A stretch of DNA of 64,000 bases, taken from positions 32,001 through 96,000 of IMG/VR virus record IMGVR_UViG_3300042566_000762, one strand, 5' to 3'. Of this stretch, positions 1-64,000 are shown piece after piece; the first letter of the stretch is position 1; each line of letters begins with the position of its first letter. The notes beneath the pieces were generated by a model. That model saw nothing but the letters and a program-made list of their open reading frames with translations, had not been told where the DNA came from and did not search any database. The DNA is from a virus. The position numbers were made by a program, and so were the translations under genes.

Positions 1-517
1 TTGAAATAGAAGTTACAATTGATGCCGTAGTTACACTTGCAGTAAAAGTATTTAAATTTGAAATAGATGTGTTTACTGATGATGTAAATGTTTGGTAAGA
101 ACCCGTATCAAATCCACCTTGTATACTTACAACACTACCACTAATAACATTAAATGATTGTGATATTGAATTGAAAGATTGTGTTAAACTATTGAATGAA
201 TTTATAGTAGTGTATGAACCCGTTACAAATCCTAAATCTAAAATTTGTGAAGAACCACTTATAGTTCCACTTGCAACCGATGCCGTAAATGATTGAGTAT
301 AAGAATTGAAAGATGATGTTGATAATTTTGTATCTAATGTATTACTTAATGCATTAGTTACTAAGTCCGTTGCAAATGCACCATCTAACGAAGATGTTAA
401 ATTATTTATAGAAATTTTATATGTTGTGCTACCTGAAATACCAAGTACAAAAGTTGTATCTAATGATGCTACACTTAATGCAGGTAATTCTGATATTTTT
501 TTTCTTGAGTTTGCCAT
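1..517 (-). CDS. Ser/Thr-rich fibre/collar-type virion protein (partial, runs off left end)
   Basis: ATG at 517; open frame MANSRKKISELPALSVASLDTTFVLGISGSTTYKISINNL..., then S/T-rich TGS/SGS/TAS repeats; not in ORF track. Confidence 0.7.
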   Translation of the reverse strand, partial: MANSRKKISELPALSVASLDTTFVLGISGSTTYKISINNLTSSLDGAFATDLVTNALSNTLDTKLSTSSFNSYTQSFTASVASGTISGSSQILDLGFVTGSYTTINSFNSLTQSFNSISQSFNVISGSVVSIQGGFDTGSYQTFTSSVNTSISNLNTFTASVTTASIVTSIS

Positions 518-520
518 TTA

Positions 521-1069
521 TTATATTATTATGTCTAAACCACTTTCGGTTATTATTATTGAGTCATCTTCGGTTGCAACTGGTACATCTACCAATTTTC
601 CCATAACATAAATATCATTAATAGTCACATTATCGTAATCTATATATTCTTCATTTAAAGTTATTACTACATTATTTCCAACTTCTTTAATTGTATAATT
701 TCCTGGAATATGTAAACCAAATACTAATACTTCAAAATTATTAGGAGATGCTCCTTCGGTTCCATAATCTAATGTAACATTGTATATCGTTAATGTATTT
801 GTATTATTGTCAAATTCATCAATTACTCTTTGATTGTATCTTGCACTATTTTCTAATATCTCTTGATAAAAATCCGATATTTTTGTTTTGTTATTTACTA
901 ATTTAATTGGATTTGGATTGGAACGAGTTTTAGATTGAAATTTGGTATTGGTTGGAATTTCAATATTTTGTAAACTTCCGGTCAAATCATTATTAGTAAG
1001 ATTATTAATATTAACCTTTGGAACAACTCTATTAAGTTTTCTTATATTTGAATTAAATCTATTAAGCAT
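521..1069 (-). CDS. Putative virion (neck/collar) protein
   Basis: Follows tail terminator; small beta module; C-terminal ATEDDSIIITESGLDIII motif. Confidence 0.55.
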   Translation of the reverse strand: MLNRFNSNIRKLNRVVPKVNINNLTNNDLTGSLQNIEIPTNTKFQSKTRSNPNPIKLVNNKTKISDFYQEILENSARYNQRVIDEFDNNTNTLTIYNVTLDYGTEGASPNNFEVLVFGLHIPGNYTIKEVGNNVVITLNEEYIDYDNVTINDIYVMGKLVDVPVATEDDSIIITESGLDIII

Positions 1070-1394
1070 ATTGTTCTATATCTCCTTCAATTTGAATATA
1101 ATCGTCAGCATCTAAAACAAACCCATTAAAATTAGTTTTTATAAATTTAACTAATAAACCATTTCCACCTTCTTCAACTATATAATCTCTTGCACTTATA
1201 CTTTGTGTATTAATGTAAATCTTTAATCTATCTTGTGTAGTTCTATATTGGATTTCTCTTAATATATCTACAAATCTCCAACCCGTAGCTTCAAAAATCC
1301 AATAAGTAGAATTTGTTAAATCTTTTGGAGTTAGATTTGTTTTACCAGGATTTCTACTGATTTTTTGGGTTATATCTAATAAACTTCTTTTCAT
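1062..1394 (-). CDS. Putative virion protein, small beta module
   Basis: LKIYIN...DY...LDADDYIQIEG resembles the C-terminal module of the upstream gene. Confidence 0.55.
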   Translation of the reverse strand: MKRSLLDITQKISRNPGKTNLTPKDLTNSTYWIFEATGWRFVDILREIQYRTTQDRLKIYINTQSISARDYIVEEGGNGLLVKFIKTNFNGFVLDADDYIQIEGDIEQYA

Positions 1395-2506
1395 TATACA
1401 ATATCAATAAATTTACCTGTAATAGTAATTTCGTCACCACTATCTACTGAAAATCCAGGAGACAATGCCAATATTAATGTATTGTTTGTATATGATGTTA
1501 TTGTAAAATGTGTGGTTTGATAATACCTAACACCATTTATATATAATTTAATATCGTAAGATTTTTCATCATAGGTCAATCCGGAAGTAATCACCCCAGC
1601 CAATTGTGCAGGTGCTTGTATTAATTTTATTCCTGAGAATGTTGCAGTATTAATTCCACCATCTACGACTTTACTATTATTTAAAGATAAAAAGTCAATT
1701 AAATCTTTATTGTCATAATATGCCGATGGTGTTGTTAATAAACCCTCCAATCTACCATTTCCAGTTACATCCACTTCGGTTGAAACGATAACTCGTTTTG
1801 TAGAGAATGATTTTTTTGTAGTATCTTCTCCGTCAAATTTTTCTGGAAGTAAATATGCTTTAACAGTTAAACTAAACTCAACTCTATTAATTCTTTCAGT
1901 ATTTTCACCAACTTCATTTACAACATTGTAATCCGATATTGTTGTTAAAAATTTAAATTTTGTTTTGTCACCCCAATATTCGTCAGATGCAAAAGATAAT
2001 GATTCAATTACGGTATTTAAATGTTCTATGTAATTTGTCCAAGCCATACATTCATAAGTAACTTCAATATAATCTGGCATTGTTACATTATATACTTCAT
2101 ACGATGGTTTTTGGTTTCCTAGTATTGAAAATTTATCGTATCTATTATTTTTATTATATTTTGAATATGCTCTATACGATACATGCCTATTAAACATTGG
2201 CATTGAATCATTTTTTGCAATAGATGTTCTACGAAGCATCATAATTGGTAATTGTATTTTACCTTTTATGTCTCTAAAAACACCATCTCTTCTTGCTCCT
2301 TTCCATCTTTCCGAATTACCATATATAACAGGAATTTTTAATGCTTGGCCATTTCCATCTTCTAAAGTTGGTAATGCAACATCTTCTAAATAAGACATCA
2401 TAGCATAATCAATATCAAAAAGAGTAACACTTTTTTTAACGTTACCCTTCTCAGTTTTAATTTGCTTTGCTCTATCTAAGTCTTTTTTTAATGGGTTTTG
2501 TGCCAT
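1394..2506 (-). CDS. Tail terminator / sheath stabiliser (T4 gp15-like) with extra C-terminal module
   Basis: IPVIYGNSERW and LPIM motifs; position after neck genes. Confidence 0.7.
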   Translation of the reverse strand: MAQNPLKKDLDRAKQIKTEKGNVKKSVTLFDIDYAMMSYLEDVALPTLEDGNGQALKIPVIYGNSERWKGARRDGVFRDIKGKIQLPIMMLRRTSIAKNDSMPMFNRHVSYRAYSKYNKNNRYDKFSILGNQKPSYEVYNVTMPDYIEVTYECMAWTNYIEHLNTVIESLSFASDEYWGDKTKFKFLTTISDYNVVNEVGENTERINRVEFSLTVKAYLLPEKFDGEDTTKKSFSTKRVIVSTEVDVTGNGRLEGLLTTPSAYYDNKDLIDFLSLNNSKVVDGGINTATFSGIKLIQAPAQLAGVITSGLTYDEKSYDIKLYINGVRYYQTTHFTITSYTNNTLILALSPGFSVDSGDEITITGKFIDIV

Positions 2507-2510
2507 AATA

Positions 2511-2966
2511 TTAATTTACTCTTTCTTCTATGTTTAATGTAGATTTAGATACCATAAGTGCGGAACATACTATACTATAATTATTATCAGGTTGGCCGCC
2601 AATGAATTGTATTTCATTTGTGTTATCAATTTCATAATAAGAATTATCAAAGTAAATAATATCACCTATTTCTGGATAAATGTTTTTTTCACTACAAGTA
2701 TCTTTATCAAATTTAAATGTTATCATCTGCAAATTATCAGGACCAAATCCTTCATATTGAAAGTTTTCAGGTTCTTTATCTGCCAATGCATATAATTCAA
2801 CACCTTGATGCCATGTTTTATTTAGAGCTTCCCCATATATGTTTACTTTTGTTTCATATATGTTTATTTTATACAAAACAACCGCAACCTGTATTACCGT
2901 ATCTACCAATTCTCTTGAAATAGATTTAAAAAATGCAATGTCTCTAGCTTGTAAAAATTTTGGCAT
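2511..2966 (-). CDS. Head completion/neck protein (T4 gp14-like)
   Basis: NIYGEA, FG, PEIGDIIYF..YYEI pattern; synteny with gp13- and gp15-like genes. Confidence 0.65.
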   Translation of the reverse strand: MPKFLQARDIAFFKSISRELVDTVIQVAVVLYKINIYETKVNIYGEALNKTWHQGVELYALADKEPENFQYEGFGPDNLQMITFKFDKDTCSEKNIYPEIGDIIYFDNSYYEIDNTNEIQFIGGQPDNNYSIVCSALMVSKSTLNIEERVN

Positions 2967-2967
2967 A

Positions 2968-4176
2968 TTATCCTACATATATTTTTAAAGGAACTTTTCT
3001 TAACATTTCTTGTTGGTGAGTCGATTCATGTGCTTTATTTTCCATCACTTTAATTCTACTCATCTCTTCCAAATTTTCTCTAAGTTGTTTTACTAAATCA
3101 TCTTTTTCTACCTGTGCCTCTGCTCTCAATGCTGCACCATCTAAACTTACTTCACCATCTGGAATTGGAACCGAACTATACTTTTCTCTAATTGCACCCA
3201 ATAATTCTTTTGTAAGTGCAAGTGTATATTTTCGAATCCACTGTTTACCAACTTCATTTATATTTGAATATTGGATAAAATCATATGGAATATCCGAATA
3301 GTCAGAAAGTGAATCGGCTTGAACGGTTTGTGAATCGTGTTCAAATTCATCTCTACTTATATATTCAAAATAAACTCTACTCATTCCTGTACCTGTTGGT
3401 ATTGGAAATATTTCTAATTTATTATCTACAATATTAAATGTGTGTGCTGATTTTCTAATATGGTCATTGAACTCAATTTGTTGCATTCTCATAACATCTT
3501 CATACAAAGGCATCATTAAGAATTGTGCAGCTGGTGAATAATTACCAAATCCTAACTCACTAATTAAATTTAATGTTCCTTGTGCACCTACCGAATATGG
3601 GTCAAAAAATCTTGTAATAGCAGGAACTGCTTCATGATATACTCTGGTTACATCTACAGTAGAACTACCACTAAATATTTCAGAAAAATTTCTACCACTT
3701 TCAACATCAACTGCGCCTGACATTAAATTATATAATTGAACCGATGCAGTTAAATTGACATAAGCTTTTTTTATCGATGTAGAACCTCCAACTCCCGCAA
3801 GTGTTCCATATTGTTGAGACATACGAACCGTTGTTGGTAAAAATGAACCATCTACAAGTGTTTGTGAATAGTTTGCAACTTTACCTTTGGGTTGCCCTCT
3901 AAGAATATCTAAATTATTTCTAAGATTGAATTGATTTACTTGTGCAGAATATTCCGAAACGGATTCTTCAAAACATGCCCAAATTTGTTGGTTATCTAAT
4001 TCAATATTTACAATAGGATAACCCAATCTTTTTGCTACCCATACTGCAGTTTTAGGTGCATCGGTTTTAAAATCAGTATCATTATCATATATTCCAAATG
4101 GAGTAGCTTCTAAAGACGCGGATGCAGATAAAAATGAGTTATACGTTGAACCGGTCCAGTATGTGTTTGCAGACAT
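2968..4176 (-). CDS. Neck protein (T4 gp13-like)
   Basis: KRLGYPIVNIELD and WIRKYTLAL.KELLG..R.KY...P.PDG.V.LDG motifs. Confidence 0.8.
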   Translation of the reverse strand: MSANTYWTGSTYNSFLSASASLEATPFGIYDNDTDFKTDAPKTAVWVAKRLGYPIVNIELDNQQIWACFEESVSEYSAQVNQFNLRNNLDILRGQPKGKVANYSQTLVDGSFLPTTVRMSQQYGTLAGVGGSTSIKKAYVNLTASVQLYNLMSGAVDVESGRNFSEIFSGSSTVDVTRVYHEAVPAITRFFDPYSVGAQGTLNLISELGFGNYSPAAQFLMMPLYEDVMRMQQIEFNDHIRKSAHTFNIVDNKLEIFPIPTGTGMSRVYFEYISRDEFEHDSQTVQADSLSDYSDIPYDFIQYSNINEVGKQWIRKYTLALTKELLGAIREKYSSVPIPDGEVSLDGAALRAEAQVEKDDLVKQLRENLEEMSRIKVMENKAHESTHQQEMLRKVPLKIYVG

Positions 4177-4201
4177 TACTTAAAATTTATAGTTTTACTA
4201 C

Positions 4202-4210
4202 TATAAATAT
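4202..4210 (-). promoter_or_regulatory. Recurrent ATATTTATA upstream motif (putative late promoter)
   Basis: Same 9-mer sits just upstream of many starts (10973, 14004, 21258, 50642, 52550, 59814). Confidence 0.6.
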
Positions 4211-4223
4211 GAATTATATAAAT

Positions 4224-4257
4224 AAAAAAGGGGAAAGTATTTCTACTCTCCCCTTTT
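4224..4257 (-). terminator. Rho-independent terminator after major capsid gene
   Basis: - strand RNA GGGGAGAGUA-GAAA-UACUUUCCCC followed by a U run. Confidence 0.9.
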
Positions 4258-4297
4258 CTTTATTGTAAGTCTATTACTTATCTAATCTACTCAAAGA

Positions 4298-5911
4298 TTA
4301 TAAAGTGTTCAAACCTTCAACGATAACTTTACCGTAGAACTCAGGTCTTACGATTTTCTTAGCGTATCTAGTCATAACACCTCTTCTTGGAGTGAAGTTA
4401 GTTGGGTCATAAACTAATGGAGTCATAATCAATGGAACATATGGTGCGTAAACTGCTCCTGTTTCGAAGAAGTTAGAACCTTTGAAGCCCATTAAGATAA
4501 CGTTCTCTGTCATGTATGGGTTTTTGTAAACATCATATCTGTTAGAGATTGAACCGATGTTAGTTACACCTGCTGCGAAAGTTAACGCATCCTTACCAGG
4601 ATTTGCAGAGAAACCATTCATTGATTCTAAAATAGTAGCTACGTTTGGAGATACAACTAAGAAGTTAGCACCACCTCTCATAGTCAATTGGTGAATCTTG
4701 TTAGATACCTTTTGTAATTTGATACCTAAAGTTTGATACCAAGTACTCTTAGTGTATGCAGATGCTGCAGCCGCGTTAGCGTCAATTGCAAATGCGTTAG
4801 TTGCACTATTGTAATCGTATCCAACTCTTGCAGACCAATAATCAGTTGTGAAAGCATTTTGTTGTAACATATCTAAGATTTCTAAGTCGATTTCTAAAGA
4901 GATGTATTCAGACAACATTTGAGTTAACTCAGCTTCAGCGTCTACACTATGGTAAGCGTTTAAATCTTGAGCTAATTCAGGAGTCCAAATTGCTTTTAAT
5001 TTTCTTGTCTTAGCAACGATTGGTTCAGATTTCAATTCTAATTCGATTTCTGGAATATTGATATCAGCACCAGTTCTATCTTCAAAGTCACCTCTGTTGT
5101 AATCGGTTGGTTGAACGTGGTAAGTTAATACCTGAGTTCCCAAGTTAACATCAGCTGCAGCAGAACCAGAAAGGATAAATGATGCAGAACCTTCAGATAA
5201 TGTAGTATATTCTGGTAATAAAGTTGTTGTTGCAGAACCTGAAACTTTGAAAGCTTTGATTCCGTTGTAATCAGCATCAGCAGGTAACCCAACAGTTACT
5301 TTCATAATTCTGTGGTTAGCTCCAGCGATAGAAGCAGATAATGCAGAATCAAATCTAACATCAGCAACAGATGCAGAAGCTACAGTAGCTGTTACGTTTG
5401 CAGTTGTGTCGTTGATTGTGTATCCAAATCTACCAGAACCATAAAGACCACCTTCAGTAGCTTGAGTAGAACCCAATTTGTTTCCTGTTGGAGATAAATT
5501 GTCTTTACCGAAAGTACCACCATTACCGAACATAGAAGAACCAGATGCTGGTCTACCTAAAGTTGTGTTAGTACCATATTTGAAATCCATGTAGAAAATA
5601 AGACCTGAAGGTAAGTTCATTGGTTGAACTGAAACGAACTCTTTAGAAGCGATAGAACCGAAGATTCTTCTTACTAAAGGTAACGCAACACCAGCCCACT
5701 CTTCAGAACCTGAAGATGTACCTGTTCTTGTAGCCTCATCTAATAATTGTTTTGCTTGGTTTTCTAACATTACTGCCATACCATGCTTGTTTGTTTCAGA
5801 ACCTGCGTTCTCTAACAAACCTGTTTTTTCCCACTTAGCTTTCAAACCTCTTGTTTGCTCTAACATAAGAGTTTGAGGGTTTGCGCCAGTCATTAATTTT
5901 TTTAAGTCCAT
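4298..5911 (-). CDS. Major capsid protein (T4 gp23-like)
   Basis: LENQ, LPLVRR, VQPM..PSGLIF, AKTRKLKA.WTPELAQDL.A.H..DAEAEL, YAPYVPL, P.RGVMTRYA. Confidence 0.97.
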   Translation of the reverse strand: MDLKKLMTGANPQTLMLEQTRGLKAKWEKTGLLENAGSETNKHGMAVMLENQAKQLLDEATRTGTSSGSEEWAGVALPLVRRIFGSIASKEFVSVQPMNLPSGLIFYMDFKYGTNTTLGRPASGSSMFGNGGTFGKDNLSPTGNKLGSTQATEGGLYGSGRFGYTINDTTANVTATVASASVADVRFDSALSASIAGANHRIMKVTVGLPADADYNGIKAFKVSGSATTTLLPEYTTLSEGSASFILSGSAAADVNLGTQVLTYHVQPTDYNRGDFEDRTGADINIPEIELELKSEPIVAKTRKLKAIWTPELAQDLNAYHSVDAEAELTQMLSEYISLEIDLEILDMLQQNAFTTDYWSARVGYDYNSATNAFAIDANAAAASAYTKSTWYQTLGIKLQKVSNKIHQLTMRGGANFLVVSPNVATILESMNGFSANPGKDALTFAAGVTNIGSISNRYDVYKNPYMTENVILMGFKGSNFFETGAVYAPYVPLIMTPLVYDPTNFTPRRGVMTRYAKKIVRPEFYGKVIVEGLNTL

Positions 5912-5939
5912 TTTAAATGAATTTATTTTTTTTGTTTAA

Positions 5940-7172
5940 TTATTTTATAATACCTGCTAATTTCTTAAATCTGTCGGAGAAATTTGTGCTTTCTGCAATT
6001 ACTGCTTTAGCTTGTGCTGGCTTAGTAGATTTTGATACTTTGCTAGCAATTCCTTCAGAAATAGATTTTTTAGTAGATTTTTGTGTAGTTGAAGTATATT
6101 TGAAGTTCTCTGCTAATGTAGAGAATACCAATTTAACCTCTCTTACTGATTTTGTTCTATCCAAAGTTTCAATCACTTTAACTTTTTGTTCGTTAGTCAT
6201 GTTGTGTGCTCTGAATAATTTATTAGCGAATAATAACTTAGCGTTTAATAAGTTTACTTCGTTAATTGTTCTTTGTAAAGATTTGATAGTCTTGTAAGCT
6301 TCGTTTAATTCAGCATCTTTTTCGTCAGCTTTCTTATCTTCCGCATCACCTTTCATATCATCTTCCATTTCTCTTAAGATTTCTTCTAAATCAACAACTT
6401 CTTTGTCATCTTCTTTAGAATCTTCTTCAGCTTCGTTAGTTGATTTCTTTTCGTCATCTTCTTCTTCAGCTTCGTTGGTTGCTTTTTCATCATCTTCTTC
6501 TTCAGCTTCATACATAGAATCTTCTTCTTTTTCAGAATCGTCTCCATCTAATTGTGCTTCCAATTCTCTGATGATTGCTTCTAAGTCCATATCATCTTCA
6601 GACTCTTCGTCATCAGAACCCATGTCCATTGAATCGTCACCCATTTCAGAATCCATGCCCATGTCATCCATGCCCATTTCATCTTCACCTTCTGCTTGTG
6701 CAAATGGATTTTCTTCTTCTTCAGAATCTTCTCCTTCTAATTCTGCCAATCTAGCTTTCAATTCTGCAATTTCTGCATCTTTGTCACCTTCTTGGTCATC
6801 AGCGAATGGATTTTCTTCTTCAGAAATGTCTGCTACTTTCTTATAGTCAGTACCAGCTTGTTCTGGCTTACCACTATCTTTTTTTACACCTACTGATAAA
6901 TCAGTATCTGCATCTAAAGTTGGTGTTGCACCAGGAGTCTCAGCGTATCCTGCTTCAACTTTTGAACCGATTCCAGTAGAATCTAATTCTTCGTCAACTT
7001 TTTTAGCGTCATCATCTTCCATTTCTGCTTCTGCTCTCATCTTTTGAGATAAGATAGATTGTAGTCTTGGAGTAAATGCTTCTTCTAAAGCTAACTTTGC
7101 GTTTGCTAAAGCGGTTTCTTTAACTGCTTTGGCATCAGCGATTGCTTCTTTCAATAATTTTGAATTTGCCAT
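5940..7172 (-). CDS. Prohead scaffold/core protein (gp22-like role)
   Basis: Very acidic, coiled-coil; directly upstream of the capsid gene; C-terminus DRFKKLAGIIK. Confidence 0.8.
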   Translation of the reverse strand: MANSKLLKEAIADAKAVKETALANAKLALEEAFTPRLQSILSQKMRAEAEMEDDDAKKVDEELDSTGIGSKVEAGYAETPGATPTLDADTDLSVGVKKDSGKPEQAGTDYKKVADISEEENPFADDQEGDKDAEIAELKARLAELEGEDSEEEENPFAQAEGEDEMGMDDMGMDSEMGDDSMDMGSDDEESEDDMDLEAIIRELEAQLDGDDSEKEEDSMYEAEEEDDEKATNEAEEEDDEKKSTNEAEEDSKEDDKEVVDLEEILREMEDDMKGDAEDKKADEKDAELNEAYKTIKSLQRTINEVNLLNAKLLFANKLFRAHNMTNEQKVKVIETLDRTKSVREVKLVFSTLAENFKYTSTTQKSTKKSISEGIASKVSKSTKPAQAKAVIAESTNFSDRFKKLAGIIK

Positions 7173-7320
7173 CTTGTTTTCTCCTTAAATTTTGTTGTGA
7201 AGTTATTCTTGTAGGGAACTCCAATGTAATTATGTTGATTGTTCGGTCACACCTTATAAGAAGGGTATTCATTAATCAACTCTGTCTTGTAATCTTATAA
7301 TAAAAAATAAGATATTTGAT
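7173..7320 (-). promoter_or_regulatory. Structured 5' leader of scaffold-capsid operon with Shine-Dalgarno AAGGAG (7181-7186)
   Basis: Perfect 7-bp stems 7234-7240/7274-7280 and 7292-7298/7307-7313, an inner CCTT/AAGG stem; AAGGAG 8 nt before ATG. Confidence 0.55.
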
Positions 7321-7339
7321 AATATATATGTAAATTTTT

Positions 7340-7359
7340 TAGAAAACTAAAGAAAACTA
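7340..7359. repeat. TAGAAAACTAAAGAAAACTA, identical to 45586-45605 (candidate operator)
   Basis: Exact 20-bp match; built from a 10-bp tandem unit. Confidence 0.7.
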
Positions 7360-7536
7360 CTAAAATAGTTTGTTTTTTCTTATAGTTTCTTCTTTTTGTA
7401 ACCTCTTTCTTTTAGAAGGTTTGATAAAGTTCTTCCTTTCTCTAAGTTCTTCTATTTGTTTTATGGACTGAACTCTCTTTTTGTAATCTTTTATTGCCCA
7501 CTCTATGTTTCCACCTTTAACACTTACTACTAACAT
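7360..7536 (-). CDS. rpsU: Phage-encoded 30S ribosomal protein bS21
   Basis: 58 aa MLVVSVKGGNIEWAIKDYKKRVQSIKQIEELRERKNFIKPSKRKRLQKEETIRKNKLF; bS21 pattern (NIE.A.K.YK..., ELR.R..F.KPS..KR); below the ORF track cutoff. Confidence 0.9.
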   Translation of the reverse strand: MLVVSVKGGNIEWAIKDYKKRVQSIKQIEELRERKNFIKPSKRKRLQKEETIRKNKLF

Positions 7537-7540
7537 TCTT

Positions 7541-7912
7541 CTATTGTAAATTTGTCAACTTGTATTTTGTTGAGTATAATAAAGTTACAATATTATCTAT
7601 GTCGTTTTGTAACCAACTCATTTGTAATTTTTCGTCTTTTCTTAATTTTGCAACTACTGCAATCAATTTATCAAAATATCCAATAATATTTTTAATATCA
7701 TTATTTGTATCTAAACCACTTACCGGTTGTAATTTAATCAATCCGTATTGTCCTTGATATGCTTCAACTAAACCATCCACTAATCCGCCAATTGTATCGT
7801 AATAGTTTCCCAACGCAATATGTGCTGAAAATGAACCAACACCTTTAACTCCTACATGGAATGAATGTGTTTGTGTTCTACTATGTAATAACAATGAAGC
7901 TAATTGTTCCAA
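7541..7912 (-). CDS. Ferritin/Dps-like four-helix protein (DUF5856-like)
   Basis: TQTH.FH, H.ALG.YYD, D.LVEAYQG.YG, QN.ID.I..L...T.YKL. Confidence 0.7.
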   Translation of the reverse strand: MEQLASLLLHSRTQTHSFHVGVKGVGSFSAHIALGNYYDTIGGLVDGLVEAYQGQYGLIKLQPVSGLDTNNDIKNIIGYFDKLIAVVAKLRKDEKLQMSWLQNDIDNIVTLLYSTKYKLTNLQ

Positions 7913-7913
7913 T

Positions 7914-8339
7914 TTATTTTGTTTTATTTTCTTTAATTCCCAATCTTTGTTTCATTACTTCTTCGGATAAATCTGCTATTTCAAAATATCTACCCAATAC
8001 ATGTCCCATATCTTCATATAGAGCTTCCAATCTTTGTTGTTGAGATTGAGCTTCTACTGCTTCTTTTTCAAATGAAGTTTGTAATTTCTTTAACTCACTC
8101 ATATTTCTTTTAATAGTCACTCTATCGAACCAGTCACCACCTTCTCTCAAAGTATATTCTTGTGCTGCATCCGCAATTCCACCTAATGTTTCTGCGATTT
8201 GCATAATATCGGATTTTCTACTCATACCTTCTCTATGTTGGTTATAAGTTGAAATGATTTCTAAAAAATGTCTTTTTAATTCGGTTGGAAGTTGTTGAAA
8301 CTCTTCGGTTTCTCTTAATATATTTCTTAACTTTATCAT
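7914..8339 (-). CDS. Hypothetical, probable internal head protein
   Basis: N-terminus MIKLRNILRE resembles a capsid-targeting propeptide; head module location. Confidence 0.55.
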   Translation of the reverse strand: MIKLRNILRETEEFQQLPTELKRHFLEIISTYNQHREGMSRKSDIMQIAETLGGIADAAQEYTLREGGDWFDRVTIKRNMSELKKLQTSFEKEAVEAQSQQQRLEALYEDMGHVLGRYFEIADLSEEVMKQRLGIKENKTK

Positions 8340-8342
8340 ATA

Positions 8343-8621
8343 CTATTTCTTTAAAATATCGTTTTTCTTAATTTTTGTAATTGCTTGCATTAATTGTTGT
8401 CTATCCATACCTAATGCATCTATTATTTTTGCAATAATTAATTGTTCCTTTTTCTTTGGTAAATTATATCCTTTTACGATACTAATTGTTCTATCTAAAA
8501 ATCTTTGTACCTGTGATGGCAATGCTACATCCATATCTTCCAAATCTTCATTCATTTCAGCTTTTGAAACAACTTTTACACTTGTGTAATTATTTGGTAT
8601 CAAATTTATTAACTTTGCCAT
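8343..8621 (-). CDS. Hypothetical protein (head module)
   Basis: Intact ORF tightly packed in the operon. Confidence 0.6.
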   Translation of the reverse strand: MAKLINLIPNNYTSVKVVSKAEMNEDLEDMDVALPSQVQRFLDRTISIVKGYNLPKKKEQLIIAKIIDALGMDRQQLMQAITKIKKNDILKK

Positions 8622-8622
8622 A

Positions 8623-9213
8623 TTAATTAAGTTCTATTATAATTTCTCTCATTAAATCTTGTGACCTACACCACTTACCACATTCTTCTGCTATCTTTGC
8701 CCATTGTTTTGATTCTTGCAAAGGTGCCATAAATGCTCCATGTGTTGATGGATTGGATACGAAATCCCATCCAACTAATTCAAAGTCTTCCTGAACCATT
8801 ACAGTCCCATCTCTCATTTCTTTTACCGAACCCAATCCTCTTGATGAAATACCTAAACGAATATTATTTTTTAATAATTCTTTTAATATATTTCCTGATG
8901 GTGTTGAAAGTATTTCTACTACACCACATACATCATCACCTTCCCAATAGATTTCTCTAATGTTATGTGATACATTCTTTAAGTTGATAACCGGAGATTC
9001 AGGATGGTCTAACTCACCTAATGCTCTACGTTCTTTAATAAGTTGTTCGTATTTTTTACACTCTCTTTCTAAAATTTCTCTAGGATATCTTCTATTATTT
9101 TGATTTGGAGCACCTGCTCTTTGCAAAATTCCCTTAACTAAATAAGTTCCGTTTTCTTCTTGTTGAAGTTTTGCCTCAAACAAATGTGTTTCTATTAATA
9201 ATCCTTTATTCAT
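8623..9213 (-). CDS. Prohead core protease (T4 gp21-like)
   Basis: N.N.R.YP, ALGELDHP, VSH, TPSG, GISSRGLGS, D.VSNPS. Confidence 0.95.
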   Translation of the reverse strand: MNKGLLIETHLFEAKLQQEENGTYLVKGILQRAGAPNQNNRRYPREILERECKKYEQLIKERRALGELDHPESPVINLKNVSHNIREIYWEGDDVCGVVEILSTPSGNILKELLKNNIRLGISSRGLGSVKEMRDGTVMVQEDFELVGWDFVSNPSTHGAFMAPLQESKQWAKIAEECGKWCRSQDLMREIIIELN

Positions 9214-9214
9214 A

Positions 9215-9508
9215 TTAATCTTTCTTTCTTAATGCTGCTAAATCACTTCCTTCTATTTCACCATCTTTATCAACATCGATTTTCTTTTGTCCAGCAGTTA
9301 ATTCAGCTTCATTGTATCCTCTCAATCTTCCTTCCGATTTTGCTTTGTATGCAGTATCTACGGCATTAAAGAATTTTTTCTTATCATCGTCAGACATAGA
9401 AGATATATCTTTACCACTTTTATCTAACATTGTTTTAAATAATTGTTGGTAATCTTGTTCTTCTTTAACAACTTGTCTAATAAGTTCTTTTAATTCTGAT
9501 TTTTTCAT
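9215..9508 (-). CDS. Small head-associated protein with EF-hand-like loop
   Basis: DVDKDGEIEGSD Dx[DN]xDG loop; MKKSELKELIR N-terminus. Confidence 0.55.
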   Translation of the reverse strand: MKKSELKELIRQVVKEEQDYQQLFKTMLDKSGKDISSMSDDDKKKFFNAVDTAYKAKSEGRLRGYNEAELTAGQKKIDVDKDGEIEGSDLAALRKKD

Positions 9509-10095
9509 TATTCTGAAATTTGTCTGATTTTTTGGTCTAATTTTAATAATCTTTCCTTTATAGTATAAATATGACTATTTGTTCTTTTCCAATAACTTTT
9601 ATTATTTACACCACTTTCATTTTTAATTTTACCATACCAATTAAGAAATCGTTCCATTTCTTTTAATTGTTTGTTGATATTAGAAATACCCCTGCCAATT
9701 TTGGCTTGGGCAGTTGCTTCTTCGTTTTTTAATTCCAACCAACGATTTTCATTAACTGGAGTATATCCCGTAAGGTCTGCTTGTCTTTTTGCTTTTTTCT
9801 TCTCACCACCTTTTCCACTAAATGCAAATGGAGTATTATATCCTTCTGCAGAAGCAGTTGTATTCATTTCATCGAGCATACTATTTCTAAGTATTTCACG
9901 AATTTTTTCTTTGAATGCTTCTTTAACATGGTCAGGTAAACCATCATGAGATGTTGATGCGAAGTCTTTAGCATCTTTATCAGTCATTGAATCGGCTGCT
10001 TTACTAACTTCTGGAGATGGATTTTCCATATCACCTTTTTGAGCGGCATGAACCATGCCCATAAATCTTTGTTGTGCTTTACTTTTTGCTGGCAT
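9508..10095 (-). CDS. Hypothetical head-module protein (DUF3008-like N-terminus)
   Basis: MPAKSKAQQRFMGMV...FAST.HDGLP. Confidence 0.55.
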   Translation of the reverse strand: MPAKSKAQQRFMGMVHAAQKGDMENPSPEVSKAADSMTDKDAKDFASTSHDGLPDHVKEAFKEKIREILRNSMLDEMNTTASAEGYNTPFAFSGKGGEKKKAKRQADLTGYTPVNENRWLELKNEEATAQAKIGRGISNINKQLKEMERFLNWYGKIKNESGVNNKSYWKRTNSHIYTIKERLLKLDQKIRQISE

Positions 10096-10954
10096 TTCTT
10101 AATTCATTTAATAATTCATATGTCATCATCAATGCTGAAAGGTGTTGTTCTTTAATTCTCTTAACTGATTTAACTTTTCTTATATTAGAAATAGTTTCTG
10201 CTAATTTGATTTGAGTTATTTTGTCAGAAATTTTACCACCAATTTCTTTTAAAGAATTAATTAAATTAGTAACTTCGGTTGAAACATACTCATTTAATTT
10301 ACCAGTATTATTAATGTTATTAATATATTCTCTTAATAATCCCTTTTGGTCGTTTGATAAATTTTTATACTTTGTGTTAAATGATTCTACCAACAATTTA
10401 TATGATACTGCTCTCAAATCTTCATCTTGTTTTCTATATTCTTCCATAACCGCATCTTTAATCTTAATTTCTTTATTTTGAATAGAGGAATTAATTATAT
10501 TTTCTGCAATTGTAAATCTAGAAGATACAACATCGGTTGGGTCAAATGATTCTTCGGATGTAACTGTTTCAAATATCTTATAAATAGATGCAAGAGTTTT
10601 ATAGTTTGATATTGGAGATTTGATAAACTCATCCAAATTATAAGTTTCTTTAATTTCTTTAATTAAATTATATTTTTCTTTTGTAAGTTTTTTCTCATCT
10701 ATTTTTTTACGAGCTTCTAATATTGTATTGATGAATTGTTCAGCTTTACTTTCTGAATTGTATTTTTCATTAATAAGATATTGGTATAATTTCAATTCTT
10801 TTGATAATTCTTTTTTAGAATTAAAATGTTCTTTTAAAATCTTTTCTGCTACTGATTTATTGGCAGACATAATCTCTGATGTGATTTGTCTTACTAATAA
10901 TTCAAATATAAATCCAGTATTTTTAAACTTCGAATGTTTTATTTTTTTCATCAA
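10079..10954 (-). CDS. Hypothetical helical protein downstream of portal
   Basis: KHSK.KNTG.IFELL N-terminus; own upstream ATATTTATA motif. Confidence 0.6.
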   Translation of the reverse strand: MMKKIKHSKFKNTGFIFELLVRQITSEIMSANKSVAEKILKEHFNSKKELSKELKLYQYLINEKYNSESKAEQFINTILEARKKIDEKKLTKEKYNLIKEIKETYNLDEFIKSPISNYKTLASIYKIFETVTSEESFDPTDVVSSRFTIAENIINSSIQNKEIKIKDAVMEEYRKQDEDLRAVSYKLLVESFNTKYKNLSNDQKGLLREYINNINNTGKLNEYVSTEVTNLINSLKEIGGKISDKITQIKLAETISNIRKVKSVKRIKEQHLSALMMTYELLNELRNASKK

Positions 10955-10999
10955 TTTGTCTAATTTGTCAGATATAAATATATTTTTTCTATTGGTTTA

Positions 11000-12739
11000 T
11001 TACTCTTTATTGAAATCTTCCGTTAAAATAGTTTTTTTATTACCATTCATATCTTTAAATATCTCCTGATAATTATTTCTTGGTTTATATTTTACGGAAC
11101 CTTCTTTTGCTTTAAGTGTCTTAATTCCCAATGGGTCTCTACCTTCTGGATGGTCATCCTTACCATATCTAACGGGGTCTTTAGGTCTACCCACACCATC
11201 TTCTTCTAATTCGGTTTTTAATCTATTCAATTCTTCTTCTACATTTGTAGGGCCCTCTGTTCCAGTTTCTTTTGCCGGGTCCATACCCTGAGTTTCGATA
11301 GATGTTAAACGGAATGTTTGTTTAGTATCATCTAATACTTGCAATGTCATTTCATCTTGTTCATCTTTCGCCATTTTCATTACCGCATCATACATCCATT
11401 CTTTAGAGAACATCTTTGTTTGTTGCATTTGTTGAATTAGAGCTACCTTAGAGGTGTATAACTCAACTTGCTCTTGCTCATAGATTTTAGATGGGATAGT
11501 TAATTCTAATGAAAAATTAGTTAATCTATCATCATCGATACCTTGTGCATATAAATGAACAATTGCAATTTTAGTTAATTCTGAAATAATTACTCTTTGA
11601 ACTCTTTCGATTGTTTTTGCAAAACGGATATCCATTGCTGCAAGAGTTGCTTTACCATTTGTATCTTCTTCATAACCCATATATGCTTTTGGAATCTTCA
11701 ATGCTGCCATTAACTTACCTTTCAAGTAGTTAATATCATCAATCATATTATATTCCAAACCTTTTAGAGTATCAATTGAAGTTCCATTATCATTACCACG
11801 AACTGGCATATAATAATCTTCAATAAGGTTTTGCATATTGTATTTTAAGTTATACTCACCCGTTCTTTCATCAACAAAAGGAACTTTTTTAGATGAGTTT
11901 ATAATTTTTTGCATGTAATTATCCACTTCATTTGGTGGAATATTACCTACATCAATTTTAAAAATTCTCTTTTCAGGAGCTCTCATTACTCTATGAATTA
12001 ACATAGCATCTTCCATTAACATTAATTGTTTCCAAACTCTTCTACCACCTTCAATCATTGATTTACCATAAGGTAAGAAGTTTGAATCCGAATTTAAACG
12101 GAAGTGTGCCATTTCATAGTTTTCAAATTCTTTCTTTGCAGATTGTCCTACTGAATTATATGGATTTTGGTATGGAGCGTATACAAACTTAACTCTTTGT
12201 GGATTTTCTGGGTCGAATCCTTCTACCCTACTCATTTCATATACCGATAATGGTGCAACACCAACGATACCAACTTTGTCTGCCATTTCTAATTGTAAAA
12301 AGAAATCACCATATTTAACCAAATTTCTAGCCCATGGCCATAAATTAAATTCAACATTAAGAATATCGTAAAATAAATTTTCTAATATTTGTTTAATATT
12401 GTCATCCTCATGATGGATTTTTAAAACATTACCCATTTCATTTCTAGCAGTACTTTCATCTGCATAGACATCCAATGCCGATGATAATATCGGGTCCATA
12501 TCCATAGAATCATAGTCTCTAAATAAATCTATTCTAACTTGTTGATATGCCATTGAAGATTCAACTTGGCCACTACCATAGTTAGTGACTTTCATTTTCA
12601 TAAATCTATCAACCAAATTTGTGGTCATATTTTGCCACTCATCGGTATCAACAACTTTTATACCATCTTGCGTTTGACGAACAATTGTATTTGTTGAAAA
12701 TAATTTTTGTAACCTACTAAATATTGTTTTATCTGCCAT
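11000..12739 (-). CDS. Portal protein (T4 gp20-like)
   Basis: L.LMEDAM.IHR..RAPEKRIF.IDVGN.P, EDYYMP.RG...GT.IDTL.G, L.IP. Confidence 0.95.
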   Translation of the reverse strand: MADKTIFSRLQKLFSTNTIVRQTQDGIKVVDTDEWQNMTTNLVDRFMKMKVTNYGSGQVESSMAYQQVRIDLFRDYDSMDMDPILSSALDVYADESTARNEMGNVLKIHHEDDNIKQILENLFYDILNVEFNLWPWARNLVKYGDFFLQLEMADKVGIVGVAPLSVYEMSRVEGFDPENPQRVKFVYAPYQNPYNSVGQSAKKEFENYEMAHFRLNSDSNFLPYGKSMIEGGRRVWKQLMLMEDAMLIHRVMRAPEKRIFKIDVGNIPPNEVDNYMQKIINSSKKVPFVDERTGEYNLKYNMQNLIEDYYMPVRGNDNGTSIDTLKGLEYNMIDDINYLKGKLMAALKIPKAYMGYEEDTNGKATLAAMDIRFAKTIERVQRVIISELTKIAIVHLYAQGIDDDRLTNFSLELTIPSKIYEQEQVELYTSKVALIQQMQQTKMFSKEWMYDAVMKMAKDEQDEMTLQVLDDTKQTFRLTSIETQGMDPAKETGTEGPTNVEEELNRLKTELEEDGVGRPKDPVRYGKDDHPEGRDPLGIKTLKAKEGSVKYKPRNNYQEIFKDMNGNKKTILTEDFNKE

Positions 12740-12760
12740 TTTAATATAATTCTATTTTTC

Positions 12761-12792
12761 TAAATATATGAAAAATTTTTCAATTTTCCAAA
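12761..12792 (-). promoter_or_regulatory. Bacteroidetes-type -33/-7 promoter upstream of portal
   Basis: - strand TTTG-N20-TATATTTA. Confidence 0.65.
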
Positions 12793-13986
12793 TTACCACT
12801 TTCTACAACTCCAATATCTTGCCTTGTGTCTTGGTCCTGGACTATCACAATTATGTCTTGCTCTAAAAGATTTTCTCGCTTTGGGATTAGACTTTCTTAT
12901 TCTCATCGTTTTCTCACCTTTGGATGCTGCGGATGTTCCACCATGTCCAAAGTTTACCTTTACTACATTACCAGCTGGGTTCTTTACATATACTTTAAAT
13001 TTCTTAACATCACCTGCCATTGGTTTACCTAACTTAACTTCTCTACCCTGATATTCTGCTTCTCTTAAACATTGACATCCTTCATTTAAGTTTTTATCAT
13101 ATGCTCTCATAAATGAAATGAAATCCTCCATATCCTCATCTTCTACATCATATTCTTCAGGTTCAACTAAACCATAATTTACATCATCGTCACTATTAAT
13201 ATCTTCACTTATAGGAACACAATTTGGAACCATTTTACCATTTTTCATTTTACCACCAACTTGCTTATAACCGTCCCAACAAGCTTCGTTTACTACACCT
13301 TCACCGAACATACCTACAAAATCACCTTGATATTTGTTACCAGGTCTGCCCGACATTGCCGTTGCGAAATCTTTTCTAACTTTTTCTTTTCCTTTAGCTA
13401 TAAAGTTAAAAAGGTTTTTAGCATTCAAATTAAAATCATCTATAAATTTTTGTACTATACTATCACGTGTGCCCGTCAATTTAGCAATTTCTTTTGCTTC
13501 TTTGCCCGCCACTTCACTTATTACATTTTCGCTACAAGTTTTCCAACCACCACCTTTTGATTTGTAGTTTTTTGCAGCCCATCCATTTGCATAAGCCGAT
13601 GGATATACATCAAATTTAGATTTTGCAGCTGCTTTACTTGCAGACCACTTACCTGGGTCAGTTGGACAATTCTTTTCTAAAAATAAATTTAGTTTTTCTT
13701 CTATGTTCATAGTTTCATTTTTTGGTTTAGTAGAAACATATATTGGTGTTTTACCTTGTCCACTACTATTTTTACCACCTCTTCCTGCATCATTTTGTGC
13801 AGCTCTCTTTCTACGAGTTGCACTTTCTTTTTCTTTTTTACTCATTCCGGCTGCTTTTGCCGCAGGAACACATTTAGCATATCCTTTCTTTTCTCCCGAA
13901 GTTCCACATGGTGGGTGCTTGCCATCGACTTTTTTGCCGATGTTTACCCATTTTTCTTTAAACCACTTATTCAAATCTTCGTTCAT
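12793..13986 (-). CDS. Modular basic head-associated protein (several small Cys/Lys-rich modules)
   Basis: Modules L.KWFKEKWV/KCVP, KFDVYPSAYAN, CWDGYKQVG...VPNCVP, RKSFRARHNC...ARYWSC, separated by xxE linkers. Confidence 0.65.
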   Translation of the reverse strand: MNEDLNKWFKEKWVNIGKKVDGKHPPCGTSGEKKGYAKCVPAAKAAGMSKKEKESATRRKRAAQNDAGRGGKNSSGQGKTPIYVSTKPKNETMNIEEKLNLFLEKNCPTDPGKWSASKAAAKSKFDVYPSAYANGWAAKNYKSKGGGWKTCSENVISEVAGKEAKEIAKLTGTRDSIVQKFIDDFNLNAKNLFNFIAKGKEKVRKDFATAMSGRPGNKYQGDFVGMFGEGVVNEACWDGYKQVGGKMKNGKMVPNCVPISEDINSDDDVNYGLVEPEEYDVEDEDMEDFISFMRAYDKNLNEGCQCLREAEYQGREVKLGKPMAGDVKKFKVYVKNPAGNVVKVNFGHGGTSAASKGEKTMRIRKSNPKARKSFRARHNCDSPGPRHKARYWSCRKW

Positions 13987-14019
13987 CTATAATAGTTTCA
14001 ACATATAAATATAAAAAAA

Positions 14020-15627
14020 TTACTTTAGTAACCAAGTTAGATTTTCAGTATTTCCTCTAGTGTCATTCATTTCATATGGATTTGTTTTTAGATGGCCTGT
14101 TGAGATTAATCCTTCATATTTGTTTATATGTGCTGAGTTTAACATTTGTTTTGTCAAATCTATACCTTCTTGTTTCAATCTCAGTGCAGTATTACGAACC
14201 CAAAGTCCAATACCCAACGCCATAATAAGGTCATCATTATATCCTTTCATTGCTTCTGCTCTACCATTCTGCCAAATGAACGTAAACATTTCATCTATCA
14301 ATCTACTTGAACGAATTAGAATATCTTTTTCATTCATATATGTGTCTAATGCTGAAATAATAAGTGGACGAGTTTTACTGGTCGTTGAAAATCCTGCAAC
14401 CATTTGTCTTTCGTCTCTATAATATTTGTTTGACATTTGTCTTTCCGTATCAATATATTTCAAATCATTACTCATATAGAATAAGTTTTGATATCCTCTA
14501 TTGATAATTTGTTGAATACATGCCCAACCTACATTTGAGTTCTCTACTACTAAAAGTGCGTTATTATATTCGGTTGCCAATGCAGTTAAAAAGTTTCCAA
14601 AATCTTTTGTGTCAATTTTACCTCTATATTCTGCAACTTGGGAACTATCTTCTATATCTATAACTTGTGCAGTAGAATAGTCAGCTCCGTCACCACGTGC
14701 AACGTCCGCACATACCATATATGCTCTATTGTAATTTGGATGTTCCCATACCCAAAGATTATTATCAAATCCTCTTTTTTGTGCAGGTTCCATCACATAT
14801 GTATCTTTATACCATGTCAATAATGCCGGTTCAAATACCGTATCACCTGAACCAACAAAGTCACAATCACATTCTTGTGCCGCACCTTTAACTCCTAAGA
14901 TTTTAGTTTGTTCATCTCTCCATGCCTGATTCCTTTCTGGGTGAACTGTCCAATGTAGATTGATATTATTAAATCCATTTTGGCCACTTTCTCCGTCTAC
15001 CCACATTTTATGAAACCAATTACCAATACCATTTGGAGTTGATAATACGATTGCAGCACCACCTGTTGATAGAGTCGATTGTGCTGATAACCAAATTTCA
15101 TCAATATCTCTAATGAATGCAGCTTCATCCACAACTAATAGGGATAAGGCTTCGGAACGACCTGCGTCCGGAGAACTTGCGATTGCTTTTACTTGTGAAC
15201 CATTTTTTAATTTAAGAGAAAGTTTGTTATCTTCTACCGAACTACTACCCCCATCTCTTAACCAAATAGGAAGTAAGTCGTGCATAACTCTTACCTTCTC
15301 TACCAGATTCTTCGCTACGGTCACTTTTGTTGCGATTACCAATGCATTGAAGTCTTGATTGAATAACATCTTCCATAAAATATATCCTGCAGATAAGGTC
15401 GATAGACCCAACTGGCGGGATTTAAGAATAATGTTAAAACGATTATCTTTAAAGTCTGTTAAACAATTTTCCTGGAATGGATAAAGGTGAAAGGGTATTT
15501 TTCCTCTCACCGGATGTTGAATGACACAATACTTCTTCATAAAGTAAATTGGGTCTAACGCACACTTGCGATATTCTTCAGCAATTATCTCTTTTAAGGT
15601 TTTCTTAGGTTGCCCCTGAACTCCCAT
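14020..15627 (-). CDS. Terminase large subunit (T4 gp17-like)
   Basis: KSRQLGLST Walker A, LLVVDEAAF Walker B, STPNG, nuclease DVARG..DYS and NDDLIMAL. Confidence 0.95.
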   Translation of the reverse strand: MGVQGQPKKTLKEIIAEEYRKCALDPIYFMKKYCVIQHPVRGKIPFHLYPFQENCLTDFKDNRFNIILKSRQLGLSTLSAGYILWKMLFNQDFNALVIATKVTVAKNLVEKVRVMHDLLPIWLRDGGSSSVEDNKLSLKLKNGSQVKAIASSPDAGRSEALSLLVVDEAAFIRDIDEIWLSAQSTLSTGGAAIVLSTPNGIGNWFHKMWVDGESGQNGFNNINLHWTVHPERNQAWRDEQTKILGVKGAAQECDCDFVGSGDTVFEPALLTWYKDTYVMEPAQKRGFDNNLWVWEHPNYNRAYMVCADVARGDGADYSTAQVIDIEDSSQVAEYRGKIDTKDFGNFLTALATEYNNALLVVENSNVGWACIQQIINRGYQNLFYMSNDLKYIDTERQMSNKYYRDERQMVAGFSTTSKTRPLIISALDTYMNEKDILIRSSRLIDEMFTFIWQNGRAEAMKGYNDDLIMALGIGLWVRNTALRLKQEGIDLTKQMLNSAHINKYEGLISTGHLKTNPYEMNDTRGNTENLTWLLK

Positions 15628-16274
15628 TATTTTTTGAATTTAATCTTCCAATAAACACCACCACCAATATATGGAGATAATGTTCCATTAGTTCCATCAG
15701 TTACTCTATTAGCAACACCAACACCAACTTGATAAATTTTGTCTTTTTTGGTTTTTACTAACAATCCTGCACCAACATTTGAAACCACATCTGCTTTATT
15801 AAATCCACCTGTAAAACCATAATATACTTGTGTTTTAGGTAATTCTTTAACAATCATAGTTTCTTTAATAGTTCTTTCTTTAACTTTTGCATCAAAGGTT
15901 CTACCCCATATTTTATTTTGTGAGATTGTATCTGTTACTGAAACTGTTCCTAATGAATCAGGTAATACTAACACATCATTATATAATACTTTTGAATAAT
16001 AATCTTTTAATAAAGCTTGTGTATCTACTACTGCAGGAATTACAACTTCTTTTTCAACGATTGTTTCGTGATAGATATCTTCACCTTTTTTAGTTACTAC
16101 TTTAGTTTTAACTACTTCAAATGTATCGATATCATGTTTAATTACTTCATATTTTTTACCATCAATTCTAACGGTTCTTCCTGGCATCTTTCCACCTGGA
16201 TTAAAATATTCTAATAATACGATTACAACTAATACCGCAATTGCGATGTTTTTTAAATTTAAGAATTTTTTCAT
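15627..16274 (-). CDS. Membrane-anchored protein, spanin-like candidate
   Basis: N-terminal hydrophobic helix IAIAVLVVIVLL; C-terminal amphipathic beta strands ending GGGVYWKIKFKK. Confidence 0.5.
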   Translation of the reverse strand: MKKFLNLKNIAIAVLVVIVLLEYFNPGGKMPGRTVRIDGKKYEVIKHDIDTFEVVKTKVVTKKGEDIYHETIVEKEVVIPAVVDTQALLKDYYSKVLYNDVLVLPDSLGTVSVTDTISQNKIWGRTFDAKVKERTIKETMIVKELPKTQVYYGFTGGFNKADVVSNVGAGLLVKTKKDKIYQVGVGVANRVTDGTNGTLSPYIGGGVYWKIKFKK

Positions 16275-16278
16275 AATT

Positions 16279-16947
16279 TTAATTTTTAACTAATTCTGAA
16301 TGATTTAATTCAATCATTTTTTCTTCTAATAATCTTTTTCGTTCTATTAATAATTCAATGGCCTCATATGCACCATCTATATCTTTTTTTAAATCTTCTT
16401 TAACTTTTTCGATATCAACATCCCAAGTCCATGTTTCAATTCTACCATCTTCACCAACCATTTCCATTTGTTTTTTGATACCACCTAAAGCTTCTTCATA
16501 TCTATCTTTTAATTCTCTTACAAATGCCAGTTTATTTCTGGTTATTTTGTAATCTTCATAAAATGGATATGTTCCATCTTCTTTTAATGACCTTTCTTGT
16601 TTATCTAAACAAACAATACATAATCCTGTTTTACGAATTAGTTTTTTATCTGCTGAACTGTATTTTTCCGTTTCACAATTGTCATTAGAACAAGTATTTA
16701 TTTTTTGTAAATATTGTCTAATATCATCCATTTGAGTTACAGCAACTTTAAATCCTTCTTTTTGTTCCCACTCTTTACCATCTTTGTCAGACCACCTTTC
16801 ACCCACTTTTCTTTTTTGTTCAACCTCGCCTTCATAACCATGCACTCGTTGTGTGTTGTCCTCTCTACCAAAAACCGTGTCTATAATGAGTTTACGAGAT
16901 TTGTGCATCCCCTTTGATTTCTCATCAAAACTTTTTCTTTTTGCCAT
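16279..16947 (-). CDS. Hypothetical protein with Cys pairs (possible Zn finger) and coiled coil
   Basis: CSNDNC...CIVC. Confidence 0.55.
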   Translation of the reverse strand: MAKRKSFDEKSKGMHKSRKLIIDTVFGREDNTQRVHGYEGEVEQKRKVGERWSDKDGKEWEQKEGFKVAVTQMDDIRQYLQKINTCSNDNCETEKYSSADKKLIRKTGLCIVCLDKQERSLKEDGTYPFYEDYKITRNKLAFVRELKDRYEEALGGIKKQMEMVGEDGRIETWTWDVDIEKVKEDLKKDIDGAYEAIELLIERKRLLEEKMIELNHSELVKN

Positions 16948-16994
16948 ACTAATAACTTTTAAATAACTATTTCTTTATATTATATATATCAAAT

Positions 16995-19900
16995 TTATGC
17001 GTAAAAAATACCTAATATCTGATTTAGTGGTGCAAATGTACCAGTTAACTTATATGTTTTACCATTATAAAAGAATACTAAACCTTCACTTGCAACTATT
17101 TTTTCAATACCACCCAATTGATTTAATCTTTCCAATTCAGTTTTCAATTTTTGTATTTGAGCTGGATTTCCAGCACTTCTAACTTGGTCTGCTACTGATT
17201 TGAATTTTTGTTTCATCGCTCTAATAGCATTTTCAGGGTGAACAGTTAATACACTTCCAACAAAATCTAATACATCCGCACCTACACCTAAAAATATTTC
17301 TTCAAATGGTCTAATGTTTTCTTTTTGTTGTTTGATTACATTTACTTTATCATTTTCAATTGCCCACTCTTGCAATTCTTCATTTGAAATTGTGTTTAAA
17401 CGAAATGTTTTTTCGCCAAACGCCCATCTTCTAATCAACGCTTCTTTAGTAATTTTATCAACTTTAGTAGGCGCTTTTGATTCAATCCACCAATCCCACC
17501 AACTTTGATGATAATCAGCCACATTGTCCGTATCTTTTAAATGAAATTCCGATTGTAATTTATTTAATTTTGATAAATATTTACCTTGTTTAGAACTTAA
17601 ATTATTATCTTTTGGAATAGAAGTTATGGGAGGGCCTTGAATCGTATATTTTGATTGAACATCTGCGTTTACTTGTTTAATCATTCCCGCCAATTTAGAT
17701 GCCGCTGATTGGTCTGCACCAACTGCTTCACCTTTTTCATTATAACAAGTTGTATTATGAAATACTAAAAGTGCTTGGCCATATGGAATAACATTAACCG
17801 AATCTGGCCATATTACTTCTAAATTCATAAAGCATTGGCCTTCGTTAAATATTTTCTTTCTTTGTGCTTCCGATAACCCACTAATTGCTGCTGATAAATC
17901 TTTCATTGCAAAGTTGTAAGCATCGGTTAATCCACCTCTACCGGCAAACTTTGATGCAACATCTTCGATACCCATTGCGTTTGCACCTGCGTTTGCTAAA
18001 TTACCTTTATTTCTGGCTGCAATCAATCTACCATTTTTCCAACTAATTGCTAATGCCTGGCCATCTGTTTTTTCTCTAACAACTCCCAAGTCACCTTCTA
18101 ATGCAGATTTAATTATATTTTTCAAATCACCAAAAGTCAAATCCATATCATCAAAAGGATGTGACATGTGTCCGTATGCACCACCCTCCATCAATAATCC
18201 CTCTTTAATAAATTCCGTTTCTACATAATCAACATCTGGAAGGTTTTTTATACTATATGTAATAGTTCTTTCTTCTGCATCGTCATCACCAAATATTGCA
18301 TCTGCTTTTGGAAAATCAGTTTGAGTATATCCACCATTTTTATACCAATCTTCACTTTTATCGGTATTTAATTTTCTTTTTTTACCTTTTTGAACAAATG
18401 AACCATCTGGAACATCTGCGGTATTGGATACCATAACACTACTAACTTCGTTTAAATCGGGTTCAATATTTAATTCTTTTTCCATTCTGGTAATATCATC
18501 ATATCCCATATTACGAAGTGCTTTTGCAACTGCCGTTGGGTTGTTATGATTTGGATTACCAAATAAAAATGCATTAATTCTTTTTCTGAATTTTGCATCT
18601 CTGTAAAGTTGAATTATGTTTTTGAAATGAATATCTTTATTACCCATTTCATATATATTTTGTCCTTTTTGTCCTAAACGAAATGTGGTTGCCTTTTTAC
18701 CATTTATAGTTGGCATTCCGTGGTCATCTTTACCAATATCTTTAACAACAACTTTTTTGTTTTTGAATTTACCCATTAAAACCTCATCACCCTTATCAAC
18801 ATCTATATTAATATCTTCATTATAGATTTGTTTATTTATCTTACCATAATTTCTCATTAAAATACCGGCTACTGCATGTGCTTGATTTTCAATTGGAGAA
18901 CCAGTTGCACCATCTTTAACTTCATCTTTTACTAATCCCAATTCATCTTGTTTTCTATGAACCATTTCGTGTGCAAGAGTTCTAAGTATGTCTGCAGTTA
19001 ATCTACCTTCTATTGCAACATATATTTCTTTAGACATTGGATTATACCCACCTAAAGAGGTTTTTGCTTCTGAATATTCTCTACCACTTAGTAAAGTTAT
19101 TTTTGGAGTTTCTTTTAACTTTAATTTTTTAGTTGCATATTCTACAAAATGTTGAATTGAATTTTGTTTTGTTTCTGAAATATTTTCGTTTAATCCTTTT
19201 GTAAGATTTTGTAATTTTGAAATTTCCTTTTGTTTTTTATAAGATTCCAATGTTTTTAATAATTGTTGAGGATTTGGTTCAAATGTTTCCATTTTTTTAA
19301 CAACGTCTGCAACTAATTTTATAAACATATCACCATTTGCTTTTGTTTCATTTACTTCTTCCGCCAATCCCATTCCTTTAAGTGCCATATGTCCCAATCC
19401 AAAAAGGCCTGCACCTACTTGTGCTTCGATGTGGCCCTCACCCGCTGCCAATCCTAATGCTTCTAATCCACAATGTTTTCCAAAATCAATTGCTGCATGT
19501 GCTGCAAATCCTCCCACACTTGATACGGAATGTGATGCACCTTGACTTGCGGCTTGTATTACTCCACCAATACCCTTTCCTGCCGCAGCTGCACCGGTTG
19601 CTCCTGCGATTGCTGCACCGACAACAACCGATGCTCCTATTACCGCTACATCTTTAAGAGTTGAAATACATGCTTTTCTTTGTCTTTTTTCCTCATGCTC
19701 ACTATGTTTATATTGACCATCTTTATCTTTAAACCAACCAAATTTAGGTTTTCCTGTATACATAGTTGATAATGCCAAAGATTTTAAACCTCTACCGGTA
19801 TTTTTTAATTGATGGTATTTTTCTTTTACAACTTCGTATACTTTTTCAGCTATATTTTTTGGAAGATTTGAAATAAAATCACCAATTTTTTGAGACCAAT

Positions 19901-21254
19901 TTTTTCTTGTTTCAGAATGTGGGTTGGTTGTTTCATGAACATCATGTTGTTCTTCTTCCGTAAAATCTTTAATTATCGCTTCACATTTTACTTTTGCCTC
20001 TTTTGCTATTTCAGCAGCTTTTTCTTTAATTTTATCTATACCAGATTTTTCAGCATCAGATTTTAATTCTCCACCTCCTAACTTTTGTTCAGGTGGGGGG
20101 CCTTGTTCTTGACCTTTTTCACCAGGTGCAGCAGTTGGTTTTTCTTTATCTATTTTTCCCTGCGGCGTTTGTCCTTTTTTTGTGGGTTGGCCGGGTTCGG
20201 ATGGTTTCGCCGATTGAGTTGCTGCTTTTCCAGGTTCCGTTTTTTTCTTTGGGTCGTTTGCAGGTGCATCATCTGGTCCTGCTATTTTTGAAGCTTGAAT
20301 GTGTGCTGGATGTTCTTTTGGTAATCTTAATGCATCTCTTGCTTTAATTTTCTTTTGTTGGCCTTTACTATTTGTATAACTAATATCAACATCCAATGCT
20401 TTATTTGAAGCTTCACCAAAATATTCTTTAGCAAATTCTTCAAACATTTCATTTGTAATATATCTTTCTATTATTTCTGAAATGGGGTCATATGGTGCTT
20501 TATTTCCGTCAAATGCCTTTTTCTCATCTTCGGGATGTTCCGTTTCATGTCTTGTAGGATGTGGTTCTGGTCTCATTTCCGATGATGGTTTTGTATTATT
20601 GGTTTCATCTATTGAACCTGTTGGTGCACCATTGATATATCCTCCCGGTAAATTCAATCCAACTCCTATTCCTCCTGGAAATCCTTCGTTCAATTTTGTT
20701 GTTATCATTTTAAAAATCTCTTTGTCAAATTTTGGATATGCTTTAAGAAAAAACTTTTTAGCCTTTTCTTTATCGTTACTTCCCAATCCTCGTCTAACTT
20801 CGGTTCCACTTATAGGATTTTCTTCGGCAGGTATTGGATATGTATAACCTATTTCATCGTAACCATATCCAGCATTGCCTTTATATGGTTTAAAATATTT
20901 TCCCTGTAATCTACTTGCATCTTTATCACCTACTGCTGCAATATATGCAATAGTTTGTCCGTCATATTTTTTTAATATTTCGGCAGGTCTATATGGATTG
21001 TTTACTTTTACAAACTTAGTAGATGGAACACCAAACATCTTAGTTGCAATTTCCTTTTTCTCATTAAAAGAAAATGGAGATTTATCGGAAGATGTATCAT
21101 TTGATGTTGCAATATAAACATTTGCAGAACCAAATTCACTTACTAAGTTTTGATATGCCGCATAATGTCCTTTATGGAATGGTTGAAAACGACCAGCATA
21201 TACGACTATTTCACCTTGTATTTTTGGTTTATCTTTTTCTGTCAATAAATTCAT
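16995..21254 (-). CDS. 1419-aa multidomain protein: HxGH nucleotidyltransferase + HExxH metallopeptidase-like + ATP-dependent ligase-like (DUF6267-like) domain
   Basis: GRFQPFHKGH and ISGT.VR; LRTLAHEMVH..Q...ENQA; EKTDGQ, EGLVF, YKLTG. Confidence 0.75.
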   Translation of the reverse strand: MNLLTEKDKPKIQGEIVVYAGRFQPFHKGHYAAYQNLVSEFGSANVYIATSNDTSSDKSPFSFNEKKEIATKMFGVPSTKFVKVNNPYRPAEILKKYDGQTIAYIAAVGDKDASRLQGKYFKPYKGNAGYGYDEIGYTYPIPAEENPISGTEVRRGLGSNDKEKAKKFFLKAYPKFDKEIFKMITTKLNEGFPGGIGVGLNLPGGYINGAPTGSIDETNNTKPSSEMRPEPHPTRHETEHPEDEKKAFDGNKAPYDPISEIIERYITNEMFEEFAKEYFGEASNKALDVDISYTNSKGQQKKIKARDALRLPKEHPAHIQASKIAGPDDAPANDPKKKTEPGKAATQSAKPSEPGQPTKKGQTPQGKIDKEKPTAAPGEKGQEQGPPPEQKLGGGELKSDAEKSGIDKIKEKAAEIAKEAKVKCEAIIKDFTEEEQHDVHETTNPHSETRKNWSQKIGDFISNLPKNIAEKVYEVVKEKYHQLKNTGRGLKSLALSTMYTGKPKFGWFKDKDGQYKHSEHEEKRQRKACISTLKDVAVIGASVVVGAAIAGATGAAAAGKGIGGVIQAASQGASHSVSSVGGFAAHAAIDFGKHCGLEALGLAAGEGHIEAQVGAGLFGLGHMALKGMGLAEEVNETKANGDMFIKLVADVVKKMETFEPNPQQLLKTLESYKKQKEISKLQNLTKGLNENISETKQNSIQHFVEYATKKLKLKETPKITLLSGREYSEAKTSLGGYNPMSKEIYVAIEGRLTADILRTLAHEMVHRKQDELGLVKDEVKDGATGSPIENQAHAVAGILMRNYGKINKQIYNEDINIDVDKGDEVLMGKFKNKKVVVKDIGKDDHGMPTINGKKATTFRLGQKGQNIYEMGNKDIHFKNIIQLYRDAKFRKRINAFLFGNPNHNNPTAVAKALRNMGYDDITRMEKELNIEPDLNEVSSVMVSNTADVPDGSFVQKGKKRKLNTDKSEDWYKNGGYTQTDFPKADAIFGDDDAEERTITYSIKNLPDVDYVETEFIKEGLLMEGGAYGHMSHPFDDMDLTFGDLKNIIKSALEGDLGVVREKTDGQALAISWKNGRLIAARNKGNLANAGANAMGIEDVASKFAGRGGLTDAYNFAMKDLSAAISGLSEAQRKKIFNEGQCFMNLEVIWPDSVNVIPYGQALLVFHNTTCYNEKGEAVGADQSAASKLAGMIKQVNADVQSKYTIQGPPITSIPKDNNLSSKQGKYLSKLNKLQSEFHLKDTDNVADYHQSWWDWWIESKAPTKVDKITKEALIRRWAFGEKTFRLNTISNEELQEWAIENDKVNVIKQQKENIRPFEEIFLGVGADVLDFVGSVLTVHPENAIRAMKQKFKSVADQVRSAGNPAQIQKLKTELERLNQLGGIEKIVASEGLVFFYNGKTYKLTGTFAPLNQILGIFYA

Positions 21255-21275
21255 GTGTATAAATATCTTAAAATA

Positions 21276-21401
21276 TTAGAAACTCTTATAAACAAATGGG
21301 TCTCTTTTTTTAAGTTCCTCTAATTTTTTCTTAAATTTTTGTTTTTTCTTTCTTTCTTCGTATTTTTTTACAAAGAATGAAATGATTGGCCAGTTTTTCA
21401 T
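21276..21401 (-). CDS. Small basic protein (41 aa)
   Basis: MKNWPIISFFVKKYEERKKKQKFKKKLEELKKRDPFVYKSF fills the gap exactly; missed by ORF track. Confidence 0.6.
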   Translation of the reverse strand: MKNWPIISFFVKKYEERKKKQKFKKKLEELKKRDPFVYKSF

Positions 21402-21408
21402 AATTCTT

Positions 21409-21969
21409 TTAATTTTGGTAATACAATTCCGGATATTCTACTAATATATATACACCTTTGTTTTGTGTTGCATATTTGTAAGATAATTCTATATCGGTTG
21501 GTGTTTTTAAATCTAAAAATTCTATATTTTTACAAAGAGATTTAAATTCTTCTAAATAATTTCCTCTGTGTTGGTGACCAGGGTCTAATGGTTTGTCCGA
21601 ACCTTTACCCAATCTAATTAGAATGTGTGGACGTTTTCCGGTCATCAATTCGTATTTATCAATATGATTTACTAATTGATTGGTTGCTGATATTAAAAAA
21701 TCCCATCTTGGATAAAATGATATTACTAATTTATTTGTCATTGCCAATCCCAATGTCATACCCATTTGAGTTTCTTCCATTACTGGTAATTCAATCATTT
21801 TATCTTTTGAAACTTCACCCAATGTTGTACTCATTGGATTTCCTGCATAAAGAATTTGTTGGCCTATGAATATTGAATTATCCAAATCTGATAATTGATT
21901 CATAGCAGATGTCAATGCATCTTTGTATGGTGTATATTTTGGTGTGTTCATAATTAAAAGATAACCCAC
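21409..21969 (-). CDS. TPP-dependent enzyme, E1 beta/transketolase pyrimidine-binding domain (truncated)
   Basis: IELPVME..Q.G...GLA, DFLI.A.NQLVN, G.QH; true start may be the Met at ~21951. Confidence 0.8.
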   Translation of the reverse strand: MGYLLIMNTPKYTPYKDALTSAMNQLSDLDNSIFIGQQILYAGNPMSTTLGEVSKDKMIELPVMEETQMGMTLGLAMTNKLVISFYPRWDFLISATNQLVNHIDKYELMTGKRPHILIRLGKGSDKPLDPGHQHRGNYLEEFKSLCKNIEFLDLKTPTDIELSYKYATQNKGVYILVEYPELYYQN

Positions 21970-22592
21970 TTTCCACTTCCGTAGTGAGGGTATTTTGATT
22001 TATAAGTATAATGTATTACATCCGATGGAAGGTCTCTCTTTTCGTTCCACGTTGCTTCGGTTGGTGTGTTTGTTGAAATTCCATTATCTTCTACTATAAA
22101 ATATAAAGGTAAATTAAAGTTTCTTGCATATTTGTGAACTTCATAAAATATACCACTCTCAAAACTCATATCACCAATAAAACACCAAACCTTATCCTCT
22201 CCACCATCTTTTTTTATAGATAGTGCAATTCCTAATGCAATTGATAATGTTGAACCAACAATTGCAGATGAATAAAATTTAGCATCTATATCACACATTG
22301 TAATAGATTTACCATCTTTGATTAATTCGGTTGCATAATCGGCAGATATTCCTTTTAAAACCCAATGATAATGAGAACGCCACGTTGAGAATACCCAATC
22401 CGTTTCTTTAACTCTTTTAAATACTTCTATTAATTGTTCTTCGTTTCCGTTTGATAAATGTATTGGGCCTCTTATCTTTCCGGCCTCCCATAAATCAACG
22501 ATGTCCTGCTCAAACTTAATTAATTTCTCAGGTGTCCAACCAATTTCTATTTCATTTCTTACGATTGAATATTGTTCTAAATTTTGTATCAT
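21954..22592 (-). CDS. TPP-dependent enzyme, E1 alpha-like (short)
   Basis: IRGPIHLS.G.EE, STWRSH, SAIVG, FIGD...N(LP)..EDNG TPP motif. Confidence 0.85.
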   Translation of the reverse strand: MIQNLEQYSIVRNEIEIGWTPEKLIKFEQDIVDLWEAGKIRGPIHLSNGNEEQLIEVFKRVKETDWVFSTWRSHYHWVLKGISADYATELIKDGKSITMCDIDAKFYSSAIVGSTLSIALGIALSIKKDGGEDKVWCFIGDMSFESGIFYEVHKYARNFNLPLYFIVEDNGISTNTPTEATWNEKRDLPSDVIHYTYKSKYPHYGSGKWVIF

Positions 22593-22625
22593 TATCTATC
22601 TCTTTTTTGTAATATTGGATTTGTC
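22593..22625 (-). pseudogene. Remnant of rmlC 3' end (TNPILQKRDR*)
   Basis: Near-identical to 24590-24620. Confidence 0.75.
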
Positions 22626-22659
22626 TTTGTTTATTTAAACATATTTTTCAATGTTTAAC

Positions 22660-23259
22660 TTAAAGTATTGTTTTTTCGGTTTTACTAGGATGATATCCTA
22701 TATTATATTTATTACTTTTATCTAAAATATTTTTAAAATCTTCATCAATATAATTAATATTTAAATAATCAAATAATTCAGAGAAATTTCCATAAAATAA
22801 ATCTTCATAATAAAAAGAACGAAATAATGGGTCTTTTAATTCAAATAATACATTTTCCAAAGATACAAACACATCTTCCTTTTCTTTTATCATTTCTTCG
22901 GTTATGCCAGCTAAGTGATATTTTCTTTTGGTTTTATCTAAAAAATTTTTATTATGTTGTGCAGTAATAGAACTAATGACCTGTTCTCTTTTATTTTTTC
23001 TAGATATTAATAACACTTTATCAAAGTCATTTATAATTTTCTCTTTATTAATTTTTAGCAAGCTAAAATTACTTATATCACTTTTTACTAAAACATTTTC
23101 ATATTTGATACATTCTTCGTATTTTGTTTTTTTAATTCCAGTTTCTTTGTAATGAGTAAATGGTTGATTAAAATATTCATAATTGGAATTTTGTCTTAAA
23201 AAATACTCCGATATTGAATTAGTTCCACTACGTGGTATATATAATATTAATATTTTCAT
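22660..23259 (-). CDS. Sulfotransferase-like P-loop protein
   Basis: IPRSGTN PAPS-binding loop, R.N..EQ..S, YYEDL. Confidence 0.65.
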   Translation of the reverse strand: MKILILYIPRSGTNSISEYFLRQNSNYEYFNQPFTHYKETGIKKTKYEECIKYENVLVKSDISNFSLLKINKEKIINDFDKVLLISRKNKREQVISSITAQHNKNFLDKTKRKYHLAGITEEMIKEKEDVFVSLENVLFELKDPLFRSFYYEDLFYGNFSELFDYLNINYIDEDFKNILDKSNKYNIGYHPSKTEKTIL

Positions 23260-23408
23260 CTATCTCTTTTTTGCAATGTTGGTTTATCTGATGGCCGTTC
23301 CATTTGATATTCCGGGTCGTTCCATTTAACCACTCCTTGTTCATCTGCATCAACATAACCAAATTTTTTCGATGGAGTAATTTGAAACTCATCCCATTTA
23401 TTACTCAT
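23256..23408 (-). pseudogene. Internally deleted rmlC paralogue (50-aa mini-ORF)
   Basis: MSNKWDEFQITPSKKFG|YVDADEQGVVKWNDPEYQMERPSDKPTLQKRDR matches both termini of the RmlC at 24590-25135. Confidence 0.8.
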
Positions 23409-23863
23409 ATTATTGTTGTATTTTTTGATTTAAATAAATCATTATGTAGAAATCCAACTAATGTAAATCTTTTACCTACACAATTTTCTACTCTATGTGT
23501 TTCTTCTCCTGTAAAATATATCATAGTTCCTATTTTTGGTTTTATAGTTAGTTCATTAAATATCAATTCACCTCCCGTATATTTATCATTTAAAAATATA
23601 ACAAATGAATATGGGTTGATATGAGAATGTGTTGTTTTAACTTGTTCAATATTTTCATCGGTGTATTGTATTCTAAATTTCTTAAAATCACATTTTATAA
23701 ATTCAGGAATAACATTAACAACTTTTTCTAAATGTGGAATTAAATTTAATCCGTGAAAATGATAAATATTATCATATACAGAAATAACATTATTGTTATC
23801 CCATAAATTAAGTATCGAATTACATTGTACATTTGATATGTAATTATTTACAATCGTAATCAT
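23405..23863 (-). CDS. 2OG-Fe(II) oxygenase (prolyl-hydroxylase-like)
   Basis: HSH, IFLND.YTGGEL.F, PK.G..IYF, H.V...G.RFTLV. Confidence 0.8.
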   Translation of the reverse strand: MITIVNNYISNVQCNSILNLWDNNNVISVYDNIYHFHGLNLIPHLEKVVNVIPEFIKCDFKKFRIQYTDENIEQVKTTHSHINPYSFVIFLNDKYTGGELIFNELTIKPKIGTMIYFTGEETHRVENCVGKRFTLVGFLHNDLFKSKNTTII

Positions 23864-23881
23864 ATAATATTAACTATAATA

Positions 23882-24256
23882 TCATAGTAATTTTTTTTCT
23901 CTTGATTTCCAATACATCTTCCCATAACTGTGGCACAATTCATCACCCGCCTTTATGTTTTTTAATGAGAAAAATTCTATAATGATTGGTTTTTCTATGT
24001 TTATTAATCTCCAACGTATATTTGGTGTATCACTATGATTATAAATTGAACCATACCCCAATGGTAGTAAGGATTCTGTGTCAGTAAGACTGAAAAGATA
24101 ATCAATACCTGGATTAAATGGTTGAAGATATGTTTTAAGACTATAACAAGTTTCAACAATACTGCCTTCATCAATATCTTGACAAGCAAAAACTCCGAAA
24201 CCCATTATTTCATCTATGTATTTTACTTCTAATTCGATTTTATTTTTAATAATCAT
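23882..24256 (-). CDS. SET-domain protein-lysine methyltransferase
   Basis: GFGVFA..DI..G, YNHS..PN, I.AGDEL..SYG. Confidence 0.9.
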   Translation of the reverse strand: MIIKNKIELEVKYIDEIMGFGVFACQDIDEGSIVETCYSLKTYLQPFNPGIDYLFSLTDTESLLPLGYGSIYNHSDTPNIRWRLINIEKPIIIEFFSLKNIKAGDELCHSYGKMYWKSREKKLL

Positions 24257-24262
24257 ATGTCA

Positions 24263-24294
24263 TAAATATACGAAAAAAAGTTCATATTTCCAAA
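24263..24294 (-). promoter_or_regulatory. Bacteroidetes-type -33/-7 promoter upstream of SET gene
   Basis: - strand TTTG-N20-TATATTTA. Confidence 0.7.
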
Positions 24295-24409
24295 TTTATT
24301 AAAATCACATTTTATAAATTCAGGAATAATATTAACAACTTTTTATAAATGTGGAATTAAATTTTGTATTTGATATATAATTGTCTATAACCATAACCAT
24401 ATAATATTA
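24295..24409 (-). pseudogene. Deleted/frameshifted copy of the 2OG oxygenase 5' region
   Basis: 24299-24363 nearly equals 23682-23746 (a GAA>TAA change); start region MVMVIDNYISN vs MITIVNNYISN. Confidence 0.8.
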
Positions 24410-24413
24410 CATA

Positions 24414-24593
24414 TTATGTTTGATTTGCATAACCCAAAGGGAATCCATTTCTAAATTCTGCTCCCATTTTTGGAACTATCATTTGATATGCCATTATTAA
24501 TTCCTGTATACCATTATCCAAATTTACATGTGGTCTCCAACCTATTTCAATATCATTTCTAACTATTGAATATTGTTCTAAATTTTTTATCAT
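24414..24593 (-). pseudogene. Chimeric 59-aa mini-ORF: E1 alpha N-terminus fused to epimerase C-terminus
   Basis: MIKNLEQYSIVRNDIEIGW|RPHVNLDNGIQELIMAYQMIVPKMGAEFRNGFPLGYANQT; junction at shared GGTTGGA. Confidence 0.85.
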
Positions 24594-25135
24594 CTATCTC
24601 TTTTTTGTAATATTGGTGAATCCGTTGGCCATTCGATTTGAAATTCAGGGTCATTCCATTTTACAACACCTTGTGCGTTTTCTTCAACAAAATCACCTTC
24701 ATAAAATAAATTATAATGAAATACACAATCGGTTAATGCATAGTGTCCATTTGCAAATCCAGGTGGAACTAATATTTGGTCTCTGGTTTTTTCAGTAAGT
24801 AAATATGAATTCCAATCACCATATGTAGGTGATTCTTTTCTAACATCCAATACTACTAAAAATATATCACCGACCAAAGCTTGAACCAATTTCCAAGTCT
24901 TATTATCCCAATGCAATCCTCTCAATACACCTTTGTATGATTTTGAGAATCTACCATGTACTTTCAAATCTCCGTGCATAAAATTATGAACAGGATGTTC
25001 TTCCGGATGATATGTTGTCCAAATCTCTCCCCTATATTCTCTATATACCGATGGTGAAAATACTGGTACATCTTTACCAAATGGTTTTAAAAATGATACA
25101 TCTATATCATTCCATTTTTTATCTTTATAACTCAT
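24590..25135 (-). CDS. rmlC: dTDP-4-dehydrorhamnose 3,5-epimerase-like
   Basis: RG, S.S.KGVLRGLH, KLV....G.IF.V.LD.R..SPTYG.W, VPPGFANG, WNDP...I.WP. Confidence 0.85.
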   Translation of the reverse strand: MSYKDKKWNDIDVSFLKPFGKDVPVFSPSVYREYRGEIWTTYHPEEHPVHNFMHGDLKVHGRFSKSYKGVLRGLHWDNKTWKLVQALVGDIFLVVLDVRKESPTYGDWNSYLLTEKTRDQILVPPGFANGHYALTDCVFHYNLFYEGDFVEENAQGVVKWNDPEFQIEWPTDSPILQKRDR

Positions 25136-25968
25136 ATTAATTTATTTTTATGCGTATTAGTTAAGTATTTTGCTAATTCTTTTGCGTATTCAATATGTCC
25201 GAAATATCCAGGATGTAAATCTTCATATCCTGTTAATTCTCCTTTTAATTCATCTGTTATTGTTAGTTTATTTCTCAAACAATAATTGTAAATATCATCC
25301 GATTCCTGTGTGTTTGAAAATTTTATAATATCTTCTTTATCAAATGTAGTTGTTAAATATAACCAATTTTTTTGCATTAAAAATATTTTAATATTATTAA
25401 ATTTACAAAAAGAATATAATCCAGCTAATGCATATTCATCATTTTTTAAATTAGCTTGAAAATTAAAATGATTTTCGTGCCAATTTAAAAATATATCTTT
25501 ATATTCCAAATCTTTTTCTAAAATTTTAGGATTAAAATAATCTCTAGTGGCGCCGGCCATCTCGTAAATATCACCATCATTTTTTGAATTAACTATATAA
25601 TATTCGTTGGTTTTATTTAAGAATACATCACATCTACTAGGGTCAGGCTTATCTAATATAATAAAAAATTTATTTTTATTTTTCCAATTTTTTTCTATAA
25701 AATCATAAGTCATTCTAACTATTCTTTGAACACCTACTCCCGATTTAGCTTCGTTAATACATTTCACATTTATTAATTTAGATAATCTATATCCAAAATT
25801 AACTTCTTCTCTATTTTTCCAACTTACATTATGTAATTTTTTATATAACCTATGAACACCAATACCTCTGATATTCGGTTCTTCTAATCCACCACCTTCA
25901 CAATGCGAACTTCCGTTAACATAAAAAAATTGATATTTACTAAAATCCATACTATCCCAAATTTGCAT
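25132..25968 (-). CDS. SGNH/GDSL-like hydrolase or acyltransferase
   Basis: NGSSH.EG block I, INEA.SG, DLHPG. Confidence 0.6.
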   Translation of the reverse strand: MQIWDSMDFSKYQFFYVNGSSHCEGGGLEEPNIRGIGVHRLYKKLHNVSWKNREEVNFGYRLSKLINVKCINEAKSGVGVQRIVRMTYDFIEKNWKNKNKFFIILDKPDPSRCDVFLNKTNEYYIVNSKNDGDIYEMAGATRDYFNPKILEKDLEYKDIFLNWHENHFNFQANLKNDEYALAGLYSFCKFNNIKIFLMQKNWLYLTTTFDKEDIIKFSNTQESDDIYNYCLRNKLTITDELKGELTGYEDLHPGYFGHIEYAKELAKYLTNTHKNKLI

Positions 25969-26923
25969 ACCCTAAAGGAAATCCATTTCTAAATTCTGCA
26001 CTCATTTTGGGAACTATCATTTGATATGCCATTATTAATTCCTGTATACCATTATCCAAATTTACATGTGGTCTCCAACCGGTTTCTTCTATTTTTGAAT
26101 TTGATACAATATAGTTTCGTTTATCAGGGTCTTGATAATAATCATCGTATACTACTGCAAAATCTTTTACATATTTTTGTATTTTTTCCAATAATTCTTG
26201 TTTATTCAAATTTGCATCACTCAATCCAATATTAAAAACTTCTCCTTTATATCTTTCATATCTATCCAACATAAATGCAAATACGGATGCTACATCTCTA
26301 ATATGAATAAAATTTCTTTTAAATGTTTTTTCAAATACAACAATGTATTTATCGGTAATAGCTTTATAAACAAAATCATTTACTAATAAATCCGTTCTCA
26401 TTCTAGTTGAAACTCCAAATACGGTTGCTAATCTAAATACGATTGCATCAGTACAATTTCTTAAAAAATTTTCAGCTTCACATTTAGTTTGACCATAAAC
26501 CGATATAGGAGTGAGTGGAGATTCTTCATTACATTCCAATTCACCCGTTCCTAACCCATATCCACTATTTGTATTTGGATATAGAATTTTTTTATCTTTT
26601 CCGTTTGTAAATTTAACAATATTAACTATTTGTTGAAAGTTAATTTCTTTTGCAAGTTGTGGGTCTGCGTCGCATGCAGGAAACCCAACAATGGCTGCCA
26701 ATGGAATTATTACATCTGCTCCATCACAAAGTTTTTCTAATAATGTTTCATTACGGACATCACCATAAATAAATTTAAATTTAGAAGTATATGTATATCC
26801 CAATAAAGATGTTTGATTAAATAATAATTTATCTAATACCGTTACATTGTGGCCATCTTCCAATAATCGTTTTGTTATAACCGAACCTAAATATCCTGCA
26901 CCACCGGTAATGAAAACTTTCAT
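25952..26923 (-). CDS. NAD-dependent NDP-sugar epimerase/reductase (extended SDR)
   Basis: ITGGAGYLGS, YGQTK (YxxxK), RLATVFG. Confidence 0.9.
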   Translation of the reverse strand: MKVFITGGAGYLGSVITKRLLEDGHNVTVLDKLLFNQTSLLGYTYTSKFKFIYGDVRNETLLEKLCDGADVIIPLAAIVGFPACDADPQLAKEINFQQIVNIVKFTNGKDKKILYPNTNSGYGLGTGELECNEESPLTPISVYGQTKCEAENFLRNCTDAIVFRLATVFGVSTRMRTDLLVNDFVYKAITDKYIVVFEKTFKRNFIHIRDVASVFAFMLDRYERYKGEVFNIGLSDANLNKQELLEKIQKYVKDFAVVYDDYYQDPDKRNYIVSNSKIEETGWRPHVNLDNGIQELIMAYQMIVPKMSAEFRNGFPLGYANLG

Positions 26924-27702
26924 AACTTATTTTTAATATAAATATAAAATTCTTTTGAAAAATTGTCATGCCATAATTCTCCTGGGTGGTGATTATCTCT
27001 AGCTTTTAAATCATTTTTATAACAATTTATTGGGTCAAAAAATGTATCATAATTTATAGTAGAATTTAATTCCGATTTCAATTCTTTAAAAACATCGTAA
27101 TAATATCCAGCTATTGTATGAAATATTTTTATATTGTATAATTTTGCAATTACTTCTACGAATTTGTAAGCTTCCCAAAATGTCATTAAATCCTGATAAT
27201 CATTTCTTAATTGAACAAACATCAAATCTTCATCTTCGTTTTTCCAAACTAAATCCATATCATTGGCCATTCTAAATCCACCTATTTTTTTAAAAGAACC
27301 ATTTTCTTTAATATAATCTCTCCTACTAAAACCAGGCCACATTATCAAAACCATATCCGGTATAAATTCGGATGAAATTATTTTATATAATGTTTTCGCT
27401 ATAAATGAAGTCGATGCACCATACATTCCATAATTAAAAACTTTACCAAATTGTTCACCAATAAGATTTGGCCATATTTTTTCATTTTTAACACCAATAC
27501 CCATAGTCCAAGAACAACCCAATGTTAATATGTTATAATCGGATTTATCTTTTAATGGGTTAGAACGATACCCATGTTCATTCATTTTATACCAAATTGT
27601 ATTATCATCATTTGTATCACTTGCTAATGTTGGTAATATTTTATTTTTATATTGTTCAAATACAAAGACATCATCGGATAATATTTTTTCAAAATCTTTC
27701 AT
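26920..27702 (-). CDS. SGNH-like protein
   Basis: LGCSWT.G.GV, N.G..GAS, RDNHHPG. Confidence 0.65.
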   Translation of the reverse strand: MKDFEKILSDDVFVFEQYKNKILPTLASDTNDDNTIWYKMNEHGYRSNPLKDKSDYNILTLGCSWTMGIGVKNEKIWPNLIGEQFGKVFNYGMYGASTSFIAKTLYKIISSEFIPDMVLIMWPGFSRRDYIKENGSFKKIGGFRMANDMDLVWKNEDEDLMFVQLRNDYQDLMTFWEAYKFVEVIAKLYNIKIFHTIAGYYYDVFKELKSELNSTINYDTFFDPINCYKNDLKARDNHHPGELWHDNFSKEFYIYIKNKL

Positions 27703-29144
27703 TAAATAATTAAGTTATTTTGAATAGAATACAATTCGTTTATAAAATCTGCACCATATAATTTTGTGTTATTATATTCTAAAAATAATTTTTGATTATG
27801 TAGTAATATATCTTCCATTTTCCAATACCATTCATGCAATTCTTCATTTGACATTGAACACAATCTTTTAATTTCATTGTGTATAGCTATCATTCTATCT
27901 GCTGTCGACTCAATTGTATCATATGTCTCATCTATGAATCCGTCAAATGTTTTAAATCCTAAGTCTCTTAACAATTGTAAACCCCCTGCAAATGTTACAA
28001 ATATAAATGGTTGAAAATTAACAATAGGTTTAAATATTTTTTCAGTAAGAGATTTATGTTCACCATCTACCAATGTTTCAAATAATATTTCAAAATAAGA
28101 ATCCAAATGTGGTTTAAAATCAACATCAGTCCATGCATTTATTTCTCCGTAAGTATTTCCTGTTTCACTTTGTAAATTATGTGGAAACATCGTATATGCT
28201 GATTTAATTTTGTCTGCATCTATATCATGTAATTTATACTCAGATATTAAATGCCTTAAACTGGGTTCATTTAATCCGTTTGTTGATAAAAATGACCAAT
28301 CTCCATATTGTAATAAATCATCATTTATCATTCTATACATAACTGCCAACCTATGTAATCTGGCATTTCGCATTTTCATTAAGTATTTGTTTGGTCTTAT
28401 TGTATTTTTACTGTTATTAAAATCATCTATATTCATTGATAATTTTAAATTATTTTTTATGCCATCGGAATAAAACCAAGAACCATGGTCTAAACAAAAT
28501 GGTAAATTTCTAACTTCGTATTTTCTATCTTGTGGTTTAAACCAATTTTCATACAATTGTCTGGCATTAAAACTATTGACAACAACAAATATTGATGTTG
28601 ATGGTAATCCACTATTTTTTAAACATTCGGTTAATCCGTTATGCATGTTTAAATCTAAAAAAGGTTCCATTGTATAATCTATGTAAATAATTCCTTTTCT
28701 TTTTTTTACTTTTTCCAAAACTTCTCTTGAAATAAATTTCCAAAAATACGAACCATTTAATTTGTCAGCTATACCATTTTGAACGCCTGTGAATTGTGTA
28801 AATATTGGATTTGGTCTAATTGGATATATAAATTTTTTATTTGTATTTCTTTCAAATAAAACCGAAGATTCTTTATAATCTAAATGTTCTCTATAAACAT
28901 TGGCTTGGAAAAAATATCCATGTGCTGTATTGGGATTATGACCCATTGAATCTTCAAACATATCTTTCATAAAAATTTGATTACCTCTATCGGTTGTAGA
29001 TGCTTCAAATATTGTAGAATGCAATGTTCTATTTGTGTGGACAGACGATATATAATTTATGATACCCAGTTGGGTATCTAATGCATTTGGTAATATAAAA
29101 GTAGGAAATATGTAATCAAATACAAATGTTAATTGTTTTTTCAT
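27702..29144 (-). CDS. Putative glycosyltransferase (GT-B, GT10-like C-terminus)
   Basis: R.HR, SYFEI..ET, LTEK.FKPI...QPFI, LRDLGFKTF..FIDE.YD. Confidence 0.55.
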   Translation of the reverse strand: MKKQLTFVFDYIFPTFILPNALDTQLGIINYISSVHTNRTLHSTIFEASTTDRGNQIFMKDMFEDSMGHNPNTAHGYFFQANVYREHLDYKESSVLFERNTNKKFIYPIRPNPIFTQFTGVQNGIADKLNGSYFWKFISREVLEKVKKRKGIIYIDYTMEPFLDLNMHNGLTECLKNSGLPSTSIFVVVNSFNARQLYENWFKPQDRKYEVRNLPFCLDHGSWFYSDGIKNNLKLSMNIDDFNNSKNTIRPNKYLMKMRNARLHRLAVMYRMINDDLLQYGDWSFLSTNGLNEPSLRHLISEYKLHDIDADKIKSAYTMFPHNLQSETGNTYGEINAWTDVDFKPHLDSYFEILFETLVDGEHKSLTEKIFKPIVNFQPFIFVTFAGGLQLLRDLGFKTFDGFIDETYDTIESTADRMIAIHNEIKRLCSMSNEELHEWYWKMEDILLHNQKLFLEYNNTKLYGADFINELYSIQNNLII

Positions 29145-29146
29145 AA

Positions 29147-29935
29147 TTAATAAAATAATTTAGGGCCTAACCAAAAGGCTTTATTAAATGGTTCTAAAAT
29201 GATTTTAGAGTAAATTTCATGTTGTAATTTAGTTGATTTATTATTAACGGCTTTTAGTGATAACTCATATCTTAGTTTAGATTCTAATGTATCGTATTCA
29301 GGAAAAGTTTCCTTTAAATATTGGTAATGCATCGTTTGAGTTGGGTGTGTATCATAGTCATTTTGGTCATCATATTTTACATATTCTAACTGATTTGGGT
29401 AGTTTTTACGTCTCCAATCATCCATAGATTCTTTCACATCTAACATATCATAAATTGAATCAAAATAATATTGTATTAATTTATTATCTTTATATTCATT
29501 TGATAATGAATTATTATTCATAGATGTCAAAAATGTGTGTTTAATATTTTTTAGTGTTAATATTTCTTTAATAGTTTTAATTGCAATAAATGATTGATAA
29601 ACTGACCATTCACTTGACCACATATTTTCTAAAAACTCATTTGATATGTCAGGATTGAAATAAATATTTCCACCATGCACCCAGTTATTTTTATTTCTAA
29701 AAGAAAGCCTATCCATATTAGTAAACATAACAATTACATAATCCGTTTGATTTAAATTTAAATTATTATTGACTTCTATAAATCTGTTCATTATAAAAGT
29801 ATTGGATGCACCACCTTGTCCAAAATTCATATATTCTTCAAAATTTGCACCCATATAATCGGCCCATGTTGCAGTAAAATATCCAGTATAACTGCAACCA
29901 AATGTTATTAGTCTTTTATTATTAAATGTAGTCAT
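29147..29935 (-). CDS. SGNH-like protein
   Basis: FGCSYT, TWAD, N.G.GGASN, DTHP. Confidence 0.65.
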   Translation of the reverse strand: MTTFNNKRLITFGCSYTGYFTATWADYMGANFEEYMNFGQGGASNTFIMNRFIEVNNNLNLNQTDYVIVMFTNMDRLSFRNKNNWVHGGNIYFNPDISNEFLENMWSSEWSVYQSFIAIKTIKEILTLKNIKHTFLTSMNNNSLSNEYKDNKLIQYYFDSIYDMLDVKESMDDWRRKNYPNQLEYVKYDDQNDYDTHPTQTMHYQYLKETFPEYDTLESKLRYELSLKAVNNKSTKLQHEIYSKIILEPFNKAFWLGPKLFY

Positions 29936-30713
29936 TATTTTTCAATTTATCTAATATTATTTTGTATACTATTTCATGTCCTATATTTGATGTGTGCATT
30001 GTATTCATATCATCAGGATATTGATGGGAAAGTTTCATAAAATCTACATTGGCCAAATTTTTCATAGGAATATATTTATTAAATTCAACCAAATCATATG
30101 TTAAAAATATATGCTTAATACCTTTATTTTTTAATAATGAATGTGCTAAATTCATCATACCAATATCATATTGTCTTTGAATATTATCATCAAATATTTC
30201 TAAATAATATTCTTTTAATAATTTCATTCTAGTTTTACTTTCAGTATCAAATCTACTATAATAATTGGATTTCCAATTTGGATTGTCCATACAATTATCC
30301 ACATAATCAATTATACTATTAAAATTTTCAGTTAATAATTTACCATTATAATCACCATCTAATTGCATTGGATTTGGTATATTATATTTGTAACTATCTT
30401 TACCAAATGGTGGATATTGGTGATAATTCACATTGGTATTCTTAATATCTCCATTAAATTCATAATTTTCAGGAAACCATTCCGTTCGATTATATGTTGT
30501 AACACCGATGCACATTAAATCAATATTTTTATAATTTTCAATTGCATATTTTACTTGTAAAAATATAGAAAAATTAGAACTAGACCCTTTAGCTAAATTT
30601 ATTAAATTTAAATTTAATTTATCAGATAATAGTGAACCATATGGTTCTTTTTCTAAATTATGACAACCAATTCCTATATTAAAAGAATCTCCACAAATAA
30701 CTAAATTATTCAT
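29922..30713 (-). CDS. SGNH-like protein
   Basis: CGDSF..G, NLA.GSSSN, C-terminal H.S..GH. Confidence 0.65.
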   Translation of the reverse strand: MNNLVICGDSFNIGIGCHNLEKEPYGSLLSDKLNLNLINLAKGSSSNFSIFLQVKYAIENYKNIDLMCIGVTTYNRTEWFPENYEFNGDIKNTNVNYHQYPPFGKDSYKYNIPNPMQLDGDYNGKLLTENFNSIIDYVDNCMDNPNWKSNYYSRFDTESKTRMKLLKEYYLEIFDDNIQRQYDIGMMNLAHSLLKNKGIKHIFLTYDLVEFNKYIPMKNLANVDFMKLSHQYPDDMNTMHTSNIGHEIVYKIILDKLKNNDYI

Positions 30714-31587
30714 ATATAAGTTTATTTTGTTTTATATAATCATATAATTCATTTGCCCATATCAAATGCGATTCTTCTGATGGATGCCAACCTGAATATG
30801 GGTTATTTATTGCATTTTGTTCCATAAAAGATTTAAATGTATTATTTTTTTTATTCTTTTTATAAAATCTAATAGAATCAATACTTTCCCACAATGATAC
30901 ATATTCTTGTTTATAGTATTCTCTTTCAAAATTTTTGTTAGTATGATATGGATGATTTTGTAAATGTAATTTTTGCAATTCCAATTTTATATCAATGTCT
31001 TTCCAAACTTCAATAGATGTTCCAACATTTTGATAAAAGGAATTAAATGATAACCATTTTATATTATTTGCTTTACAAAAATTTTCAAATTGTAAAATAT
31101 TCATAATATGTCTTGGTAAATATTCTTCTTTATTCCAAAGATATTCAACATAATAATTCCAAAATTCTTTTTGATTTTCTTTTTGTAGATTTTGAATGGA
31201 TGGCCAGATTCTCATATTGTAATTCAAATCTTCATCTTTATACCAAAAAGAATTTCGTTCAGGAGATGACCAACCAACTAATAAAAATAAATTATCAGTT
31301 GGGATATTTTTTACAATATAATTTGAGGTAACATATGTTATTATTCTGTTTAATATGGTATTATTATCATCTGCAGACCAACTTAAATTTATTACATCTG
31401 CGTCTAATAATTTACCTAAATGAGTTGAAAATATTTTAGATAATCTATATTCGTTATTTTCATTAATCCAATCATATTCTCCGGCATGAGTATTTGTTGG
31501 TTTATTTTTAAGTATATTTGGGTCTAATATTTCTGAACCAAATACCCAGCTATCCCCATCACAAATAATTTTTAATTTCTTTTCCAT
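30706..31587 (-). CDS. SGNH-like protein
   Basis: DGDSW.FG.E, N.S....N, GWS.PER, HP.EESH..WA. Confidence 0.65.
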   Translation of the reverse strand: MEKKLKIICDGDSWVFGSEILDPNILKNKPTNTHAGEYDWINENNEYRLSKIFSTHLGKLLDADVINLSWSADDNNTILNRIITYVTSNYIVKNIPTDNLFLLVGWSSPERNSFWYKDEDLNYNMRIWPSIQNLQKENQKEFWNYYVEYLWNKEEYLPRHIMNILQFENFCKANNIKWLSFNSFYQNVGTSIEVWKDIDIKLELQKLHLQNHPYHTNKNFEREYYKQEYVSLWESIDSIRFYKKNKKNNTFKSFMEQNAINNPYSGWHPSEESHLIWANELYDYIKQNKLIYE

Positions 31588-32273
31588 TATATTAATTTTG
31601 CTTTAAACGCCGTTTCAGTATCGTGATATATTTTATTAAGTATTATTTTAGAAAAATCTCTATGTCCCTTATATGACCAATGTAAATCTTCTATTTCACC
31701 ATTGGTACAAGTTTTTATATTTTCATAAACTGTCCATAATTGTTCTACTTCCCAAAAAACCAATTTATCTATTTTTTTATTTTTTAAATATTTTTTAATA
31801 AAATCAAATCTTAAATTTTGTCTTTTTTTAGTATTTTCATCGCAAAGTAAAGATAAAAAATATTCTATATGTTCTATTTCATTTTTATTAAAATTCAATT
31901 GTTTTAATAATGCCGATGAATTTAAACTAATTGTATTAAATTTATAAATTATATCATTTTTAATATTAAATTCATTATTTGGAATATCAAATCTACTATA
32001 AAAAGTTTTGCCTATTATTACAATATCATCTTTAGAAATCAAATCTATTTTTTCAATTATATTATCAAGTATTCTATCATTTGAAAGGCCGCCATAACCA
32101 AAATTAACTAATTTCAAATTTAATTCATTGGCAACGATATCTGGCCAATGCATGTCACCATCTATTCTATATTTTTGAGAATATTCACATTCTTCATGTG
32201 TTTTATTAAATGTGAACGAATCACCAAAAGTAAATAATTTTTTCATATTAAGGTTGGCCAAAGTTATCACCAT
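31587..32273 (-). CDS. SGNH-like protein
   Basis: FGDSFT, WP, N.G.GG.SN, DLHWS.KGH; likely start at MKKLF (~32246). Confidence 0.65.
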   Translation of the reverse strand: MVITLANLNMKKLFTFGDSFTFNKTHEECEYSQKYRIDGDMHWPDIVANELNLKLVNFGYGGLSNDRILDNIIEKIDLISKDDIVIIGKTFYSRFDIPNNEFNIKNDIIYKFNTISLNSSALLKQLNFNKNEIEHIEYFLSLLCDENTKKRQNLRFDFIKKYLKNKKIDKLVFWEVEQLWTVYENIKTCTNGEIEDLHWSYKGHRDFSKIILNKIYHDTETAFKAKLI

Positions 32274-33114
32274 ACCAATCTACGGAAATTTGATGTATTT
32301 CTTTCCAATTTTTGACACCATCTAATTGTTTATCCTCAGCTTCTTTTCTGACAATATAGTATGGTGTAGTAACTTCTCCTGTCGGATATATTTGCCAATT
32401 TATTAAATGTCTATATAATGTAGTACCGGGTCCTAAATTGAATATTGTTTCATCCATAATTTCGTTTGAATTTAATTTCAACTTATCTGCAGTTACAACT
32501 TTGTGTTGCCATCTAAATGCATTTCCAATAATGTCCATTGTGGGTGAATCTGAATAAAAAAATACATCGTCAAATGAAATTGTATTAAATTCTTTTGGGA
32601 ATCTTGCTAAAAATTCGGCCGATGAATAAGCTGAAAATGGTTGGGTTGGATGAACATAAAATTTATTAGTCATAAAACCAAATCGTGGAAATGGGTCTAA
32701 TGAAAAGTTTAAATCAAATCTACTTTTTATTACTAAATCATATACAAAATCATTTTCAATTTCATATTTTCTTTTTAATTGAACAACTTTCATCAAACTA
32801 TAAAAAAGTGGAGACCATACATTATTAAAATCTGCTGCGTTGTATTTTTCATATTCCATTAAAACCGGGTTGAATGCGTTTTGTATTTCGGTTTCGGTTA
32901 TCGGGTCTAATAAATAATCATCACCTTCCCATCTTTGTTTTGTTTTATCTCTATAACTATTTGTATCCCAAGTATGAACAAAATAATCAACTTCTACTTT
33001 TTGTTTTGTAAAATCATTTACCTTTATATTGAAATAATTTAATATATTTTGTATACCTACTTTGAAAGTTCTGGATTGGCCGGTCAGTAAAATTGCAACT
33101 TTAAATGGTTTCAT
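32248..33114 (-). CDS. Putative glycosyltransferase-like protein (K.A....G..R family)
   Basis: KVAILLTGQSR, DYFVHTW, YDLVIKSRFD, D.FFY. Confidence 0.55.
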   Translation of the reverse strand: MKPFKVAILLTGQSRTFKVGIQNILNYFNIKVNDFTKQKVEVDYFVHTWDTNSYRDKTKQRWEGDDYLLDPITETEIQNAFNPVLMEYEKYNAADFNNVWSPLFYSLMKVVQLKRKYEIENDFVYDLVIKSRFDLNFSLDPFPRFGFMTNKFYVHPTQPFSAYSSAEFLARFPKEFNTISFDDVFFYSDSPTMDIIGNAFRWQHKVVTADKLKLNSNEIMDETIFNLGPGTTLYRHLINWQIYPTGEVTTPYYIVRKEAEDKQLDGVKNWKEIHQISVDWYGDNFGQP

Positions 33115-33116
33115 AT

Positions 33117-33872
33117 TTAAATAAAATTTATTTTTTTATCATTTAAAATATTTAATCTATGCATTTTCATATCAAACATTCTCAGAAAATAACCAAACAT
33201 ATATTCTGGTGATATATTTTTTGGAAACTGTTCACTTTTTAATAATGGTATCATATTATAAATTGAACACAATACATCGAATGTTTGTGAATTTGCAAAG
33301 AATAAATTAAAATTAACAACATCATATGGAAATTCAAATGTCTTTATAACATTGGCTGGAAAAACCATTCTGTCGTTTGGTATTGTAAATTTGTCTAATA
33401 TAGTATTAGTTATAGTATCGTTCATCATTACATCACTTGATAATCTGAAGCAAACATCGTATTCAAAATTGTGTTTTAATTCATATTCTCTTTTAATATG
33501 AGATGCCATCATCATACTATAAAATTCAGGTGCATGCTTTAATAATAAAGATTTATGATGTGTGTTACCTGCATGTTGATATTTTAATTCATTTAATGTA
33601 TCCGCTCTACTTATATATTTTTCAAAGTTTTCAATTTTAATATCTTTGGGTCTTACAAAGTTTTGAAAATCTAACAAAACCGAATTATCTATCATTTTGA
33701 TTTCACTATGGTCATTGATATTAAAATCCCAGGTATGAACAAAAATATCAAATGATGCATCTGTATTAAAATATTTAGATGAATTTAATATTTTATAAAA
33801 TAAATTATTCCATGTAGAATATTTATCTAACCAATTTTTTAAATTACCTGATATACAAACTGCTATTTTCAT
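33117..33872 (-). CDS. Putative glycosyltransferase-like protein, paralogue of 32248-33114
   Basis: KIAVCISG, DIFVHTW, KREYE....F.YD...R..D. Confidence 0.55.
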   Translation of the reverse strand: MKIAVCISGNLKNWLDKYSTWNNLFYKILNSSKYFNTDASFDIFVHTWDFNINDHSEIKMIDNSVLLDFQNFVRPKDIKIENFEKYISRADTLNELKYQHAGNTHHKSLLLKHAPEFYSMMMASHIKREYELKHNFEYDVCFRLSSDVMMNDTITNTILDKFTIPNDRMVFPANVIKTFEFPYDVVNFNLFFANSQTFDVLCSIYNMIPLLKSEQFPKNISPEYMFGYFLRMFDMKMHRLNILNDKKINFI

Positions 33873-33875
33873 ATT

Positions 33876-34631
33876 TTAAAAATATATATTATTTTTGATA
33901 TAAAGTTGTGGGTTATTTCCTTTAAAAGATAAATCCCAAATCTTATAACGATTGTGATTTAAAAAATTACAAAAAAATGAAAAAGAATAATCCGTTTGCA
34001 TTTTGTTATTAATTCGTTTTAAATCTCCAGTAACTTCTATTAAGTTTTCATTATAACTTTTAGATATTTCAATTACATCTTCAATTGTTAAATTTTTTGT
34101 TGATAAAAAAGATAAATCATATTCAAAGTCACCAAAGCTAGAATGTTCATCATCGGAAATCATATTACCACATCCAAACCAATAAAATGCACCTTTATAA
34201 GAAACTTTATCCATATCAATATAATATATTAAACCCACCAATTCGTTGTTTATGTAACAATCAATTGTTTTTTTTGCATCATTACAAATCATTGTATAAT
34301 CATTATATTCATCCCAATTAGATTCATCAAGTAATACGGATACATCTTTATAAATTGGTGTGGTTTTTTCTATATCCGTTGTTTCATAAAACCAATAAGA
34401 AAATTGAATAACAATTTTATCATTTGGGTCTTTGAATGTAGATATGCCAGCATGCATACCATTTCTTGCTAAAATATATGCTGCTTTATTTGTTATTGTT
34501 TCTGGAAACAATTTAGCCTTTACATATAATGTAAAGTCTTTATCCATACATTCATCTATTTTATCGGATAAACCATATATGTTTTCGGTTAATATAAAAA
34601 ATATATTATCTTTATTTATTTTTAAACTCAT
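33876..34631 (-). CDS. Stand-alone LamG/concanavalin A-like domain protein
   Basis: FT....K, I.CYINN, W.GCG, IWDLS..GN; resembles LamG inserts of adjacent GTs. Confidence 0.5.
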   Translation of the reverse strand: MSLKINKDNIFFILTENIYGLSDKIDECMDKDFTLYVKAKLFPETITNKAAYILARNGMHAGISTFKDPNDKIVIQFSYWFYETTDIEKTTPIYKDVSVLLDESNWDEYNDYTMICNDAKKTIDCYINNELVGLIYYIDMDKVSYKGAFYWFGCGNMISDDEHSSFGDFEYDLSFLSTKNLTIEDVIEISKSYNENLIEVTGDLKRINNKMQTDYSFSFFCNFLNHNRYKIWDLSFKGNNPQLYIKNNIYF

Positions 34632-34633
34632 AT

Positions 34634-36046
34634 TTATATTGTTTTACAAAAGTTATAAAATTCTTCTAATTCAGGGAATGTTTTTACAAAATCAGTTCCT
34701 CTTCTTTTATCATGTTCAGTAAAAAATTTGTAAAAATCACTTCGATTTCTCATTTGTTGCTGTGCATCTTGTGGTGAAATCATCCAATCGTATATTCTTT
34801 TAATTTTTTGAACTTCAACATCACTATATCCAATATGTGTATGGTCAAATGATGGTGATGCATAATATGTAATCAATTTAACTTGGTCTACAATATATTT
34901 AGAAAAATCATAAGGAAGAATTTGTACGGTTTGATGTAATGGAAATCTCAAATACGATGAATCCAAAAATGTTGCTGAGTTCCAATATCTATCGGTGCTA
35001 GCATATTCATCTTTTAATTTATAGACTTCATGTATTAATTTATTGTAATTAAATAAACTTAATGCATTATAAGTTGACATAAATGTAACATTTGTTCTAT
35101 TTAATGAACTCAATATTTTATTTACATTATCCCAAAACCTATTAAATTCTAAACCATTACGAATATATTCAGCTTGGGGGCCCCATGTATCACACGATGT
35201 AAATATTACAATTTCTTTAACTCTACCTTCATCTTCAATTTTTTTAATTTTTTGAATAAACTTATTTATCAATTCATCTGGTGCACCTAAATTTGAATTA
35301 ATTGCTAACTTCAATTCTCTATTTGGGTTTTCTTGTTCTAAAATAAAATCCAATACTCCCCAAGTATCTTTTGACAATAAAGGTTCACCACCAGTAATTC
35401 TAAAGGTATGTAAATCCCTATATAATTCAGGCCACCATTTCCAAAATGCGTCTACATATGGATTTGGTTTACTATGTGGAATCGGAAATTTATTTTCAGC
35501 TTTTAACCAATCATCTGAATTAAACTTGTTAGATGTTGGGTATCCACCGAATTTACCAATTTCTTCTACCCATTTAGAACTATATGCGGGCCCGCAATAT
35601 GAACATTTAAAATTACATGCATTACTAAATGAAACTTCTACATATTTTGGATTATAATCATCTCTCCAATTAGAATTAAAAATTTCTTCTTTAAATGGTA
35701 AAGACCAACTTTCACCTGATTTAAAAATTCTATCACTAAATCTATCGGAATTATCTTCTACATTCCAACAATAGTCACACTCTTCAGGTCTTGCACCACT
35801 TAACATTTCTTTTCTGCGAAGTTTTTTATATCTTGTATTATGAAGTGCCGATGGATTACGTTCAATTTCTTTTTCAGAAATTTTATGAGTTCTAGGGTGG
35901 TGACATGAGTGGTTATGACCACTTTGTAATTGTAAAGTTACTTGTGTCCATTTTGCTAAACACATACCAGTTCCTACTTCATTTAATTCGTCTTTTAGTT
36001 TTGTGTAAAACGGATTATCAAAATTTATTTTTTCTTCTTCTGCCAT
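34634..36046 (-). CDS. Radical SAM protein with N-terminal Twitch/SPASM-like Cys cluster
   Basis: CNFKCSYC, TGGEPL; N-terminal CLAKW...SCHH...CDYCW. Confidence 0.85.
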   Translation of the reverse strand: MAEEEKINFDNPFYTKLKDELNEVGTGMCLAKWTQVTLQLQSGHNHSCHHPRTHKISEKEIERNPSALHNTRYKKLRRKEMLSGARPEECDYCWNVEDNSDRFSDRIFKSGESWSLPFKEEIFNSNWRDDYNPKYVEVSFSNACNFKCSYCGPAYSSKWVEEIGKFGGYPTSNKFNSDDWLKAENKFPIPHSKPNPYVDAFWKWWPELYRDLHTFRITGGEPLLSKDTWGVLDFILEQENPNRELKLAINSNLGAPDELINKFIQKIKKIEDEGRVKEIVIFTSCDTWGPQAEYIRNGLEFNRFWDNVNKILSSLNRTNVTFMSTYNALSLFNYNKLIHEVYKLKDEYASTDRYWNSATFLDSSYLRFPLHQTVQILPYDFSKYIVDQVKLITYYASPSFDHTHIGYSDVEVQKIKRIYDWMISPQDAQQQMRNRSDFYKFFTEHDKRRGTDFVKTFPELEEFYNFCKTI

Positions 36047-36048
36047 AA

Positions 36049-37455
36049 TTATACTTTAACATTTATTAATTTGTGTCTGCCGAATATAGTATCCGTATTA
36101 AGATATTCATATTTCATATTATTGATACCATCTTTTTTATAATCAACGTTTCCTTGTTGCATTTCTAATATATATCTTCTCTCATTTTTTGCAGTTGTCT
36201 CACCTTTTGACCACTTATCTATACCACCTTCGGTTATTAGTCCTTCCGTTGGATGTGGTAAACATTTGAATTTTCCATTTTTTCTATAAGGTAATATTGT
36301 ATGTGGTATTTCTATTTTTTCTTTTGTTAATTCAATTCTTCTCATTTTACCAAATTCCAAATTCATAGTGAATATATCTAATATTAAATTATCTTGTGGT
36401 GTTTCTTTGTGTAAATTTTTTATTTCTTCTGGATTTAAACACCTATCCCACATTTTTATATCAGCGATACCACCTTTAAAAAAAACTTCAGTTGGAGATT
36501 TTGAATACCCAATGGTAAATGGTTCCATACCATATCGTTTCAATGGTTCAGTATATTTTAATGGTGATTGTGTTCCGGTTCCCAATCTTGCATCACTTTC
36601 TTGTCCATTTAAATAAAAATGTATTTTTTTATTTTTAGCGTCTACTGAAAGTGTAACCCAACTCCATTGATTTTCATACCTCTTAATCCATTGATATAAA
36701 TGCCCTTTCATTCTATCCCAAAGTTGTATAGTATATGCTCTACTATTATTGAAAGATAATCCCCAATCGTATCCAGGTTTTCTGAATATTGGATACTCCA
36801 TAAATCGCCTATCAGTATCTCCTATTAAGTAAATGGGAACTTTTTCAATCTGTTGTTCAGCTTTTACTAATATAGAAATTGTGTGTGAGTTTGAAAGACA
36901 ATCTTTTTGTTCTTTAGATGGTTCAAATTCAATTTTAGAATTTATTCCATTAAAATTAGCTACATACTTTTCTTCATTATAATCTAATTTTGTTTCTTCT
37001 GCATATCCTTCCATTACACATCTCCAAAATAAATCATCATCTTCCATACCCCAATCCCAATATTCATTTGAGTAACCATTGGTTTTTTCAACTTGTTCTT
37101 TTGAAAATACAACTGCACCTCCAAAATATTCTTGATATTTTAATTGATAATCGGATTGTGAAATACGAACTGCAATGTGTTGGGGATTATCATTAGGAAA
37201 TGAATAATCACAACTATCATCTTCAGGAACCATATCTATATCATGCCAAACGATGTAATCACATCCATCATCAAACGCATGTTTAGCGGCAATGTTTTTC
37301 ATTAAACCTCTATTAAAAAGTTTATCATCGCATTGGTGAGCAAGGTATATAGTGTGTTCGATTCCTCTTTCTTCTAAGAATTTTGTAATATGGGGAACAA
37401 ATATATGCATATGCTCCTCTCTATTTCTATATGGTACACATACTCCTAATTTCAT
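36049..37455 (-). CDS. GT7 (beta-1,4-galactosyltransferase-like) with inserted LamG domain
   Basis: VPYRNR, FNRG, HDID, YFGG, NGY.N.YW.WG.EDDD; LamG F.G.I.D...W.R.L. Confidence 0.8.
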   Translation of the reverse strand: MKLGVCVPYRNREEHMHIFVPHITKFLEERGIEHTIYLAHQCDDKLFNRGLMKNIAAKHAFDDGCDYIVWHDIDMVPEDDSCDYSFPNDNPQHIAVRISQSDYQLKYQEYFGGAVVFSKEQVEKTNGYSNEYWDWGMEDDDLFWRCVMEGYAEETKLDYNEEKYVANFNGINSKIEFEPSKEQKDCLSNSHTISILVKAEQQIEKVPIYLIGDTDRRFMEYPIFRKPGYDWGLSFNNSRAYTIQLWDRMKGHLYQWIKRYENQWSWVTLSVDAKNKKIHFYLNGQESDARLGTGTQSPLKYTEPLKRYGMEPFTIGYSKSPTEVFFKGGIADIKMWDRCLNPEEIKNLHKETPQDNLILDIFTMNLEFGKMRRIELTKEKIEIPHTILPYRKNGKFKCLPHPTEGLITEGGIDKWSKGETTAKNERRYILEMQQGNVDYKKDGINNMKYEYLNTDTIFGRHKLINVKV

Positions 37456-38873
37456 ATTGATACAATTATATGTGTTTGATTTTTAACATTTGCATTACTT
37501 AATTCTTTAAATACACAATTATTTAATCCATCTTCTTTAGTTGACTTATGTCCTCTACTAACTTCATTAAAATATCTAACTTGATTATATCTGGTTGTAA
37601 TATCTTTCCATGCACCATCTACATATCCATTTTCGGAGTGTGGCATTAATTCAAATTTACATTCTCTTCTATGTGGTATTGTTAATATTTTATAATCATC
37701 TTTTTCAAACGGAACTATTTCACATTCATTTATAATTCCATCATTACCATTACCACTTAAATCAATCATCTTATAACCTTTAATAAATTTTGCATCAAAG
37801 TATAATTTTAAATTATCACAAGATGTATAATTACCAAAATTGGATGTCAATCCAAAATATTTATTTTCAGATATTTCTTTTATTTCAATTTCATTTAACA
37901 CATTTCCAAATATTGCAAAAGAATCCATTAAACCATTAAAGAATTTTGGATTATCATTTCTATTTGGGTTACCCGCACCTAAATATATTTTACTATGTTT
38001 TCTATATGAATATAAATCTTTTGTATAATTTTTAGTTCCAATTAAAATACCATCTTGATACATTTTTAATTGTTTATTATCTGCATCAATTGTGATACAT
38101 ATTATAGTTTTATAGTTTGGTTTGATATCTGAGTTTAAATAAATAATATTTTCTTCTTCGTCATATATTTCAAAATTATATCTTGCATAAGAATTATAGT
38201 TAATAGACATATCAACTCCTGCAATAGTAAATACTGAATAAGTATCATCGTATTTATCAATATCACAATAGATATATTCAGGAGAAAAGGATATAAAAAT
38301 AGTTGTATTTGTATTTGGGTCTATTACATTATTTGTTTTTACATATGCACTTTTTCCGTTGAATTTAAGCGCAGCTGAATTACTTCCCAATAATTTTATT
38401 TTCTTTTCGTATAAATCAACATTATATTGTCTGCATCTAAAAAGTAAATCATTATCTTCATATCCCCATCCCCAATATTCATTGGGATAACCATTTATAG
38501 TTTCAAATATATTTGTTGGAAATAATGTTACTCCACCAAAATATTCATCAAATACTATTCTATTAAATGTAGGGTCTTCGGATATAAATTTTGTAGATAA
38601 TTGTATAGGGTGTGGTGAGTATGAATAATCAACATCAATTGGAAGCATATCTATATCGTGAAATACAACATAATCACAATTTAATTTTTTAGAATATATA
38701 AATCCAATATTTAATAGTTTTCCTCTATTAAATGTTTTGGCCTCATCTTGTTCTACAACAATTAATTCATAATCTATATTTTTCCCACTTAGATAATTCG
38801 ATATAAACTTTTTAAATATTAATAATTGTTTATCCCTATCTCTATATGGAACTATAATACCTAATTTATGCAT
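37452..38873 (-). CDS. GT7 (beta-1,4-galactosyltransferase-like) with inserted LamG domain
   Basis: VPYRDR, FNRGKLLN.G, FHDID, YFGG, NGYPN.YWGWG.ED.D; LamG F.G.MD...DLSGNGNDG. Confidence 0.8.
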   Translation of the reverse strand: MHKLGIIVPYRDRDKQLLIFKKFISNYLSGKNIDYELIVVEQDEAKTFNRGKLLNIGFIYSKKLNCDYVVFHDIDMLPIDVDYSYSPHPIQLSTKFISEDPTFNRIVFDEYFGGVTLFPTNIFETINGYPNEYWGWGYEDNDLLFRCRQYNVDLYEKKIKLLGSNSAALKFNGKSAYVKTNNVIDPNTNTTIFISFSPEYIYCDIDKYDDTYSVFTIAGVDMSINYNSYARYNFEIYDEEENIIYLNSDIKPNYKTIICITIDADNKQLKMYQDGILIGTKNYTKDLYSYRKHSKIYLGAGNPNRNDNPKFFNGLMDSFAIFGNVLNEIEIKEISENKYFGLTSNFGNYTSCDNLKLYFDAKFIKGYKMIDLSGNGNDGIINECEIVPFEKDDYKILTIPHRRECKFELMPHSENGYVDGAWKDITTRYNQVRYFNEVSRGHKSTKEDGLNNCVFKELSNANVKNQTHIIVSI

Positions 38874-39054
38874 CTTTGGATTTTTCCTTAGCTGCAGCTA
38901 GTTTATGGAATTCAGATAAATAATATTGAGTTCTTTGACTCCATTCATCTTTATCAATTTCTTCAAACCAAATTGTAAGTGCATCTAATGAGTTTGCAAT
39001 TTTCTCTAAAGCTTTAATTTTTCTAGTTTCTAACAACAATTCTTCTTCTGTCAT
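38866..39054 (-). CDS. Small hypothetical protein
   Basis: Helical 62-aa ORF directly after a promoter. Confidence 0.6.
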   Translation of the reverse strand: MTEEELLLETRKIKALEKIANSLDALTIWFEEIDKDEWSQRTQYYLSEFHKLAAAKEKSKDA

Positions 39055-39070
39055 AATTTATTTATTTTTA

Positions 39071-39102
39071 TAAATGTAGTATTTTTATTTGATATTACCA
39101 AA
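39071..39102 (-). promoter_or_regulatory. Bacteroidetes-type -33/-7 promoter heading the main island operon
   Basis: - strand TTTG-N20-TACATTTA. Confidence 0.65.
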
Positions 39103-39951
39103 TTATATTGATATTATTTTTTTGAATAATTTATTCCATTGTTTATAATCCAATTCCTTTCCTATATATTCAAACATATATTCTGTATTTGTAACGTCTA
39201 TTTCAAAATTATTACTTCTTAAAGATTGATACATTTTTAAATATTCATCTGATGATGCATGGTCTTTTCTAATATCTGCAACCTGTTTAATTCTTTCTAC
39301 ACAAGTTGAATCCCATTTGAAGTGATGAACCTGAACATTATATTCATCAATAGGTGCAATCAATGGGTGATTCCAACCTTGCCATTTCCATGTCGTATGT
39401 CCGTCAATTTTTGCGTAGTGTTGACCTGCGGTTATTTCTATATACCCTTTCATTATACATACCTTATTAGGACATGCACCACTCATTGGATATCTAAAAA
39501 ATCCTGCAACTGGAAATTGTTCAAATATATTTTCTTTTTTATTTATCTTTGGAAAATCACCAACTTGTCCTATTCTATCAATAAACCCACCTCTTACTAA
39601 GTCCCAACCATTTCTTTCACATACTGATATAATTTCATTTAGTGGTTTTGAATAAATGTGAAATTCATCATCATCTGAAACTACCCACCAATCATTAGGG
39701 AATAACATTTTAGTTTCGTTATATAATTGAGTAACATATTCCCAATTAAATTTTTCTTTAGTTACTCTTTTTACAATTTTAGCTTTTTCAAATTCTTTTG
39801 TTATTTTTAAAACTTCATTATAAGTAGTAGAAAATTCCCACTCATAAACTACAATATACATTTCATCTACCAAATCTTTATAATGATTCAGCATATGCCA
39901 CAAAGTTTCTACCCTACTACCAGTAACTGTAACTAATCTTATTTTATTCAT
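39103..39951 (-). CDS. Glycosyltransferase family 2-like (GT-A)
   Basis: L.HY, WWVVSDDDEF (DxD), G.H, VHHFKW. Confidence 0.7.
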   Translation of the reverse strand: MNKIRLVTVTGSRVETLWHMLNHYKDLVDEMYIVVYEWEFSTTYNEVLKITKEFEKAKIVKRVTKEKFNWEYVTQLYNETKMLFPNDWWVVSDDDEFHIYSKPLNEIISVCERNGWDLVRGGFIDRIGQVGDFPKINKKENIFEQFPVAGFFRYPMSGACPNKVCIMKGYIEITAGQHYAKIDGHTTWKWQGWNHPLIAPIDEYNVQVHHFKWDSTCVERIKQVADIRKDHASSDEYLKMYQSLRSNNFEIDVTNTEYMFEYIGKELDYKQWNKLFKKIISI

Positions 39952-39972
39952 TTAATTTTTTATTAATCTTTT

Positions 39973-40731
39973 TTAAAACTTTCTTGTTAGTAAAGCTAAA
40001 CCAGTGCTTGTAACTTTTTTATCAAACATACGAAAATTTTTTAAATTTACCAAATTCCATTTTTCATCCTCTTCTAATTCTTTAATAAATTTTGCAGGGC
40101 CATCGAAGGGAACAAAGTTTTCTTTTGCATCTTCGGTTACTACAAATGTGTCATGATAAGATTGGTCTATGTCGTGAATTGTAATAATTCCATTTTCAGA
40201 TATAATTGAAGAATATAATTCAAAATCTTTTTTAACTCCTTCATATGAATGGTCTCCGTCAATATGTAAATAATCTATTTTAATATCTTGTCTTACAAAA
40301 TAATCATAGAATGCTTTTTCTGATGTTTCTAAAATAACTTGCGGTTGAAAATGTTGTCTTAAGAAACTATTATCAGAAGTCCAATCGGTAAACCCACCAA
40401 CACCATTGGCTGCATCAATTATAATAGTAGTTCCAATATCACCCCACTCCGTAGAATTGTTTCCTTCAAATATTTTTTGTTCCCATAAATCTTTTCTTGC
40501 TTGCGTCATTAAACGGGGTATAAATCCTCCTCCTGAACCAATACAGACACATACCTTTGCTCTGATAAATTGAATGAAAGAATATATCAAAAGACCATCA
40601 CCCAGGTGTAAATCGGTTGCACCATGTGTCCATCTATATTTAACTGGTTCCAATACTTCATCACCATTTTCATTAATTATATGGTTATTTGTAAGATATT
40701 TTTTTATAAGTGTTTCGTTAAGTAACTGCAT
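39973..40731 (-). CDS. Class I SAM methyltransferase (Methyltransf_24-like)
   Basis: IGSG.G, IDYLHIDGDHSYEGVK.DF, G.I..HD. Confidence 0.85.
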   Translation of the reverse strand: MQLLNETLIKKYLTNNHIINENGDEVLEPVKYRWTHGATDLHLGDGLLIYSFIQFIRAKVCVCIGSGGGFIPRLMTQARKDLWEQKIFEGNNSTEWGDIGTTIIIDAANGVGGFTDWTSDNSFLRQHFQPQVILETSEKAFYDYFVRQDIKIDYLHIDGDHSYEGVKKDFELYSSIISENGIITIHDIDQSYHDTFVVTEDAKENFVPFDGPAKFIKELEEDEKWNLVNLKNFRMFDKKVTSTGLALLTRKF

Positions 40732-41690
40732 ATTTCTTTAATCCAATTTTGTTTATTTGTATATTCATTTAATCCATCTCTTAATTTACAAAATTCTAAA
40801 TTTACTTTTTCAAATCCATCCTCTTGTATTTCTAAATATCTTTCATAGAATTCTCCTTTACTACTTGCTCTATATTTGTAATCAATATGTTTCATCCAAT
40901 CGGTGTGTATGATTGGAACTTTACCATTATCTACTGCATCAAATATTGCATAACCAAATGGTTCTTTAGTATAACATCCATGAAATATTTGAAAGTTTCC
41001 TTCAAAAAATTTATTATGAAATGTATAATCAAATTGAATAAATCTATGATAGTCAGAATTGGTTTTTGACCCTTCTAACATTCTTTTGTAATCATATTTG
41101 TTTGAAAATATAATTGACGGAATATAATCTAAATAATGTGCATTCTTTCTTGTTTCACATCGCGCAGCATATCCAATTTTATTACTTACAATTCCTGTAA
41201 ATGGTTTATTTTGTTTCCATTCATAATAATTTGTAATGTTTTTTGTTTTTGGATAATGTTTATGTATTGTATCATTCTCATACCCTATCCAAACTATATT
41301 GTCGGAATTATCTAATATTTCTTTTTGCCATTCCCAATCGACTTTTGTCATTATATTTTCATAATCAGAATTTAGTCCTAACATATCAGGAATAAAAGCA
41401 TGAACAAATGTAAGATAAGTTTTATGTAAATAATTTTTAATAATAGGATTTTGTTTGTAAGAGTGATGTAAGAAAATTATCTTATCACATTCTTTTAATA
41501 TCTTATCAACTTCTTTTTCGTTTTCGTAAGTGTAGATTGCACCAAACTCTTTAATCAAAGGTCTACCATCTATTACAATTTTATAATCTTTTTTGACTAA
41601 TGGTAAAACATTATCTATAAAGTTATTGCACCATAAATCGGCACCACCAATAACATTTTTTCCGTAACCGGTTGTAATAAATACTATCAT
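40704..41690 (-). CDS. GT-B glycosyltransferase (GT4-like)
   Basis: GGAD, R...RKN, EPFGY...DA...G..PI. Confidence 0.7.
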   Translation of the reverse strand: MIVFITTGYGKNVIGGADLWCNNFIDNVLPLVKKDYKIVIDGRPLIKEFGAIYTYENEKEVDKILKECDKIIFLHHSYKQNPIIKNYLHKTYLTFVHAFIPDMLGLNSDYENIMTKVDWEWQKEILDNSDNIVWIGYENDTIHKHYPKTKNITNYYEWKQNKPFTGIVSNKIGYAARCETRKNAHYLDYIPSIIFSNKYDYKRMLEGSKTNSDYHRFIQFDYTFHNKFFEGNFQIFHGCYTKEPFGYAIFDAVDNGKVPIIHTDWMKHIDYKYRASSKGEFYERYLEIQEDGFEKVNLEFCKLRDGLNEYTNKQNWIKEICSYLTKHL

Positions 41691-44600
41691 ATTGAACCTG
41701 ATATGTTTTCAAACAATTCTTTCTTAAAAATTTCCAAATATTCCGATGTATATCTTTCCGGTTTATAATTACCATTTGAATCATATAATGGACTATTTAA
41801 AATATCTTTATCTCTTCTTTCCGCAACAGCCATCCAACTAATCACATCATTTGAATTAATATTTTCCGAAATTACAGTTATAGAACCACTTATCACATTT
41901 CCTCTTACTCTATCAAAACCACTTTCATTTTGTAAAAATAATTGTGAGTTTTTTGTAAGGGATTCAAATGTACCATCTGACATTCTAGATGATGAATCTA
42001 TTAAACAACTACCACTTCCATTTTCTAATTGTATATGTCCTCTATAAATCAAATCAGCTCTAGGTGCCTCAATTGATGTATGATATAACCATTTATTTTC
42101 ATTAACAGGATGTTGAATTTTAAATTGTTTATTTGCAGCACTAAATCCTGAAGTAACATCCAATGAACCGACAATTTGAGATTTACCTTTAATTAAACAA
42201 AAGTTACTAGCTACACCGGTTGAACCCGATGGACTAGATAGATTCATATAGTTTCTAAAACCCTGATAAACTTGTAGTCCACCTGGAGAAAATACAGAAT
42301 AACCATTACCAACTCTACCAAATCTTACTTGAATATTACTCGCCGGCCGACTTAAGATAATACTATCAAAGTCATCTCCAGCAACGATTGTCCCAGTCCA
42401 ACTCTGCAAAATCTCAACTCTATACCAATTGGATTGATTAATATCGGTATTTATACCTCCAGGACCAGAAGCTTCTACCGTTGCACCATATACTTGTCTA
42501 CTATTTTCATATACACTTCCAGCGATACTACCGAATTCTGCTTTGGCCACCAACACTTGTTTATCACCAAATGTGGTATTCATATTTGTTTGATTCAATG
42601 CATCGGTAGATGTTGGAAATCTCCTAACCCTTAATGTACATGTGTATTGTGCATATGAATTCCCAGTGTATACACTTGAATTAATAACACCAAATATGCT
42701 TGGAAATGTCTCTGAATCAATTGAAATTTCTTCAGTTGCATAAACTAATCCAATAATACCATGTACACCCGTTCCATATTGATTTGAACTTCCATTACCC
42801 AATACCCAACCGGTATCAACACCAACTGCAGATGCGGAATATGCCGTTCCAACTGATGAACCATCATTTGAATAATCAATATATCCAGTATCACTTGCAG
42901 TAATCTGCTCAATTGTCTCCGTTGCATCTAATACAACTACATCCAAAGAATCTACTGGATTTGTTTTTGTAATTGATATTTTTGTTGCATTTGAATTTAA
43001 TTTTAAAATATAATTACCACTTATTTTTTGTAGTCCATTTGTTCCATCAATAGTCCACCCTGCAATAGAACCGGTATCAAATTGTGCATCTCTACCAAAA
43101 AACTTTAATGAAGCAATTTTTTCTGCAACAATTTGGTTTGCTAATATTTTACCAGTAGTAATTGAATTGTCATCTATATAAGTTGCATTAACCGAATTAC
43201 GTGTTGCAAGTGCACCCAAACCGGTTACATCCGTAGTTGCCGATACACTGCTTTTTAATGCCAAAGAACCAAGTCCATCAACCGATGCATTTGGAACTTT
43301 TACGCCTGCACTTAATGTTAGTGATGTTGCAGTTATTGCGCCATTGATAGTTGCAGATGTTGCCGTTAATACACCGGCCGCCGTAACTCTAAATGGTGCA
43401 TCTGCAAATGTTGCATGTCCCAAAGAAATACCATCGGTACTTGCTTTGAAAATAGTATTACCACTGCCTATTGCAATTGTACCACCACTAATTGTACCAC
43501 CACTAATTGTACCACCACTAATAGTAGCGGTTGATGTTATATTTCCACTAAATGTTCCTGCAGTTGCATTTATTGTCCCATTAACTGTTAATGTATCTAC
43601 ACCATTCCAATTTAGTTTATTTCCTAATGAAAATTTACCGGTACTATCTAAATAAACATTTGTATTTGTATTATTATATGAACCAGAGTATTCCGTTTGA
43701 CCAGCTGGAATTGCCCCTCCAATAAATATTTTTCTAGGATTCTGTCTTGCATCTAAATAAATTGATGGTGTAGTTCCTACTTTAAATAAATCACTAATAT
43801 ACCCCTGTTGTCCGCCTATTGTCGGTGAATAAATTACAGTATCTCCAATGAACGAACCACTATATTCTCCATCAGCCAATTGTTGAACTTTGGATAATGA
43901 TGATGATAATATAAATACATTTGAAGAACTAACCGATGAACTTAATAATGAAATTGTTCCACTAACAGAACCACTTAATGTAGTTATCGTTCCACTCACA
44001 GAACCACTTAATGTGGTTATACTTCCACTAATAGACCCACTTGTTACAACAATAGTTCCACTAATTGACGATGAAACTCTATTTAAATCTGCCAATGAAG
44101 AAGATGCGGAAGAACTAATAAATGTTAATGTTCCACCTATATTATTATTACCACCTGTAAATAATGCCGATTGCGTAACTGCAACGGGAACATAATTATT
44201 ATTTACATCATAAAATTCAAATTTAAAATTAAATGTTTCATTTCCAATTACAGTTGGCATTGATGTTACAAATGAAATTTCCGATGGTGAAAATGCCGTA
44301 TCTTGTGTCAATTGTAAAGTTAAATTACCAATATGCCATTCACCTTGTGATTGGGATAGATATAAACTCGCAGTAGGTTCTGCTTTTGGTAATGAAAATT
44401 GTATTATAGTATCTTTTAAATTTTTTGTAGGAGATATTCCACTTAATGTTCCAACCAATATCTCTCCATTATTAGAACCACTTAAATAAACCTGCAAATC
44501 GCTGGATGTGGATGCAGAATAAAATGCGTCAATACCAAATTCATAAACACTTACATCGGATAAATTTAAAGAAGATGTGTATCTAAATTTACCCACACCA

Positions 44601-45502
44601 TTTAATCTTAAACCATTATCAACTCTACTAGAAGTTAATAGTGTATTTAAAGAACCGGTATTCCATAATTTTTTTACAACTTCTGATGTGAAAAACCCAG
44701 CGTCACCAACAACACTACCACTAAGTGCGGTTGTTGATAATAATTCTTTTGATTCTACTAAAATGTCTTGTATTAAATCATAATCCGATATATCTCCTTG
44801 TGAAGTTCTATATACTTTAATTCTTTTAACATCACCCGCAAATGTATCTAATTGTGATACTTTTACGTTTGCAAATGATTGTGTTACACTCGACGCAACT
44901 TTAGAACCAGTTGCATCAAATGCATATATCGGTGATAATGTTTCAAAAATAGTGGCAGTTGGTCTCTTGTAAAATCTTACTTTGGTGGTATTAGCTAAAG
45001 CTGGATTTACATTTATAGTTTTTTGCCATTTAACATTATATTTTCCTTCCCAAATTGTAGGAACATTAACATTTGTTCCATTATTATCATATGTAGATAA
45101 TTCACCTAATATTGTAATAGTTGCAGGCCCATAAGCGGTTCCATCCGAATAATTACCCGAAGTATCTAATGTTCTATTTGGGTAAATATAAACGGCAACT
45201 ACTTTAGAAACACCTTCATAATATTCGGTAACAATTTGTTCCGAACCAACTGAGGCTGATATAATTCCCTCTCCTGGTTCGTTATAAATGATATTACCTT
45301 GAGCATCTTTGATTTCAATTTTTATTAAAGTATCAGGAACCAAATATTCAGAACCTTGAATTAAAAATGCATTCTTACCACCGGTAAAGGTATCGGGTAA
45401 TTCGGTTACTTTAAAATATTTACTATTTGGGTCAACATCATTAACTAATACGGAAATCTTATCCAAATTCTCAGCCGATATTGTTTTCTTTATAATTGCC
45501 AT
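41687..45502 (-). CDS. Long tail fibre / receptor-binding protein
   Basis: S/G/T-rich repeats, G.I.A..G motifs, C-terminal KQF.I.HP...L.H.SIE.P....YRG domain. Confidence 0.75.
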   Translation of the reverse strand: MAIIKKTISAENLDKISVLVNDVDPNSKYFKVTELPDTFTGGKNAFLIQGSEYLVPDTLIKIEIKDAQGNIIYNEPGEGIISASVGSEQIVTEYYEGVSKVVAVYIYPNRTLDTSGNYSDGTAYGPATITILGELSTYDNNGTNVNVPTIWEGKYNVKWQKTINVNPALANTTKVRFYKRPTATIFETLSPIYAFDATGSKVASSVTQSFANVKVSQLDTFAGDVKRIKVYRTSQGDISDYDLIQDILVESKELLSTTALSGSVVGDAGFFTSEVVKKLWNTGSLNTLLTSSRVDNGLRLNGVGKFRYTSSLNLSDVSVYEFGIDAFYSASTSSDLQVYLSGSNNGEILVGTLSGISPTKNLKDTIIQFSLPKAEPTASLYLSQSQGEWHIGNLTLQLTQDTAFSPSEISFVTSMPTVIGNETFNFKFEFYDVNNNYVPVAVTQSALFTGGNNNIGGTLTFISSSASSSLADLNRVSSSISGTIVVTSGSISGSITTLSGSVSGTITTLSGSVSGTISLLSSSVSSSNVFILSSSLSKVQQLADGEYSGSFIGDTVIYSPTIGGQQGYISDLFKVGTTPSIYLDARQNPRKIFIGGAIPAGQTEYSGSYNNTNTNVYLDSTGKFSLGNKLNWNGVDTLTVNGTINATAGTFSGNITSTATISGGTISGGTISGGTIAIGSGNTIFKASTDGISLGHATFADAPFRVTAAGVLTATSATINGAITATSLTLSAGVKVPNASVDGLGSLALKSSVSATTDVTGLGALATRNSVNATYIDDNSITTGKILANQIVAEKIASLKFFGRDAQFDTGSIAGWTIDGTNGLQKISGNYILKLNSNATKISITKTNPVDSLDVVVLDATETIEQITASDTGYIDYSNDGSSVGTAYSASAVGVDTGWVLGNGSSNQYGTGVHGIIGLVYATEEISIDSETFPSIFGVINSSVYTGNSYAQYTCTLRVRRFPTSTDALNQTNMNTTFGDKQVLVAKAEFGSIAGSVYENSRQVYGATVEASGPGGINTDINQSNWYRVEILQSWTGTIVAGDDFDSIILSRPASNIQVRFGRVGNGYSVFSPGGLQVYQGFRNYMNLSSPSGSTGVASNFCLIKGKSQIVGSLDVTSGFSAANKQFKIQHPVNENKWLYHTSIEAPRADLIYRGHIQLENGSGSCLIDSSSRMSDGTFESLTKNSQLFLQNESGFDRVRGNVISGSITVISENINSNDVISWMAVAERRDKDILNSPLYDSNGNYKPERYTSEYLEIFKKELFENISGSI
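43475..43522. repeat. 3 x 15-bp perfect tandem repeat (SGGTI) in fibre gene
   Basis: AATTGTACCACCACT x3. Confidence 0.9.
43935..44075. repeat. Imperfect 33-bp repeats encoding SGS(V/I)SG(T/S)ITTL
   Basis: 11-aa periodicity in the fibre shaft. Confidence 0.7.
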
Positions 45503-45514
45503 TTAATCTTTTTA

Positions 45515-45607
45515 AATAAATATCTTCAAAAAAAGAATTATTTCATATTTATATAAAGAAAACTAATAAATACTTTAATCTATTATAGAAAACTAAAGAA
45601 AACTAAA
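45515..45607. promoter_or_regulatory. Divergent control region with opposed ATATTTAT motifs and three AGAAAACTAA boxes
   Basis: - strand GATATTTATT near 45515-45524; + strand CATATTTATA 45544-45553; boxes at 45557, 45587, 45597. Confidence 0.6.
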
Positions 45608-45613
45608 TAAGTT

Positions 45614-45799
45614 ATGAAATACGCAATGTTACAAATAAAAAAAGAAACCCATGAACTTCTCAAAGAATATTGTGAAGAACACGGGTTCAAAATGGGTAGC
45701 CTAGTTGAAAATCTAATTAAGAAACACATTGGTGTTCCAAAACCACAATCTAGTGTGTTGAAGGCTGATAAGGTCGTTATTAGAAATCAATCTTACTAA
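45614..45799 (+). CDS. Ribbon-helix-helix-like small DNA-binding protein
   Basis: Beta strand YAMLQI, then K.THELLK.YC...G.K...LVE.LI (CopG/Arc-like pattern); only credible + strand gene. Confidence 0.7.
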   Translation: MKYAMLQIKKETHELLKEYCEEHGFKMGSLVENLIKKHIGVPKPQSSVLKADKVVIRNQSY

Positions 45800-48700
45800 A
45801 CCCATCTACTTTTTTTATTTCTATCAATCCATCTACAATATCTCTCATTTGTTCTAAGTGAGAAATCATCCATATAAAATCGAATTGTGTTTTAAGATAT
45901 TGCATCATCATAAATAAAGATGATAAGTTATCAGCATCTAATGTTCCAAATCCTTCATCCACTACTAAGAAATTCGGACGAGGTAAATTACACACATTGA
46001 TAAGTGCAACTCTAATTGCCAACCCACTTACGAATTTCTCCATACCACTACACATTTCTAATGGCCATTCCTGGTCTTCGTAAACAATTTTTGCATTGAT
46101 TGACTTGCCGTCCATTTCCATTGTAACACCAAAGTCTACAACTTGTGCAAGAATGTTATTGATTTCATTTTCAATTACCGGAAGTGCTTTACTAATCAAC
46201 TCATATGGAATACCATCTCTCTTCACAGCATCTAAATAATAGGTGTATAATCGGTTCTTTTCTTCTAAGTCCTTAACATCACTCATCTTCTGCTTTATAC
46301 CCTCTATATAGGTCTGTAATGATGAAATAGAACCATTTGTAGTAGCTATCTGTTTACTGATATCTTTAATATCCAACTCAATTTTATGTTTCTCTACCTC
46401 TAATTCTTTGATTTGTTTTTCTAACTCTTTATTGCTTTCAATTGTTTCTTCGTTTTCAAAATACTTCTCAATATCTTCTTCAACTTTATCTAATTGAGTT
46501 TGTAATAATTCTTCTTTTGTTTCCAACCCCTTCAATTCGGCCTCTGCCGTTTTTAAGATACCTTTGGATTGTCCAAGTTTTATTTTTAAGTCGGTCAATT
46601 CATTATATTGTTCCTCAACACCTTCCATCGTATCTATGGTTTGTTGAATACCAACACAATCAATCATTGCTTGTTTAACTATTTCTTGTAATTGAGGCAA
46701 TGCTTCTTTTGACTTCATTGCATCTTTTACAAATGTGTTATCACAACAAAATTTACAATTTGGGTCATATTCATGTTTATCCAAATGTTTAATCTTTTCT
46801 TCTGCACCCCTTAAATACACTTTTGCAGTGTCATATACTTTAGTAGCTTCAATTAAAGATTTTTGTTCTCGTTGATAGTTTGAATAGACAATTTCTATAT
46901 CAATACCATTTGATTGTTTCTTTTCATCTATTGATTGTGAAATTTCTTCAATTTTTCCTTCTAATATTTTAATGAATGTTTCTTTTGTCCCAATTAAAGT
47001 TGTATTGTTTTGAATATCTTCACCCAAACCCTTTCTTTTTTCTTCCAATTTAGGTAAGTCCAAATTAGAGTCAATTGGAGTAAGGTTTCTACTTAATTCC
47101 AATATAATACCATCTAACCCATCCTTATTACCATTCAACTTAGCCAATTCTTTCTCAAATTCTTTTAATTCACCTTTCTTATCTTTCAACTCATTTGCTT
47201 TATCAGCAAGTTCAGTTGTAAAATCAGTTTTCTTAAAGTTCTTAATTAAGACCGAAACTTCTTTAATATCTTCGGTTGCGGTTTCGTATAATTTATCAAA
47301 AACATTCAATCCCATAAATTGAGCAAGTAAGTCTTTCCTCTCACTTTGTGACTTATCAATGAATATAGAATTATTACCTTGTAAAGATAATGTAGTCAAT
47401 ACAAAATCTTCATACTTACCAACATATTGTTCAATGACTTGATTTGTATCCCTTCTTTCAGTTCCGTTCAAAGATATTTTCTCATCACCATCAATATACC
47501 AAAAGTTTACATCAACTTTTACATTCTTACCTTTGTTAATTGTTTTTGCAGTTCTTTCGATAAAATAATCTACTCCATTAACTTGGAAATTTAAATAACA
47601 TCTAAAATCAGTCTTACGATTGTTTAGGATATTAGCTGCTTTGAATGCTCTACTACTTTTATCATAAAGACAAAATGAAATAGCATCAAAGATAGATGAC
47701 TTACCTTGTGCATTTGGTGCAAACAATCCCATCAATCCATTTAACTTACTAAAATCAATTTTGTTATCTTCACCATAACTAAACATATTGGAAAACTCAA
47801 ATCTAATTGGTTTCCACATAATGTTTCTTAAAGTATCTTCATGTACAATTCTACTATTTACATCTCTGTTAATATTTTCTAGTTCTGCCAAATCTTTCTT
47901 ATCAACGAATGGCATCATTCTTTCTACATATTCATTGATTAAAGAGTTTTGATAATTGATGTCGGAAATATCTTCAAAGTCTAATTTATTTTGTCTATCT
48001 CCTGTTTTCTTTTTTGATAATGAGTCCGTTCTAATAATTGTAAAGTCCTCAACACCATATTTCATTTTAATTTCTGCAATTACTTTTTTAGTATCCGCAG
48101 TATCTGTATTTGACAATCTTACTCTTAAACGAGGATGTTTTGGCATATCATTTACAACTGGAACTTTACCATTGTCGATATCCATTGTATAATAACCATA
48201 ATCATTTTGTAAATCAACTTCTTCATAGGTCATTGTGTCCAAATCCCATGCTAAAAAACCATGTCTACCCAATGTTTCACCAAAGTTTTGTTGGATTAGT
48301 GAACCTGCATAAACTACCTTACAACCTTTCGGACTTATCATTTCCTGACGCTTATGAATATCACCTAATAAGGCTAAATCAAATCCATCAAATATATCCG
48401 TTGTAAAATGTCTACTACTTACTACATATCCAATATCAGTTTGTGAATTATCAACAGGTCCGTGGAATAATGCAATCTTTTTATTACCAAATAGTTTATC
48501 AGCAGTAATCCAATTGTCTTTGTTATCTAAAATACTAAATACTGAAAAATCAACACCACCAATTGAATAAACCTGTGTATCTTTTAAATAATAAAAGTTT
48601 TCCAATTCCAATGCATCAACAATAGGAGTAAGAACATCCATTCTATCCATATTGTTCATATTACAATCGTGATTTCCGGTAATAAGAATTGTAGGGCAAG

Positions 48701-48923
48701 TTTTAGCACACTCTTTAAATAACCAACTTATTTCGTTGACTAATTCAGGTGACATTTCTAATTTAGCGTGGGCAATATCACCTGCTAAATATATAATTGC
48801 ATCTTCCGTTCCTCTTTTACGGATTTCTACAAACATTTTTTCAAATATCTGTCTATACTCTTTGTGTCTTTTCACATTACGGATATGAACATCCGCTATA
48901 TGATAAATCTTCTTTAAACTCAT
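45780..48923 (-). CDS. Fused SbcD/Mre11 nuclease - SbcC/Rad50 ATPase (T4 gp47-gp46-like)
   Basis: HIADVH, GD, GNHD, LGDIH; Walker A NAQGKS, CKFC hook, SGME signature, VVDEGFG, ISH. Confidence 0.92.
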   Translation of the reverse strand: MSLKKIYHIADVHIRNVKRHKEYRQIFEKMFVEIRKRGTEDAIIYLAGDIAHAKLEMSPELVNEISWLFKECAKTCPTILITGNHDCNMNNMDRMDVLTPIVDALELENFYYLKDTQVYSIGGVDFSVFSILDNKDNWITADKLFGNKKIALFHGPVDNSQTDIGYVVSSRHFTTDIFDGFDLALLGDIHKRQEMISPKGCKVVYAGSLIQQNFGETLGRHGFLAWDLDTMTYEEVDLQNDYGYYTMDIDNGKVPVVNDMPKHPRLRVRLSNTDTADTKKVIAEIKMKYGVEDFTIIRTDSLSKKKTGDRQNKLDFEDISDINYQNSLINEYVERMMPFVDKKDLAELENINRDVNSRIVHEDTLRNIMWKPIRFEFSNMFSYGEDNKIDFSKLNGLMGLFAPNAQGKSSIFDAISFCLYDKSSRAFKAANILNNRKTDFRCYLNFQVNGVDYFIERTAKTINKGKNVKVDVNFWYIDGDEKISLNGTERRDTNQVIEQYVGKYEDFVLTTLSLQGNNSIFIDKSQSERKDLLAQFMGLNVFDKLYETATEDIKEVSVLIKNFKKTDFTTELADKANELKDKKGELKEFEKELAKLNGNKDGLDGIILELSRNLTPIDSNLDLPKLEEKRKGLGEDIQNNTTLIGTKETFIKILEGKIEEISQSIDEKKQSNGIDIEIVYSNYQREQKSLIEATKVYDTAKVYLRGAEEKIKHLDKHEYDPNCKFCCDNTFVKDAMKSKEALPQLQEIVKQAMIDCVGIQQTIDTMEGVEEQYNELTDLKIKLGQSKGILKTAEAELKGLETKEELLQTQLDKVEEDIEKYFENEETIESNKELEKQIKELEVEKHKIELDIKDISKQIATTNGSISSLQTYIEGIKQKMSDVKDLEEKNRLYTYYLDAVKRDGIPYELISKALPVIENEINNILAQVVDFGVTMEMDGKSINAKIVYEDQEWPLEMCSGMEKFVSGLAIRVALINVCNLPRPNFLVVDEGFGTLDADNLSSLFMMMQYLKTQFDFIWMISHLEQMRDIVDGLIEIKKVDGFSKIDF

Positions 48924-49861
48924 AATGAATTTATTTTGTTCAATAATAATTCTTCCGATGAAAACTCTTTAGCTTCCTTCAACTCTTCGTAGAATTTTTC
49001 ATACCCCATATCGGCGGCATCTTTGTCTTTAAGATACATCATTTTTACATGAATACCTTGCTTTCTAAAATATTCGGCAGCTTTAAGTGCCTCATTTATT
49101 GCATCGTTATCCAATGAAATAATAATGTCAGTAATTCCACTCATAAAGATTTTCTCCACCAATGTTCTAGATGGAAACTTACCTAGTAATGGAATTGCAT
49201 TTCTTTTAATTGTAATTGCATCAAATACACCCTCACAAAGTATAATCGGTTCATTCCAATTAACTTGTGAATCAAAACATATTACATTTTTACTGATTGG
49301 AGGATTTTTGTATTTCATTTTGTTGTCCGGATAATACGAACGAGAAACAAAGTAATTCAATGACCCATCGGAATTGTATGATGGTATAATTACTCTTTGT
49401 CCATATAATCCTTCTTTACAATATCCTATGTTATATTTGATTATATCTTTTTCGGTAATACCTCTTTGAGTAAGGTAATGGATTGCATGTTTATATTCTG
49501 GATTAAACCCCTTTGGAGTCTCACTAAGTGATATAAATTCTTTTGGTAGGGAAATGAACACCTTTGTATCGGCATCCTCTAATTGTGGGTTATAATTACT
49601 ATCTCCGTAGATTTCTCTAATGATTGAAATAGTCTTTCTATCAACATCTAACTTTTTTAATAAAGATGTCAATTTCTTACCACCACTATTGCAAGTCCAA
49701 CAATGCCACTTTTGTGTTTCCGTATTAACTTGTAGTTTTTGTTTGTGGTGATTACAAAAAGGACAATAAAATGCCAACTCATTCCCTTTTAGAGTGAGAT
49801 GACTACCTAACACGCCGGTTAGAGTAGATACGACTATATTCTTATCATTTTGCTTCAACAC
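48920..49861 (-). CDS. DNA primase (Zn finger + TOPRIM)
   Basis: CPFC...CWTC, YL..RG, EG.FDA, LD.DA, KD; GTG/TTG start. Confidence 0.85.
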   Translation of the reverse strand: MLKQNDKNIVVSTLTGVLGSHLTLKGNELAFYCPFCNHHKQKLQVNTETQKWHCWTCNSGGKKLTSLLKKLDVDRKTISIIREIYGDSNYNPQLEDADTKVFISLPKEFISLSETPKGFNPEYKHAIHYLTQRGITEKDIIKYNIGYCKEGLYGQRVIIPSYNSDGSLNYFVSRSYYPDNKMKYKNPPISKNVICFDSQVNWNEPIILCEGVFDAITIKRNAIPLLGKFPSRTLVEKIFMSGITDIIISLDNDAINEALKAAEYFRKQGIHVKMMYLKDKDAADMGYEKFYEELKEAKEFSSEELLLNKINSL

Positions 49862-49865
49862 CCCC

Positions 49866-49897
49866 TAAATATACGACAAATATTTGATATTACCAAA
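49866..49897 (-). promoter_or_regulatory. Bacteroidetes-type -33/-7 promoter upstream of primase
   Basis: - strand TTTG-N20-TATATTTA. Confidence 0.7.
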
Positions 49898-49901
49898 TAA
49901 T

Positions 49902-50327
49902 TTATGGTCTATTTTCCTCCAAAAACCACTCATTTGGGATGATTTTGTCCGCATATTTATATCCGTTCTTTTCACACCAATCTCCATAGGTCGTTTTAGA
50001 CTTTTTGCTGATTTTGTTCTTTGAATTGGAAAATACGAAACGAATGTCCAAATGTGGGTTGTGTTCTTTAACTAATAGGTGTTTTTTCCTATCGGCAGCT
50101 ACAAACCTACCTTTTGTCTCCACTCTAATGCCATTTGGTAATTTGAAGTCAGGACTATATGTGTGATTTGATGCAGGAATTATATATGGAACCTTTTCAG
50201 TTTCATACTCTACTTTAATTCCTTGAGATTCTATTTGTTGAGAAATGGTTTCTTCTAAACCAGACTTAAATCCATACTTCTTCGCAACCCATTTTGGATT
50301 GTTCTTTTTTGTAACTTTTTTAGCCAT
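49902..50327 (-). CDS. Holliday junction resolvase, T7 endonuclease I-like
   Basis: FKSGLE, YE, Y.PDF.LPNGI.VETKG.F...DR.KH, LDIRFVF, TY..WC. Confidence 0.92.
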   Translation of the reverse strand: MAKKVTKKNNPKWVAKKYGFKSGLEETISQQIESQGIKVEYETEKVPYIIPASNHTYSPDFKLPNGIRVETKGRFVAADRKKHLLVKEHNPHLDIRFVFSNSKNKISKKSKTTYGDWCEKNGYKYADKIIPNEWFLEENRP

Positions 50328-50339
50328 TAAATTCTTTTA

Positions 50340-50627
50340 TTATGATGGGTCTTTCTTAACAGTTGCAGAATACTTCTTTGCAGAAGTTGCTCCACCAACA
50401 TAAGTACTTCCTGCACCCAAATCACCTAATTGATATCTACCAATACCTTTTTTTGTTTCAAAAGCTTTTACACCTTCGTCATCATCAGCAGCTTGTTTAT
50501 CTCGTGCACCCTTTGTGTATGGGGTAATGTCTTTCTTAAAAGCTTCTAACGCCTTGATATCAGGCCCACCTTTTGTAAAAGATACTGTTTTGTTAGCTTC
50601 GTATAATTCTAAAATACTTTTTGCCAT
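50340..50627 (-). CDS. Small hypothetical protein
   Basis: Intact ORF with its own ATATTTATA motif (50642-50650). Confidence 0.6.
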   Translation of the reverse strand: MAKSILELYEANKTVSFTKGGPDIKALEAFKKDITPYTKGARDKQAADDDEGVKAFETKKGIGRYQLGDLGAGSTYVGGATSAKKYSATVKKDPS

Positions 50628-50668
50628 ATTTCTTATTTTAATATAAATATAAATTATTTGATAAAAAA

Positions 50669-51328
50669 TTATAATTCGGGTCTAATGAAATGTCCATTGA
50701 ATGGATAATGTGAATTTGGTATTAAATTTAAAGATAAAAATGTTTCAGCCAACCAAAAGTGACTATGTATTTTTAAAGATGCATCCGTTACATCTGGAAT
50801 CATGTTAATCCACTTGCCCATTACATCCACACTTCCCATAAACATCACATCCTGTGCTATAAATTTACATGGTTTCCCTTCAGTAAATTTAATATCTTTT
50901 CCAAATAAATCATTGGGATGTTCGTTTATCCAATCATAAACATTTATATCAATCAATGAATTGGTTGATAATACCGAATCACTTCTCATTAAAATAACCA
51001 TATCATAATCTTTGCATGATTCCAACATCAATCTATATAAATTTTTCCAATGAAACATTAACATATTAGAACTTGGGTATTCTGGTTTTATTGGAAATAT
51101 TAAATCTTCGTCTAAAATATCATAAACACAATTTGGTAAATAATCGGTTATCATATTCGGCGTAACATCAAACTCTTTAATTAAATCACTATTTGAATAT
51201 TTTTGTTTGGATTTATTCCAAGTAGAAAAATAATAATCACATTCATAATATTTTTCTATATCAATCCACTTATCTATACAATTATCAAATTCTCGATACA
51301 TCCCATAAATTAAAATAGCAGCTTTCAT
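50669..51328 (-). CDS. Putative glycosyltransferase-like protein, outlying paralogue of island genes
   Basis: KAAILIYG..R, DYYFSTW, YD.VI..R.D, D..F.G. Confidence 0.55.
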   Translation of the reverse strand: MKAAILIYGMYREFDNCIDKWIDIEKYYECDYYFSTWNKSKQKYSNSDLIKEFDVTPNMITDYLPNCVYDILDEDLIFPIKPEYPSSNMLMFHWKNLYRLMLESCKDYDMVILMRSDSVLSTNSLIDINVYDWINEHPNDLFGKDIKFTEGKPCKFIAQDVMFMGSVDVMGKWINMIPDVTDASLKIHSHFWLAETFLSLNLIPNSHYPFNGHFIRPEL

Positions 51329-51331
51329 CGA

Positions 51332-52543
51332 TTAAGTATCAAACCTAACAATAAAGTTTACAGGAATATCAGGTTCCGATTTTATCGGTTGTGGCAATTT
51401 AGCAACTGCTACTAAATCACAATTATCATCATATAAACCAATTGTTGTTATAAATGGTGCAAGGAATGAGCCAGTTGAATCCAATGATGAACTATATTCA
51501 TATTGTTCAAATCCACCGGATATTGTATTGTTATAAGAAGATGTAAAAGTATAATCTAATACATTTCCATTTTCTAATGTTGATTTTTTACGAATATACT
51601 TTATTCCAGAGTTTGTTGTTGTTTTATATATTTTACCATCAGAACCCGTTACAAACAACGTTTCTTTTCCTACTTCTACAATTGCAGATGGGTTAGTTGA
51701 AACATTAAATTCATCTTCATTTGCAATTAATAAATACTCATGTTCATATATTGTTTCTGTTGATTTATACGTCAAATCCCAATTAGTTCCTTTTATATTG
51801 ATAGCATCGGATGTTACCGATTCTCTTGTTACAACAATCAATCCTTGTGGATAAAAAATATTACCAACTTTAATACCTTGTGACTCCTCAGGTAAAAATG
51901 GAATATCCTTTGCAACCAAAAAACCATTGGATATATCGATTGAATCAATTATTAAATTATATACAATACCATTATATCGTATCTTCAATGTTTTGTTTTC
52001 AATATCAAAATCACCCGTTCCATCCAATACTGAACCTGTGTAACTATATTCGGCTAAGTCTTCGAATTCGACTACTTCACTTTCAACATCCAATTTTGAT
52101 AATATTAATTTATCTCTTTCATCATATAAATTACCATATTTATCGTCAATATATGTTAAATCATCATTATACAATAAAACCGAACCTTTTTTAATACCAT
52201 CACCTATTGCAATTTGTGGTATTGAAATAACAACAGCTGAACCTGATAAAAACCTTTCATTTGTATTTACTTTTTTTGAATAAATTGGTTTTTTATTTCC
52301 AAATCTTATAAATGGATTATCTTCATGTCCATTATAAAATTGAGCCCTCAATTGGCCGTATATAGAATGTTTATTATACGCAGAACCACTTAAATATCCA
52401 ATTGAAGAAATTGTTTCATCTATTGATGCATAATTTCCATTTTGCGCATTAAATATAGATAAATTAGAAGTTTCTTTATTCCACTCTTTATAGGCCTTAA
52501 ATGGTCTAATACTAATATCCGACTTTGGTATTCTTTTTAACAT
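51332..52543 (-). CDS. Baseplate/tail-associated structural protein
   Basis: GNIFY..G, EFN.S.NP, ITTIGLYD....LVAVAKL..PI shared with upstream gene. Confidence 0.6.
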   Translation of the reverse strand: MLKRIPKSDISIRPFKAYKEWNKETSNLSIFNAQNGNYASIDETISSIGYLSGSAYNKHSIYGQLRAQFYNGHEDNPFIRFGNKKPIYSKKVNTNERFLSGSAVVISIPQIAIGDGIKKGSVLLYNDDLTYIDDKYGNLYDERDKLILSKLDVESEVVEFEDLAEYSYTGSVLDGTGDFDIENKTLKIRYNGIVYNLIIDSIDISNGFLVAKDIPFLPEESQGIKVGNIFYPQGLIVVTRESVTSDAINIKGTNWDLTYKSTETIYEHEYLLIANEDEFNVSTNPSAIVEVGKETLFVTGSDGKIYKTTTNSGIKYIRKKSTLENGNVLDYTFTSSYNNTISGGFEQYEYSSSLDSTGSFLAPFITTIGLYDDNCDLVAVAKLPQPIKSEPDIPVNFIVRFDT

Positions 52544-52561
52544 ATCGTATATAAATATCTT

Positions 52562-52601
52562 AAAACTAAAAACCCACCAAATTAAGGTGGGCCATAGTTT
52601 T
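52562..52601 (-). terminator. Rho-independent terminator
   Basis: CCCACC/GGTGGG stem (52573-52591) then U run on - strand. Confidence 0.75.
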
Positions 52602-52616
52602 TATTTTATTCTCCGA

Positions 52617-53858
52617 TTAGAAGTCTAATTTAACTTTGATTGCAACTTCCTTATCAAATGATTTTTCAATTGGTTTAGAAGTTTTTGCTACTGCTAATAA
52701 TTCGTTTGCATCATCATAAAGACCAACTGTTGTAATGTAAACTTTAGGGTCTCTTTCAAATGATGAATTAACAAATGCTCCAACTGAACCAGTTACAAAT
52801 GTTGGATTGTTTGAGAAGTTAAATTCTCTATTGTTTGCTCTTACAAAATAATGTGATGTAGAAACGTTTTCAGTTCTACGAACCTGGAAATCCATACCAC
52901 CACTAATTGCCATCAACAATGCAACCGAACCTGAGTTACTACCATTATTTTGATGGTAAGTTGAAGTTATAGAATTATTTGCTGCGGCTAATTTAGGGTC
53001 AACTGCTGATTCCAATGCTTCTGGGTTCAATAAGATGATTCCCATATCAGGATAGAATAAACCAAATCCTTTACCATTAGGAGCGGTGTATGAAGAAATT
53101 GATGCAGTTAATGCTGAACCAATATTCAATGAACCACTAACCATATTATAAACTCTTCCTGCAGTTGTTACATTTTCATCTGTTCCACCACTATCATCAA
53201 TTAAAGTGATAGTTCTAACTGAACCAGAAAGTTCAATTGAAATGTTACCTGGGTCCAATCTTTCTTTGTATCTTGCTCTATTTACATTGATTGCGTAAAA
53301 TGATGTCATATCAACTCCAGCTGCAGTAGAACCTGTGTAAACACTAAAGTAAGGGTCTGCTGAATCTAATAATACGTTTTTGTATTGATTATATGTAGCT
53401 TTTGTTGGTAATGTTGAATCATCGTTTTGAGTCAATGTAGGTGCACCAAATCCTCTTGAATCACCATATGCGATTGAGAATTGAACCTCAGCTGCTTCAG
53501 ATGAAGTTTGCATATTGTAAACATCTAAATAGTATTTACCACTAGTAGATGCAACCTGTACAGAAGATGTATAATTTGCTTTAACATCCAAAGAACCCGT
53601 ATCACCACTCCATATTCCAGAAGTTACGATTTCAGTTCTATTAGTTACTTTATCAATTGCACCAAATTTTTTATAGATACCATTTGATATTGATGTAATA
53701 TCTGAACTAATTTGTTCACCTGTACCTAAAAATTGGTTTACAATTCTAACTAATTCGCTAGTATCTACGGGAGTTCCTGCGGTGTTTGCTGCACCTGCTA
53801 AGTATTGCGATATATTACTTGCTAAAAGGGCTCCTCTATTGTCTCTTATTACTGCCAT
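52617..53858 (-). CDS. Baseplate/tail-associated structural protein
   Basis: GLFYPD.G, EFNFSNNPTF, YITTVGLYD..NELLAVAK.SKP. Confidence 0.6.
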   Translation of the reverse strand: MAVIRDNRGALLASNISQYLAGAANTAGTPVDTSELVRIVNQFLGTGEQISSDITSISNGIYKKFGAIDKVTNRTEIVTSGIWSGDTGSLDVKANYTSSVQVASTSGKYYLDVYNMQTSSEAAEVQFSIAYGDSRGFGAPTLTQNDDSTLPTKATYNQYKNVLLDSADPYFSVYTGSTAAGVDMTSFYAINVNRARYKERLDPGNISIELSGSVRTITLIDDSGGTDENVTTAGRVYNMVSGSLNIGSALTASISSYTAPNGKGFGLFYPDMGIILLNPEALESAVDPKLAAANNSITSTYHQNNGSNSGSVALLMAISGGMDFQVRRTENVSTSHYFVRANNREFNFSNNPTFVTGSVGAFVNSSFERDPKVYITTVGLYDDANELLAVAKTSKPIEKSFDKEVAIKVKLDF

Positions 53859-53867
53859 GGTATTTTA

Positions 53868-54491
53868 TTATTGAACGTAAGTTACTGTTATTGGAATTGT
53901 TTGTGAACCACCCGTTTCGTTACCATAAACTGTAATTGTAGTTCTGATGGTCGAAGTTAAAGATGGATTTGGAATAAATTTGAAAGATAATCCTTTTGCA
54001 ATCGCTGCCGTTGCAGATACATCGTCACCGATAAATACTGGAACAGAACCAATTTCAGATGTTACACCTTCGCCTACAATATCACCTGCATTTTTATTAG
54101 ATAATACAATAGTATATCCTAAACTTCTATTACCAGCTGGAGATGTAGTTGGAGATAATGCAACCTCACCACTTTTTTGATTAACTGAAATATTTGGAAC
54201 ACCAAACTCAACAACAGGAATTCTTGTTGTATTTTTTGGAAGGGTTACCAACTTATATTTCATAACTTGTGTTTCATCAGGATTAGCTTCTAATACAGGC
54301 ATATTTTTAATTGCTGCATCGTAATAAGAAGAACCCAATGGATGAGCCGGTTCATAAAGTGTGTAATCAATCTCATCATCTGCTAATGCAAATTGAGTTA
54401 TGTTTAAACCCTGACCTGCTGCTAATTTTTCTCTACCTTTTTTGGTAAGAATTGCATCAACCGTTAATTCGGTGTTACTTAAATATCCCAT
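53868..54491 (-). CDS. Baseplate/tail-associated structural protein
   Basis: MGYL...VDAILT.KGR..LA......ITQFAL.DDE.DY. Confidence 0.6.
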   Translation of the reverse strand: MGYLSNTELTVDAILTKKGREKLAAGQGLNITQFALADDEIDYTLYEPAHPLGSSYYDAAIKNMPVLEANPDETQVMKYKLVTLPKNTTRIPVVEFGVPNISVNQKSGEVALSPTTSPAGNRSLGYTIVLSNKNAGDIVGEGVTSEIGSVPVFIGDDVSATAAIAKGLSFKFIPNPSLTSTIRTTITVYGNETGGSQTIPITVTYVQ

Positions 54492-54539
54492 AGTATTATA
54501 TTAATCGTTTGTTAATAAATATAGTTTTTATAAAAATTA

Positions 54540-57500
54540 TTACTCAACTTCTAAAATTGGTTCATTTGCATCTCTACCTGCTTTACTTACTTTCAATGTA
54601 TTAGGGTTAGTAGTAAAGGTTTCAATAGGAGAACTACCATCTAAAGTAGTTGCCGCAGTGTTTTTTGAACCTTTAAAGAAACTATTTTCCAATCCTCTTG
54701 TTAAATCCGAAGTATTTCTATAATGTGTTGATAAATATCCACTAACTGGTTTTACCGAAATTATATTACCTTTAACTGTCGGTATAGTTGAACCCGAAAA
54801 TGGTTGTATGTTCAAAGAGGTTTCAGTATAAACCGAAGATGTCAATATATAACCATCTCTAGGGTCACCACTACCATTTATTGTAGTTTTATATTTTAAA
54901 ATATCTCTACTCTTTTGTTCAGTTACTAAATTAACTCTAATTCTTTCTTTAACAATATTTCTATTTGTATCATAATAAGTTCTAATTGCAGAACCACTTT
55001 CAGCATAAATACCAAACCCAATCGTTTCATAGTCACTTTGACCAACCACTATATTACTATTAATTAAATCAATTTCAGTCAATATAGTCGGTTCACCCAA
55101 CCCTGCATTAATATTTGTATATTGTTGATATGAATCACTTGATAAAACAAAATTATCATTTGTATTAATTAACGAATCATATTGATAATTATTTGCTGTA
55201 ATTTGGTCTATTGTGGTATCAGTTATTAATGTTTCAAATTGGCCATTTTCACCAGATAAATTTTCCCCCAAATTTGAATCTATTATAACTTCCAATTGTC
55301 CGTTGTCTGCAGTCAATGTTGTCGTATCTGAAAAATGTATGGTTGCATCTTTTTGATAATCTTCTGCAGTTGGTTTTTTATGAGAAACTTTACTTCTTTC
55401 TAAAATGTGTGGTTCAATCAATAAACCAGTAGTTGCTTTAACTCTTGCCGGTAACATTTTCTTAATATCCTCAAACATAGATTTCTCATATAGTTTTATT
55501 AAGTTAATGTATGCGTAAATATCTCTACCATCAAATCTTTGGAAATAATAATTTCTCAAATCATCCAAACGTTTATAATTTGATTTGTATCTATCGGCCG
55601 GGTCACCTATGTAATTATCTAAATTAACACCACCCAATGATTTGGCAATATCAATATTCAATTCCTTTGTAGGAGAGAAGAATAAACCAACTCTATTAGA
55701 ATCGGTAGGAGATTGGTCAAATGCTTTTTTAGTAGAACGATTTTTTGATGATAAATCAACACCTTCAGAAACATTTTTACCATTCATTGTATATTGTTCT
55801 TCAAATCTTACTTTATTTGTTGAATATCTAGTAGAACCAACATCAGGTATCTCCAACACAACACTTCTATCTATTGGTTCGAATTGGTATGGATAAGTTG
55901 TTATAGATGTAAACCCATACGCACTTGCCGTAAATGATGCCGATGGATTTAGTGAATATATGGGTTGTAAGTTTCCATCTTCATAATCATTTCTTGTCAA
56001 TGATGCGGAAAAATACATATTTGTATCCACATTTATTAAAGAAGATGTTTGATTTAAGTTTTTAGGATATTCAAAATCTAAACGGAAATATAAATCATCG
56101 GTTGATGACGAAATGTGGTTACCATTAATCATTTCAGGAAACGAAACGTGTTCATAGAATCTTTCCTTTTGTAATGGTGTACTCCATAAACGAAATTCAT
56201 CAACACTACCTGTAAAATTATTACCCATTCTAATATACGACCCATCATTCCAACTAGATGATATGGCTAATATAGACGATGAATATGATTGTTGAAATAT
56301 AGTTCTTTCCTTATCAGATTGCCTTATGTTTAATTCAAAATTATGATAACTACCACTTACTTCTCTACTAACTCCAATACCAAAAAATCTATTATTGAAA
56401 ATAGGTAATAAAGATGACGATATAGCAGAACCACTATAATTAAGTGTTACAACTCCATAATTACTATCTGTGCTTCCACTTAAATTTAATATGATACCAC
56501 CACTGCCACTAATAATATTGTAATTACCTGATGTATATGGTTTTACAAAAAATTCAATTGTATCGGGTTTTCTATTTCTTTCAGTATTTTTCCATTCAAA
56601 TTCAATATAAGAACCACTTATCATATTAAGAGCGGTTGTAATATTATCCATTACCAATTTACTCTTTGATATATCAGTTACCTCTGGCCCTCCGAATTCT
56701 AATATTGAAAGATTAGATGATGGTATACCATAACAACTTAATAATGCGTAAACTCCTCTTCGAGTTCCTTTATGTTTTAGTAAGTAAGGTAGATTGTTTG
56801 CAATTCTTCTCCAAATTTCAAATGTTCTTTGCTTAGCTGGACTGATATTTTTTGTTGTGCCTTCACTATCCACCCCAAATACATATTCCCAAAGTTTAGC
56901 ATCATCTGCCAAATTTTTAGCATCCCAATTAAAAGACTTTAAAACATCAAATAATAATCTATCAGGAACACCATTTTTTGATTTATATCCCAAACCTCTA
57001 CCGTTTTCAATGGATTTTGTATAATAATAAATTACATCAAAATGATGAGCCAACATATTCAATAATAAATGAAAACTTTCGGAATTTTCAACATCATTGA
57101 TAAATGTTGGAATATTATTCATAACCCAATTAGGATTTTCTAAATCAAATGTCTCAGCTGCAACCGATGCTGATGCATACCAATTGGTGACATTTGTATT
57201 TGTATGATATAATCTATTACCACCAATATCATGTGGCCAACTCAAAGAAGATGATGTATATAGGAATGCTTCAAAACCGTCAAATCCTTGAAGTATTTGA
57301 TTTTTCTTTATTATTTGTTTTTCAACTTCTTGCTTTGATACCAATTCATTTACATATGAGCCTGAGGGCCCACCCGTATAATTGGTTGATGCTGATGTAA
57401 TTAATTGTTCGTATTTTTCAATTAATTGAACTTTATAAACAAAATTATCTACTCTTTCTTTTGCTGAACTAAAATGAACAAAATTATCCCACAAATATCC

Positions 57501-59801
57501 TTCTAATGGATTTGAACCAGATGCATAATCTATATTTAAATCGTCTTGATACGATAATGACGAACTTAAATACGTTGTAACTAAACTATTTGCAGATGTC
57601 GAACTACTTAATATTAAATTATCTAAAGATTCATATGTAGTAGATTTACCAGTAGTAAAATCAACTTCTATATTAAAATTAGGCCCCTTTATTGGTGGAC
57701 ATTTTAAAGTATCTTGTTCATTTAAAATTATTGTTTCTATCAAAGGATTACTCATTAATTTTGTAATCCAAAATGTAGAGTTTTCATTTATATTTGCCGG
57801 AATGGGTGAATATAATTTTAATATAATAGATTTAACTTCTTTATCAACTATTTCATTTCCTAATTCATCTTTCTTTTTAGATGATAATGTCCAATTATCT
57901 TCCTCATACGATGACACTAATATTTGTTCATCGTCACCAAAATTTGCAAGATGAGTTAAATATTTACTATCTTTCTCCGGCTCTATAAATGATAATTTAT
58001 TTATAAATGCATCATAAATAGATTTTTTTATAGAATTTTCATCCAAATATATAGATGGGTAAAATATCTGAGTTACAACTTCATATTCATTACCATTTAA
58101 AGCTTCCGCACCTCCATTATTTCTTGGTAACAAATATAATGTTATATTATCACTACCATTCCATTGAGGAAATCTGTCAGATAAATTTCTTAAATTTATT
58201 TTAAAAGAACCATTTGGTGTTAATTTTTCAAATAATCCTACTTTTGTTTTATCTTTTAAAAGTAAAAAAACATCAACAAAACTGGTTGCAAATGTGTTAT
58301 ATTCTACTTCCCATTCTATTTGCAAATCCGAAAAAGATGGAACATCAATTACTTCTGGAAACAATACCTGAGTTATTGAGGGGTAGTCATTAATAGCCGT
58401 AAATGTGATTAAAATTTCTACTCTTTGTCCGGTACCGTATAATTTAGATGTTGGGGTTAGTATGACCTTTTTAGTTCCATAAACTTCATTGAAGTCTTTT
58501 TGAAAATATAAACTTACATACCCAACGCCTGCTTCGGTTAGAATATATTTGTCGGTTGATGTGTATGCAATTACCTCATCCGCATTTTCCGTTCTAAATG
58601 CAATTCTTATTTCTTTTTCTAAATCGGAATCCTTTACTTGTACATTATATTGAGTTTCGGAAACCATAATAACAGGTGTAGCTACATTGATTTCTTTTTC
58701 CAATATTGCAACAACAACTATACCGGATGATAATTCTTTACCTGTTAATTTGAATGCTTTACCAACCGAATTCCATTTTGAATAATCACCCTCCGGACTA
58801 TTTTGTGCAACGGTTAGTGATGTGTAGTATATGTTTTTATATAAATACGAAGTGGATATGTCACCAACAATTGATAAATTAACATCTGAATTTTCTAAAA
58901 CCGATTTATTTATACTTTTATTATTAGTATTACCATCTGCTAATGAAATTGTTCCAAAATCTACCTTCCCACTAGAATTATTTAATATTTCATAATTTAA
59001 TTTTAATATATCGCCCAATTCATTTTTGAAATTAGAAGAAAATCCAATTTCATAATTTATTATAGCAGGTGTAACGGGTTCAACCGGAACATTATTTTCT
59101 TTTGAAATTGCTTTAAATTTAAATTCTAAATTTATTGTTCCTGATGTCGAATCTAATCGCCTTTCAGATGATGCATAAGTTCCATCGGTATTTAATATAA
59201 ATTCTTGTATTGCAATTACTTCCGTAAATAAAACATCATTTGTCGTTAATGATGGTTTGTAGTTATACTTAAATGAGTTATTATATGTTCCATATTCGGA
59301 TAACCCACTAAACCCGGTATTACCACCCATACCACCAAACATAGATGAATATGGATTTATGTTTAAATCAAAATTTGTGAACTTTAATTCGGAGTTATAT
59401 GAGTATTTTTTAGAAACACTTACTGTAAAATAATTTTCAGCTGTTTTATTATTTGATATTGCTTTATATGTTCTACTACTTCCAAATGTGGTTGATGGGG
59501 CAAATGTATCTACTACCGATAAACCGACACCAATGTTAGAACCATCTCTTTCAAATTGAGAATTTTCAGGAGAAGTTAAATATATTTTTAATGCACCTGC
59601 ATCATTTGATGTATACGATGGTGGTATAAAAGTTTGATTTGGTTCAACTGGAGGAGTATAACCACCACCACCCGTACTACCGCCTGATAAATTGGGAAAC
59701 GATTCATATTGGCCGATACCATCCCATGATGGATTTGTTAGTTCACCACCCATCATATCCTGAACATTGGCCTTATATTGTTTAAAATGCTTTACTCCCA
59801 T
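54540..59801 (-). CDS. Large baseplate wedge-like protein with LamG-like segment
   Basis: LPYLLK.KGT.......L..YG, F.GS.DE.RLW, G..IEP..LER.K. Confidence 0.6.
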   Translation of the reverse strand: MGVKHFKQYKANVQDMMGGELTNPSWDGIGQYESFPNLSGGSTGGGGYTPPVEPNQTFIPPSYTSNDAGALKIYLTSPENSQFERDGSNIGVGLSVVDTFAPSTTFGSSRTYKAISNNKTAENYFTVSVSKKYSYNSELKFTNFDLNINPYSSMFGGMGGNTGFSGLSEYGTYNNSFKYNYKPSLTTNDVLFTEVIAIQEFILNTDGTYASSERRLDSTSGTINLEFKFKAISKENNVPVEPVTPAIINYEIGFSSNFKNELGDILKLNYEILNNSSGKVDFGTISLADGNTNNKSINKSVLENSDVNLSIVGDISTSYLYKNIYYTSLTVAQNSPEGDYSKWNSVGKAFKLTGKELSSGIVVVAILEKEINVATPVIMVSETQYNVQVKDSDLEKEIRIAFRTENADEVIAYTSTDKYILTEAGVGYVSLYFQKDFNEVYGTKKVILTPTSKLYGTGQRVEILITFTAINDYPSITQVLFPEVIDVPSFSDLQIEWEVEYNTFATSFVDVFLLLKDKTKVGLFEKLTPNGSFKINLRNLSDRFPQWNGSDNITLYLLPRNNGGAEALNGNEYEVVTQIFYPSIYLDENSIKKSIYDAFINKLSFIEPEKDSKYLTHLANFGDDEQILVSSYEEDNWTLSSKKKDELGNEIVDKEVKSIILKLYSPIPANINENSTFWITKLMSNPLIETIILNEQDTLKCPPIKGPNFNIEVDFTTGKSTTYESLDNLILSSSTSANSLVTTYLSSSLSYQDDLNIDYASGSNPLEGYLWDNFVHFSSAKERVDNFVYKVQLIEKYEQLITSASTNYTGGPSGSYVNELVSKQEVEKQIIKKNQILQGFDGFEAFLYTSSSLSWPHDIGGNRLYHTNTNVTNWYASASVAAETFDLENPNWVMNNIPTFINDVENSESFHLLLNMLAHHFDVIYYYTKSIENGRGLGYKSKNGVPDRLLFDVLKSFNWDAKNLADDAKLWEYVFGVDSEGTTKNISPAKQRTFEIWRRIANNLPYLLKHKGTRRGVYALLSCYGIPSSNLSILEFGGPEVTDISKSKLVMDNITTALNMISGSYIEFEWKNTERNRKPDTIEFFVKPYTSGNYNIISGSGGIILNLSGSTDSNYGVVTLNYSGSAISSSLLPIFNNRFFGIGVSREVSGSYHNFELNIRQSDKERTIFQQSYSSSILAISSSWNDGSYIRMGNNFTGSVDEFRLWSTPLQKERFYEHVSFPEMINGNHISSSTDDLYFRLDFEYPKNLNQTSSLINVDTNMYFSASLTRNDYEDGNLQPIYSLNPSASFTASAYGFTSITTYPYQFEPIDRSVVLEIPDVGSTRYSTNKVRFEEQYTMNGKNVSEGVDLSSKNRSTKKAFDQSPTDSNRVGLFFSPTKELNIDIAKSLGGVNLDNYIGDPADRYKSNYKRLDDLRNYYFQRFDGRDIYAYINLIKLYEKSMFEDIKKMLPARVKATTGLLIEPHILERSKVSHKKPTAEDYQKDATIHFSDTTTLTADNGQLEVIIDSNLGENLSGENGQFETLITDTTIDQITANNYQYDSLINTNDNFVLSSDSYQQYTNINAGLGEPTILTEIDLINSNIVVGQSDYETIGFGIYAESGSAIRTYYDTNRNIVKERIRVNLVTEQKSRDILKYKTTINGSGDPRDGYILTSSVYTETSLNIQPFSGSTIPTVKGNIISVKPVSGYLSTHYRNTSDLTRGLENSFFKGSKNTAATTLDGSSPIETFTTNPNTLKVSKAGRDANEPILEVE

Positions 59802-59828
59802 TTATTCTTTTTTTATAAATATCTTATA

Positions 59829-61100
59829 TTATGTAAATTCCACTCGTTCTCTACCCATTCCACCACCTGGCAAATTCTGTCTGTCCAATGTATCATATTC
59901 TCGGTAGATACTTCCACCGCCACCACCCTGACTAGGAGTTGGTAAAACCACTTTTGGGGCCGGTGGTTCTATCGGTGCAGGTGCAGTAACTACTATTGGT
60001 TCGGTTATAACTGCTGGTTCTATAATTTGTGGTTTTGCAACCGGTTCTTTTTTAATAGGAACTTCACCAACAAATGTGTCATTTAAATTAATTTGAACTT
60101 TGTCACCATCGTATACATTTCTTACAAATGTAGTCGGAGTTTTAAATGTTTCTAAATTATTTGCAATTTGTTTTCTTAATTCTACTATTGCAAATTCTTT
60201 AGGAAGGGTTTTAATTTCAACCGGTCTTCTTTTTAAAGTTTTAATATTAAAATCAACACACTCAAATAATATTTTCTTAATTTCATTTGTCAATATATTG
60301 AAATCATATTGGTCACAATCATCAAATCGTTCTTCAGATGGTTTACCAAATTTTGATTCAGTAATATTATAGTATTTATTGTTTAAATAATAATTTACCG
60401 ATGTTTGAAAATCTACATATATTTTTTTTCTAAAATCTGGAAACTTACTTAAACCAAAATCTTTTTTTAATACATTAAAAAAATCTTTACCAAATTGAGT
60501 TTGTAATGCTGAATCGATTCCTTCTAAAAAACTACCTTCAAATGCATATATCGAATCTAATAGTGATTTTTTATAATATTTAAAATCTTTACTTAAGTTT
60601 TGTAAATTATTAAATTCTCTATTTGTAATTGAATTTATATTTTCATCTTTTGTTTTCAAAGGTAAAATACGAATTTCTTCTCTTGAAGGAGAAATTTCTT
60701 GTATCCATACTCTTGTTAATAAATTATCCGTTCCTACTCTATTTCTAACAAAATTTATATTAAGTTTAAGAATACCATTTGTAAATCCTAAATCATTTAA
60801 TAATTTTTCTGCATCAATTGCTAATTCTTTTAAACCACCTTTATTTATGATAGAATGCATGTAATGTTTAATCTCACCCTTCTTTATATAAGCAACATTA
60901 TTACCAGATTTTTGTGGTAATAAATTACTATTGATGTCGTATACGGAAACTTCCATTACATCATATTTACAATCACCAAAATCGGTTTCTTGTATTTCAT
61001 TTTTTGAAACTATAAATAAATCATCTGCTAACAAAAATTTTCCTTTGTTATCTGTGTTTACATCAATTTGTTCAAAGTTTGTATATTTTTTAATACTCAT
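59829..61100 (-). CDS. Hypothetical baseplate-region protein
   Basis: WIQEISPSR.EIR motif; Pro-rich tail. Confidence 0.55.
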   Translation of the reverse strand: MSIKKYTNFEQIDVNTDNKGKFLLADDLFIVSKNEIQETDFGDCKYDVMEVSVYDINSNLLPQKSGNNVAYIKKGEIKHYMHSIINKGGLKELAIDAEKLLNDLGFTNGILKLNINFVRNRVGTDNLLTRVWIQEISPSREEIRILPLKTKDENINSITNREFNNLQNLSKDFKYYKKSLLDSIYAFEGSFLEGIDSALQTQFGKDFFNVLKKDFGLSKFPDFRKKIYVDFQTSVNYYLNNKYYNITESKFGKPSEERFDDCDQYDFNILTNEIKKILFECVDFNIKTLKRRPVEIKTLPKEFAIVELRKQIANNLETFKTPTTFVRNVYDGDKVQINLNDTFVGEVPIKKEPVAKPQIIEPAVITEPIVVTAPAPIEPPAPKVVLPTPSQGGGGGSIYREYDTLDRQNLPGGGMGRERVEFT

Positions 61101-61106
61101 AATCTA

Positions 61107-62252
61107 TTAATATGAATCTGGATGATTTTTTGTATATTTAGTTGGATATGATTTTGATGCCGATTTGCCATCACCTTTTGTTACTGTAACAGTTAGTTCC
61201 GATTTGTAATCAGTAGAACCACTCCATCCAAATGTTTTTTTCTTAGAATCTTTACCCTCACCTGCTTTACCAATTATTCCCAATTCAACAGTCTCACTCG
61301 CACCAGCTGCAATTGGAAAAGATTTGCCTTTAGGAAATGCCATCCAATTTGTATTAAATCCAGATGGATTTGCATGACTTAATGTTATGGTTACCGGTGT
61401 TTTATCATTGTTTGTAAAATCTAAGATACCGCCACTATTCCATTTAGTATCACCACTTTTTGCGTTTTGTTTTGATGCAATTTTAAATTCTTTATCGTTA
61501 GATGGGCCGTTAATTTTTAAAATAACAACTTCATTTATCACATCTGCACCACCCGCTAATGCTTGTGCCTGTGTTCCTGTTGTAATAGCCTGTTGTTGTT
61601 GGACTGCACCCAATTGTGCTTGTAATCCTTCAATAATTGAATTTAATGAATCAATTTGTTTAATCAATGCTTCAATTTGAACTTTATATCCTGAGTTTTG
61701 TGATTGTAGTGATGTTCTTAATATTGATTCTTCCACCGATTTTTGAACTGCAGTTTGAATTTGGTCTGTAAAAAGATTTAATGTATCTTTTAATGTTTCC
61801 ATTTGATTTGCAATTAAATCATCTTTTTGTTCTATTGTTAATTTTTCAATAGTTACCCTCTTAACCTCATTATCTAACCTTTGTATTTCATTAACAGCAA
61901 CTTGATAAATTGTATCTAAATCATTATATTGTTTTTGTAAATCAGCATATTGTAAAGATAGTTTATCATAAATTGGTTTGGGAATTAAATTTAAATTTGG
62001 TTCCGGAATATTTGGTTTTAGTTCGATGACGTTTACATTAATTGCTTTTTTAATTTCGTCTTCATCGTATTTATCTTTATTTAATTCTTTAAATATCAAT
62101 GAGGACGCGACGTTTTTATTATCAACAATTGTTACATTATATTCGTTTTTAGCAATAGCTTCCGAACCAGATGAAATTAATATAGATTCTAATCTATTAC
62201 TTCTTTCTTCTTGTAATTTTTGTGCAATCGTTTCAAGTGCAGTTAGTGCCAT
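61107..62252 (-). CDS. Coiled-coil protein with C-terminal Ig-like beta domain
   Basis: Long heptad region, then F.NN....V.I...I.AG.S..V beta pattern. Confidence 0.55.
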   Translation of the reverse strand: MALTALETIAQKLQEERSNRLESILISSGSEAIAKNEYNVTIVDNKNVASSLIFKELNKDKYDEDEIKKAINVNVIELKPNIPEPNLNLIPKPIYDKLSLQYADLQKQYNDLDTIYQVAVNEIQRLDNEVKRVTIEKLTIEQKDDLIANQMETLKDTLNLFTDQIQTAVQKSVEESILRTSLQSQNSGYKVQIEALIKQIDSLNSIIEGLQAQLGAVQQQQAITTGTQAQALAGGADVINEVVILKINGPSNDKEFKIASKQNAKSGDTKWNSGGILDFTNNDKTPVTITLSHANPSGFNTNWMAFPKGKSFPIAAGASETVELGIIGKAGEGKDSKKKTFGWSGSTDYKSELTVTVTKGDGKSASKSYPTKYTKNHPDSY

Positions 62253-62254
62253 TG

Positions 62255-63310
62255 TTAAATTATTTGAAATGTGTATTTTCCATCAGATATATAATCTATA
62301 CCATCTATTACAACTTTTAATTTTAATTTATAAATTCTATCAATTGGTAATGATTGTAAATCTAATATAAAATAACTACCATTTGAATCACAACTTATTT
62401 TTGTGTAATTACCAAATGGAAATATAACCTCTTCAGTTAAATAATCTTCTAATTGATAATACGATGTTTGTGGTAAATATTTTACATCACTATAATTGAA
62501 TGTAGTTGCAAAATCTTTAATAGGAAATAATTCTCTACCTCTTACTTTGATTTTTATTTTACTATTTGCGGTATATTTTGATTTTAAATTGGTAATTGAT
62601 ACTTTAAAATTATCCACTGGCATTGCCGTTATTGACCCCGTTGGTGCAAATGAACTGCCATCCCAAACTACTTCTAATGTTGGTTCATATATAGTGTGTG
62701 TCTCTTTCGAAAAGAATTTAAGAACACCATAATCCAATACATCCTCTTCAGCTGCAAAATTATGATGAATAATAAATCCGTTATTTGGTAAAGAACCACT
62801 AACCCACAATTTAACAATATTAGTTACATCCATTTTAATATCATCACTTTCATAATTAAAAGATTGTGATGCCTGTGATGCCGTATACCATGTACCTCCT
62901 TCTGCGTTTGATGAACCGGTTGTACCAGCTACATAATATGCAGTTCCACCAATTGTATTATCTTGCCAACTATCTACTCCGTTTTTATATTTCCAACTAA
63001 TACCATCCGATGTTATATTATCGAATTTAGTACCGGTTCCCATTGTCCAACTTTGTGAAACTGCATTTGCAAATAATGTATATTGCAATGGAATTTCCTC
63101 AGACCCAGCAGCTTTTAAATTTAAATATGTTTTCCACCCACTACCTGTTTCTAAATTTGAAACATCGAATTTAATCAATGTTCTGGCTAAATCTTTTGTA
63201 GAACCATAATAAAGTTTACCTACTTCCAATATCTCATCTCTACCTGAATTTTGTTCGGGTTGTTGTAAGTAGATACTAGCGTCATATGATGATGTGTATA
63301 ATTTATGCAT
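62255..63310 (-). CDS. Structural protein with DNRLRE/CBM96-like domain
   Basis: DA.IY...P..N.G.D..L.VG...R.LIKFD, W..G, DVT..V..W, N.GF, P.L.V.W. Confidence 0.6.
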   Translation of the reverse strand: MHKLYTSSYDASIYLQQPEQNSGRDEILEVGKLYYGSTKDLARTLIKFDVSNLETGSGWKTYLNLKAAGSEEIPLQYTLFANAVSQSWTMGTGTKFDNITSDGISWKYKNGVDSWQDNTIGGTAYYVAGTTGSSNAEGGTWYTASQASQSFNYESDDIKMDVTNIVKLWVSGSLPNNGFIIHHNFAAEEDVLDYGVLKFFSKETHTIYEPTLEVVWDGSSFAPTGSITAMPVDNFKVSITNLKSKYTANSKIKIKVRGRELFPIKDFATTFNYSDVKYLPQTSYYQLEDYLTEEVIFPFGNYTKISCDSNGSYFILDLQSLPIDRIYKLKLKVVIDGIDYISDGKYTFQII

Positions 63311-64000
63311 TATAATGCCCTCCCTTTTATGTCTTTATTTGGATATTTTACTTCAAAGATACATGGGTCTAAAGATGGATAAACTATCTTTCCCTTTGTA
63401 GCTTCATCAATATTATATCTATTTGGTGAATATTCTCCGTCTCCCGCACATAGATTGTATATTTTAACCGATGGAACACTCATAACTCCTTCTACATTTG
63501 CAAGTAATAATTCTATTTCCGAAATGTTTATTGGTTTATTGAATGTCCAATTATCTATATTAAAATAAGATTGAACTTCTGCTAAACAAGATGCAAGAAC
63601 TTCTCTTTTATTATAATTGGAATAACTAATTATTTCAAAATCACATCCAATATTAACTATAAATCCGTCAATCATATTTACCGCATCGGTAATCATTCTA
63701 TATTCACCCAAATATGTTTTAAGATTTTGTTTAATTGCCTGATTTAATTGTGTTAGTTTTTTATCACTATTATATCCTAAAACATACATGTTTATTGCAA
63801 ATGGGTTATTCACCTCTGCAATTGCACTCTTTTTTTGTGTTAAATATTTAACCAATTCTTTTTGAATTTCTGATTTGGCCATTCCTTTCATTGAGTCTAC
63901 TAAATTTGTAAACTCTGCAATATTATTAGGACTTGCTAAAATAGAAGATGGAGAATTGTTATCAATTTCACCATCTGGACTAACATATACTTTTGCAACA
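63310..64000 (-). CDS. Baseplate wedge protein (T4 gp6-like), C-terminal part; continues past window
   Basis: Frame open from 63999 (VAKVYV...); INMYVLGY, NLKTYL..YRM.TD, VEGV.SV, PS.DP.IFE.KYP..DI.G. Confidence 0.7.
   Translation of the reverse strand, partial: VAKVYVSPDGEIDNNSPSSILASPNNIAEFTNLVDSMKGMAKSEIQKELVKYLTQKKSAIAEVNNPFAINMYVLGYNSDKKLTQLNQAIKQNLKTYLGEYRMITDAVNMIDGFIVNIGCDFEIISYSNYNKREVLASCLAEVQSYFNIDNWTFNKPINISEIELLLANVEGVMSVPSVKIYNLCAGDGEYSPNRYNIDEATKGKIVYPSLDPCIFEVKYPNKDIKGRAL

Follow-up and report, generated by a model that had tools for sequence, protein, structure and literature searches.

Introduction

The T4 proteins gp43, gp55 and gp33 carry C-terminal motifs that bind the sliding clamp, gp45 (for review PMC2988020). 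These clamp-binding peptides are short and interchangeable, are borne on flexible linkers, and allow unrelated proteins to dock on one hub, described as a 'toolbelt' (PMC2988020). The T4 alpha-glucosyltransferase, a DNA-modifying enzyme, also co-purifies with gp45 (PMC13216743).

Here we describe a short C-terminal tag shared by unrelated accessory enzymes of an uncultured T4-like phage and of its numerous relatives. The DNA analysed (the window) is a stretch of 64,000 nt, positions 32,001-96,000 of the IMG/VR record IMGVR_UViG_3300042566_000762, and is part of a 106-kb contig with a completeness of 56%. The tagged genes lie in an island of 22-28% GC. They are densely packed, with the stop codons of several overlapping the next start codon, and some of the encoded proteins are weak paralogues of each other. 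The module is on the same strand as the surrounding late structural genes, and the capsid protein of the phage is of the T4/HK97 kind. A literature search found no paper on this tag.

Results

Gene content of the island

The features of the island are listed in Table 1, and genes are referred to by their first position. Several of the fold labels given in the initial annotation hold. The sulfotransferase-like protein has a confident AF2 model (pLDDT 91) whose best Foldseek matches are PAPS sulfotransferases, the 2OG and SET labels agree with Pfam, and the SGNH label of 31587 follows from a weak GDSL match of the protein itself and from PF00657 on homologues. The SGNH label of 25132 depends only on the DUF6071 match of one homologue. 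The label 'GT-like' for 27702 and 33117 could not be tied to a named family; both families are phage-only, and no Pfam, PHROG or NCBIfam name was found for them.

Table 1. Features of the island and the adjoining core in window coordinates
Feature	Position	Strand	C-terminus	Basis or remark
TPP-dependent E1 pair	beta-like 21409-21951, alpha-like 21954-22592	-	untagged	Pfam Transket_pyr, E1_dh
Sulfotransferase-like, 199 aa	22660..23259	-	EKTIL; canonical K-T-I-L, last four codons, 22663-22674
Second RmlC-like gene, internally deleted remnant (48-aa ORF)	23260..23407	-		translation and blastn vs L088
2OG-Fe(II) oxygenase, 152 aa	23405..23863	-	N-T-T-I-I, 23408-23422	Pfam PF13640, 6e-8
SET-domain methyltransferase, 124 aa	23882..24256	-	EKKLL; K-K-L-L, 23885-23896	Pfam PF00856, 4e-12
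Second epimerase gene, 3'-end remnant	24397..24543	-		83% nucleotide identity to L088 4328-4473
RmlC-like dTDP-sugar epimerase	24590..25135	-	untagged; QKRDR, kept in relatives	Pfam PF00908, 9e-34
DUF6071/SGNH-like enzyme, 278 aa	25132..25968	-	K-N-K-L-I, 25135-25149
NAD-dependent epimerase/dehydratase	25952..26923	-	untagged; ending kept in relatives	Pfam PF01370, 9e-34
260-aa protein	26920..27702	-	near-tag K-N-K-L, single terminal aliphatic residue	no family assigned
480-aa phage-only protein	27702..29144	-	N-N-L-I-I, 27705-27719
DUF6071 enzyme, 293 aa	30706..31587	-	N-K-L-I then Y-E, motif not terminal	Pfam PF19547
SGNH/GDSL-like enzyme, 228 aa	31587..32273	-	K-A-K-L-I, 31590-31604
251-aa phage-only protein	33117..33872	-	K-I-N-F-I, 33120-33134	Atlas label 'capsular polysaccharide biosynthesis'
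Module core, six genes	34634..40731	-	essentially untagged	domains by Pfam
Core radical SAM	34634-36046	-		Pfam
Core GT7-LamG enzymes, two	36049-37455, 37452-38873	-		Pfam
Core 62-aa ORF	38866-39054	-
Core GT2-like	39103-39951	-		Pfam
Core Methyltransf_24	39973-40731	-		Pfam

The RmlC-like remnant lies directly upstream of the sulfotransferase-like gene, and the epimerase remnant sits upstream of the SET gene. Approximately 29 nt of L088 (4445-4473) occur on either side of the SET-2OG insert. Judged from these remnants, the window carries a physical trace of cassette insertion.

The tag and its enrichment in the island

The eight C-termini quoted in the initial annotation are all present, each on a minus-strand ORF. 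The pattern drawn from them, K-x(1-3)-[LIF]-[LI]-COOH, describes six of the eight, but not KNKL (26920) and NNLII (27702). The proposed enrichment is seen: 6 of the 14 island ORFs end in the pattern, against none of the 79 ORFs elsewhere in the contig (Fisher 4e-6). A broader pattern, [KN]-x(0-2)-[LIVMF]-[LIVM]-COOH, ends 7/14 and 0/79 respectively, and leaves outside KNKL (26920) and the DUF6071 gene, in which the motif is followed by two further residues.

At internal positions of island proteins the narrower pattern occurs at a rate of 0.0106 (binomial probability 4e-9). When the last 6-15 residues are shuffled, a mean of 0.3-0.65 matches results, and six matches were reached in none of 5000 shuffles. 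The initial annotation had cautioned that AT-rich codons might produce such endings. This explanation fails: among ORFs below 28% GC, 0 of 60 C-termini in unrelated phage loci carry the tag, compared with 18 of 43 in related loci. AT-richness is thus ruled out as the cause, because equally AT-rich ORFs of unrelated phages do not score.

The consensus has Lys or Asn among the three residues preceding the end, often Ser/Thr or Lys as the third-last residue, and a final aliphatic pair (Leu/Ile, then Ile/Leu/Val) that bears the free carboxylate. Scored with a matrix built from other phages, the tails of the sulfotransferase-like and 2OG proteins reach p=0.002, and several tails in the window only p about 0.05. 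The unique tagged ORFs collected number 177, are not phylogenetically independent, and fall into 51 BLAST families, 18 of which have at least two members. Unrelated folds carry the tag, including sulfotransferase, 2OG, SET and GDSL/SGNH, as well as radical SAM and Asp/Asn hydroxylase in relatives.

Conservation of the tag in individual families

Among homologues of the sulfotransferase-like protein, 92 of 113 end [KN]-[TS]-aliphatic-aliphatic. The last five residues of the window protein (195-199) have pLDDT below 50 and lack a confident AF2 structure. The 2OG tag is present in 34 of the 39 nearest 50%-cluster representatives, behind divergent linkers. The SET orthologue in L106 (68% identical) also ends in KKLL and lies amid tagged genes, adjoining the end of a Cys-rich ORF; more divergent SET homologues are untagged.

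The two SGNH-like families locate the tag on an extension. In the 25132 family 67/110 homologues are tagged, with the tag on an extension of approximately 13-57 residues past the last conserved helix; just 1/16 homologues that have no extension are tagged. In the 31587 family 49/105 are tagged, chiefly as K-[LI]-[LI], with 0/22 where the protein stops at the last helix versus 11/12 for those with the longest tails.

The remaining families are more variable. Orthologues of 26920 end in KNKL, NSKL, KDKI or SKTL, and because KNKL misses the narrower pattern its membership in the tagged set is uncertain. Orthologues of 27702 (49-85% identity) end in NNIIL, TKIM, NKLI or NNLI, and those of 30706 in YKLL, NNLL or NKIINE. 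The 33117 orthologue in L002 (52% identity) ends in K-L-N-L-I; its Atlas clusters are phage-only, and a scan of viral contigs yielded no additional relatives.

Selection at the protein level

The Thr of the tag is encoded by all four ACN codons and the Ser by both TCA and AGT. Leu/Ile codons and the order of Leu and Ile differ among tags, and all three stop codons are used. The tag occurs both with and without overlap to the next gene, and also ahead of intergenic gaps. As codons, stop codons and gene junctions all vary, selection acts on the protein. The homologue sets carrying the tag are independent and had no part in defining the pattern; in them it is kept at 28-50% identity while the preceding linker diverges in sequence and length. 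These comparisons identify the ending as a genuine motif under protein-level selection, which has been added to unrelated folds by way of linkers that vary.

Distribution of the tag between variable and constant genes

Each of the seven tag-bearing records compared has homologues of all six core genes and of 27702. The core order is the same across 80 related loci, in which the variable enzymes come after the core. Across these loci the tag is present on 60/207 variable-region ORFs (29%), 0/47 sugar-nucleotide enzymes and 8/357 core proteins. The C-termini of the E1 beta-like and alpha-like proteins are conserved and distinct from the tag. In the island the tag singles out the enzymes that vary and can be swapped; it is absent from the sugar-nucleotide enzymes and essentially absent from the constant core.

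The 62-aa core protein is 70-83% identical in records where the neighbouring enzymes reach 36-61%. It has 143 relatives in IMG/VR, with 15 invariant columns, and none among 50,697 isolate phage records. AF2 predicts two helices (pLDDT 93) forming a helical hairpin, for which neither a Pfam family nor a matching PDB fold was found. We put the hairpin forward only as a candidate for the common partner of the tags. That the tag is found together with the core and the 62-aa protein may reflect shared lineage.

The ATP-grasp/Hint gene of relatives

Relatives have an ORF composed of an ATP-grasp-like N-terminal domain, a Hint domain with an invariant His-Asn end, and a hypervariable Cys-rich peptide. 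Among its neighbours in five other phages, picked by position alone, 25 of 28 ORFs are tagged. No homologue of this gene was found in our contig by tblastn and homology search, and the site matching its position is occupied by other genes. Because the contig is only 56% complete, the gene is possibly in the missing part of the genome. In G009 and G010 the gene and the glycan module are both present, 9-60 kb apart. The relative G003 has tagged genes, and no ATP-grasp/Hint ligase was found in its available sequence.

Discussion

Proposed docking on a common partner

The initial annotation read the tail as a docking or targeting signal that recruits exchangeable enzymes. The protein-level motif on swappable enzymes favours docking, but no phage-encoded receptor was found by a PDZ_2 search (PF13180) of five related phage records, all incomplete, or by comparison of the seven tag-bearing records. 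Docking is the likeliest reading, and we give it an even chance: the tail would be a label by which exchangeable enzymes attach to a single partner shared by the phage lineage. A pocket of this partner would receive the two terminal aliphatic residues and the carboxylate, and the lysine or lysines of the tag would touch an acidic rim of that pocket. In this way any enzyme newly gained with the tail would reach one and the same macromolecular substrate. A fibre-type virion protein whose gene lies just upstream is the probable substrate, to which relatives would add the Cys-rich peptide encoded in the ATP-grasp/Hint gene. The partner would most likely be a product of the invariant core (the 62-aa hairpin or the GT7 LamG domains) or the substrate itself. 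The split between tagged and untagged genes is as expected if recruitment is needed only by enzymes acting on a macromolecule. As the variable enzymes are tagged and the core and precursor enzymes are not, the search for a receptor is narrowed to a handful of genes.

A stronger proposal is possible, though we hold it tentatively: a C-terminal label of four to six residues may suffice to attach whatever tailoring enzyme is newly captured to a single receptor, encoded by the phage, which holds the substrate. The receptor might be the 62-aa hairpin or the core LamG domains, and the held substrate the virion fibre protein or, in relatives, a self-released Cys-rich peptide. If true, such plug-and-play recruitment would account for an island that exchanges enzymes of dozens of unrelated families. 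Were the tail an address, arbitrary enzymes could be directed to a single substrate within a bacterial cell by a minimal and portable rule, which would be of use in pathway engineering, and the swapping of cassettes would explain how virion or peptide decoration is diversified in large aquatic phages. The last residues are also an annotation handle, by which dozens of unnamed phage-only families could be grouped as the tailoring enzymes of one system.

Alternative explanations

Because no receptor was identified, a degradation or a packaging signal would fit the sequence data nearly as well as docking does. A host AAA+ protease (ClpXP, FtsH, Lon) or a phage protease could clear the accessory enzymes at a set time of infection. 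ClpX recognises the basic-plus-aliphatic C-terminus of the MuA type, and in E. coli non-polar C-termini make proteins unstable. The terminal position of the tag, its linker of variable length and, in the sulfotransferase-like protein, the last five residues without confident AF2 structure all suit a degron, as does the failure to find a phage-encoded receptor. A degron leaves unexplained why sugar-nucleotide enzymes and core proteins of the same operon are spared, and the Ser/Thr kept third-last in some families suggests a more specific reader. We consider this explanation unlikely.

Loading into the virion is less probable still. The tail would bind the inner capsid face or another part of the virion, and the enzymes would travel in or with the particle, much as encapsulin cargo is loaded through its peptides into an HK97-fold shell. 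A C-terminal peptide common to unrelated enzymes, a position amid late structural genes on the same strand and the kind of capsid protein are in line with it. The tag is unlike the encapsulin cargo peptides in sequence, however, the signal of T4-type internal proteins is N-terminal, and it is not obvious what would be gained by packaging a dozen enzymes that tailor glycans or peptides.

The arrangement of tagged genes around the ATP-grasp/Hint/Cys-rich-peptide ORF in relatives suggests another role, in which the carboxylate or the conserved lysine would be a substrate of the ATP-grasp ligase and the enzymes would be joined covalently to a peptide or to each other. Some ATP-grasp enzymes, RimK and tubulin-tyrosine ligase, do act on protein C-termini. 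This is very unlikely here, given that our contig and G003 have tagged genes and no ligase found in the available sequence of either, and that the tag is also on enzymes of the glycan module, which in G009 and G010 is 9-60 kb away from the gene for the ligase.

A peripheral membrane anchor, in which the lysines and the aliphatic pair tether enzymes to the inner membrane, the site of lipid-linked glycan assembly, is highly improbable: the composition is basic and hydrophobic and many tagged enzymes appear glycan-related, but two hydrophobic residues are too few to build an amphipathic helix, the tag also occurs on enzymes of the SET, 2OG and Asp/Asn hydroxylase types, and the Ser/Thr preference is not accounted for. 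That the endings have no function, and reflect AT-rich codons, overlap with the next gene, descent of paralogues and post hoc choice of the pattern, is barely credible; the low GC, tight packing and weak paralogy of the island invite this reading, but it is already contradicted by the composition, shuffling, codon and homologue tests, including the absence of the tag from the rest of the contig despite the same gene packing.

Comparison with known systems

The class I PDZ-binding motif is X-[S/T]-X-hydrophobic-COOH. The sulfotransferase-like and 2OG tails fit the motif, with an aliphatic free C-terminus and Ser/Thr two residues before it. The SGNH-like families differ in having Lys at this position; Ser/Thr at -2 is found in 6/110 and 2/105 of their members, against 92/113 in the sulfotransferase-like family. 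A PDZ-domain reader was sought, and PF13180 matches nothing in the five incomplete records.

ClpX C-motif 2, the basic-then-aliphatic degron of the MuA type, likewise places a small residue and an aliphatic one at the free C-terminus, behind a Lys/Arg-rich stretch. It marks proteins for unfolding or degradation rather than recruitment, and tagging of variable enzymes only would not be expected of it. Encapsulin cargo-loading peptides are also C-terminal and are found on unrelated enzymes, where they are read by a partner of the phage-capsid fold. Their consensus is different, and the tagged proteins described here are tailoring enzymes in the late operon of a real phage.

The gp45-binding motifs of T4 share with the tag the logic of exchangeable C-terminal peptides on flexible linkers, if the tag does dock as we infer. 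They are hydrophobic and acidic, whereas the tag is basic or polar and then aliphatic. The tag does not match a clamp motif of the T4 type: it is basic, and the polymerase of a related 212-kb record (G004) ends differently. The SSB-like protein of the same record is untagged and has an acidic tail ending in Pro-Phe.

The organization of RiPP pathways offers a further parallel. There a leader peptide is read by recognition elements on the enzymes, and this shared step directs unrelated tailoring enzymes to one substrate, as we suggest for the tag. The phages, too, have genes for radical SAM, hydroxylase, methyltransferase and sulfotransferase enzymes grouped together. In the phage the common peptide is on the enzymes and not on the substrate, and no leader or recognition element was identified. 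Recruitment by a portable label would thus invert the logic of RiPPs, because the address would be carried by the enzymes rather than by the substrate.

The phage contig and its island

The window covers positions 32001-96000 of a viral contig of 106,461 bp (31% GC; completeness 56% by CheckV). Of the contig's 93 ORFs, all but one are encoded on the minus strand. With its major capsid protein at 53% identity to those of Flavobacterium phage immuto and Microcystis phage Mel-JY01, the phage is a distant T4-like myovirus. The island consists of 14 ORFs within a stretch of 22-28% GC. Its Pfam matches are a 2OG-Fe(II) oxygenase, a SET domain, an RmlC-like epimerase, a NAD-dependent epimerase, DUF6071 and, weakly, a GDSL lipase; those of the flanks are a TPP-dependent E1 pair, radical SAM, two GT7-LamG glycosyltransferases, a GT2-like protein and a methyltransferase. 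The sulfotransferase-like protein has no Pfam match and no match among isolate phages. Though Pfam is silent, its AF2 model (pLDDT 91) resembles PAPS sulfotransferases, and the label of the initial annotation stands. Pfam, PHROGs and NCBIfam gave no useful family name for the unnamed island proteins, and the 251-aa protein has no relatives in a scan of viral contigs.

The interval separating the island from the following structural genes encodes a fused Mre11/Rad50-like protein (metallophosphatase plus SMC-type ATPase, 1047 aa), a small Toprim protein and a T7-type endonuclease I. A ATATTTAT(A)-type motif, which looks like a late-promoter element, recurs in many intergenic gaps ahead of structural genes across the contig.

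Coordinates of the features discussed (window-relative unless a locus is named)
Feature	Locus	Position	Strand
Recombinant patch		22600-24590	
Sulfotransferase-like protein		22660-23259	minus
RmlC-like remnant		23260-23407	
2OG protein		23405-23863	minus
SET protein		23882-24256	minus
Epimerase 3'-end remnant		24397-24543	
278-aa DUF6071/SGNH-like protein		25132-25968	minus
480-aa protein		27702-29144	minus
DUF6071 protein		30706-31587	
228-aa SGNH protein		31587-32273	minus
251-aa protein		33117-33872	minus
Six-gene core		34634-40731	
62-aa ORF		38866-39054	minus
Mre11/Rad50-like, Toprim and endonuclease I genes		45780-50327	minus
Carbamoyltransferase, DUF2061 and cytidylyltransferase-like genes (beyond the window)		69406-73264	
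ATATTTAT(A)-type motif, example gaps		downstream of 11000, 14020, 39103, 50669, 54540, 59829	
~98-aa tagged protein	L104	1021-1317	
~98-aa tagged protein	L105	3675-3971	
~98-aa tagged protein	L005	4675-4959	
~98-aa tagged protein	L089	7003-7302	
~98-aa tagged protein	L106	1401-1694	

Enrichment of the C-terminal tag

The initial annotation proposed that unrelated island enzymes share a short C-terminal tag, K-x(1-3)-[LIF]-[LI]-COOH, and every ending that it quoted was found in the sequence. The pattern ends 6 of the 14 island ORFs and none of the remaining 79 ORFs of the contig (Fisher 4e-6). Inside the island proteins the pattern matches 1.06% of sites, against which the C-terminal excess is significant (binomial 4e-9). 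When the final 6 to 15 residues of each island protein were shuffled, matches averaged 0.3-0.65 and reached six in 0 of 5000 shuffles, so residue order counts beyond terminal composition.

The caveat that AT-rich codons favor such residues was addressed with 91 loci from IMG/VR. Among ORFs below 28% GC, the pattern ends 0/60 proteins in unrelated phages versus 18/43 in island-related loci, with internal rates of about 1.2-1.3% in both groups; codon bias is thus ruled out by equally AT-rich ORFs. Paralogy was likewise rejected as the source of the shared tails: BLASTP joins just two weak pairs in the island, and the linkers bearing the tails are non-homologous.

Conservation of the tag across families

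The sulfotransferase-like family ends in [KN]-[TS]-aliphatic-aliphatic in 92/113 full-length homologues, including members just 28-35% identical to the window protein. The final five residues of the AF2 model of the window protein have a pLDDT below 50, the hallmark of a short linear motif held by a flexible tether. The tag is found in 67/110 members of the 278-aa DUF6071/SGNH-like family and in 49/105 members of the 228-aa SGNH family, chiefly as K-[LI]-[LI]. In both families it terminates an extension, variable in length and sequence, beyond the last conserved helix. Of the homologues ending at this helix, 1/16 (278-aa family) and 0/22 (228-aa family) carry it, and among those with the longest extensions it predominates (up to 11/12). 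Untagged homologues of both families repeatedly show another ending, ...Y-E-COOH (also ...N-N-G and ...N-N-E), and the window DUF6071 protein has a tag-like N-K-L-I followed by Y-E.

In the 2OG subfamily, 34 of the 39 nearest 50%-identity cluster representatives carry the tag behind unalignable linkers, against 12/90 among more distant 2OG proteins. The closest SET orthologue (68% identity) also ends in KKLL and lies within a run of tagged genes; SET homologues at greater distance are untagged. Orthologues of the 480-aa protein retain N/K-N/K-aliphatic-aliphatic. With the last eight residues removed, 177 unique tagged ORFs, which are phylogenetically non-independent, fall into 51 BLAST families, 18 of them with at least two members; chance hits of the loose pattern (internal rate 3-5%) will account for some of the singletons.

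Selection on the peptide

Across related loci the threonine of the ending is encoded by ACT, ACA, ACC and ACG, the serine by both TCA and AGT, the leucine by TTA and CTT, and the isoleucine by ATT, ATA and ATC. Leu-Ile and Ile-Leu orders and all three stop codons are found behind the same ending, which precedes overlapping and abutting starts as well as intergenic gaps. The non-island genes of the contig, though tightly packed, lack the motif. This variation in codons, stops and junctions, together with the packed genes that lack the motif, shows that selection acts on the tag at the peptide level. A constraint from the start region of the next gene or an ATGA overlap is rejected by the packed non-island genes and by motifs preceding gaps, and a conserved nucleotide element or recombination linker by the variable third codon positions, serine codon class, Leu/Ile order and stop codon.

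Exchange of tagged cassettes

The recombinant patch contains, in order, an epimerase 3'-end remnant, the SET gene, the 2OG gene, an RmlC-like remnant and the sulfotransferase-like gene. The RmlC-like remnant is internally deleted and leaves a 48-aa ORF overlapping the sulfotransferase-like start. The two remnants bracket the SET and 2OG genes, and about 29 nt that are contiguous in the related locus L088 are duplicated either side of this insert. L086-L088 lack the insert and have the sulfotransferase-like gene immediately behind RmlC. These features attest directly to the movement of tagged genes as cassettes.

An invariant core and a variable enzyme set

Seven related records were fetched whole and compared with the contig. 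Ten contig proteins have homologues in all seven: the tagged 480-aa protein, radical SAM, both GT7-LamG proteins, the 62-aa ORF, GT2-like, methyltransferase, carbamoyltransferase, DUF2061 membrane protein and cytidylyltransferase-like protein. Identity of the 62-aa protein is 70-83% in records whose neighboring enzymes reach 36-61%. It has 143 relatives in IMG/VR and none among 50,697 isolate phage records. Fifteen columns are invariant and both terminal tails vary. Its AF2 model is a hairpin of two long helices (pLDDT 93), with no Pfam match and no PDB fold match by Foldseek. The gene invariably has GT2-like (in some loci, a further copy of GT7-LamG) on one side and the first GT7-LamG gene on the other.

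In 80 loci fetched by the 62-aa protein (L227-L306, phage contigs of up to 335 kb), the order methyltransferase, GT2-like, 62-aa, GT7-LamG, GT7-LamG, radical SAM is essentially invariant. Large structural-type genes directly precede this core, and a highly variable set of enzymes comes after it. Among unique ORFs, the tag ends 60/207 in the variable region, versus 0/47 sugar-nucleotide enzymes (epimerases, RmlC-like, E1; Fisher 1.5e-6), 8/357 core proteins (7e-21) and 21/314 on the fibre side (1e-11). Shared lineage may account for the co-occurrence of tag and core.

A ligase/Hint gene in related phages

A gene fusing an ATP-grasp-like ligase, Hint and a Cys-rich peptide was found in related loci L005/L109, L089, L090, L104 and L105. 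These genes have a common N-terminal domain and a Hint region with an invariant His-Asn end, followed in 5/6 aligned genes (exception L090) by a hypervariable Cys-rich tail. The tag is present in 25 of 28 nearby ORFs picked by position alone. A scoring matrix trained solely on these 28 ORFs recovers the window sulfotransferase-like and 2OG proteins (p=0.002) and the 278-aa protein (p=0.012); the remaining claimed tails reach p ~0.05 (KNKL 0.08). The third-last residue is mostly Ser/Thr in the training set, and Lys is preferred by glycan-type families.

The 56% complete contig has no homologue of this gene, and different genes occupy the site where relatives have it, immediately behind the DUF2061 and cytidylyltransferase-like genes. 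Its absence may be attributable to the missing 44% of the genome, because records G009 and G010 carry both the same glycan module and the ATP-grasp/Hint gene, 9-60 kb apart.

The carbamoyltransferase, DUF2061 and cytidylyltransferase-like genes, kept in 7/7 related records, immediately precede the ATP-grasp/Hint gene in relatives, together with an APS kinase gene that is also absent from the contig. A conserved tagged protein of ~98 aa, without a family name, adjoins the ATP-grasp/Hint gene in five phages and has no homologue in the contig.

Interpretation and comparison with known systems

The tag marks exchangeable enzymes required to act on a macromolecule; enzymes acting on small soluble precursors and the constant machinery go without it. 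This split is what a recruitment label predicts, and it favors docking. We give an even chance to the reading that the tag docks the enzymes to one common partner. The candidates to seek first would be the invariant core, with its 62-aa hairpin and LamG domains, or a substrate protein.

A degradation tag is unlikely, since a general degron fails to predict tagging confined to variable enzymes. A signal loading the enzymes into the virion is less probable again, and a handle for the ATP-grasp ligase, whose neighbors in relatives are so often tagged and which the contig lacks, is more doubtful than either. A membrane anchor is less likely still, and an artefact, very unlikely, comes last.

By kind, the tag would be a putative C-terminal docking or targeting peptide. 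A replisome-clamp motif is ruled out: the T4-type clamp motif is hydrophobic and acidic (PMC2988020), unlike the tag, and other endings occur on the DNA polymerase and the SSB-like protein of a 212-kb related record. No PDZ_2 domain that might read the tag was found in five related records, and neither the tag nor the ligase/Hint module turned up in full-text literature searches. The nearest concepts are the T4 clamp-binding C-termini, encapsulin cargo peptides, PDZ ligands, ClpX C-terminal degrons and RiPP leader logic.
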